Below are positions 1 through 64,000 of a stretch of DNA of 64,000 nucleotides, piece by piece. Made by a program: the position numbers and the translations under genes. The notes below the pieces were generated by a model. That model made no database searches, was not told the DNA's origin, and worked only from the letters and a program-made list of their open reading frames with translations. The DNA is from Hormiphora californensis (lineage: Eukaryota; Animalia; Ctenophora): assembly GCA_020137815.1 (NCBI GenBank), contig CM035353.1, positions 5,704,001 through 5,768,000 on the forward strand, read 5' to 3'. The first letter of the stretch is position 1. The number at the start of each line of letters is the position of its first letter.

Positions 1-136
1 ATTAACAGCTTTATATGGTCTAACCTTGCCTAGCTAGACTGTGTGTAAAGAAGGGTTAGAACATATCAAGTCTAACCAGCTCCTTTACATTTGTATTAAG
101 AAGTGTTAGTATGAATATATTTACCTACAATTGCAG

Positions 137-811
137 ATGAGAAAGAACACAAGAAAACGATAGACATGATCGAGAAGGCGAGAATGAAGGCCCACGTTAT
201 TCCTGATGCCATAATGATTCTTGAACTGGATAACTCAAGGGCGGGGTTGAAGATCTTCAGCGATCTACGTCATTTCTCGCCGGTAATGGTAACATATGTA
301 ACTACTAGATGGAGTATTTCTCGCCAGTATACTTGTTTGATTGCCATTGCAAAAGAAATAATCATGCAATGAATCTCGATCGGATTCATAAAATGGCCTT
401 ATACGTAGCACGTTTATATTTTTCCTCACGTATCAACACTGCACTCTTTTCAGATGGCTCAGTTACCGCAAGTGTGGTTTAATGGCAAGCTGCTGGGAAC
501 TTATGAAACTTTGAAACGACTAAAGAAGTAAGATAACTACATTCCTCAATGCATCTTAATTTAATTTTCGATCATATATTTTTGTCTGAGACAAATATAT
601 TTTTCTAAGAACACCTCGATAAAACACGGAACACCTTTATTATTATACCTACAGGCTGCAAAGATTGGTGCCATTGCTACGTGAGACAGAGTTTGAGGGT
701 AAAATGCCATGTGAACATTGTCAGGCGGTGGTCCACGATTGGTACGGCAAGTGGCACCGTCAGCACTACCCCTACTTCGACAAAAACCTTCCATATGAAG
801 GATGGCCCTAG
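137..811 (+). CDS. Glutaredoxin-fold gene 1 (5'-incomplete), C-terminal PCEHC
   Basis: Exons 137-282, 454-527, 655-811 splice in frame: ..DEKEHKKTIDMIEK..LELDNSRAGLKIFSDLRHFSP|MAQLPQVWFNGKLLGTYETLKRLK|KLQRLVPLL..KMPCEHCQ..EGWP*. LPQVWFNGKLLG matches the Grx TVPQVFIxGxxIGG motif. Confidence 0.8.
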
Positions 812-1069
812 CTGACTGATCAAGTTTCCATTCACAAATGGGTTTGAAAAACTCTAAAAAAGTGTTTGAAGTGTTTTTCTCGTTTGAAATCCTGTTTGTT
901 GAAACATTTTACCGTTATCTTTTATTTGTTTTAGCTGTATAATTATAGAACAATCAGTTGTTTTTCTATTAATGTATGCAATACTATACAAACTAAGACG
1001 CCTGCAACTATATTATACAATTGCATGACACCCTATAACTCACTCTCCAATCTCCTCTAGCTAATACAC

Positions 1070-3118
1070 ATGGGTAAGCGAATAGAGATCGAGGTCATCT
1101 CCAGCTCCAGCTCCTCCGAGTCAGAAGGAGAGGATGACAGACAGCCACCGATGTCAGAGCAGGAAATCAGGCGCCAAATGAGGAAGGTGACGAATGTGAT
1201 GAAGCCTGAACATGTCCGACATTATGGTAGGTACAAGTATACCCGCTGGTATTACCCTTCTACTATTATACCACTTCCGGGTGACCTGCTACATTTAACC
1301 GGGGTTTGTTTATTATACTCAGCTAGTACTAACATACCTTTTAAATTTTAAGATATGAGGAATCTTAAGAACAAGCTGCTTGGAAAGAAGAAGCGTCCTG
1401 CACCAAATCCACCACTCAAATTTGGTTCACAACCTCCCACATTACACAGGTATTATTACACAAATATAGTGGAACCTAAAATTAGTGTACAAGAGTAAAA
1501 GTACGTTAATGTTCAGTACATTCAGTTGGATAACTTGATAGTGGCATATCGAATACAGTTGGTCCCAATGAGAAGGGTGTTTCTCACGCCTTTGAAAAGT
1601 TCATAACTACTTTGCTGATTGAGATAGTACCAGTATTATACGTTTTGACACGTTTTGGAAGGATAGCAAGTTGAATGAAAGCAAAATTTTGGCTCAATCT
1701 CAGATACAAGGATGGTGAAAATAGTTTGATGACAGTCCAATCTAAGCGATCAACATACAAAGGGACCTCCATATTGCCTCCATCCTTCAGTGGGCTAAAA
1801 GAAGAAAATCGAACACCGCAACACTTTGTATCAAAGGCCAGAGCCGTTCATTGGAGAGACCCAAGGTAAATACAAATTCTCGATTTTTAATTTAGTCCCC
1901 ACATTCTCTCTGCAGTAATAAAAACGTGTAGAAACACATATGATGTCACTATAAGAAAATATTATTATCACAGTTTGTTAGTGAAAAAAGATGTTGAGGA
2001 ATTTAGCACTGATCTTCTTCGAAAATATGGTGTAAAATGGTGGATAACAGAGCTTATGAAAAGGTATAACACCTCGATTTGCCGTGAATTAAACCCATTT
2101 TCCAAGTAGTCCAGTAATCTTTCTGGGTGATATGTATAGTAATATATTTTTCAGACTGGAAAAGGACCCTGGAAGTCTGATTGAGATACCAAACATAGCG
2201 TTCGAGGTTGTTCGTAACCATCCAGTGGTAGTGTTCAGCGCAAAAGGTTTGTTCAACATCCCAGTAAATCAGGATCCGACTGTATCAATTCAACTCGAGT
2301 TGTTGATGATACATGCGGACTCTGATTTACTGGGATGCTCGAGGGGGATGCCCTGTATGTATTGGGGTTCCGGCGAACTGGGGCCCCAGTTTACTCATCA
2401 GATTTATATTAATTACATACATCTGATGGATGTGTGAACTATAGGGTCAATTTCAAATGTGACAAGAATTATAATTTGTCTGTTCACATGCCTACGTAAT
2501 GTGGAAATAGTTACGAATCTGAATTAATATTTATGAACCTATCTAGGTTCAAAAAGCGGAAGAGAAACGTCGAAAAATGCTGGAGAGAGTGCAAGGAGAA
2601 GCACAATTTGGCAAAACAAACGTTCCTGGAGTTGATATTGGACGACAGTCGGGCTGGCTCAAAGACGTACAATGATCTTGTAATGGTGACTCAAATGAGA
2701 GGTGATTGTTAGAAATATCATTACGCAGCGTCTTAAGCGTGACTAGACCGAATAAATTTAATTAGACCAGAATTTGTCTATAGTACGTAACATAACTAGT
2801 ATCGCTCAATAGTTCGAGTCAATGAGACTCGCAAATTACAGCTAGACAAATTTCAAATAAATTATGAATTTATTTCGTACAGGTCTACCTCAGATTTTTA
2901 TTGGGGAAACGTTTATTGGCGGCTATGACTCACTGAAAAAGTTGAAGAAGTTTAAGAATCTATCGCCAATGATTCTCGACGCTATGGGATTTAACACCGT
3001 ACCATGCAAAATGTGTCAAAACGACCACCAAGATCGCCTCCACAACAGCGTGGAAACGTCGAGAAAGATGCATAGCAAAGCTCAACTTAGGGCTCAAATG
3101 TACCCGGGACACACGTGA
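1070..3118 (+). CDS. Glutaredoxin-fold gene 2 with long N-terminal extension, C-terminal PCKMC; apparent frameshift at ~2562
   Basis: Exons ~1070-1226, 1353-1449, 1791-1865, 1974-2063, 2155-2246, 2547-2701, 2883-3118. Motifs HPVVVFSAKG, LILDDSRAG, GLPQIFIGETFIGGYDSL, VPCKMCQ. The frame breaks inside exon 2547-2701. Confidence 0.75.
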
Positions 3119-3470
3119 CAGAATTAGCAATAATCAAATCAGCGGCCCCGCGGGAGGATATTGTGAGCTGATACGTTTGAATAAATAATTCCTGCATGGT
3201 GCAGTCCGCGGAGATGTAGCGGCCCCCGCCTTGACAATCCTTAATGAGATGAAGTGTGAATCTTGCAGGGAGAATCTTTTTGTATGTGATCGGATTAGAA
3301 GCTCTGTTGTCTGCGAATCTTGCAGGGAGAATCTTTTTGTATGTGATCGGATTAGAAGCTCTGTTGTTTTCTACAGCTCCCTGTGTTGATTTGATTGCCT
3401 GAACAAGCACTGAAGTGGAGAATATATCGAAATTGACCGCCATCCTTCTACCATTATAGCGTAGTAAAAT

Positions 3471-4150
3471 ATGATGAATTCTCTGATTGCCAAGATAAAG
3501 GAAAGACCAACTCCTAAGGCAAGCAAGGGAGCGGGAATAAACTCAGCGCAGTATTTCATCAAGAAATTTCCCGTTGTCCTTTTCCTCCAAACACGAAACA
3601 GAGATGGTTCCAGAACGGAGGCACTCCTTCAAAAGGTAGAGAGAGAGAACTGAAAACATCGCTCAACAGCGGAATAGATATATTCTTTAAAATTTATGTT
3701 AAAATCGATCCAAACTGTGCTAAAATATTGATTACATTGACATATTTACCTATCAATTCATGTTTCTAAAACCTCAGTTGCGATGGAGGTACGACCTTCC
3801 CTCGGAGCATGTAGTTACGGTAGAGGTCGATGGAGGAAAGGATGGAGCTAAACTTTACCAGGACCTTGTAAAACTTTCCGGTGTCACCAGCTTCCCACAG
3901 GTAGATATAAATAGTTTCTACCATAGTGTAGAGGATTGAGGAATATACATACACGTAGTAAGATAACAGAAAAAGAATAATAATACAATTTTAATGGATA
4001 ACATTTTTCTCACAGGTATTTGTAAATGAAACATACTTTGGACAATATCACGAGATCAAGGCATATTACACGAATGGATTTCTTGCGGACTATATGTTAA
4101 GAGGAATTGGAAAATGCCCAGATTGTGAAAACTGCAGAACAAATAAATGA
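3471..4150 (+). CDS. Glutaredoxin-fold gene 3, no active-site Cys, C-terminal CPDCENC
   Basis: Exons 3471-3635, 3778-3900, 4016-4150: FIKKFPVVLFLQTRNRDGSRTEALLQK|..VEVDGGKDGAKLYQDLVKLSGVTSFPQ|VFVNETYFGQYHEI..GIGKCPDCENCRTNK*. Confidence 0.85.
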
Positions 4151-4311
4151 GTTGTATTGGTCTTCTTCAAGTTGACTGCGAATATATGAATTCTAGTTTT
4201 ATACCATTTTGATACTTTCCAATTTGATATATTATATATCAGCATACAAATTAAGTGTATCAAATTCCCAGAATCTAATGTACATTTATCATCTATAGCT
4301 AGTATATCAGT

Positions 4312-5593
4312 ATGGATATTGGGCCACTAAGTCCAGTCAACAATAAGGTGCTATACTACATTCAAAAACACACTGCTGTCATATTCTCTGTGACAGGAAA
4401 CCGTAAGTTAACATATGCAATCGCCAATCATGTGTACACTAACCTGCATGACCCTGCAGACCAACAATCGGTGGGCCACATTGTACAAGTTGCAATCATG
4501 CAAGTTGCAATCATGTAAATTGGAGTTTTGAGCCAAAATCCGGCAATGCAACAACAGTTTACTGTCATTAAACATTATATGTTCTTTTTCCACGACCCAA
4601 TATGATGTTTACATTTGTACAGCGGAAGGAAGGAAGGTGGAACGACTACTCCAAGAAGTGAGATATCGGCACAAGCTACCAGCAAGGTTGATTGTAAAGA
4701 TAAAACTCGATCCGGAGTTAAAGAGCTCTAGGGCGATTATGGCGGATCTGTTTAGAGTTACAGGAACTACCAATCTCCCACAGGTAATATAGCTACATGG
4801 ATCCACTTATCAATATCAAATGTAGAGTGCTGCACGTTCTACCGTTGCTGAGACCAATGAACCCAAGGGTCACCACACACCAAAGTTAAAATTAAAATTA
4901 AAATTTTGATTTTAACGCCGCACACACTAGCGGCCGTTAAAATTTCTCTCCCCCATTCTAAAAGTAACGATCTCGCGCGCCAGTTTGACGGGTGTTAAAA
5001 TTTTAACACGCCGTCAAACTGGCGCGCGAGATCGTTACATTTAGAATGGGGGAGAGAAATTTTAACGGCCGCTGGTGTGTGCGGCGTTAAAATCAAAATT
5101 TTAATTTTAATTTTAACGTTGGTGTGTGGTGACCCTAATACTGGCGTTTCATCCACGATCTCCATCACTTAATTTGATTTATCTCCACGAGGTGTTTATC
5201 AACGAAACTTTTGTCGGTGGTTATTTTCAACTGAAAGCAACCCGAGATAGCGGCCAGCTTGCTCGTGAACTCATCCACGGTAATTATATAACTGTTAACT
5301 AATTAGTTAAGTTATAATTACTATTTGTAATTGACAACAACAAAATATTTGAACCAGTTATAACATCTGAACCAGTTATAACATCTCTACATATCTATAT
5401 GCAGGTAACGGTTTTGAGGAAGCCGAAGAAGCAAAGTTAGGTGATCGTCACGTTCATCTAAACGATGCATCTCACCCTTCCCACCCCTGGTTCGGAAGGA
5501 AAATATCACGAGTGATCCTCAGTACCCCGCATGCTCCCCGGCTCACATATTTCGATTACGAACGACCGAGCTTACCAAAGAATAGACGGTGAC
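4312..5593 (+). CDS. Glutaredoxin-fold gene 4, cysteine-free, His/Pro-rich tail
   Basis: Exons 4312-4402, 4623-4783, 5192-5278, 5405-5593: YIQKHTAVIFSVTGNPEGRKVERLL..VTGTTNLPQ|VFINETFVGGYFQLKATRDSGQLARELIHG..RHVHLNDASHPSHPW..KNRR*. Confidence 0.85.
4866..5136. mobile_element. Palindromic MITE (PIF/Harbinger-like GGG..CCC ends) in intron of Grx gene 4
   Basis: Near-perfect ~270-bp palindrome agggtcaccacacacc...ggtgtgtggtgaccct with essentially no spacer. Confidence 0.75.
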
Positions 5594-5972
5594 TGCATAT
5601 AATTACATGAATCCATTTGCCATGTGGTAATACGACTAATTGGTTTTATAGCGAAGGACTGAAAGCTGCAGAGAACTGAAATGAGCACCTCTACAGAATC
5701 ATCTTCCATTCGAGCTTCAAAAGTAATTATATAAATGATATCGGTTCTGTACCAATTGATCATTTAGAGATATTGCCTGTGGTGCGATCCTATAATAATG
5801 AAATGATATTGCTATATTGTGGGTGAAAATATAATATTTCTGTACAAGATTTACTAGTGGGAGATTTTTTATAACAATACATGGTTATATGATCATAGCA
5901 TATACCGCATGCTGAGCATATACACTCCAATTGTATATCATACTTGCCTAGCTAGACTGTGTTAGAACATAA

Positions 5973-6226
5973 GGGGAAACTCTAACTGAATGGAGGCGCA
6001 GTAATGGCGTCCCATCAATGGTAAAACTCTAATTGGATGGAAGGAATGATGGACAGAACGCGCGACCATGTCCGTGTGTTTGTCATCGCGCACTACGTAA
6101 AAGCCTCTTTCACAAGCAGAATGTGGCAAATCCTGGCGCGCCCAGAGTGATGGCTCCCATTATCAGTTAGAGTTTTTCAGTTGATGGGCTGCCATTACTG
6201 CGCGTGCATTCAGTTAGAGTTTCCCC
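5973..6226. mobile_element. PIF/Harbinger-type MITE
   Basis: TIR ggggaaactctaactgaatg / cattcagttagagtttcccc, TAA target-site duplication. A relative lies at 41958-42247. Confidence 0.85.
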
Positions 6227-6264
6227 TAACAATCTCATACCTATATTTTCTTGACTAGCCCTAT

Positions 6265-7654
6265 ATGGACGCGTTAGTTGCATTGGGAATTTCAAACTAT
6301 GTACTGTGGATGATAAGGAACGCAAGTAGTGTCCTCTTCACCAAGAATGGGTGTACTATCTGCAAAGCGGCCATGAAGGTTCTCAGACGAGTTGGTAGGT
6401 AGATCAAAATCTTTGTCTCAACTCAACAAAATCCTGAAATGAATTTTAAATCTGGAATTAAAACAGTAATTGAATGTGTATTACTCACGATCTTTGCAGG
6501 AAAAAGCACAGGGATAGTCGATAAAGACGTTACAGTTGTTGATCTGGATTCTCGAACAGATAAGGTACACACAGTAGGACCTTGGTATCGAAGACACCTT
6601 ACACTCTGCGCGCTGGCAAGGGGTAACTTCGTAACCTAAGTAGGACCCCCATTTACCGGCGTGTAAACTGTCTGTAAACCACCACCTCTAAAAACATACA
6701 GTCCGCGTAGCTCTTTTGTTGTGACATGTGCAGTTGTCTTAATCCACAATGACGTCTGTTTTTTGTAATGGAAGTCCCTTACCTGGTAGTTGGACAGCAT
6801 TTTAAGTAGGACGAGACAATATGAACAGTTTTACTCTGTCAGAGCATTGGTCCTGACCCTATTTTCATTTCTGCACGCGGAGTCCGGGCGAGATCAACTG
6901 TGGTCAGAGCATTGACCTGACAGGTTTTACTCAACTAGATGTAGAGAGAGATGTCGTTTACAGTCAATGGGCGGTGTCTCGCGTACTCGGCAAACCGAGG
7001 AAAAAATGAAAGCTTTCGAAAGGTTGAAACCAGTTGGCACTGTCAATTCCTGACAACTTGTAGCAGGTTTAAATTTGAATCTTGAATATATGGTGGGGTA
7101 TTGGGAGAAAACTAACATAAAAAATTTTCGCTCTATTCCAGGAAAACATTGCTTTAACTCGCTCTATTCCAGGAAAACATTGCTTTAACTCGCTCTATTC
7201 CAGGAAAACATTGCTTTAACTCCCTCTATTCCAGGAAAAGATTCTACGTGAATTGGAAGATCTGACAGGAGCTAAAACCGTACCACAACTGTTTGTTAAT
7301 GAGAGATATGTTGGTGGGCTTGAAGAAATGAAGGTAACTAAATTCAGTTATGTACAACGGTTATGTAATTTTGGCGTGCGTGCGTACGCTCCCATTTCAA
7401 GTAGGCTTACTAAAAATAGTATCGCAGTTAAAGGATGAGGTTCCACTCACAACCTATAGTTTGTATATCTTCTTTAGGAAGAATATAGAAATAGAAGGCT
7501 ACACAAGGAGTACGCACTGGCAAGGGCTGTGGATAAGAAAACCTGTGTGGATTGTGAATGGAAAAATGTACAGAAAAATATGACCACTGGAGGCCAGCAT
7601 AAAAAAAACGGACTTGAACAATATCGATACATCACAGACTCTGAATCTGACTGA
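6265..7654 (+). CDS. Glutaredoxin-fold gene 5, active site CTIC, C-terminal TCVDC
   Basis: Exons 6265-6394, 6500-6564, 7235-7333, 7478-7654: VLFTKNGCTICKAAMKVL..VVDLDSRTDK|EKILRELEDLTGAKTVPQLFVNERYVGGLEEMK|..DKKTCVDCEW..SESD*. Confidence 0.9.
7130..7240 (+). repeat. 31-bp tandem repeat containing the splice acceptor
   Basis: cgctctattccag|gaaaacattgctttaact x3, then the functional acceptor ccctctattccag|gaaaag at 7234. Confidence 0.85.
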
Positions 7655-7880
7655 GGAAGCTCTGTAGAAGAGATACGAGAATTGAAAAGATTTCAAATAC
7701 TAAGTTATTTATATGGATATTATTTGTCGCGTACCCCTTACTCAACAAGATATTATTATTTATACTGATAGCTGTCTGAATAAACTTCTTTTTTATAAGA
7801 CACTGACAACTACTACAACTACTACAACTAACACTATTTTTAATATTCAATATTCATAGCTTGAATGGTTTTCATTCTAA

Positions 7881-9810
7881 ATGGTTCACCCTGTTGACAT
7901 TTTGAAAAGTGGCGTACCAGTAACCTTCCAATGGCTCCTTCAACAGGTAGACTCTCAGCCCCTTCCACTTCCATGTACTCACCCCTTACTTCCATGTACT
8001 GGATACATGTATAACAGTCAGATCCCGATTCACCAAGATACCCGGGGTATATCGGGGTTCGACTGTATATTTACATATTTATTTGATACACAGCATTTAT
8101 CAGCTCATATATCCTGTGCAGGTTCGAATCCTAGTTGTGTCAGATAGCGAGTGCATATGGTGCAAAAAGGCGAAGGATATTCTGACTAAAGTTGGACGAC
8201 AGAGTCTCCTAAATGACAATGAAATGTTTTTCTTGAACATCAATCAGTTCAAACAGGGGAAACGGGTAAGTGGAAATAACCATGTTTAGGAATCATAAGG
8301 AACCGAGCCTTTTGCTTCATTAGATTTGTTCTGTTCTCAGACCAAAACGGTTTTTCATTACCGTTTTCTCACTATACAAGCTCAGTAGTAGGCTGAATTG
8401 CATCCACTGCACCAGTAGTAGTATGTACCGTTAATTTATACCAAATGTTTAGCTGTTTAAAGAGGTAAAAGAGATGACTGGCGTGGAATCCGTGCCGCAA
8501 ATCTTCATTGATGAAACATTTATTGGTAAGTGCTTTCTACACTGGACATACCAGGCCCACCTATTAAATAAAGATATAATTTTCTTTTAGAATCGTTCAA
8601 TATATCCGTTGATTCTCATCCGTCAAAAACCCCGCCCCCGGTACCGTACTACAGTCGGACCCCGATTTAGGGACACTCTCGGGGGAAAGGCTCTTGTCCA
8701 CTAAATCGGGGTGTCCACTAAATCGGGGTCAAATAAGGTTAATTTCCTATATCGGGGGGAAAAAATCCTGTCCCTAAATCGGGGTGCCACTAAATCGGGG
8801 TCCGACTGTACTACCGTTTATAAGCCCATTAAATACACGTGACTGCGACCACGTGGGATCAGATCTTACAGAACTGAAAACGGAACCATTTAGTTATAGC
8901 TATAAGCTACATTTTAGAGAGATAGGTGCAGTACAAGCTGCACAGAGCCCAGATGACAGTCTGGCTTGTTGTAAACGTTTCACCTGTCAGTTTAACTCGG
9001 CCCAACAGAATTGCTTCTGTCGGGCCGAGAAGTTGACAGGTGAAACGTTTACAATATTTGATTCTCAGTGCGCGATGGGGTCACCAGACAAGCCCGAGAG
9101 AAGCTGATATGACAGTTGTGCACCCGCGGTAGAGTGATCTGAGCAACTACCTGCATGTGTTCTGGGTCCCAGACGACATGTGGGTTGTTTCTGACTGCAT
9201 ACATGTCAAATTTGTCGTCTAAGCCATGCTCTAGGATAACTTGATTTATATTTAGATAGATTTAAAAAACAGCTTTTAGAATCATGTTGTACTGTTTCTA
9301 ACATTATTCTTCTAACAGGTGGTTACCCTGATTTGAAAATGTTGCACGAGCGGCGGTATGTCCATGAGATGCTACTACCGAAGCAAGACCACGTCAAGCA
9401 GAAACAGGAGCACCAAGAACTGACAAAAAAGACAAAATTTGGAACTTTTATCGATCTGGATAACACTGTAGGTATAACTTGCGATTTATATAATTACAAC
9501 GCATATGGCAATTCTAGACCCCCATAGCCCCAAATTTTCAAAGGCTATGATATTTTTGTCCCCTACTTACTTTTAGGATTCTCCTTAATACATATTGATT
9601 AGATCACATAGATGTTCTAAACGTATAGTAGACTGGCGATTCAACAGAAGACAAAGTTTCTCGAAAATTTTTCCCTGACGTCATTAATAATCCATTTGTA
9701 ATCCAAATTTGCTGCAGATGTGCCCGATGTGTGTGGCTGAGGAAATTCAGAAAATGAGGTTGGAAAAGAAGGAAGCCGATCTAAAACTAAAAGCCAAAGA
9801 TTACATGTAA
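7881..9810 (+). CDS. Glutaredoxin-fold gene 6, active site CIWC, C-terminal CPMC plus helical tail
   Basis: Exons 7881-7946, 8122-8265, 8453-8525, 9319-9467, 9718-9810: ILVVSDSECIWCKKAKDIL..MTGVESVPQIFIDETFIG|GYPDL..DNT|MCPMCVAEEIQKMRLEKKEADLKLKAKDYM*. Confidence 0.88.
8652..8808. mobile_element. Tc1/mariner(pogo)-type MITE, cagtcggaccccgattt family
   Basis: TIR cagtcggaccccgattt / aaatcggggtccgactg, TA TSD. Other copies at 22395-22533, 22842-23013, 28122-28200 and 43928-44098. Confidence 0.9.
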
Positions 9811-9816
9811 TTACCT

Positions 9817-9960
9817 AGGGTGTCCCATATATTCTAAGGGTCGGTTGGCGAGCTGTCACACAAATCAAACAGGAAGGAATTAATCCAGCACACTCCCGTG
9901 TTTACACTGTTTTTGCGTGACAGCTCGTCAACTGACCCTCAAAATATATGGGACACCCTG
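9817..9960. mobile_element. Tc1/mariner-type MITE in 3' flank of Grx gene 6
   Basis: Inverted arms agggtgtcccatatat..gagctgtcac / gtgacagctc..atatatgggacaccct. Confidence 0.7.
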
Positions 9961-10397
9961 TATGATATAAGAGAAGTATATTCAATTTGTCCCTGCTTTT
10001 CTACGTGGCATGGTTTCCTCATGAAGGTTTCCTCTGCGGGAGAAAGCTTCTTGTTGCAACGAGTTAAAAGCTTTAAATGAAAACACAACAATCGAGCCTT
10101 CAAAAGTTTAATTGACCATGACAACTTAACCCCCCAGGTTGGCCCGTTCAGCGGTGGAATTGGCCCGAAAGCAGTTAAACAAACATCATAACAAACACAG
10201 CCACGGGTCATCGAAGAGCTTTATGTCAAAATTATTTTGAAGTTGATATCAGAGATCAGACAATTATCATTTCCGTTTATATTTTGGGAAGATTATTATA
10301 TATACGTTTCAACTCCACGTCATAGTTTTGGTATAATACATGTTCAGATAAACGCTATGATAATATTCCTGATCCTACAATACATTTACAGGGCAGT

Positions 10398-11705
10398 ATG
10401 TCAGGCGTAGAGGCTTTGCTGGGTCTGGGTATTGCCACAAATGCGATGTGGCTCATACAGAATGCTAAAATTGTTATCTTTGGCAAAGACGGTTGCAAAT
10501 GGTGCAAAAAACTATCCAGGTATATTCGTTAATAAAAATTCATTGTAAACGAAAAGGAACAAAAAAATGAATTCCACTAACAAAAACCCCATCTCAATTG
10601 ATTGATAAACTGAACCATATGTTTCACCTAGGTACATATCGAAACTGGGCCACGATTACCCGTTTGGTGATGATGATATAGTCCATGTTGATATTGACAA
10701 GATCAAGGACGGTTATGATGTGAGTACTACATTAAGGTGACATAGACACCTGGCGCGACCCCCGCTCAATCTCTGTCGCGTCAGGTGTCTATGTCACCAA
10801 AGTACTACATCGATCCTTCAAAATCTTTATACAAGTGTTTTTGGTCAGGGTTGTATCACAAAAAACCGTTCCTTCACACTGCGCCAATAATATGACATTA
10901 TATGACAAGGAGAATGGATCCAATTGTATTTTCAAACGACAAACACTGCTGCCGTACACAACTAGTATAGTGTGAAGTTATGAATCATGTGCTGCTTGTT
11001 ACAGATGTTTGATGAAGTCAGTAAGATCACGGGAAACAACACAGTCCCACAGGTTGGCGCTTTCTCTATTAAAATTCTAAAATACGAATCTTCAATTCCA
11101 TTTCAAAGCCTTTCCTTACTTGCCATCTATTTTGGTAGTACCTGTCCGCTTGAAAGACATATATCCATTAATCATTAATCAATCTCGTGTCTGGGACTTG
11201 GGAGGTGTCAACTGTAAAAGTTTATCTCTCCTCAATATTTGCAGGTCTTTGTGGACGAGACATACGTGGGAGGGTATCCTGAGTTCAAGAACATGTACAA
11301 TCGGAAACAAATTCACAAGATACTAAACCCTGTCATGCAGAAGGGATCAGAGAAGCCCTGTGTTGATTGCCATAAGGTGAGACAGTGCGTATATCTCCTC
11401 TTCTTGTTGAGTTGGGAAACCCAATTGAACTATCGTGATGCGTTCGTAAATGCGATATGGTATGCGACACTATTAGATTGAGTGCTCGTGAGTGATCAGC
11501 ATGGTCTATTAAGATGATGGAGATACTATCAGACTATCTAAAGTTTTGAGGTGAACTCTAACCCCTGCTGATCCATTATATCCAGGATATTGAGAAGGAG
11601 AAAGTGGAGAGAAGGAAGAAGTTGGATAAGATTCTTAGAAAACAGCTAGACGAGGACTTGTTGTTTATAAACAACAATATTAGTACACCGGCATTCGTTA
11701 AATGA
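10398..11705 (+). CDS. Glutaredoxin-fold gene 7, active site CKWC, C-terminal PCVDC plus helical tail
   Basis: Exons 10398-10519, 10633-10719, 11005-11052, 11245-11376, 11586-11705: IVIFGKDGCKWCKKLSRYI..VHVDIDKIKDGYD|MFDEVSKITGNNTVPQ|VFVDETYVGGYPEF..EKPCVDCHK|DIEKEKVERRKKLDKILRKQL..*. Confidence 0.9.
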
Positions 11706-11992
11706 GTTGATATCTTGGACTTATAACAGTTGCTAGGTTTATGATGAGTTTGAAATTTCGATCTGGCAGTGCTTATTATAGTTAGCTGTACAGTTTTTTA
11801 TGCTACTAATACCTCAATGTATAATTATTATGGCCTCTTTTAGTTTAACCACAACTCACAAGTATTTTCTTGCCCCCCCCCCCAATTCCTCCCACTATTT
11901 AAGCTATAAATAATAACAACTAATATCTAATTTATAATACATAAATCAAGCTAGCATGTAAAAAGGCAAAGATATAAAGTAGCAGGGGAAGT

Positions 11993-13303
11993 ATGTCTAT
12001 GCTTTGGAGTCTGGTCAGTACTATCCAGCTGAAAAAGATAGTAATATTCAATAGGTACTGAGAATCTGATTACCCGGCCGCTTGCTGTCTGGCGCCGCCG
12101 ACCCCATCTGAGCGCACTGAGAATCAAATGGGGTATGGCGCCGCCATACAGGCAGCTTGTAGTAGTGGAGAAACGGTTTTCCATTACAGAACGCAGACTC
12201 TGCACTACAAGCACCACTACACTGTACCAGTGGTGCATGTAGTGGAGATACCGCATGATTATTGAGTAGGGGCTAATATAACATTGCAGTTTATATCTTT
12301 CTTGGCAAAACATTAACCTCTCTCACTCTTTCTGTTGGATTCAAGGTCCAAATCGGTCTACACGAAAAAGATAAAGAAGTTGATTACTAAAAACGGCTAT
12401 AAAGATGATGACTGCTTGGTGAGAACATGACACAGAAATCTTTTTGGTATCTATAAGTGAAATTTGAAAACTGCGACCAGTTGAAATTAAATTGAGTCCA
12501 ATATCATTATGACCCACTACGAATTCAGATTTATTCTTCAGGTTATCAACCTTGACGAGTTGAAAGCTGGTGATAATGTTCTTGCAAACTTATACAAACT
12601 AACTGGTAATTAATATTTAATTAGTAACTACTCATTTTGTTGTTTAAACTCGGCTGTTCTAGAAAACAGTATTGTGTTTATGGTACATGGGACACTGCAA
12701 CATATCCCCTTACTGCTGCAGGTGACACGGACTTACCGAAGGTTTTTGTAGAAGAGACCTACATGGGTGGGTACAATGACTTAAAAGCTGCCGTTATGAC
12801 TGGACAATTCAAATACATATCAAGAGATAGGTATATTTATTTGATTGGTATCTAAATATTGAGAGTATTGACCCTTACTACTTGGTTATCACATTACGAC
12901 CATCTTCTCGCCAAGAAACTGTATTGGTCAGATACCGTATCCCCACTACTACAACTGCAGTAGTGAGGATACGGTGTACTTGTATCAAGTAGCACTGTTA
13001 TAATCAGGAACCGACCGAATCAGGAAATACTGGTCCCTGATTGGCTGATAACCAGTCACGTGACCTAGATAACGAGTTCTGATTGGTTGTTTACTTGTAT
13101 CAAGTAGAACTGTTATAATGTCCCTTTTCAGGGGGTGTATTGAATGTGACGATAATTGGAAAAGTAACCGGTTCACTGATAAGCTTGATATCCTACCAAC
13201 CCTACCCGCCACAACAGCTGTTCCATTACAAACCTCGTCCGCCTTCGGGAAGGCACTGGGGGCCAAGGAGTTTTCTATCAAACCATCTTTCGGTAAACAT
13301 TAA
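11993..13303 (+). CDS. Glutaredoxin-fold gene 8, active site replaced (SVYT), C-terminal GCIEC
   Basis: Exons 11993-12054, 12346-12419, 12542-12605, 12722-12830, 13132-13303: KKIVIFNRSKSVYTKKIKKLI..VINLDELKAGDNVLANLYKLTGDTDLPKVFVEETYMGGYNDL..RGCIECDD..GKH*. Confidence 0.85.
12085..12152. repeat. Short dispersed repeat family (tgtctggcgccgccgaccccatctgagcgcact)
   Basis: Related copies at ~13321-13385, 16856-16936 (reverse), 20385-20445 and 31284-31345. Confidence 0.7.
12977..13119. repeat. Intronic interspersed element bounded by a 28-bp direct repeat
   Basis: tacttgtatcaagtag(c/a)actgttataat at 12977-13004 and 13092-13119 flanks caggaaccgaccgaatcagg..tgattggctgataaccagtcacgtgacc. Confidence 0.65.
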
Positions 13304-14279
13304 TGACACTAGCATGGGAGCTGTCTGGCGCCGCCGACCCCATCTGAGCACTCTGTCCCAATTTGAGAATCAAATGGTGGTATACAGCATGGGACACATA
13401 ATTTTGTTTTTACTTTATATAGCTGGCCTATTAAATTTGTGTGTTTCATGGTTGGAAGATCCATGGAAGTCAATTTGTTTTGTAATTATGTCATTGTGTG
13501 GTTATATCGTGGTCGACCATTTACTAATTATAGATCGAAATGTGATTGTACGAAAAAGCTTTATAACGTTGCCAACAAAACCACTGCTTCTTTTTTCCAC
13601 GTGTATTTTACTACCATCTTTCCTTGATCTTAGTGATCTTATTCTTTATCTTGCTCTGGTCTCTGTTGTTTCATGATAGAGAGAATTTGAGGAGGATATA
13701 GTGGGTAATTTGTTGCCATGCCACGCAGTCTGTCTGTTCGGCACTTTAAGCGCCTCGGCTTACGCTCGCCCTTACGCTCGCCCTTCGCGTAAGCTCACAC
13801 CGGGCCTTCGGCCCGGTGTGAGAGCTGACAGACAAGGAACATGTCAAGTAATTTGTTCGCTTAACAAATAGCTATTCATCAATATATTTTAGGACCCTAG
13901 GATCCTAAAATTTATTGATTCAAACACAAGGAAAAGCTGCTTTGTTCAAATTAATCACGTGGATACACTTGATGCTAGGTTGACGTGATTCGTTCAACAT
14001 GATCATTACATGAGTATTCACATCTTGAATTTACTCAATTTATCTTTAATTGAATGCTCTGTGTAGTGGCTCTGGGTAGTGGCTATTCGCCTGATAATCA
14101 TTCATTTTGAAACATTGCTGTTTAGTACGAGCTGTTTAGATATTCAAATCATGCTGTTTTTATGTCGCCAATAAATTTAACATTGCCATAATAGATGTAT
14201 GATGACTTTTTTCGGACATCTTTGAGAGACAGAGGTACCATCTGCACACCCATTTAAATCTCGAATCGGTTACCGTTTC

Positions 14280-14316
<37 letters not shown>

Positions 14317-14419
14317 GATTCCCGTCTCTGTGTCTCCCGATCTCTCAATCTTGTCTTTTCCGTGTTGGCATGGCAATTGTGTGATACATATTAGAATGTT
14401 AGTTTAACACGTGATCAGT

Positions 14420-14650
<231 letters not shown>

Positions 14651-14866
14651 CTCTCATTCCTGCAATTATACTCATGTGCCTATAAATTTTGGTCGAGCAA
14701 GGTCGAGTTAGCCTAGGTGAAATCTAATCAGATCATCATCTTGACTGAGCGAAAAAGGGAAAAATGGAGTAGAGCATCTAGGGCCGGAAATAGGGCAGCA
14801 AAAAAAGAGCAGAACTGGATCGTACAGGGATCAGGATTTAAGAGTCTATTGTCAAAATATTTAATG

Positions 14867-15113
14867 GATGATGACGTCAACAAATAGATGATGACGTCAA
14901 CAAATAGATGATGACGTCAACAAATAGATGATGACGTCAGCAAATAGATGATGACGTCAACAAATAGATGATGACGTCAACAAATAGATGATGACGTCAA
15001 CAAATAGATGATGACGTCAACAAATAGATGATGACGTCAACAAATAGATGATGACGTCAACAAATAGATGATGACGTCAACAAATAGATGATGACGTCAA
15101 CAAATAGATGATG
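14867..15113. repeat. 20-bp minisatellite, 12 copies, each containing TGACGTCA
   Basis: Unit gatgatgacgtcaacaaata; 12 copies counted. Confidence 0.95.
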
Positions 15114-16047
15114 GATAAATGATCTAGAAGACATGTTCGACAAGAATAGAGTGGAAAATCCGCGAGAGAAACTTGACAATTAGAAAGAGAGAGGGAGAAA
15201 GAGAGGGAGAAAGAAAGAGAGCGAGAGAGAGATATAGAGAGGGAGAGAGAGATGCTAACTGATCTTTACACATGACACGGAAAGCTATCAGATCGGTCTA
15301 CAGCTGCTGTCTACACAGCTTTTCATGCACATGTGTACGCATACACGTATTTCTGGTCTTTGTGATTGACGTTCATACAGAATTTGGCAGCCATCATACA
15401 TAACTAGCATGTAATACTTTACTATTATTATGTGAAAATTGTAAATCTTGTGTATCTATAATTATAGCGTTCTCTTACGGTCCGTGGTTTTTGAGGAACC
15501 TATAAATTATCATATTCGGAAATTCCGGAAATCAGCTTTCGTAGAATCATCTGCTCTTCTTCCTCGTATTATAGTAGATCGTCTCCCAGCTTTTTGTGGT
15601 TAACTTAACATCGCTTATAGGAGATGGATTATTATAAGCAGAGAGGGACAGACATAGAGCGACGAATAGATAGTGAGATAGAGAGAGAAAGAGAGAAAGA
15701 GAGAAAGAAAGAGAGAAGGAGAATAGAAAACGATTAGAAAGGACCTTAATTAGATGGAGAGACATTAATTAAAAGGACCGAAAAAGAATGAATTGAAGAT
15801 GTATTATTGCTGAGAGTCCATGGAACATAATACGATATTGTTTTACGAGCTGATTACTATTATATACGGCGACTTTCGTCGTCAATTATACGCAATGATC
15901 TAATCGCAACCTCGAAATCATTTGTTTTTTGTTTATGATTTAGCCATTCCTCTTCATCTCTTACACTTCATAGTCTATCTCTCAATTAAGCTGGCTCTCC
16001 CTCTTTATATCTGTATCTATCTCTCTCTCTCTCTCTCTCTATCTCTA

Positions 16048-16151
<104 letters not shown>

Positions 16152-16524
16152 CCCTCTTTCTCTCACTCTCTTTTAGATCACACTTCTGAAAACACGCGAT
16201 TCGTATGATATAGATAGTGATGGTAGAAATCATAAATCTGTTCACTTGTAATTATGATCTTATGTTGATTCAGGCTGTTTTTATGTGTGAATTGGCTAGT
16301 TTTCTTATAGCAACACACTTCCGTCAATCGTCATAAGGGGCCGTCCCCACTGTCCGAGTTCGTAGTTTCGTACACACATAATTGAGGCAAAATTAGGGTA
16401 ATCATTGAATAGGTACTCATATTTTCTCGATGAAATTGTGGGTCAAATCACAAGAACTCAGTTCAGCTAATATCTTCTACGAAAAAAACCGGTAAAATTT
16501 TGGTAAATCCAGGCCTTTCATCAG

Positions 16525-16610
16525 TATAAATTGGGTTATAGTAAACAAAAAAAGCAAAAACTTATGATCATAAGTTTTTGCTTTTTTTGTTTACTATAAC
16601 CCAATTTATA
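16525..16610. repeat. Perfect 86-bp spacerless palindrome
   Basis: tataaattgggttatag..cttatga|tcataag..ctataacccaatttata, centred on tgatca at 16565-16570. Confidence 0.85.
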
Positions 16611-16939
16611 AACCCAATTCACCATGCTACGATTGTATTGATTTCTTTTTGCGATCTAACGATTTGTTAACATTTAGTGTCATCTATCTTGGGCACAAAA
16701 CAACTTTTCTCTTTCGTTCTTTAATTGGCCATGATAATTGATAAATTAGTAAAGTGTTTGTCTGGCCAAACATCATGCTTAGAAAATGATTGGTTGCTAG
16801 CTTTTGCTCTTCATTTGTAATCTCTCTTCGCCCCAATGTAAAATGCACTGAAATCTCCTGTATGCAGCGGCGCCATACCTCCCATTTGATTCTCAACGCG
16901 ACAGTGCGCTCAGATGGGGTCGGCGGCGCCAGACAAGAA

Positions 16940-17486
16940 ATCTCTATCTCTATCTCTATCTCTATCTCTATCTCTATCTCTATCTCTATCTCTATCTCTA
17001 TCTCTATCTCTATCTCTATCTCTATCTCTATCTCTATCTCTATCTCTATCTCTATCTCTATCTCTATCTCTATCTCTATCTCTATCTCTATCTCTATCTC
17101 TATCTCTATCTCTATCTCTATCTCTATCTCTATCTCTATCTCTATCTCTATCTCTATCTCTATCTCTATCTCTATCTCTATCTCTATCTCTATCTCTATC
17201 TCTATCTCTATCTCTATCTCTATCTCTATCTCTATCTCTATCTCTATCTCTATCTCTATCTCTATCTCTATCTCTATCTCTATCTCTATCTCTATCTCTA
17301 TCTCTATCTCTATCTCTATCTCTATCTCTATCTCTATCTCTATCTCTATCTCTATCTCTATCTCTATCTCTATCTCTATCTCTATCTCTATCTCTATCTC
17401 TATCTCTATCTCTATCTCTATCTCTATCTCTATCTCTATCTCTATCTCTATCTCTATCTCTATCTCTATCTCTATCTCTATCTCTC
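16940..17486. repeat. (TCTCTA)n hexanucleotide microsatellite, ~90 copies
   Basis: Uninterrupted hexamer run. Confidence 0.97.
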
Positions 17487-18586
17487 TGGAGATTTACCAT
17501 TTCACGTATGATTGAAAGACAAAAGATCATTTTACAACGTTGACTTCATCCTTTGATTCTTTGATCTTTCAATGATTCTGTTGGCCCGTTTTTCTATTAC
17601 AATCAAGCCTCGATTAACAGGACTCATGCAGGGGAAGGTAAACCGAGACTCCGGCCCGGGTAATCGAGTTCCCACCATGTGTGTGTTTTGTCATTTTCAG
17701 TATTTCCAAATCATGTGTGGCTCATGATGAATTGGTGCTTTCCAACTGGGAGAAAATTTGTTATGCTGTAATCACGTGGTATCGTGGCATGGCGATATCG
17801 GATGAATCGAAAGTATAACCATGATAGTGCAATTGTTATTGTTTTTTCTTCGTATTTTGTTCTGGATTATCATTGTATTTGTCATTTGTTTCTAGTCATT
17901 TTCTCCGCATGTAGTCTTGATCTGCTGTTTTTTCAACAATTCAAGTTGAATCTGATTATGGGAGGAATCCTACGCAATTCCTCAATGTAGGATAAAAATG
18001 TAAGATAGAAGTGTTTTGTGACATGTGATAGATACATCGTGATATGAAGGGAGATCCATCTATAGAAACAGAGAGAGAGAGAAAGAAGCGGCGTGGCTCG
18101 AAACAGAAATAAAGGAATGGGGGTATCAATGATTGGCTGCAATTAACGCCTAATTTATACGATAGAGTGAAGTCACATATAACTCTCTTCTTCGAGATTC
18201 TCTGTGATCGATTGTGTATTACCTATTTTATCTATCTATCATTTTCCCTCTCTCTCTCTCCCTATCTGGTTCTCTCACTTTTTCATCCTCTGTTTTCATT
18301 TTCTCTTTTTCTCCTTCTCCCTAATTCTCTCTAGCTCTATATAATTCTCTCAATATCTCTCTAATTCTCTTCATGTCTCTAATTCTCTCTATCTCTGTCG
18401 GCCTAAATTTCTTGCCTAGATTATCTCTTCCTGTCTCCCATCCCGATTTCAGTGTTGCCATCAATGCCCGTATTTATGTATGATTTCTTACGCGAGCGGC
18501 GCCATTCTTGACTATGAAGATAAATTCTCGCCATCTTTCTGCTAACCCTGATAGGCCAAACCATCATTTAATCACCATCAAATGAA

Positions 18587-18633
<47 letters not shown>

Positions 18634-19029
18634 CTCTTTTCTGTTTAGTCAATGATTAATCACATATGCTAGCCATTCTTTGTTCTCTTGTTCGTTACAA
18701 ATCCAGTTTTACCAAATTGAGAGAGAGAGAGAGATATAGAGATAAAGATAAAGAGAGAGAGAGAAATAGAAAGAGAGATAGAGAGAGGAAGAGATCATAG
18801 ATAGAGATAGAGAAATTCTTACAGCATTTATATTTGGCTACGAAGTTACCGCTTGCCAGCGCGCGCGAAGGTCGCCCGGCGGCGAGGGGGTTATTTCGTA
18901 ACCAACATTTATATATGATACCTAGCGATAAGGCAACAAACAGCTGCGATATTACCATGAGGCATGGAATGTATCGATATAGTTTTGTTTTTATGTTTGA
19001 TCTTCATTGTGTGTTGACAGGTCGATCTA

Positions 19030-19353
19030 CTTTTCTTTGAACACCACCTCACTTTCTTCATACACCACCTCACTTTCTTCATACACCACCTCACTTTCTT
19101 CATACACCACCTCACTTTCTTTGAACACCACCTCACTTTCTTCATACACCACCTCACTTTCTTCAAACACCACCTCACTTTCTTCATACACCACCTCACT
19201 TTCTTCATACACCACCTCACTTTCTTCATACACCACCTCACTTTCTTCATACACCACCTCACTTTCTTCATACACCACCTCACTTTCTTCATACACCACC
19301 TCACTTTCTTCATGATACACCACCTCACTTTATTCATACACCACCTCACTTTC
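19030..19353. repeat. 21-bp minisatellite, ~15 copies
   Basis: Unit tcatacaccacctcactttct. Confidence 0.95.
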
Positions 19354-20862
19354 TTAAAATATTCTGTACTAATGCGACCCTTACATTTCGACCATGATCT
19401 AAATGATCTATTGTCGGTATGATATGATATTGCTGTGATGCTTTATGAATCTAAATCTCTTCAACATCTTTTTTTCTCACAAACAGATACATTTTTGTCA
19501 TAATGCCATGTCATTTTCCCATACAGCTACTGTGCACACATGTGTGCCTAACACAGTTTGGTAAGGTCTAAATATTATCTGCATATGTTGGCATGTTCCG
19601 CATCCTATATATATTTGTGCTTAGAGAATTGGGTGTGATATGAACAAGCTTTATGGAATTTATGGAAGCAGGCCTAGCAGCAGTCATTTCCCAAATCAAA
19701 ATCAAATTTAGTAAAGATATATAGTGAAACTAACCTGTTGGCGTCTATTAATAGAAGGGATATTTTGACATATTGGGCAAATTAAAACTCTAGTCCTAGG
19801 CTAGACTTATCAACATATAAGCAGTGTTATATGCCTCCCATAAATATATGTTTCACTGACTTCTTTCATATATAATGTGTTTCAAAGTGTTCTAGGTATT
19901 ACACCTCCATAGAGTCTAGATTCAGTCGGTAGTTCCAAAGTCGAAAAACGCACATATAATATCCAATTATGATGGACGAAAATTAACTAAAATCTTCTTA
20001 CCCCACCCCTAACAAAGTTATATTCATGGGGGATCAAGCATTTTAGCCTGTGCATAAAATTACAATTTAGATCACGAGAATTACTGTTAGTGATGATCAC
20101 ATGCTCCACTATGTTTCCTATCAATCCCACCATAGTTATTTTCAATATTCTCAGTGTGTGGTATTTAGATAAGCAAATATATAGCTGCACTGCACCTGTT
20201 CGCGGAGGGGAGGAAGCCATTCAAGTTTTTTGTTTTTTTGTTAAAGTCGCTAAACTGTGGTGGAATTCTTATGCAGTTCATCTTGTGCACGTGACCTAAT
20301 TTTAAACATATTTGTGTAAATATTAGCGATCTGTTGATTATACACTGACACCGCAGCTCAGACTTTTCAGTTTTCCAGTAAGTTGCTGTCTGGCGGCGCC
20401 ATTTGATTCTAATGGTGTGCTCAGATGGGGTCCGCGGCATTAGGCAGGTAAACTGTCGAGTGTCGACTGTGTAAAACTTTATTTCCCGATCTGAACCAGT
20501 GCAGGGTGCATTTTAAAAACAGTCTGTTTTCGCAAAAAATTAGTTAAGTAATGTAAAATTGTGAATCTAAATCCAGCTCCTACACACACCTGTGAAATTC
20601 AGCCAAACTCAGTTATTGCATTAACTTGTTTTAGAAGCAGCTCATATATTTCCCCTGCAGCTAGTCTGGCCGGCTCTTTAAGCTTCATGCCAACTGAATT
20701 GATGGAGTTCATTGTTTGGTAATGGTTGATTACCTCAGACTGCAGCTAATTAGACGCATGAATTAGAGTCTTAAAAGTTAGGTAACATAGACAGGAGCTA
20801 CGCCGTAAATTTAACCATTTATAGTACACAGAAAATCCCAGTGTACTGCCGCTTAGTGTCTG

Positions 20863-21188
20863 ACGGTGTATATTGTATAAGGTCCAAATGAGGCACGGAG
20901 CTTTTCTTAATCAGCTTTTCAAGACGAATCCAACGCAACCGAAATTAGCTTTCTATCTTATCGGGAAGGTTCGGTTCACACACGCTCATTTTTAGTCATT
21001 TTGCCGCGCGAGCCAATCAGAGGCCAGAATTTCGAAATCAAGCCCTCTGATTGGCTCGCGCGGCTAAAAATGAAAAAAGTGAACCACACCTTCCCGATGA
21101 GATAGAAAGCTAATTCCGGTTGCGTTGGATTCGTCTTGAAAAGCTGATTCAGAAAAACTCCGTGCCTCATTTGGACCTTATACACCGT
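20863..21188. mobile_element. Foldback MITE
   Basis: Arms gtataaggtccaaatgaggcacggag.. / ..ctccgtgcctcatttggaccttatac, ~140 bp each, short centre. Confidence 0.8.
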
Positions 21189-22841
21189 TACTAGCATCAT
21201 GCTTTTTCGCCGAGCCAAAGCTCATTAGAGACATTTCGTAAGGTTTTATTGCGATTCGTTTAAACAATACCTAACTATTAACTCCCTAGTTTAACCCGTC
21301 TAGCTTTCCTACATTTCTCTATAATCTTTCTGCTTTCTCTCTCTGTTAATTTTATATTTATGTATCACCTCCATACCATGCTCTTGGTCGCGTGCTCATT
21401 TGGCCACCATGGATATATTATATGTGTGTGTTCTTATTCTCTCTCCCCAGCTGGTTCAATCCGCTAATCATCCTGATCCAATTATAAAGCTAGGCGAGGG
21501 AGAGATGGAGAGGTGAAAAAGAGAGATAGGGAGATAGAGTGAGAAAGGGGAAAGAGAGACAGAGTGAGAAAGGGGAAAGAGAGATAGAGAGAGATGGAGA
21601 GATAGAGTGAGAGAGGGGAAGAAAAGACAATTTTATTGAGTGTCAAAGAATAAGTGGTAACATGGTTATCATAATGGAAACCAACCAAAAAATCAAGAAA
21701 GAAACGGAGAGATTTATCTATGATCTCTCCATTTCTTTCTTGATTTTTTTGGTTGATCATCAATGCATTGATTTCAGACAAAATATGTATTAACATACCG
21801 TTCTCATGAGGACTTTTGTTTTAAATAAAGAAATAAAGAAATTAGATGGTTTCCATTCTTCTTCTGTAATTCCATCATTTTCTCTGATTAGTTTTGCGGT
21901 CCATTCCGTAGACTCATTGTTTTGGATCGTTGAAGAAAGAGATAATAATAGACTACATCAAGTTGGTATTGCCAATTGGTATTGCTTGGGCCGAAACAAA
22001 TAATTAGGTATATATCGTGATCTCATCATTGACCATTATGAACTCCCATGGGCAGAATTAAAAGGTTAAACTAAAAAACTCTTTAGTAGTTTAAGACATG
22101 TTGATTGAATTGGTATGCCGATGCCAAATCTCAGTCTGATATTGCAGTGTGTAACATTTTATACGATGTATTTGTTGTATTTTGGTTGCCTTTCATTATC
22201 ACCTCGCCGCACAAACATTCAGTATAGTGAAACTATTCATATATAGGGCATACGTTTTCTCACATTACATATGTTTTGATTATAATTTGAGCTTGGGCCA
22301 AGCTCTCTAGTTTTGTCCGTAAGCTGTTGTTGTTAATCGTGTAAGGCCAGGCCACTACCAGAGTTTGAACAAAATGCGTTTCTATTCTTTAGTACAGCCG
22401 GACCCCGATTTGCCAGGCCCCGATCTACTGGAACCCCAATTTACCAGGAGGATATAAAAGTATTCGACCCCGATATGAGCAAAACCCTTTTCCCCCGAGT
22501 ATCCCGGTAAATCGGGCCATCGGGGTCCGACTGTATACAACAGGGCAACAATTATATATCAAAACGAGTTGCATATTAACATTGCTGAATTATATTGTAG
22601 CCATGGCATAATCGGTTGTTCAATTCAAAACTTGATAAAAGTGGAATTTTGAGAAATCACTAAACTTCACTAATAAAATTCACCGCCATCAGCACATTAA
22701 TGAGCTACGAAGGTTTGTAAAATCCTTGACTTATTTGTATCGAAAATCATTAATACAGAAATAATATTTACTCTTCAGTGTTAGATGTAGCTAATTTTAA
22801 TGTTATCTGACACCATGCAGTGCGATTTACAAAATTTAATA

Positions 22842-23013
22842 CAGTCGGACCCCGATTTACCGGGATGCTCGGGGGAAAGGGTTTTGCCCGGTAAATCGGG
22901 GTGCCCGGTATATCGGGGCAAAATATCGTCAATTTCTTATATCGGGGGAAGTTTATCCTCCCGGTAAATCGGGGTCCCGGTAAATCGGGGCCCGGTATAT
23001 CGGGGTCCGACTG
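22842..23013. mobile_element. Tc1/mariner(pogo)-type MITE, cagtcggacccc family
   Basis: Same TIR and TA TSD as 8652-8808; degenerate copy nearby at 22395-22533. Confidence 0.9.
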
Positions 23014-23092
23014 TACATCTATCATACATCTATCCAACGCGATATTTTGTTATCCAACGCGATATTTTATTTTTTAACATCTATCATGTCAG

Positions 23093-30885
<7,793 letters not shown>

Positions 30886-31770
30886 TCACAAAGCAACGGC
30901 TATATATCGGGAAGAGGGCGGATCAGTATCATTAGAGATCATCTTGATCATACAACTGCTTCAAAATTCAGCAGACTCAGGAAGGAGGATATATATATCA
31001 ATTGTAGTGATGCACCTAATGATCTTCAAAAAGGCAGGATTTAAAAAAAAAGATGGACGGATGGATAAGGGACCATGGATAAGGGACCGTTCATCGGATC
31101 AATGATCTATATGTTGTAAGTGCAGGAGAGAGAAGAGTTCAAGGATAATGAATATTGTTGGATATACGACTGGTGTTTTCAACTGTTTTCTTTAAATACC
31201 ATTAAGCAATCGCTGTTTATTTGCATTGGCTTGGAAGACAGCTGTAGTATGTGTTTCAAATGAAACTAGTCTCTTTCGGTAACTGTCTGGCGGTGCCTAT
31301 ACCCGTTCTGAGCGCACTGTTAAGCTTCATAACGGGGTCTGACGGAGCCTAATATAGCTCAGGAAAGGTTAGTAAAGCTTGGCAAGCCGTGGTTTATTTA
31401 CACATGACAGAGTTGACAGTTGTGTGTGAAAAATAAACTACGGGAATACGATGTATTTGGCATAGAGTCTTTGCATTGTATTGGTTTGAGTTTTTAATTC
31501 AAATGTTTGTTTTTATTGAAGAAATCTCCTCTCACATAGTCATTCATAGTCATGAATTAACGATTCTGATTCACCCTAGTACGACTTCTGTTAGCCAGGA
31601 ATCTGTTTTGTTGACCAATGAATACCGCTTGGACCTTGGTGACATTGCCACCTATTCACTCCCACGCATATTATACCTATGTCACCATTGGTTGGTTGGT
31701 TGGTTGGTTGGTTGGTTGGTTGGTTGGTTTTTTGGTTAGATATGGTTGGTTAGATATGGTTGGTTAGATA

Positions 31771-32958
31771 CTGTGTGATTTTAAATGACTGGGACTGGTA
31801 TATCGCAAATTGCGTGAAAACTATGGCATCTTTCGAATTCAAATTTTGGGACATGATAAAACTAAGTTGTAGCAATTTTCTCCTAGTTTTACAGCAAATT
31901 TCAATGTTCCTGAATGAATCTATTGCCAAAAAACCTCCTCGAACTTTACACGGTCATATCTCTGGAGTCTAATGAGATAGAGAGTTCAAATTTTTAGGAG
32001 AGACAGATAAGACGATTTTGAATGTTTTGTCTGCTTAACGAGTTGCTAACTTTTACCATTTGTTCGCAGGAACTGTTTAAAGTGATGTAACACGCTCTAA
32101 TTAGGCCAAATTCAGGTCATTCTACCACTCAAAGATCACATGTCCAGCTGCTTCTAGTGGGCTAATGAGGCCTCAGACACGCATACATCACGTGTTACTG
32201 CAGCTCTCCTTTCCATCTTGAGCCAGCAGACATGATCATGGTGTCTGGAAGTGGTAACAAGCTGTAGAAAACCAGACAGACTAGATGCTCTCTACTTTGA
32301 TCACTCTCTCCCTTTCTCGTTATAAGGTCACGTGACTGGAATTGGCTTTGTAGACATTGTGATCATGTCGAGATCCCAATTCCAGTCACGTGACCTTGTA
32401 ACGAGAAAGGGAGAGAGTGATAAAAGTAGAGAGCATATAGTCTGTCTGGTTTTTTACAGCTTGTTACCACTTCCAGACACCATGATCATGTCTGCTGGCT
32501 CAAGATGGAAAGGAGAGCTGTAGAGCTGCAGTAACACGTAATGTATGCGTGTCCGAGGCCTCATTAGCCCACTAGAAGCAGCTGGACATGTGATCTTTGA
32601 GTGGTAGAATGGCCTGAATTTGGCCTAATTAGAGCGTGTTACATCACTTTTAACAGTTCCTGCGAACAAATGGTAAAAGTTAGCAACTCGTTAAGCAGAC
32701 AAAACATTCAAAATCGTCTTATCTGTCTCTCCTAAAAATTTGAACTCTCTATCTCATTAGACTCTGGAGATATGACCGTGTAAAGTTCGAGGAGGTTTTT
32801 TGGCAATAGATTCATTCAGGAACATTGAAATTTGCTGTAAAACTAGGAGAAAATTGCTACAACTTAGTTTTATCATGTCCCAAAATTTGAAGTCGAAAGA
32901 TGCCAAAGTTTTCACGCAATTTGCGATATACCAGTCCCAGTCATTTAAAATCACACAG
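31771..32958. mobile_element. 1.19-kb foldback element with TA TSD (Tc1/mariner-like, non-autonomous)
   Basis: ta|ctgtgtgattttaaatgactggg...cccagtcatttaaaatcacacag|ta. Arms ~575 bp, ~30-nt loop around 32347-32375. Confidence 0.88.
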
Positions 32959-33433
32959 TACAAAGGCAAGAGCGAGCTTTGGGGATTTATTCATCAGTCA
33001 TTGGTTCGGGAGAGATCCTTTTGGAGAGATTCTTATGGAGAGAGAGAGAGAAGGGTCTTCTGAGAGGCACATCTTACTTATACACACTGAGCACAAAAAG
33101 GGAAAAAGCACGGGGGAGAGTAGCAGAGAACTTGTTACTCTTGATAGGGAGAAAACTCAGAGTCACGAGAGGACCGATTAGCTAGGCTCAAGGAGAGAGT
33201 AGGATAGCTTTGTAGTGATATGACAATTGTATGTAGCTTGTAGCAGGTAGCTCTCTAAGAATCGTGCTAAGAATAGCCATATAACTTTTTGTCAACTCAA
33301 CCCGTTTACTCTCTCTCGCTCTAAGCTCAGCTAGTTTGTACCAGAATCAAGAACATATTCGTGCGGTTTTTCATTTCTGAATCCCTTGACTTTGTTTTAA
33401 GCGGACACGATCTATCCAAGAGCAATCAGGAAA

Positions 33434-34379
33434 ATGATTCATGTCATACTTTTCCTCCTCATCTTCTGTCAGACAGGTATGTGGTCCAGAACAAGATGTA
33501 TTATTTTATGTAGTATCATCATTTGGCTTTAGCTTGGATCAATGATGTTTTATTTAATATTTATAGTCTGTCAGAATGCATTTTATTCATTTCACTTTTT
33601 TAGATTGTAGCTCCCCACCGGATTTTGGAATTGATGAAAAGGATCTTATCGGGCCAGTTATTGTTGACCCTGATCAGCCAGCAGCAACAACTTCCTCAAC
33701 TAATCTAGCTCGGACAGAACATGCTGTATTCTCTTCTAGCTCACTATATTCACCCAACTACCCTCTAACCAATCTTCATGATGGAATCAAGTAGGTTTAG
33801 TTGATAAACTGATCTTGTTAACTTGTTGGCGGTTGAGAGCCAGCGTTGCTTTATAAGCCCCCCCCCCCCCGCAGGACAGGTGAATTGAAGTGGTGCTCAA
33901 CTAAAGCATTAGGAGACCTATCCTGGTTTATCATAACCCTTGATAAGGACTACTATCTGGAGAAGACTGTCATAACAAACAGGGATCTGATAGACGCTAT
34001 TTCGAGAGCTGTGGGTTGTGAAATTTTAGTTGATTCCGTGTCGGTGTACACGATTCCAGATATCCAAGCGGAGTACGATATACCAATTAACAAGGTGGGA
34101 AATGCGCCCTTGGACCTTTGTCTAATAATTACCTCCACATTTCAGTGTTACATTGCATTGTTGAGTGTTACAGTAACAGTGGCTGTTAATAGTAATGTAG
34201 CAGTGTTATTAACACTGCAACATTACTATTAAACACCTCTGATCCTTTTACAGATGGGAAAGACGTTCACCATTCAAAAGATGAATGAGTGGATCAACCT
34301 TCTTGAGATTGAGTTGTATGGAATGGTTTCCACCAGTAAGTTGGTTTATGGGAAGTTCATTGAGGGGAGTTTTGGGTAG
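33434..34379 (+). CDS. Secreted F-type lectin (fucolectin/discoidin-fold)-like protein
   Basis: Exons 33434-33476 (signal peptide MIHVILFLLIFCQTD), 33604-33790, 33875-34094, 34254-~34379. Motifs TNLA..SSSLY..LHDG..WCST..SWFIITL..TVITNR..GCEILV..INLLEIELYG. The 3' end is uncertain (possible donor at 34336). Confidence 0.7.
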
Positions 34380-34737
34380 ACTCAATTTTCCAGTAAACTT
34401 ATAATGGGGTCAATATGATGGCAAATATTGACACCCATAATTGTTGAGTGTTTCGCAAGTGTAGTTCTGACGTTGGTGACATAGACACCTGGCGCGCCAG
34501 GTGTCTATGTCACCAAGTTCTCACGCACTTGTGATAGTGTGATACGTACGTGTACCTACGAATCACGTCACACTGACGAATCATATCGTCACACTGACGA
34601 ACCAAAAAGGCAAATTTGCATTAGATATAAGTAGTATTAGATACAATTTGAACAGTCATATACGGATATAACCAACTATACATTTTAAATGTCCAGTTTT
34701 TCGTTAAAAATATTTTTGAAATCTCACGTACAACTAA

Positions 34738-36711
34738 TCACATTTTGCAGTCGACGTGCTTGAAATCCTTGCCGTTCACAATTCGTATTTTATCGTGATC
34801 ACCCTCTTTAAAAGCGTCATCTGAAACGTATTTTATAGGTTCTAAGTTGAATGATTAATTACAAATTACAAATAGAAATACTATACTCCCCCTCCTTTAG
34901 AACTGGCGGTGAGAGAAAGAAGAATATAATGTTTGATTCTGGCACCAAATGTTGCCACGTGTTTTCCGTGCACCTACCACAAACAGAACAGTTGATACAG
35001 GCATGATGGTAGGCTGATTCCCTGTAGATGAGGCTGGTTCCAGCGATGGGTTTTTTACACACGTCACACTTCTTTCGGAAGTGGTCATTCTGGCAACCCA
35101 GACACACCGGCTTCCCTGTGAGATGATACATTTGAAATAGTGTATATGCAAATAGTAACTGGTAGTGAAATCACTGAACAACGTTCTACAACTGAGGTGC
35201 CGACCCGATTTGAGCACATTGTCGCTGAAAGTCAAAACTGGATAGTGGATCTGGCGCCGCCAGAAAACAAGCTCGGTCAATCGGTTGTGGAATGTATTTT
35301 ACCTACCAAGGTTGGTGCTGAAGGATTCTTTGCTATCGATCAGCCGTCCACAGTGGGAACAAGTGAAACATCCGTGATGCCAACGTTTCTCTAGCGCAAC
35401 AACCCAAGAACTATCAGTGTCTTTACCACATCCCCCACACGCCTTGTCCCTATAAACATATGGTTGTTATAATACAACGCGTGCAGGCAGCACAGGCAGG
35501 TCAATGCTATGACAGCGTGCAGATATAAAATAATTCTCAATAAGTGGGAATTGAATATTTGACAAGATAACTAAATTTAGGTCCCCACTAATTAATATTG
35601 TGATATTTCCCACGTGGTACCATAAGATACGACACTTCACATGTTACAAATGTAAAGGGAGGGTTAGAGCATATTACTCACGTTATGGTCATGTCGGACA
35701 TGCCTTTTGAAACTCTACAGTCAGTGCATTTTGGGACGTCTTTACCACTCTTGTTCACCTAATTGGAGAAAAAAGGGATTATAATTGCCCGCCCCGTTAT
35801 ACCTATAGGTAATAGGTACGAACACTTTGGTCCATTCTCCCAACTTCCTTATACTTATAGGGCGTCAAGTTCTATTTTTGATTTTTGAGTAGATACGTCA
35901 GGAGAGTGGATTGGCCGAAGTGTTCGTACCCGGTACCATGTCTTGCTGACAATAATAGGGCGTATCTCAGGAAATGTTAGAGAATTAGTCAGAAGAACTC
36001 ACCTTGTAAAACTTTTCCTTCGGATCGATAACTCTATCGCACTCTACACATTTGAAACAATCACTGTGCCACTTTTCACCCAAACCAATTACCCACGACT
36101 TCTCTATCTCCTTATCGCACCCATAACATATCCTGGGAAAAGATGTGTATTATCCGGTGGTAGTCATTCCTCTTTGTTGAGGATAAGCAAATAAAAAAGT
36201 TCCAACAGGAAAGGTCTTTAGATCAGGTTGCTTTTTATAATAAATTAAATTGATATGAAACTTACTTCTTCTCGCCAATGCTTGGATCTTCCTTCTTGGC
36301 GCAATCAACACACGTTCGTTTTCCTGAGGAAGGAATCAAGTTACATTCCTTCAGCTTCAATGAGCTTGATAGCAAACAAAATATAAAAGATGCAAAATAC
36401 GTGATAAACGTTCGTTACTCAACAAAACGTTCGCGTTTCGCTATCTCCTTTTTACCTTGGTCCTTTTTCAGCGACTCAGTGGACTCAATCCTTCTTTTAC
36501 AACTGTGACACGTAAAGCATTTCCGATGAAACTTAGTTTTATTGAAATCAATCCAACTTGTGTCTGTGATGACCTCAAAACACTCGTGACACGTGGCCAC
36601 CATTACCGATAGAGGTATTGAAATGGGATCTTGTTGTTGCGGTGGTGGTGAGACGCTGTCAGCAGGTCCTCTTTTTGTAAGGACGATACCCGCAGAGCTA
36701 CGGACCGACAT
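34738..36711 (-). CDS. Four-LIM-domain protein (paxillin/FHL/PINCH-like LIM array)
   Basis: Spliced LIMs: CHEC..FHRKCFTCHSC..CVDC; CYGC..WHSDCFKCVEC..CTDC; CGGC..WHHGCFTCSHC..CLGC; CDVC..YHHACINCSVC..HVDC. Stop at 34738; start Met at 36711 or 36603. Confidence 0.88.
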
Positions 36712-37708
36712 ACGTGTTGGCTGGTTAGTGATACGCAAACAGTAACATATGGGCAGAAAGATATATATGGGCTTTTGAAGATAAAGGAAAGCGTGCCTTG
36801 AAGAATTCCTGTCAGAGCATTGGCTTGACCATGACAAATTAAAAATTCTAATATATGGTGGGAAATCGGTGAATAAGAACACACTCAGTGAATCATTTTG
36901 CCATTTCGGGCACACAAATCCGCAAAGAAAGGTAAATCAAGACATGACGTTGTAACAATACTGGGCTGTTACGTTATGGTGCAATGTAACACTGATGTGT
37001 AGAATATAGAGCTTCCCACAATAGATAGTCACAATGATTTTCTCTCTCTCTATCTATCTCCCTCTCTCTGTCTCTCTTAGTCGCGTCGAAGTCCTCGCTC
37101 TCTCATTTCATCTCAGGTCAGACCCTATAGCTCATCTTGGCTTCACAAACATAATATGACTAGGATTTGATGTATAATTCAATGGAACTCAATGCACCAT
37201 GAAACGTATACCAACATAAAATGGTAATGCATGTTTACATTTCTATCGAGATATGTTAGACAATTAAGTATGGGTAGTCTGCAACTACAATTTCTAGATC
37301 TGTTGAATTTGCATGCATGGCCATGACACATCTTACTCTTAGAAAGCATTGGAAAGTATGTTAATTTGAATGCTTTTAGTTAAAGAATCCGTAGGAAACA
37401 CTGTAAATCCCATACAGGCAGTGTTTAGTTTGGTGACATTAGTGAGATCGCGCAGCGACCGAGATCGATCTCACATCGATCTCACATTATTCGTAAAGCG
37501 AAAATAGGAATTGTTATGGGTGTTAAGTGTAGTTTTTGAGATAAATTATTGAACAGCCAAATTTATATTTGCTGCATAATACCATAATATTTTACACGAA
37601 CGTCGAACGGGCTCTATATGTAATAAAAAAGACTAAAAGAGCAATAGAGTGTGTGCCGTTTGTAGGTACAGCTTGAGCTTGCAGGAGAAAAGAATAGAAA
37701 AATATCGC

Positions 37709-37777
<69 letters not shown>

Positions 37778-37784
37778 CTCTCTT

Positions 37785-37886
<102 letters not shown>

Positions 37887-38027
37887 CCAATTTTGTTCAG
37901 CAATCTGGTCCATTTTGAGTCTGTCACTAAGCAATTAGGAAACCTAATATCAAAGAAACCTAATATATCCACATATTCATTTTGGGTATGACAGGAAATA
38001 TTTCCTATTATTTTGTATCATCTATAA

Positions 38028-38417
38028 TCAGCAACCAAACTGAAAATACATCAATATGCACCTGTACCTTTTATTCGCCCCTTTACCTTTTTCAAAGAAG
38101 AAGCTCTTCTTAGAATCGATGGGCATCTTGCACTCGTCACAGCAGAAACAATATCTGCAAAAAAGAGAGGGTGGTTTTATCTGCACCACAATCCATTTTA
38201 GCAGCGGATTACGGGGCCCCGAACGAATATGGTGTGGTTGTTTTTGTCTGTTTCAACACATTTGTGCCAATAAAATTACAAAATGCAAATGTAAGCTGGA
38301 TTAAAATCATCAGAACAATATCTGGTACCTGTGCCATTTCTGATCCATTGCCACGATCCATTTGTGTCCAATGGGTTTGCAGCACCCGGCACAGTCCTCT
38401 TTATCACCACTGCCCAT
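38028..38417 (-). CDS. Additional LIM-domain exons (separate small gene, upstream part of the LIM gene, or remnant)
   Basis: Exons 38417-38329 and from 38154: MGSGDKEDCAGCCKPIGHKWIVAMDQKWHR|YCFCCDECKMPIDSKKSFFFEKG. A final CxxC was not found. Confidence 0.65.
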
Positions 38418-39335
38418 ACTCTACAATGAAGGTCCTGTACAAAAGTGTGAATTCTGAACTATCACAGTGCTGACAAGCACCCGGAGGAATAGAGTTCAAA
38501 ACTTAAAGATTGATTGCTAATGACTATATCAAATAAACTTCACACAATGTTTAGTTGTTCGATTTGAGGCATAAGGAAAGCAGAAACCGTGGGAATCCTA
38601 AAACCTATGATAAAGGAACTAAAGGGCACCAGATGTTTGTGTTGTACAAGGTCACACTGGCTGGATGCACAGCTATATAACATAGAGATGACATTAGGAA
38701 ACCTGGGCTACCATTGGCCAATGTCTTGATCACGTGACTATGTCCTTCTCTGTCATTGGCTTAATCCCATCACGTGACTCTGTCCTAGTCTCCTATTGGC
38801 TGGTTCAATGTCTTCATTGGCGATGCTCCAAGGTGCTCCGTATTGCCATGTGGGGGAGAACAGGGAAACATGACACCTGTGTTAGGACAAAAAACTGTGG
38901 AGTGAGGAGCTAAGAGGATATATCTAATTCCATCCAGGAACTTCTAGAATTATAATGGAATGCAAATGTTACTCCGTCATGATGAGTGAGAAGACCGGGC
39001 AAACACGAGGAAGATAGATAGGCCGGCAGGAGACATACTGAGTACCGACAGGTAGATATACTCACAGACGAATCATTAACAGAGCAAAACAGAGCTGAGC
39101 TGATTTGCAAAATAACAGGAAGACAGACAAATAGACACACATGTCACAGAAAGACAAACACTGTCAGGCCAATGCTGTGACCACAGTTCTCGCGCACTCT
39201 TACTTGAAGAAATGAGGATAGGGTCAGGCCAATGCTCTGACAAGACAAACATACATGTAGAAGGAGTAAGGACAGAAACATGAACTCACACAGACGTACA
39301 GGCAGACCTGTCAGGCATCGCGCTGAGTGGTCTGG

Positions 39336-39370
<35 letters not shown>

Positions 39371-39371
39371 A

Positions 39372-39417
<46 letters not shown>

Positions 39418-39965
39418 GAACAGTGTTCCTGTTTGTCTGTCTGACAGTGTCTCTGTGTCAATAAACAGACTTTCTGCAGAGTTTCCTGAAGTGACAGTAT
39501 TGACTCAGATTGAATGAGGTCCAGTTTGAAATTTTCAATGCTCTGTTTTCATACCCTATTTGATTCTTGTTATCAATTTAATTGTATTGAAACCCCCATT
39601 GCTAATGCATCTCCCCCACAGATCCATCAAAATTTCAAACTGGACTATCAACAAATTGAAAGTGATCTTTAATTAATTATTTATGTAAAGGAAATAACTT
39701 ACATAACAATAAAATATCAATTAGTGTGTTGCAACACGGGGGTATATAAACAGGGGTAGTTTCAACACAAATAGATATATATCATACTCAAATCAGATAT
39801 GTGATCTGATATATGATCATCGCTGTACACAATCTTACTATGATACAGCTCATTATAAATACCTATTGTGGTATTAAAAACTCGATATTTAAATTTGGAT
39901 AACTATTATACACAGTCCGATGATAATAACGACTAGATGCAATATCACTCCAATTGTCTGTAACA

Positions 39966-42900
39966 TTAGATTAGTTGGTCGTTATCACACACAGTGCTGA
40001 CACTGGCGATGGAGGCACGTTCTGTTAGATCCAAACCAAGCTGATCTACCATTCCAATTAACTGAGAACTGAGAGGGGGATAGTGTGTTATTATTGGAGA
40101 GATGTTAATGTAAAAACAAACCCCAGGGTCAGCAGCTGGAATTTAATATTCATGGCGATAGGAATCATACTGAACTGTAGGTACAAAACTGCCAGTTTAG
40201 TTCACACTAGTAAATCTAGATCACACTAGTGGGTCATTCTCATGAAATTGACACCAAAATTTCAAACTTGTCCGATTTCGATAAAACTTATATCATCTGA
40301 AAGCACGTAATGGACTTAGTATTTCTGTATACGTGGACTTCATAATTATTGCATAATTAAATAATTATGAGTAATTAAAGCCGCGTACGTTACGCAACGA
40401 CCGTTACGTGATGGACGTTACAATGCAATTTAATTACAATTGCATGTAAAGTGGTCGTAATGACCATAACGTCTATGGTCGTTACAAATTTAACGACCGT
40501 TACGTGATGGTCGTTATTTCGTAACGTCCATAACGTTACGGACGTTACAGGTGTAATGTCTGTGCAAATAACTTTGTGGCGGAGTCAAATTCATGACCTT
40601 ATAAGGTCTGTCACGGTCATTACATCTTGAATTTTGTAACGTCCATAACGTCATGGTCGTTACTTTCGTAGCGACCATAACGTTATGGACGTTACAAATT
40701 TAACGACCGTAACGTGATGGTCGTTACATTTTTAACGACCGTTACGTTACGGTCGAATGTCACGGTCGTTACAATCATTACATTTTTCACTATCAAAGCA
40801 ATTTAAATCCAAATTAGTTACAAGTATGCTTTCATACTTCTCAATCAGACAGATCTCTTTGAGAGCTACCGCTGGATACCCATTTTTACGTCGTACGACA
40901 ACCATAACTGATTTTATGAGCGATTTTATGAGCGTCACGGTCGTCATGGTCATTACGTCCACGCCGAAAATCGGTCATTTTTAGCATATTATGCGTCATT
41001 ATTCATTCATATGATACATAATTGTACCATACTGTTCATTTTTCGTTAATTTAGACATTTTTCTACATTCTGGTACCAAAATTACCAAAGTTGACCAATG
41101 TTAAGATGCTCTAAAGGCAGGACCAAAATCTCTCATCTCGAAGTGTCAATTTTATGAGAATGACCCTAGTACCTAGTAAACTCAAACTGACCAACGTACG
41201 TACCGATGAATATCAAGTTGCTCTTGTAACTCACTCATCCTGTCACCCTTTGCACTGCTGCTCCTGTCGATGTAACCCTTCAGCATTTTCAGGGAACTCC
41301 TCAGAGCATCAGACATTTCCAGGGACTTGGCCTCCTCTTGTCCGTGGGTCATCTGCAAGATCTGATACCTGGGCAGGGGTATTGAATGTAGTGATGGGGG
41401 GTGGGAGAAGGGACGTCTGATACTTTTGATGCTCTCTGACTGATTGTAGGAGATAAGCAGTAAAACTGTGGGAACTGTATCCCGGTATCCGTAGTAACAC
41501 TTTTTCGCTAAATGCAGGTTTCAAAGTCACCTGTGACCCAATCGTCCCCAATTCAAAGGGTTAAAAACGAACGGTTTAAATTAGCAGCTTATAAACTCGG
41601 GAATGAAAACAGTTTTCCAATCTTTACCTTTCTTTTAAGTCTTCCACCTGAAGCTCCAGTGTTTTGCACTTTTCAGCCATGGATACAGTCTCAAGTTGGG
41701 ACACATGAGATGCAGCTACTGATATTCGGGATTGTGAGGCTAGACCTGCCAGAGAAATAATATATTACAGTCCGCCATACACATTTCCACTTGGAATTCT
41801 CTTAGAGTGCGTTCTACACATCCTAAAAAACTATGGTTTACCTGCTTACTAACTTAGAATTTAGTAGAGCGATTTGAGAAAATATTATACAAAACGACGT
41901 GATGCCGTTTAGAATACACTCACAATGGAAACATTTTTTATTTGTGAACCTCTACAAGGGGAAACTCTAACTGAATGGCATCCCATTAATGGGATCACAT
42001 CAACAGTAAAACTCTAACTGATAATGGACCACAGTGATGGTTCTTTCTCTGTATTCTCTCTGTGTGCGTGCCCGTGCCCGGGCATGCCCTATAGTTCTTT
42101 CTCTGTATTCTCTTTGTAGGCAGTACATATATGTACTGCCTACAGAGAGAATACAGAGAAAGAACCATCACTGTGGTCCATTATCAGTTAGAGTTTTACT
42201 GTTGATGTGATCCCATTAATGGGATGCCATTCAGTTAGAGTTTCCCCCAACTTAATTAACTAATTATCTACTATTATATATGCTAGCTAAATGTTCTAGA
42301 TCATAACGCCATTGATCATACCATGTAGGTTATCGTTGAAAGATGTTCTGCTGTCCTCTACAACCCGGTTGCCATGGTGCCGTATAGACTCATCAGACAA
42401 GTCCAGCACCTTGTTGTTAGTGGACCGGTTAGGTGTTGAAGAGAGGATCTGGTCTGACTCATATTCCCGGATTTGCTCCTGCAGGCATAACAAGGTTAAA
42501 CGAGAGATATACAAGTAGCTAGAGTTAGTCCTGGGTCCCTTGTCAGCGCTATAATATTGCGCTGACCCCGCGCACAGTGTTACTTTGGGGTAGTTTCACC
42601 ACACAAAGGTCTTGGCGCGCTACGTTTTAGCAACTGAACTCTCAGGAGAGTCGGGCGGTGAATCACCTGCATTAGCGTGATGAATCACCTGCATTAGCGT
42701 GATGAATCACCTGCATTAGCGCAGTGAATCAGCTGCATTAGCGTGGTGAATCACCTGCATTAGCGTGGTGAATCACCTATTCACCTGGTGAAAGCAGGTT
42801 TATCCACGCGAATTTCTCATGCACTATACCTTTAGTGATGAATTCTTGGATCTTTCTGCGTCCAATTTCCCCTTCAAACTGGTTATGGTTCGTTTAAAGT

Positions 42901-45900
42901 GCTCATTTTCATGCTCCATATCCTCTTCATAATCAGCCCTCTCTCGCATGGTAATCTGAGAGATGTGCATGCAGGTTAGTAAAACACTGCGAGAACACTT
43001 TTCTTACTCATATCCCACTGCCTTCATATCTGCACGGTCCCGCAGGAGCACAGTGCAAATTTCACCGTGCAAATGGTCGCGCGGTATATATGTGTGCATG
43101 TTCGCATTTGTATTAACTCGCATTCACCCAGGCAGGGAAAAATAGAGGTAGATAAGAACCAAGTGTTGAGCAACTTACCAATTCGTCCTCTTTTTCCCGA
43201 AGCAATTCTCTCATCTTTTTTAATTTGTTTTTCAGAATTCCATTATCGTGTTCATGCTTTACCAACCTATACACCAAGTATCATGGTTATAGTGGCACAA
43301 TATAATAACGTATACAATATTGTACTCGAACTATAATACATGTCGGTACAAGTTTGATTGGATGTTCACTTCGAGCATTTTTTCTTTGTTGAGCTACTCA
43401 AAAACTCGATCTGCAGGGATCATGCAATTACCTGCTATTCTGGGTACTGAGACTCTGCACTTGTGTTTGAAGGAGCTGGTTTTGTGAGAGGAGCTCGTTT
43501 CCAACCTGCTCCTTAGACAGGTCAATGAGGGAGTTATCAAGCTGGTACTTGTACTCGTCCCTGTGAAGGGAGGGAAGTAATGAGTTGTCAAGCGAATACT
43601 TGTACTCGTCTCTGAGGGTGTGGGGTGATCATGGAGATTGGAGTCTGTGTAATTTATATTTATCCCTCCTTCGATTATTAATCCTGTTGAATATTGATTA
43701 TTGAAGTGTACCTTTCCTGGGTGAGGTTTTTGTTCCTCACTCGGAGGTCCTCCATTTCCTCGGATAGTGAGGTGTTGTTTCGGTTCAGTTCACTGTTCGT
43801 CATCATTATCTGATGGAGGGTCTCCTGGAGGGCCGCCATTCCTGGTAAAGAGAGACAATATAATTAAAATAGCACTTGGGGCGCTAGGTTTGGTCGTGGA
43901 GGCAGTGTTAAAAAACAATATTAATTACAGTCGGACCCCGATTTAGGGGCCCCCGATTTAGTGGCACCCCGATTTAGGGACAGGATTTTTTCCCCCGATA
44001 TAGGAAATTAACCTTATTTGACCCCGATTTAGTGGATACCCCGATTTAGTGGACAAGAGCCTTTCCCCCGAGGGTGTCCCTAAATCGGGGTCCGACTGTA
44101 TAAATATTAATCTTTATTTTTGGGTAGCTCACCATGTTTCAGTTCTTTTAGTTTTTCTGCTCCACTCTTTTGTTTGTAGTCTTCAAACCTCTCCAGAACC
44201 TCTGTAACATTCCTTTGCAGCATTTCCTGGGTATCTACAGGAGTTTTTGATTTAATTAGTGACAGTTTAAAACTTACGGATCCGACCAATAGATCGAATA
44301 ACCAGAAATAACTTTACAATGATCTATTATAATTGCAAGAGTTTACTCTTTCCAATTCTCTCGCAAAGGAAACTACACAAACCTGAAGCACGTTGGTTGA
44401 CCCGTTCCACTTCCTTTCTCTCCCTCCTCAGTTCTCTTTCCAGACCCTCGTTCACCTCTTCCAGCTCGCCCACCCTCTCGCTCAGCTCCTCAACTACCTC
44501 GGGAGGGTGCTGAAGGGTGGCTATGTTGCTCTCAAGGGTATCCAGCTCATCTCGTGCCACTTGTAGAGACTCTCGCAGCTTCTCTGCCTCGCTCTGAGGG
44601 GATGGTGAGAGTGAGCTACGGTATCTGGAACTATGCTAGTCCAGGGCGGAATTTTTTATGCCCACCCCTGTATAATTGAAACAGCAGAGGTATTCCATCA
44701 TGATTATCTCTTTCTCTCCGGGATTATCTCTTTCTATCTGGGAAGACACCAATTGAGTGAGTACATACCCTGTTTCGAACTAGTTCCTCCTGTACGTTGA
44801 AAAGCTCATCCTGTGCCTTAGACAGCTCACTTAGACAGTCTTCTAACTTTCGTCCCTTTTCAGCCTAGAAACATAGAAAAACGTTATGCTGATCCTGATA
44901 GGAATTTCCAGAAGGGAAGGAGGTGAACCACTGCAATTGCCATTCGCTCTCTACAATTTTCGTGCAAATTGAGAATAACATCTGGAAGCTGAAAGAGTTG
45001 TTCACCTTTTCCTTGAAGCTAATATTTAGATCATCCAGTAACTTCTCCTTTTCCTCCCCTTGTGTTGATAACAATCTCGATAGTTCTTCCCTATAAACAG
45101 AACGTGCGTTAACAGGAAGTACATACAAGAAATAACTGGGGCTCACTAAAACAAGATGTTACTGACTTGTCAGCGAGGAGTATTTCCATTTGTGATTTTG
45201 AGGTATTTAGTTGGCCTTCCAGGGAATCCCGTCTGTTCTCTGTCTCTATTCGCTCCTCTTTTAGTTCTCGTAGCTTCTCCTTCAGCTGGCACCTTTGAAG
45301 GAAATCATGTTTTAAATATGGCCAGCTTACATATCTCTTGTGGTTTGAGTGGTAAAATTCGCCACCAGATTGGATCAGTCTGTCAAAAAGCAAATACAAC
45401 TCAAAAACAAGCGGTTGGTTAGGTCACTCAGTAATAAAACCCTCTCACCGTTCTGCATCGGATACTTCTAACTTTTCAGTCACCGCATCCAGCTCCTGCT
45501 TTAGGGCGGTATTATGGGCGCTCATTTGAGAGAGTTCCCAATCAGTTGCTTTCAGAGTGTCCTTCACCCCTGCCGTTTCCTGGAATGAAGGGGTTATAGG
45601 AAACAACTCAGATTCCTGCAAAGATAGGATTATGATACAAGTTAAAACTTAGATCTAGGTCTAAATTGTTATGCTCTAACAACAAACCTCTCTCTCCCTC
45701 ATCCATAAAGCAGCGACAGCAGCAATGGCCGGGGTAGTAAAATTATCACTGGGGTGTTTGTTGCCCCCACCACTTGACACGGTATCCTTTAGTTTGGCAG
45801 CTTCCCTACACAAGGTCTCCCTCTCACTCTCCAGGGAGGTGATATGTTGCTGTAGTTGGGCGATCTGTCCACTCATTGCATGGTAATCTAAAGGATCAGA

Positions 45901-47976
45901 GGATTACACGGTGGTAGAATGTTGATTATTCACTAGCTCACTGACAATGATTATAAGTGTAGACCATACCTGACAGTGCCCAAAATTACAAATGCTTGTT
46001 AAATTATAGGGGCGATGATGATGCTATACCTGACATGTTGTCCAGTCGTTCCCGGGTCTCCAAAACATCCCTTTTCAGGGCGTCAATGATCTTCTGTTTT
46101 TCCATTAACTTCTCACTACCATCAACCTCCCTATTAGTAAACTGGTGTATGGTGTTCTTTAACTGTTCCACCTCAAACGATTTCTCTCTGTTCTTTCTCT
46201 TCAACTCATCCACTGTATCCTCAAACTGTTGACGAAGACCGGTCACCTGGTCTTCTTTCGACTCGACATCTCTCTTTAGCCGCTCTAGCAGCCCAAGGTT
46301 TTTTGTCTGGGATTCGATCAGCTTTTCCTTCTCTGAAAATCAGGGTTGTTTGAAAAATAGGCTGTTTGAAATTGTTTGAAATATGAACCGTCATGTTTTT
46401 TACCGTCCACAAAATTGCGGGTCAAACAACAAGGCGAAGCTGGGTGAAGTGACACAACCTACCTGACACAGACTTGATCTTGTAGTCGAAAAACTGTTTC
46501 TCTAGCTCATTTCTTTCATTTGTTAGTCGATCAGCCTCTTCAGTTTGACTTGTCATCAGCATATCCAGCTTATCCTACAAAATGACAACGTAGCCAGCAA
46601 TAATTCTCAACTAGAATTGAAGATATAACCCAAAGATTTGAATCGATTTTAGTGTGGACACACAGTGTTAGACCAATGATATAAACTATCCATAAAGATC
46701 AGTACCTGTAAGGTATCCCGTTCAGTCTGAAGGACTTTCAGATTCCCCTCATGTTCTTCACACATGATAGAACCCTCCTCAGAGAGCCGCTCTAGGGACT
46801 TGTTCAGGGTTTCCTCCGCCATCTTCTTGTCAGACCGGGCCTTCTCGTACTCAGACTGCAACATGGAGGAGAAACTTAGACTAGATGGGGTCAACACACG
46901 ACGTTGAGCTACTTTCTAAACACTATCTGTTTGCAGGTGACCTGCCTACATTTTGATCATTTAGTATCGAAAGTAAGTGTGTATTTACCTTGAGCTTGAC
47001 AAACAAACTGAACCGTTTCTGCATTTCCTGCCTCTCCAGCTCCTGTGAGTCAAGTACCCGCTCTAACTCTTGTTCCAAATCCACCGTCGATTCCTCTTGC
47101 TCCTGTAACTGATTCCTCTGAAAATAATATATCATTTGGAACGTGATATTTTGGTAAAAAATATTGTGATTCGGCCGCTCTGCTTTCTTGTACATCGAAA
47201 TTGCAAACACCACTGAACACGCGAGGGCTAGTACATAGCTATAAAAAAACGGTTTTATTCAGTACCCACCGCAGCCATCAGTTCCTCGTGTAAACGATTC
47301 ATTTCGCTGAAAGTTTCCACCTCTAGTAACCGCTTCTCCTCTCTTAACTGCCCAATTCGGCTGACCACTGCACTCGTCAGAGCAGGTAGGGTGTCATCGT
47401 CAAGCTTAAGAGTATGGCATAACTGAAACAGAGAGATTTTTTAGAGCTGAGAACCTTTTAAGTGAGAAGAAAGAGCAATACGAAATAAGTTAGGGGTGAT
47501 TCCATTATGGTAGATACCATGAAACTTACAGCTTTAAGAAGGATTGGGGACATAAAAGTTGAAATAAGGCAGTTTTACACAAAATATGGTTCATAAAAAG
47601 CAACAAAAGGGGAAGGGTACAACTAGGAATTGAATACCATCGATCTTTAAATTTATGTAAACAACGGATTGACTTCAAGGCCACGGTAAAGTATTGAATA
47701 TGAGGCGGGATGCGAACTAAAGTAGACTACAGGACTTGTTTTTAAAAGCCAAGTTTAGTCCTCAAACATAATCTGCGAATCATTAGCCCTATGATAATGT
47801 TAGGCTAGCAGATAAAATATATATGCCACTCTCGGGTACAAGATCTACTGCTGCACTAGAGGACGCGAATCCCAGGGAATCGATAGCTATGGCAACGTAG
47901 GGATTGAATCTAATCACCGGCCCCAAGAGACCCAACTACCATATTTCTCCCCTTTCTCTCACTATCTCGTCCTCTA

Positions 47977-48012
<36 letters not shown>

Positions 48013-48015
48013 TCT

Positions 48016-48077
<62 letters not shown>

Positions 48078-48083
48078 TCCCCC

Positions 48084-48146
<63 letters not shown>

Positions 48147-51100
48147 CTCTCTCCCCTCTCTCTCTCTTTCCCTCTCACCACATCACCAAGGTAGCAGTCA
48201 GTTACTGCACATTGCAATATTAACAGCCGCTAGAAATAAGGGGTTCTAGTATTTCAAAAGTCACCAAGAATAATGACTCAACTGACTTTTTACCCGAAGA
48301 ATAAACTGCCTAAAATACCGACCTCAGATTTCTAAAAACCACCATGTCAACTGCAATGGAGTATGAACCAAAATGCAGGAAGACTTCGTACAAAGATGCC
48401 ACCTGCAGCCTTACAGAGGCACCTCTAACACAATCTGTGCTCGTTTCGAAAAGGGCAAGTCTCTGATGGAATCATATGGCACTCCATCAAGATGACAGAG
48501 AGATATATAAAAGAAGCTAAAAACATATGAAACTTCGACAATAAATGTTACCTTTTCTGAGAGTGTCTTGATTTGGTCAATTAGCTCCTCTTGACCTCCT
48601 TCTCCTGATACCAACTGAGAGGAATATAATTGAAGCGGTTAAAATTTGAAAGATGAATTATCAATGATCATCAAAAATGCAGACAATTTTTGCAAAGTAT
48701 AAAATTCATTGTTCATTACAGTGCTTAGTTGACCAAATGGTAATCTGAAAGTATACCTGGAGAATGTCCGTTTGGGCGTGTGCGTCAGCCCAAGTTAGGA
48801 TGAGAGGGCTCATGGTGTCACATTGCCTGTCGCACAGACCAGGCCTGATGCTACTGTTGATAATGGGACTGAGATACTGCAGAGATCCCTCATTTGAACA
48901 GTTGCTGCTGTCACCTCCCCCATTATAACTTCGGGGGCTTGGAGTGGAACTGCAGAGTCATGAAGTGAGAACGGAGATACAAATTGGTAATGGATTGGGA
49001 ATATTTTATCTTTTTTCTCGGAATACACAATACAATAACCCGAACTGAATGAGCTATACCATGCCGCTACTTACGCACGAATCGGTGAGTTACGGGATTT
49101 TAGTTCCATTTCAAGTCTCTCGGACAGCTCTTTGCTAATGAGCAACTCCTCTTTCAAGGCTGTAGAAAAATTTGTTACAAATTAGAGACCAGACAAAAAC
49201 TAGCAAAATTAATCAAGATACTTTGAAATAAAATTACCTAAAAAAAGTATGTACTTGTAAAGGGTCTCATTAAATTGATCTACCTCTGTATTTTTCCAAA
49301 AGGGTTTGGTAGTGTTTCTCACGTTGCTCTGTCACCACCTCGGCTTCAATGTAAGCCTGCACCTGGCTTATGAGCGCCTTCTCCCGGTTTTCAGCTTTCG
49401 CTAGCTTCTTTTGAAGTTCACCTGATTACGAAAAAGACACCGTTAGATATATCGCACTGAAGTATATTGCACTTTCAATGACATGTGTTTGAAAATTAAA
49501 ATATGAAATGTCAACATGTCTTACCAGTTGTTTTAAGTTGATACTGAAGTGCCATTTCCAGTTCTTTCTCCGACTTCTGACTGTCACTCAACTCATTGCT
49601 AAGTTGCTTGTTTCTCACTCTGAGGATCTCAACAGCTGGCTGATTTGCCTGCACGTCATCAGTTTGGATTGAAACTGAGGAGCTGTAGGCTGAGTCTGTA
49701 CCGGCGAAGAACAAGGAATTATCCGTCTGAACTACAATATCACTAGTGGAACTTTTCCTGGGTGAGTTGGTGACCGGAGGGGCAGGTGATCGTCGGGCTG
49801 GGCTGGTAGGCCGAGATCCCAAAGTAGTGATCCGAGCGTAGCAGTTGCTGCATAGATTCTCCTTATACTGACTCACAAACATGTGAAGTAGATCTCGAGC
49901 TGGGTCAGATGGGATGACCATGAAACACTTATATCGGAGATCATGAAGTCGAGTCAGGGTGCCCTGAGTGACTGGAGTTTGTTTCAATTTCGCAACTTGA
50001 GCGTTCTCCAACTCTCGCTTCAACTCGAGGAGGCTATCCTCGGTAGCTGCCTCACGCTCTATCATTTCCATCTCCATTTTCCTTTTCTCACTGAGTTCTC
50101 GAGCTAACAACTCCTTTACTTTCCTAACCTCATCGCTCTGCTCCCTTGAGATCTCATCTTTTTCTGCGAGAAGTTTCTCCAGCTGCCTGCTCAGTTTTGT
50201 GTTTGCCTTGGCAAGGGCCTTCACAGAGCTCTCCGTTTCTTGGAGTGCTTCTCCCAGGTCCAAGGAGCGGCGGATAGGACGGGGTAGAGTGCTGACACCA
50301 TCCTCATCGTCATCACTAGACAAAACATGGGCATAGGACTGTTCTAAGAGGCGACGCCGGAGTTCACTGTTCAACCTGTCAATTGTCTCCTTATTGGACT
50401 CACCTGCCTGTTTGAACAGCCTCGTCTCTTCTTCTCGAACATCCAGTTGTTTTTGGGTTTCCACGAGAGTGGTTTGTAGCCTCTCTTTTTCTCCAAGGAG
50501 AGAGACGACCGCCTCCTGAGCTGTCTGGCGTTCCAATTTCTCCAGATTTAAAGAGTCCTCGATTTTTAGGAATTCCCTTTCCTTGTCCTCAATCACTGCA
50601 TCGATCTCTGTTATTGTTTCTCGCTGGATTTGTAGCTCTGTTTTCAGTGTCTTGTTTTGAGTCTCCAGTTGTTCCTGTGATTTTTCAAGCAGTTCAATCT
50701 TCGTCCCGAGCTCAGAGGAAAGTGATTTGGCAGCCTGTTTTTCCTTATCTAGTTCCTGTCGTGCATCAGTTAGGGAACTCTCCAGTGTGCATTTGTCATC
50801 AAGAAGTGAATTGATCTGCTCGTCTGCTGCTTGACGGTCTATCTTTTCCTGGCTTAACTTGCCCGCAATCTTCTGGATCTCGTCACTTAGGGCTTTGTTG
50901 GTACTCTCAAGCTCTATCTTATCCTTTTCGAGAGATTCAACTTGGCTCTCTAGAACTTCTACGGAGGATTTCATCCGATCTACAGCTCCTGATAACTCTT
51001 TTCTGACCCCACACAACTCCTCGAGAGTCTCTGACGACTGCTTTGATAGATCTTCCAGCCGCTTTTCCATCGCCTCTATTCCCTTGACAGTCAACTCTGT

Positions 51101-54100
51101 TGATGTCTCTGTAGCTGCAATGGGGGCGGTAACTTGGGTATCAGTATCTTTACAGACCACTGCCTGGAGATCCGATTGGCAGGTTGTATCAGCAATCTCG
51201 GGTACCTCCTGACAACCAACCTCGGACACTTCTCTGTTCACCCGACTTTCCAATTTATCAGCCCTCTCCATCTCCTCACTTAGGACCCTCTCAAGGGCGG
51301 TAATAGTGCTCTCTTTCTCATCTAGATCTCGCTGAATTTCCTCATTTTCAGCAAGCTTCTCATCCAAGGTTTTTATCAGCTCACTATTTCCCTGCTCCAT
51401 ATCCTCCAAAACTGTCTGAATGCTTTGAATGGCAACCTGAAGATCAGCCTCCCCGGCTGCCTCCCTGAGCATCTCCAACTCAGCGATATCCTCCTCCCGT
51501 TCTTCTTCTAACCGGGCTATCCTGTTTTTTATATCCTTCACCTCACCTTGAGATGTAGCCATGACAACCTTTGCTTTTCGCACCTCTTTCTGCATTTCAG
51601 TCATCAGATTCCGGTTGTTCACATTCATCAACTGTTCCTTTTTCACCTTTTCATCGCACTGCTGCTGAACAATTGTGATCCTTCCTTCCACTTCCACTTG
51701 AGCCGTTATTGCCTTTTGTTTCTCCTTCATCGCATCCCGGACTTCAGCCTGCATCTCATTCATTAGGTCCCGGTTCTTGTCATTCATCTCTTGCTCCTTC
51801 TCCACATCTTGCTTCAACTCATTGATGAGGGTTTGTAATTCTGTGTTTTGGGCGGACAATGTGGCCGAATTTTCAGCCAAGGACAACTGTTGGGCTTCTT
51901 CAAAGTATTTTAGCTTGTCTTGTGCTTCCAGAAGGGCAGCCTCATGCTCAGTTTTCTCCTTGTTTAGCTGTTTCACAATGGATTCCAACTCAGCTGTCAA
52001 CTGCTCTGCCTGAGCTTCTAGGGTAGAACTGTGCTCAGCTAGATTCTTGTTCTCAGCCTCAAGACCTGTTATTTCTTCGACCGCTTGAATCCTAGCTTTC
52101 TCCAACTCTTCAAGCTTCTCCTTTAGCTCGATTGTATCCCCATCAGATTCCTCCATCTTTCTCATCATGATATTTAGTTCTTTTTCCTTTTCAGAAACTG
52201 AAAACTCAGCAGCTTCCTTTCCTTTCTCGAGCTCCTGGATTTTAGCTGCCGAATCAGCGTAGTCTCGGCTGACAGCATTGAACTCGTCCTGGAGTTTACT
52301 TAACTTGCTGACGGCTTCATCATTTTCACTCTTCTTCGCCTGGTCTTCAGTGAGTTTCAATAACTGCTCCTTCAGTTCTACAACCTTATCCAGAAGTTTG
52401 TGATTTTCATCATTCAACTCTCTAACCTGAATCTCTAGTTCAGCTTTCTCAAATGTTAGTGCTTCTTCCTTCAATTTCACTTCGGACAGCTCAATTTGAG
52501 CTTTGTCAATCTGCTCAAAACTATCATTCAGACTACTTTGATGATCAGTCTCAGATTTATCTACCATTGCTCTAAGTTCATCAATCATTCTTTGGGCTTC
52601 ATCCAGCTCAGACTGGCGATTCCTTAACATGTCCTCGAACTCGGAACACCTATCGAGCAGCTCATCTCTCTCCTCTCCTTGTTCTCGTTGACTGAGTTCA
52701 ATCTTCAACCGATCATTTTCCTCCTCCAGGTGCTCTATCCATATTTTCTCCTTGGCCAGCTCCTCCTCGTATCTACAGAGCTTGTCTCTTCAAGGCAGCG
52801 GCCTCTTCGTCCGACAGACCCGATCCTCCCTCGTAAAGGGATTCCTCCAGGCATTCTCGGATGACTGGTAGGTGACTTCCGTAGCCCGTATTGTGCTCCA
52901 TGTCATGGAACTGCTCCTCTAACAACTTGTACGCAACAACCACATTCTCCCATTTTGTCTCCATGTTCGAGCTGTACAGCTTCTCTCGTTCGTTCTCCTT
53001 TTTCATTCGCTTGTACTCCTCCGAGAGGAATTCATTTTCCAGTTTTAGGTTGTCGTTTTCCACTACCACCTCGTTGAATTGTTCCACGGCCTGAAATGAA
53101 AACATTTCAATATTAGAAAGAAAAATCATAATCTGATTTGACCATCTTGATTGAAGCCAGAAGAAACTATCATTTCTACAGACTATTATTATGCTACATG
53201 AGCTAGTGCAACAGGCAACTAAAAAACATGTAATGAACATACTTCATCCTGCATGGGAGTGTAATCAACAGAGATATATCTCTCTCGTGGATCCAGTGCC
53301 ATAAGTTCAGCCGATTCATTGAAGGTGGAACCAAACTGGGGACCACTCTCCCCGCTATCAAGACGGGAAAATGATGATTCCAATTCGGCTTTCAGGGCAT
53401 CTCTCTCTTCACAGTGAGACCTATTGGCATCCTCCAACACCCTGATCTTTTCCTGCATGGAGCCGGGATTATTATTTACAAGATATCAGGACTCGAGAGT
53501 TCAAGCATGATCATCTTTTATTTATGTAGCTAATATTGTAATTTGTAGTAATAGTCATAGAGATTTTATTTTATCTAATAAGAGCGGTCATTGCAATTGG
53601 CGTGAACGGCCCGGTGTTGCGTGTAAACCTGTTTAGACTCGTTCATATTTTCCAGGCTGGAGTTGCGGCACTTCAACCGATTTATGTAATCGTTCAGCTC
53701 CTTAATGATGTCATCCTTCCCTGTCCCGTCAATATCACCACCTGTTCATAAAATGCAGGATGATTGATTCAGCCTCTGTTTAAAATTAACTTTTATACTG
53801 AGAACGAACAAGCAGTGAAGTAAAAATTGTACGTCAGACAGTTTTAATTTTCTAGGAATCCCCATCCCCCCCCTCCCGGGCCGTAACACGTGGTGGTACC
53901 TGGTCTTAGTATGGCAGAAACCCGCCTCGAGATATTCTTCTGCTCCTCCATTTGGATCTGGCATTCCTCCAACTTTGCCCGTACCATCTCCAACTGAAGA
54001 AGAGGTAATTAGTATTGGTGATCAATCATCATGGTCATATCCTACAATAACTGGTAAAATGAGTAACCATATTGGTAACATGCAATGAACCAGTGCGTTG

Positions 54101-57100
54101 CTAATATAACACTGACATCGTACCTCTTCCACCAGGATTTCGTTTTTCCGCTCCAATTCCTCTTTTTGCTTTCCCAACTTGGAGACCCTGTTCTTGTGAA
54201 TCCATAGCTGAGAGTGCATTCGGAGACTCTGCAGTGAGTTACCCTCCCATTTTTTACGTTCGTCATCTAGCTCCCGTACCTGCAGATGCATGAAAATTGG
54301 ATTCTGCGGAACAATTGATTTCCCCGGGGAGGGGGGGGACTTTGTTGTACCTTTTGATGGAGTTCATCCTCTAGATCGGACACCATGTTGTTGTTCGCAA
54401 TACTGGCATTGTGGTTCAATAGAATCTGAGAGAGGAGATGACAACAGATATAAACGGAAAGAAGAGATTAAAAAAGATAAACGGAGAGGAGATAAATCAA
54501 TGGAGAGAGTAGAACACAAGCACTGAAAGAGATTACTTATCAGTGGCCGATGTTTTTGCTTACCAGCTTTTCTCGTTCCTCCCCCAAAGACTGTATTTTG
54601 TTTTCCCGCATCATTATTTCTTCCTTGGCCATCCTCAAATCGTCTTGAAGATCCTTGGATAAGAAAATATCAAATAAGTACCAATGAATTTCCAATCACC
54701 TACTGGTGTTTCTAATATATACCTGAATCAGAGCCCGGTTACGCTTGGTATCATCAAACTTCTGTTGTAGCATTTCCTTCTGGCTCTTTACCACTTTCTC
54801 TAGTTCATCGACCTTTTCCCTTGCTGGGGAGTCCTTATGACGAGCTAATGCCCTTCCCATTTCAATATTGGATGCTTCCAGAGAGTTGACTTTCTGGGAT
54901 GGTTCAACATTATTCAAATATATAAACTTTAAATGTTTAGTAAAGAATTTAAACGCATCAAGTAAGTCCGCTACAATTCCCTTTTTATTGAGTACAGTAG
55001 TCAGTGCATAATGCATATGCTTTATGTTAGGTTACATACCATCTGATAGTTGAAAAGTGTTTTAACCAGATCGTTCAAGTTATCATCGGGGTATAACATG
55101 ACATCAGGGTGCGGGGGCTTCGTTTTACCGGTACAATACTCCGCGATCACTTGGACAAATGAGGCATTCGTATCTCGAAATGATCTGAGAATATAGAACT
55201 CATGATTTTAACGTTTTTACTCTTTCTCTCTCTCCATCTATCGGTCTATCTTTACTATGACATGTTTCTCCCGTGAGCCCAAATCAATATCTACGCGAGT
55301 CTACTATTACCTATAGTAACTTATATTGTAACAAGTTTATTTCAAGTCCTGTGTAACTTACTGTAACTCTTTGACCTCCTCAGTTATTAGTGCTAGTTGT
55401 TTCTGAAGAGTTCCAACCTGCTCCTCTCGCTCCCAATACTCCTGTTCTAGCAAACTACAATGGGTGAAGGCCGGGTAGTTAATATTTCAGCTGACATATA
55501 CTATATATCCAAGCTATTATAATACATGAACAACATCTTGCCCGGTATATCCACCATTGAGTTTCAAACAAAACTAAATATTACATATGTACCTGTATTC
55601 TTCAGCACGTTTCTTCAGTTTCAATTCCACGTCCTCATCCAGCTCAAGGCTGTGAACACTGTTCGATCGACCTGCAAAACACTTGTCATAATACATGACT
55701 GTAATGTCCCGCAGTCTATTGTCAGACAACAAAACTCGGAGTATTTCAGAGATTTTCAGGGCAGAGAGTGGTGTGATTAAGAGATCATAATATAGTATAT
55801 CTCTCAATCACAACACTCTCAATCATATCTCAGATATATACTCACCTTCTGAGACAATTGCTCTGTAGAAAAAGGGATCATTTCGAGCCTTTTCAACAAA
55901 CATATGCTTCAGAAACTCTGGGTCATCAAGTCTTATCTGAGCAACGGGGGGAAATATGTTATTGTATTGCTAGTCAGTACTGAATTTGTTCTAATTATTA
56001 ATACCTTTATTTCTGACACCATGCTCTCTTTCTCATGCCTAGATTCCTCTATTTCTAGTTGACTGTCCTCCAATTCTTCCTCCTTTGACTGCAGCCTACT
56101 CTCCAAATTCCTAAAAACAAGATCGTTTTACATAATACTTCTGGGATTTTGATAACAACCCACGTGTTGTTATGTTCGTTATTGTGCGGGACGTGCAAAA
56201 CACAGTCTAGCTAGGCAACCCACGTGATATCTTTCTCCATTTCCTCTTTGTCCTGATTTGCTTTGGTTAGTTCGTTAGTCAGCTGTGTTATCAGTTGATC
56301 TTTGTCTATATCCCGTGGCAAGGTCGCCGGCCCTGAAATGTTTGAGGTAGACAAAACACAATTACTGGACCTGCACCGTATGCCGAGATCAGTGTTCGGT
56401 CGTCAGTGAGGGCAGGGCAGCTCTTTAAAGGGCAAAGTAATTATCAAATACCTTTTAGGCTAGACCTTCGTTTGCTGGTGTTAGAAAGGCGACGTTTAAA
56501 CATATTGGTGGAGGAGTAAAGCACATGACTTAAAGCACAAGCACTTTATAATGAACTTGGTTAATGAACCAGAACAAAAAGAAAGAAGGACGGGTGTAAC
56601 AAGTAAAATGCACATACGCAGCATTCCCATAGCATTTAGACTTGTGAAGCGATTGTCTCAGAGGAACAGAGAGAGCGAGGAAGAGAGAAAAAGAGAGAGA
56701 GAGAGAGAACTATAAGCTGTCCCGCAAGGATTATAACATGAAAATCGAATTTAATATTATTTTATAGCGGGACTATGTAGCTGTAGACTGTTATAGTGGT
56801 TGTATGCCTCTGGCCACGTGTGGGCGATTTACTTTTAGAGGCATGACTACCATGAAAAGGTACCCAAATTTTGGTGGGTCACAAGTACTAAGAAAGCAGC
56901 TTCATCAAAAAGAGGGCAACCAAAATGTAGGTCATTCTACTTTTCGTTAGTTAACCTTCAAGCTGTAGAGACAATGAAGAAGAGCGGCAGTTAGAGTTTA
57001 TAGAATCTGAGCCCTTGACAATGAGAAGGGCGGCAGTTAGAGTTTATAGAATCTGAGCCCTTGACAATGAGAAGGGCGGCAGTTAGAGTTTATAGAATCT

Positions 57101-59546
57101 GAGCCCTTGACAACTGAGAAGGGCGGCAGTTATAGTTTATAGAATCTGAGCCCTTGACAATGAGAAGGGCGGCAGTTAGAGTTTATAGAATCTGAGCCCT
57201 TGACAACTGAGTGAAATTAATAACGTCAGTTCTGCCTGGGTGAACCCCTAATGAGACAAAAAGACAGCTTTGTAATGGAACACCTACACAGTCATCACAA
57301 CCTCTTTGCTCTATGATGCTTTTTCTCATTAACTCTGATCTAGTTCCCAGCTTGGCCAATTAAATTACACCATATTTGCCTAGACCTCCTAGCTAGACCC
57401 CTTTGAACAAAACAAACACCATACTATTGTCCTATCATTTCAACCCACCTTGAATGGTGGACACCCGTGAAGCACGACGGTACAGCTTCACTTGTTCGCT
57501 CGTTGCCTTCGCTTTGGTAGTGCCTACTGTGTTCCGTAATATCTTTTCCAGATCTCTCTTATCCTCATTCACTGTACTTAGCTGCACGGAGATATATATT
57601 AATTGTTTCAACCAAGAATATATATAGAGCAAGTTAATCTATTAAACCGAAACTACATAGATAAGTGAGCAAAGAATAGTCTACAAATCATAAAAAAGAG
57701 ACTCAGCACTGTGCATTTTCGAAGAGTATTTGCTATCACATGCACAGCCCTGTCCCATATAGGTTACAGTAAGCTTCATATCGCGTTACTGCATTTCTTA
57801 ACTACAAAATCAGAAACGTTAACTCTTTTCTACGATATTATTGCTCTAACTCAGTATGGTAACTGGGTGGCTGTCTTGAATTGTTCATACTTTCGGAGCA
57901 CGGAAACAGTGTCGAGCGACTCAATGGCTGACCCCTTCAGGTTTATTTTCATGCGGGGCGACATCAATCCCTGTTCCCTGCTAGTCCCGCCTGTTCCCTG
58001 CTAGTCCCCCTGTAATTGTCCCCCCCTGTTCCCCCGCATGTTGTTACCTTTGACTCCAACTCCTTCATGTCCAGGGAGCGTTCCCGTAACATTCCATCAT
58101 AGTAATCAACCATCGTATCATACTTCTTGGTCTGTGTTTCCATCTGGTTGTCCAGCTCAACTTGGAGACGTTCTATACTCTCTGTCAGAATGGGAGGTGG
58201 TGGGAGGTAAAGGGTAAACTTTGAGTCGCTCTATACTCTCTGTTAGAATGGGGGTTGGTGGGTGGTGGGCAGGTAATACATGGTCTTGACTGGAGAAAAT
58301 GGAGATAGGCAAGAGGTTTTAGAATTGCTTATACTTGTCAGGCGACTCAAACAGGTTTATGGAAAATCTCTGTGACAACGAGAAGAACTAAAATTTATGA
58401 CATGTACCTCTGTGACCGGAGCAATCTTCGCACTCCCTTTCGGCCCGCATCATTGCTTTATATCCCTCCAACTCGTGTGCTAACGCTGCCACCTTCTCGT
58501 CCAGACTAGCTATCATATTGTCTTTCTCCTCAGAGGTAATACACCCCGAAACCTAGGAGAACATTTTGTGGAGAGGAAGTTTTGTGGAGAGGAAGTTTTA
58601 GCTGATTTAGTTAGCCAGAGGAGTGATCAATTATCCGACGTTTGGAGGAGTTTAGCAAACCTGTTCCTCGACACTCAGTTGCCGGGTAAGTCCTCCCCTT
58701 TTACTTGACCCCCTCAGTTTCTCCTTAAGCTCTTCCTTCTCCCTTTCCAGGACACGTACTTCTTCACCTCCGTGCTGCACCTGATGGGTTGTATCCCGAT
58801 TTTAAAGACAAACTAACATAGTTTCAAAATTACATTTAAAAGTGATTATTCAAACCATTAATATTTCATTCCAGGGAAGACGAAACTTCTAAGTTACCTT
58901 TGCCTCAAGCACGTTGATTTCCGCTCGGAGATTTTCGAAAGTTATTGTGTTTTCCATGAGTTTCTCGATGTGTTCCTCCGTGTTTTTAACAAGTCTGTCA
59001 TTCTCACGGGACAATGCCTCATTTTGCGTTTTCAAACACTCAAACTCGCATCGTGGTACGGAATCCCTGGATTTACAATAATTGTCATACTTTTACAGTG
59101 CCATGGCAAGTAATTATTAAGCTTTTGATGCGATATAAAGTCAATCTAGATCGTAGCTCAAAATAAAGATAATGTTATAATTACTAACCGGCCCTCATTC
59201 GACATGTGGGGTAGATCTGGGCCGGATTGGGCATGCAAACTGGTTGACGCTTTCAACAACCTTTCTAGGATCTGAGAAACAAGTTGGGTTACTAATAACA
59301 ACAAGTTGGGTTACTATAACAACAAGTTGGGTTACACATGGTTGCTTCAATAGAAAGTTCTACAACAAATGATACGGATACAAATTACAATGTAACAATA
59401 ATTTTCAAATTAGGAACAATCATGGTTCAGGGATTGGTTGTAGCACTATTAGAGCAGGGGCTACCTCACTCGTCCCAGTGTGCTCACAATTATCCAACAT
59501 GATACACCCTAGCGTCTCTTTCTTTCTCTCTCTTTCTTTTTCTTTC

Positions 59547-59613
<67 letters not shown>

Positions 59614-62600
59614 TTTGCTCTCTCCTTTTCATTCTTTTCCTCTCTTTCTTACTTGCTCTCTTCTTCTCTCACCCTGCCCCTCTAAACTATTCTTGCATTT
59701 AGGAATCGGGAGTGGTTACCATGGCGACGGAATGTCAGTAACTAAATCTTGGAAAACTCTCCAACATGTGCTCCCTGGGCAAAATGCCAGGTCCGCTAGA
59801 ACGATGCCACTTGGCACCGGACTCTCGAACCTATAACATTTCGTCACGTGACCAGACACTCACACACACAGTGCTGACGGTACCAAGGGGGTACTTTAAC
59901 CATACGTAGATTTGGAAATACACACCTTCGGGGTGGTAATTGCCAAATGCTCCTAGAGTCGGTAGGCATGGTCGGTAATTAGTTTACTCGTTAGTATTGG
60001 GAGCAATATGACGTGTAGGGCCTTAGAGAAGGCTCCAGAATAGTCACCTACGAGTTGGTCAACGCGTAAAAGTGTGAAAAATTTCCAACCTGGATTTTCT
60101 GTTTGAGTTGTTTAGTATCTTCAAGTCCGGCATCTTGGAGAGTTATTTCAAAGTCGCTGATGTCAAAGTTTTCCGAAACAGTATCAATTTCAGAAGCATA
60201 ACTTGGTCTCTTGTTTTGGCACTCATGAGGTGCTAACTGAAACATAAATTGAAATTTAACTAAAACTCATTGGTTGGTTTCGCTTAACCTCTCTTATTCA
60301 CTCTCCTTCTCTCTCCTTCTATCACACTCTATGTTCCTTGAACTACAGCTGCTATAATGCACCTTTCTCATACCCCCCCACTCTTTAGCCCCCCCATTCC
60401 TACCTGTCTACTACTACCCACGTTGTCCCAAGATGCCGAGTACACGCTGCTCGCACTACCAACTGTATCTGCTGTTGAAACCTTCCTGGGCTCATGATGA
60501 TCAACACTGAGATGTGAGTTGATGACAGTTTCGTCCAAACTTAGTCTCCGGGATTTACGTTTCCCGTGACGACGCAGACGCAACAACTGAAATATCATAG
60601 GATTGCGGGAGCTCGACAGTCATAAGTCATAAGTTATGATGGGAGATCTGTTAACTAACGCGAACGACAGAGATTCAAAAAGCAGAATCTCAATGCATAT
60701 CAATTATCAAACAGGATGTTCAATGACTACCTCTTGATCGAGAACCCGATTCTTCATATCATAGCACCGATTCTCTCTATTGAGATCTTCCACCTCCCTT
60801 CCAGCAGCTTCCACTCGACCTCTCAGAGTCTCCAACTCATAGGTTCTCCGCAGAGCGATGGTCTGGTGTCCTAGAATTCTGTCCTGGAGCTGCTCAATCT
60901 TGGAGACAACATCGGGGAATGAACTCCGATATGGGTTCAGTCCTAGCATCTTACTGATAACTTCCAGCGGCTCCTGACCGGCCTAAAATCATACAGTCAA
61001 GTTAGACAATCTAGGCAAGAATGAATTGATGAAAGCCTTCAAGTTTGACATCAAGTGCTGCTTGTAAAAGTTTATCAGGACAAAAACAAAGCAAGGAAGC
61101 AGTGTGCTGACACACAATACACTTTCTGATAAGGATGCATGCATTCAGCGTATATAATATATGGACAACAATATACCCTATAACGTGGCAAACCCCAAAA
61201 ACAATAAAGTTGTAATATAAATTAGGTGTATGCACTGAAATTCTTACCAAGATTCAAGTTTATCTTCTTTTCAGATCTGGGAGTTGATAAAATATATTGG
61301 TTTTATGTCATGCACATTCCAAATCATACTTGAACATTCCAAATCATACTTGAACATTCCAAAATCATCAGTAAATACAGTTATTTCAACTATTATATCT
61401 ATAGCGAATAGCGATTACCTACCTCTAGAGAGTTATTGGTGTGTTCGACAATGTCAACACTCTGAGACTTGTGACCTAGTCGAACCTTCACACAATTAAC
61501 AGTCTGCTGATCAGGAGTTTCCAGAGAGGGCAGGCTCTGAAGGGATAGTATATATTGAGTTGTTACCTCTTGTTTTGGGAAAAAAGACCCAAGATTCAGA
61601 GTAATTACTTCAATTATCAACAGCAAGGTAAAAAGTTTGATTTATTTTGTACAAACCTTACTTTTGTACATCATGTAAACACAACTAATTATGCATCACA
61701 TCAACAACAGAGAGAAACAACACTCTTAGAAACATTTACCCTTTGCTAGCTGTAGGACCTATCTCTTTAGACTCGTCGCTATGGTTACACAAAATGCAGG
61801 GGATGATCGAGAAACTGACACCACGTATAAACAATTAATCTGCCGGCATCCAGAAGATGGAGCATATATTGTGTGTCTGACAATCGCATAATAATTATAG
61901 CCCCTCTGGCCTCTCTGTGATACTTATCTATCTATTTTATTTAGCGACTAATAACCAACATAATATATGGAGCCCCCCCCCCCCCCCCCCGGCCCCGTAT
62001 TAGTAAACTAGCTTACAACAGAAAACAGTGCCTGCTTTTTGACCACACTTAAAAACTGTCTGCACGCTTTTCACTAAAAGGGTGAGAAATGTGTTAAAAA
62101 TGCCATATTCAATACAGCTGTATTGACTATTGTCGCCGGAGAAGACGCATGCTATTCTAATTATGTAAGATCTAAAATAGGGGTAATAAAATGCATTCCT
62201 TACAGGGAGTACAGGAACTCTTCTCCTTTGCTTGACCATTGAATAAAATAAACTTTACAGTATTATATACCCTGCTAACTTAAATAATGCGCCAGTGGCG
62301 AGAAGTCCCACTAGCGCGCTCTCGATAACCAGCCAGTCCAGCGGCAGATTATTTCCCACTGGCTGGCTGTTTATTATTAACTCCTATGTTACATTCAAAG
62401 TGTGTGTAAATGATCAGTTCTTACTGAAATACAGAGGGAACACTGTTTGCAAGAGTTACACACTGCATTGGAGAGAAAGAAACAACACATTCCGTCAATT
62501 TCTCTCTCTTTATCTCCCCTTTTGTTTCACTATCTCAATTCCTCTGTGTTATGTCTGGCATGCCCCATATCTTGTTATTTCTTTCTCTCTCTCCTTAGTA

Positions 62601-63234
62601 ACTGTTACCAAACAATATACACTCAATTGAGAGATGTTTTTGACTGTTTCTCAGTTCTCTTTGTGTGTTTTGATTAGTGTTTTATCTCTTGTTAGTGTGT
62701 AATACTTGAAACAAACAACTAAAGCAGGGTATATAACCCATAAACTCTGACCAATGGCACGTTATTGGTTTAAACCCCTCCGCCTCTCCCTCGGCTCCGC
62801 CTCGGGATCGTCGTCGTGATTTAAACCAGTTTATCCGCCACTGGCGGATAAACTACAGCTACCTTCTCCCAGCGGCGCGCTGGGAGAAAGGTATCTGAAA
62901 TAACGTGCCAGTGGCCAGAGTTTATGCCTCATATATCTCCTCTAGAGTCTAGAAATTATATCATCATCTCTGAACTTTACCTGGGTTTTGAGTGAGAGTG
63001 GAGGACAAACGGAAGGGTCATTTCGTGGTGTGGAAGAGCAGATTGGGGATCTGAAATAATTATCAATTTTACTGAAGTTTGTAGACAATTATACATACTG
63101 AAATACACTGGATCTAACACAGTAAAATTCAATATTGTTAAACTAATAATGATCATCATCATGACATACATGCTGCAGATGTTGAGGTAGTCCGCCACTG
63201 CTCTCGGGCTTGGTATAGATACTTTAAGATCCAT
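39966..63234 (-). CDS. Giant multi-exon coiled-coil protein (golgin/centrosomal-like), probably >2500 aa, TMF1-like C-terminal segment
   Basis: Dozens of E/K/L/Q-rich heptad exons with GT-AG ends, including a ~3.56-kb exon 53090-49525 (covers the 1065-aa ORF). Putative start MDLKVSIPSP at 63234; last exon ..RSQLIGMVDQLGLDLTERASIASVSTVCDNDQLI* (stop 39966). 5' exon structure uncertain. Confidence 0.8.
40231..41166. mobile_element. Non-autonomous DNA transposon with 4-bp TSD (Sola2-like)
   Basis: tagt|gggtcattctcatgaaattgacac...gtgtcaattttatgagaatgaccc|tagt. The interior is packed with short gtaacg/cgttac/acgacc repeats in both orientations. Confidence 0.75.
41958..42247. mobile_element. PIF/Harbinger-type MITE
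   Basis: Same TIR as 5973-6226, CAA TSD, largely palindromic interior. Confidence 0.85.
42658..42785. repeat. ~21-22-bp intronic minisatellite, ~6 copies
   Basis: Unit approximately gaatcacctgcattagcgtg(a/g)t. Confidence 0.85.
43928..44098. mobile_element. Tc1/mariner(pogo)-type MITE, cagtcggacccc family
   Basis: TIR and TA TSD as at 8652-8808. Confidence 0.9.
56984..57210. repeat. 46-bp intronic minisatellite, 5 copies
   Basis: Unit gcggcagttagagtttatagaatctgagcccttgacaatgagaagg. Confidence 0.9.
62730..62935. mobile_element. Small inverted-repeat element (MITE-like)
   Basis: cataaactctgaccaatggcacgttatt ... aataacgtgccagtggccagagtttatg with internal GC hairpins. Confidence 0.55.
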
Positions 63235-64000
63235 AATATGGGATTAACCTCATCCTAATCGAGTATGAAAGTTGATTTGGTAGGATCGGCGGCTTATAAT
63301 ATGGCGGGAATGGTGTGACAGGGATTGCCTTGTTTTTTAAAATAAAAAGGGTTTGAACAAAACAAGACATGGAAAAGGTTTCGACAAGCTAGTATTGTGA
63401 TGACCATGGTATGGCAATATGCCAACAATCAGGTGGTTGGAGTACCTGTATTTTCAGGTAGTGGCCAAAAACATAAATCATCTTAGAAAAAGTGCAGAGA
63501 CAAAGTCTGGGGTGTAGTTGATGTCAAGCTCCGAGGTAAAGGTGAGCTTTCTGAGCAAGAGTGTTTTATTATGCATGTAGTGCAGAACTTCGAATTGTTT
63601 GCTCGTGACCATCGTCCTATTTCAATCGTTCTGGAGTTGCGATTGAGATTTCTTTAGTTGTTTCCTCCATTGCATTGGTAACGCATAAAAGCGGTATATC
63701 AAATGTATGTGTTATTATTATTATTTCTATAGCTTTGATGAGTTTATTGCCAGGCAGGGTTTATGGTGGAGAGTTCAGAGTACTGCACTGCTGAAACAAG
63801 CACAGTTCCTAAAGGGACTCCGCTTCGCACCCTTTCCCATGAGGACCGTTCACCTGCATACACTACGTCTAGTAGGAGCGCTTATAGTCGAATTTTTTAA
63901 TCAAGGGACAGGCCCCCCTGTCCGACAGGGGGGGGGTCTTTTTGACGTTTTTTAAACGCGCATATCTCCGGTTGCTGATAAGATAAATACTTGAAATTTG

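What the first reader, a model, noticed from the sequence alone, without database searches (positions are those of the whole stretch)
137..13303. Eight-gene tandem array of an unusual glutaredoxin family with a conserved single C-terminal CxxC
Seen: eight consecutive + strand genes encode a Grx fold ([LVF]P[QK][VIL][FW]xxxxxxG motif). Seven have one CxxC in the tail after the fold: PCEHC, PCKMC, KCPDC, TCVDC, MCPMC, PCVDC, GCIEC. This tail motif is better conserved than the canonical active site, and in genes 6 and 7 it is followed by a charged amphipathic helix. Established: GRXCR1/2-type proteins are Grx-like with four C-terminal CxxC and act in hair-cell stereocilia; the Rad50 hook binds one Zn using one CxxC from each of two chains. 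Inference: a lineage-specific family in which a half-site CxxC bridges two subunits via Zn or Fe-S, allowing hetero-oligomers of catalytic and non-catalytic Grx, or acts as a second redox relay.
Basis: partly seen in the sequence, partly recalled or inferred. Interest (0 to 1): 0.85.

Follow-up and report, generated by a model that had tools for sequence, protein, structure and literature searches.

The report
Comb-jelly glutaredoxin array with cysteine tails
A genome that is likely a comb jelly's carries a row of eight old, diverged glutaredoxin genes, five without the catalytic cysteines and seven with an extra conserved cysteine pair in the tail (one of them by predicted splicing), which likely binds a metal ion shared between two protein chains.

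Summary
The array is real: eight + strand genes at 137-13303 encode class I (Grx1/Grx2-type) glutaredoxin folds. RNA contigs support 12 of 28 modelled introns. Orthologues of genes 1, 7 and 8 (72-81% identical) have neighbouring locus tags in Mnemiopsis leidyi. Seven of 8 genes have a tail CxxC; only 3 of 8 keep an active-site CxxC, none canonical. All 11 homologous sequences that cover the tail keep both cysteines, and in three orthologues (473, 271, 156 aa) these are the only cysteines. Corrections: gene 1 is cut by the window edge, gene 2 is frameshifted in this assembly, gene 6's tail rests on a predicted splice. It is not GRXCR (four CxxC) and not a Rad50-type hook. Best mechanism (0.5): the pair is half of a metal site (zinc more likely than Fe-S) completed by a second chain. 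Main rival: a redox dithiol at a helix start (0.25). Metal binding and dimers are untested. Eight paper searches found no description; taxonomic range was not searched exhaustively. Verdict: new variant of a known family.

The parts
137..811 (+). g1, 3' part (exons 137-282, 454-527, 655-811); 5' exons lie outside the window; tail CEHC 710-721 followed by a conserved HxxH; orthologue has no active-site Cys
   Evidence: intron 528-654 in RNA; 72% to M. leidyi G015093 = P0002
1070..3118 (+). g2 (exons 1070-1226, 1353-1449, 1704-1865, 1974-2063, 2155-2246, 2547-2701, 2883-3118); long basic N-terminal extension; no active-site Cys; tail CKMC 3005-3016
   Evidence: 48% to P0003, 63% to P0008; joint 2063/2155 loosely supported by X2; 5' exons predicted only
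2547..2600 (+). net 2-base frameshift in g2 exon 6: assembly error or broken allele, not resolved
   Evidence: three frames match orthologues P0003 and P0008 in turn
3471..4150 (+). g3 (exons 3471-3635, 3778-3900, 4016-4150), 140 aa; no active-site Cys; tail CxxCxxC 4115-4135
   Evidence: intron 1 in RNA
4312..5592 (+). g4 (exons 4312-4402, 4623-4783, 5192-5279, 5405-5592), 175 aa; no cysteine at all
   Evidence: predicted from splice signals and 38% identity to g3
6265..7654 (+). g5 (exons 6265-6394, 6500-6564, 7235-7333, 7478-7654), 156 aa; active site CTIC 6352-6363 with Lys at -3; tail CVDC 7544-7555
   Evidence: introns 2 and 3 in RNA; PF00462 on exon 3
7881..9810 (+). g6 (exons 7881-7946, 8122-8265, 8453-8525, 9319-9467, 9718-9810), 174 aa; active site CIWC 8152-8163 with Asp at -3; tail CPMC 9721-9732 on a predicted last exon
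   Evidence: intron 3 in RNA; last intron predicted only
10398..11705 (+). g7 (exons 10398-10519, 10632-10719, 11005-11052, 11245-11376, 11586-11705), 169 aa; active site CKWC 10494-10505 with Lys at -3; tail CVDC 11359-11370, then a long charged helix
   Evidence: introns 1-3 in RNA; 72% to M. leidyi G015098 = P0001; AF2 model of P0001
11993..13303 (+). g8 (exons 11993-12054, 12346-12418, 12542-12605, 12722-12830, 13132-13303), 159 aa; no active-site Cys; tail CIEC 13136-13147
   Evidence: all 4 introns in RNA; 81% to M. leidyi G015099 = P0004

Best explanation
These are eight old tandem copies of a class I glutaredoxin, five of which lack the catalytic cysteines, and the conserved tail CxxC likely acts as half of a four-thiolate metal site (zinc more likely than an Fe-S cluster) that a second chain would complete. 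Shown: genes, fold, loss of active sites, conservation of the tail pair. Inferred: two thiolates cannot fill a tetrahedral site, no second ligand set is shared in cis across the family, so the pair would clasp homo- or heterodimers, or a partner protein with its own Cys/His pair; Cys-less members would then work as non-enzymatic binding modules, and g5 and g7 as slow or specialised oxidoreductases.
For: Fold: best NCBIfam match TIGR02180 GRX_euk for 4 of 5 proteins scanned, second for the fragment P0008; AF2 model pLDDT 86.7 matches class I Grx at Z 16.8, rmsd 1.9 over 108 residues. Tail pair kept in 11 of 11 homologous sequences that cover it (several are near-duplicates), with flanks only 5-8 of 22 identical in 5 of 9 pairs. 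It is the only Cys pair in P0002, P0003 and P0004, so it is not a resolving pair for an own active site. Spacing is always x2. 0 of 16 ordinary Grx loci carry it. Possible cis His ligands differ between members. Precedents, read as passages: Rad50 hook, Zn(Cys2)2 between two chains, where even a 4-residue peptide forms the dimer with logK 14.9 (PMC5093744); CPXC of NUBP1/Nbp35/Cfd1 bridging [4Fe-4S] in homo- and heterodimers (PMC8007109). That cytosolic CxxC pairs outside a thioredoxin site usually bind metal is my own knowledge.
Against: No metal or dimer data exist. In the model the pair caps the start of a helix after a flexible linker (pLDDT about 59), a geometry also typical of redox dithiols, and there is no hairpin. 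One g2 orthologue has a weak, below-cutoff match to the Erv-type Pox_E10 family over the tail (E 0.0067). Nothing beside the two Cys is shared by all tails, so no common dimer surface is visible. g4 does without the pair. g1 has a conserved HxxH and g3 a third Cys that could complete a site in cis.
Confidence: 0.5

Rival explanations
1. The tail CxxC is a redox dithiol/disulfide: a switch, an electron shuttle or a cross-linking site, reduced by the active members (g5, g7) or by glutathione.
For: CxxC at a helix start in the model; frequent Pro before the first Cys; weak Pox_E10 match; gene family of redox origin.
Against: Kept where the rest of the redox machinery is lost; inner residues vary freely; no flavin or thioredoxin-type scaffold around it.
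Confidence: 0.25
2. Each member completes a zinc site within one chain using its own His or Cys (g1 CxxC plus HxxH, g3 third Cys, g5-g7 active-site pair).
For: CxxC-x11-HxxH is conserved in g1, P0002, P0005, P0007; g8 and P0004 both end in His.
Against: No shared pattern across members; His positions after the pair are not aligned among g2 orthologues; no zinc-finger Pfam match for P0002 or P0005 at E up to 10.
Confidence: 0.13
3. The family is a set of truncated GRXCR-like proteins that keep only the first CxxC of the zinc finger.
For: The pair follows the last Grx helix, about where the GRXCR cysteine-rich region begins (recalled, not aligned here).
Against: The GRXCR pattern CX2CX7CX2CX20CX2CX7C (PMC6114524) is absent; every search points to class I Grx; three members have a dithiol site.
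Confidence: 0.07
4. The pair forms a plain structural disulfide or has no role of its own.
For: g4 lacks it; extra cysteines are common in animal Grx (PMC8161271 passage on GLRX1).
Against: Strict retention with diverged flanks; i,i+3 disulfides add little stability (own knowledge).
Confidence: 0.05

Closest known systems
Class I eukaryotic glutaredoxins (yeast Grx1/2, human GLRX2, TXNRD3 Grx domain; TIGR02180, PF00462)
   Same: Fold with N-terminal helix, cis-Pro motif, GG motif; best sequence and structure matches.
   Different: All below the TIGR02180 cutoff; 5 of 8 lack active-site Cys; none has C(G/P/S)Y(C/S); extra tail CxxC and member-specific tails.
GRXCR1/GRXCR2 and plant GRX-like proteins with four CxxC
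   Same: Grx-like domain followed by cysteines; GRXCR2 also lacks active-site Cys (PMC6114524).
   Different: One CxxC instead of a four-pair finger; Grx domain of class I type.
Zebrafish Grx2
   Same: Class I Grx reported to bind an Fe-S cluster without glutathione (cited in PMC6135854; original paper not held).
   Different: Binds as a monomer; that it uses four non-active-site Cys is recalled; here most members have only two Cys.
Rad50 zinc hook
   Same: One CxxC per chain, which may give an interchain Zn(Cys2)2 site.
   Different: No hairpin at the apex of an antiparallel coiled coil; unrelated protein.
NUBP1/Nbp35/Cfd1 C-terminal CPXC
   Same: Single two-Cys motif that bridges a metal centre in homo- and heterodimers (PMC8007109).
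   Different: P-loop NTPases; only g3 and g6 have CPxC spacing; no evidence for Fe-S here.

Membership tests
Class I glutaredoxin | Grx fold with cis-Pro and GG motifs | tested here: met
   AF2 model of g7 orthologue, Z 16.8, rmsd 1.9, 108 aligned to yeast Grx1; motifs in all eight, GG changed in g1 and g3
Class I glutaredoxin | Active site C(G/P/S)Y(C/S) (as given for Arabidopsis in PMC13621322) | tested here: not met
   CTIC, CIWC, CKWC in g5-g7; no Cys there in g2, g3, g4, g8 and the g1 orthologue
Class I glutaredoxin | Basic residue before the active site (glutathione activator, PMC5382279 section 5) | tested here: inconclusive
   Lys at -3 in g5 and g7 as in yeast Grx2; Asp in g6
Class I glutaredoxin | Glutathione-dependent oxidoreductase activity | not testable with these tools
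   needs assay
Class I glutaredoxin | Phylogenetic placement among GLRX1/GLRX2/TXNRD domains | not tested
   no eukaryotic Grx sequences were on hand; the tree had only bacterial-type outgroups
GRXCR1/2 and four-CxxC GRX-like proteins | C-terminal CX2CX7CX2CX20CX2CX7C | tested here: not met
   tails hold two Cys (three in g3); whole orthologues hold two or four Cys
Class II (CGFS) glutaredoxin | CGFS active site | tested here: not met
   absent in all eight
Plant class IV GRX-like | Grx fused to DEP and DUF547, about 630 aa | tested here: not met
   no such Pfam match in P0001-P0004; lengths 140-473 aa
SH3BGR | PF04908 above cutoff | tested here: not met
   16.8 bits against cutoff 21, versus 44.2 for PF00462; fold Z 8.0 versus 16.8
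Rad50 zinc hook | CxxC at the apex of a long antiparallel coiled coil from an ATPase | tested here: not met
   small Grx proteins; pair lies between a linker and one helix
Rad50 zinc hook | Beta-hairpin around the CxxC | tested here: inconclusive
   none in the metal-free model, but pLDDT is about 59 there
Interchain metal clasp (works like) | One metal per two chains, lost on Cys change | not testable with these tools
   needs metal analysis and SEC-MALS

The most novel reading that the evidence does not exclude
Comb jellies evolved a combinatorial glutaredoxin system: a metal clasp in the tail pairs catalytically dead pseudo-glutaredoxins (targeting subunits with long His/Lys-rich extensions) with active paralogues from the same gene array, making a zinc- or Fe-S-gated heterodimer code that dissolves on oxidation.
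Probability: 0.2. Interest if true: 0.8.

Novelty: new variant of a known kind. Interest (0 to 1): 0.5.

Why it matters
Glutaredoxins are well studied, and animals are thought to have only a handful. An old, syntenic eight-gene subfamily in the sister group of other animals, mostly without catalytic cysteines but under strict selection on a new cysteine pair, is a ready test case for how a redox enzyme turns into a metal-linked binding module. If the clasp is real it would be a new way of joining glutaredoxins, away from the active site and without glutathione. The proteins are small and easy to test.

Tried and rejected
Complex prediction of two copies of P0003 (105-271) with Zn gave 'no answer' (score 0.00 in 2 of 2 runs, alignment not used): no evidence either way. 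Single-sequence AF2 of P0001 was poor (pLDDT 43) and was replaced by an alignment-based model. The exhaustive profile search of 1.84 billion representatives could not be run, so taxonomic range is open and orthologues of g3-g6 were not seen; the third word-based search covered only 301-2000 aa and found nothing. The metagenome scan returned 16 ordinary, mostly bacterial-type Grx loci. RNA contigs of X1 do not cover g2 or g4, and neither run covers the g2 frameshift; absence of cover proves nothing, and contigs cannot rank expression. The fold searches span residues 9-119 only, so the tail has no tested structural match. Colloblast link rejected: the three Grx among Mnemiopsis colloblast candidates (ML000715a, ML00694a, ML047916a; PMC6278862 supplement rows) have two thioredoxin-fold domains in 215-253 aa, unlike this family. 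Comb-plate link: the preprint 10.1101/2022.03.27.486007 has no 'redoxin' in its main text; its supplements are closed and may bear on this. The Beroe genome supplement had no hit. The Mnemiopsis single-cell paper and the zebrafish Grx2 paper are not held. Giant-virus Grx clusters top the Atlas feature list for P0001 but not for P0004; not taken as a sign of transfer. Alternative splices to avoid the g2 frameshift need weak donors and fit the orthologues worse. Earlier scan findings were empty or unrelated.
Full report
1. What is in the sequence. Six-frame translation found the cis-Pro motif in the array and exon chains for eight genes on the + strand between 137 and 13303. All 28 modelled introns are GT-AG. 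Contigs of a poly(A) run (X1) show 12 of these 28 joints, in g1, g3, g5, g6, g7 and g8; a second, more distant run loosely supports one g2 joint. A profile of the family finds no other member in the 64 kb on either strand. Seven genes carry a CxxC after the last helix of the fold; g4 has no cysteine. Three genes have an active-site CxxC (g5 CTIC, g6 CIWC, g7 CKWC). g1 is cut by the window start. g2 has a net 2-base frameshift in exon 6: the start of the exon matches orthologue P0003 in one frame, a short middle stretch matches P0008 in another, the rest matches in the third; a sequencing error and a broken allele are both possible. The g6 tail needs a predicted last intron.

2. Organism and orthologues. 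A word-based search with exon alignments returned 4 proteins among 5664 candidates: Mnemiopsis leidyi G015093, G015098, G015099 and an unnamed protein P0003. They are orthologues of g1 (72%), g7 (72%), g8 (81%) and g2 (48%). The locus tags and accessions run in the same order and leave four loci for g2-g6, which I did not see; so the array is at least partly syntenic, and the window most likely comes from a related ctenophore (inference). A second search gave 14 hits among 1091 candidates: 13 family members or fragments and one bacterial-type Grx. All 11 sequences that cover the tail keep both cysteines; several are near-duplicates, leaving about eight informative ones. In 5 of 9 anchored pairs only 5-8 of 22 flanking residues are identical. 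In P0002 (473 aa), P0003 (271 aa) and P0004 (156 aa) the tail pair is the only cysteine content. None of 16 ordinary Grx loci has it. No family member with a non-ctenophore name appeared, but these searches are not exhaustive.

3. Family. TIGR02180 (eukaryotic glutaredoxin) is the best NCBIfam model for 4 of 5 proteins, always below cutoff. The best solved relatives by sequence are yeast Grx2, the TXNRD3 Grx domain and human GLRX2 (E about 1e-10). The AF2 model of P0001 from a 28-row alignment (pLDDT 86.7) matches class I Grx (Foldseek E 4.5e-9; Z 16.8, rmsd 1.9, 108 aligned), far above SH3BGRL (Z 8.0). The Atlas lists only PF00462-type clusters near P0001 and P0004. A tree of 13 array rows and 9 bacterial-type Grx (g1, g2 and long orthologues trimmed to the domain plus tail) puts g1-g4 together with 99/96 support, which matches their physical order and their shared loss of the active site; g5-g7 are unresolved or weakly grouped. 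The tree cannot test monophyly against eukaryotic Grx. g1 and g2 orthologues also share a helical segment before the Grx domain (hhalign probability 99). Intron positions are mostly not shared (one position in g3, g4, g7; one in g6, g7), which points to old duplications.

4. Mechanism. Shown: strict conservation of a two-cysteine motif that is independent of the active site. In the metal-free model it follows a flexible linker and starts a 37-residue helix. Inferred: two thiolates need two more ligands. Candidates within the chain differ by member (HxxH in g1 and its three homologues, a third Cys in g3, a terminal His in g8), so the simplest common solution is a second chain. Precedents are the Rad50 hook (PMC5093744) and the CPXC of NUBP1/Nbp35/Cfd1 (PMC8007109). 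I put this at 0.5, a redox dithiol at 0.25, member-specific cis zinc sites at 0.13, a GRXCR remnant at 0.07 and a plain or idle pair at 0.05. Of the three members with an active-site pair, g5 and g7 keep the lysine three residues before the first Cys that active Grx need (PMC5382279, section 5; alignment), g6 has Asp, so perhaps two of eight are enzymes (inference). Cell type and biological role are open.

5. Comparison and novelty. It descends from class I Grx but fails the active-site test; it is not GRXCR (pattern from PMC6114524 absent), not class II or IV, not SH3BGR, not a Rad50 hook by architecture, though it may work like an interchain clasp. Eight full-text searches found no description of this family or of a Grx with a single tail CxxC; most subscription papers are outside the library. 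What I saw of each paper: passages from PMC6278862 (plus supplement rows), 10.1101/2024.07.25.605162, PMC6114524, PMC8161271, PMC6135854, 10.1101/2022.03.27.486007, PMC13621322, PMC5093744, PMC6284068, PMC8007109; abstract and section 5 of PMC5382279; a supplement search of PMC11184263; the rest as search listings only. The zebrafish Grx2 ligands, the position of the GRXCR finger relative to the fold, and the general link of CxxC pairs to zinc are recalled.

6. Verdict. Observation confirmed with three caveats; interpretation partly supported; new variant of a known kind; interest 0.5.

Noticed in passing
window 2547-2600: Two apparent single-base surpluses within about 50 bases of g2 exon 6, next to short A and GA runs; may signal indel errors in this assembly.
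   Followed up: partly
P0002 residues 1-300 (g1 orthologue; upstream of the window): Long His-, Lys-, Trp- and Tyr-rich N-terminal extension with 29 His and no Pfam match; g1 and g2 orthologues share a GPxWWL-like helical segment just before the Grx domain.
   Followed up: partly
window 710-790: g1 tail has CxxC-x11-HxxH followed by an aromatic-rich end, conserved in three homologues; could be a separate small zinc module.
   Followed up: partly
window 4866-5136, 5959-6240, 9817-9959, 8643-8817, 2257-2337: Inverted-repeat elements (MITE-like; first has 126-nt arms, 98% complementary) in introns and spacers of the array.
   Followed up: no
window 7128-7243: 31-nt tandem repeat that copies the splice acceptor of g5 exon 3 several times; RNA uses the last copy.
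   Followed up: partly
window 30103-30885 +: Exons of a voltage-gated potassium channel-like gene (Ion_trans E 5e-13).
   Followed up: no
window 34859-36936 -: LIM-domain gene (two LIM matches).
   Followed up: no
window about 42000-61000 -: Large coiled-coil gene with a 1092-codon open exon at 49511-52789, no Pfam match above cutoff.
   Followed up: no
PMC6278862 supplement (not in the window): Mnemiopsis also has at least three two-domain Grx among colloblast candidates, so ctenophores may have a second Grx expansion.
   Followed up: no
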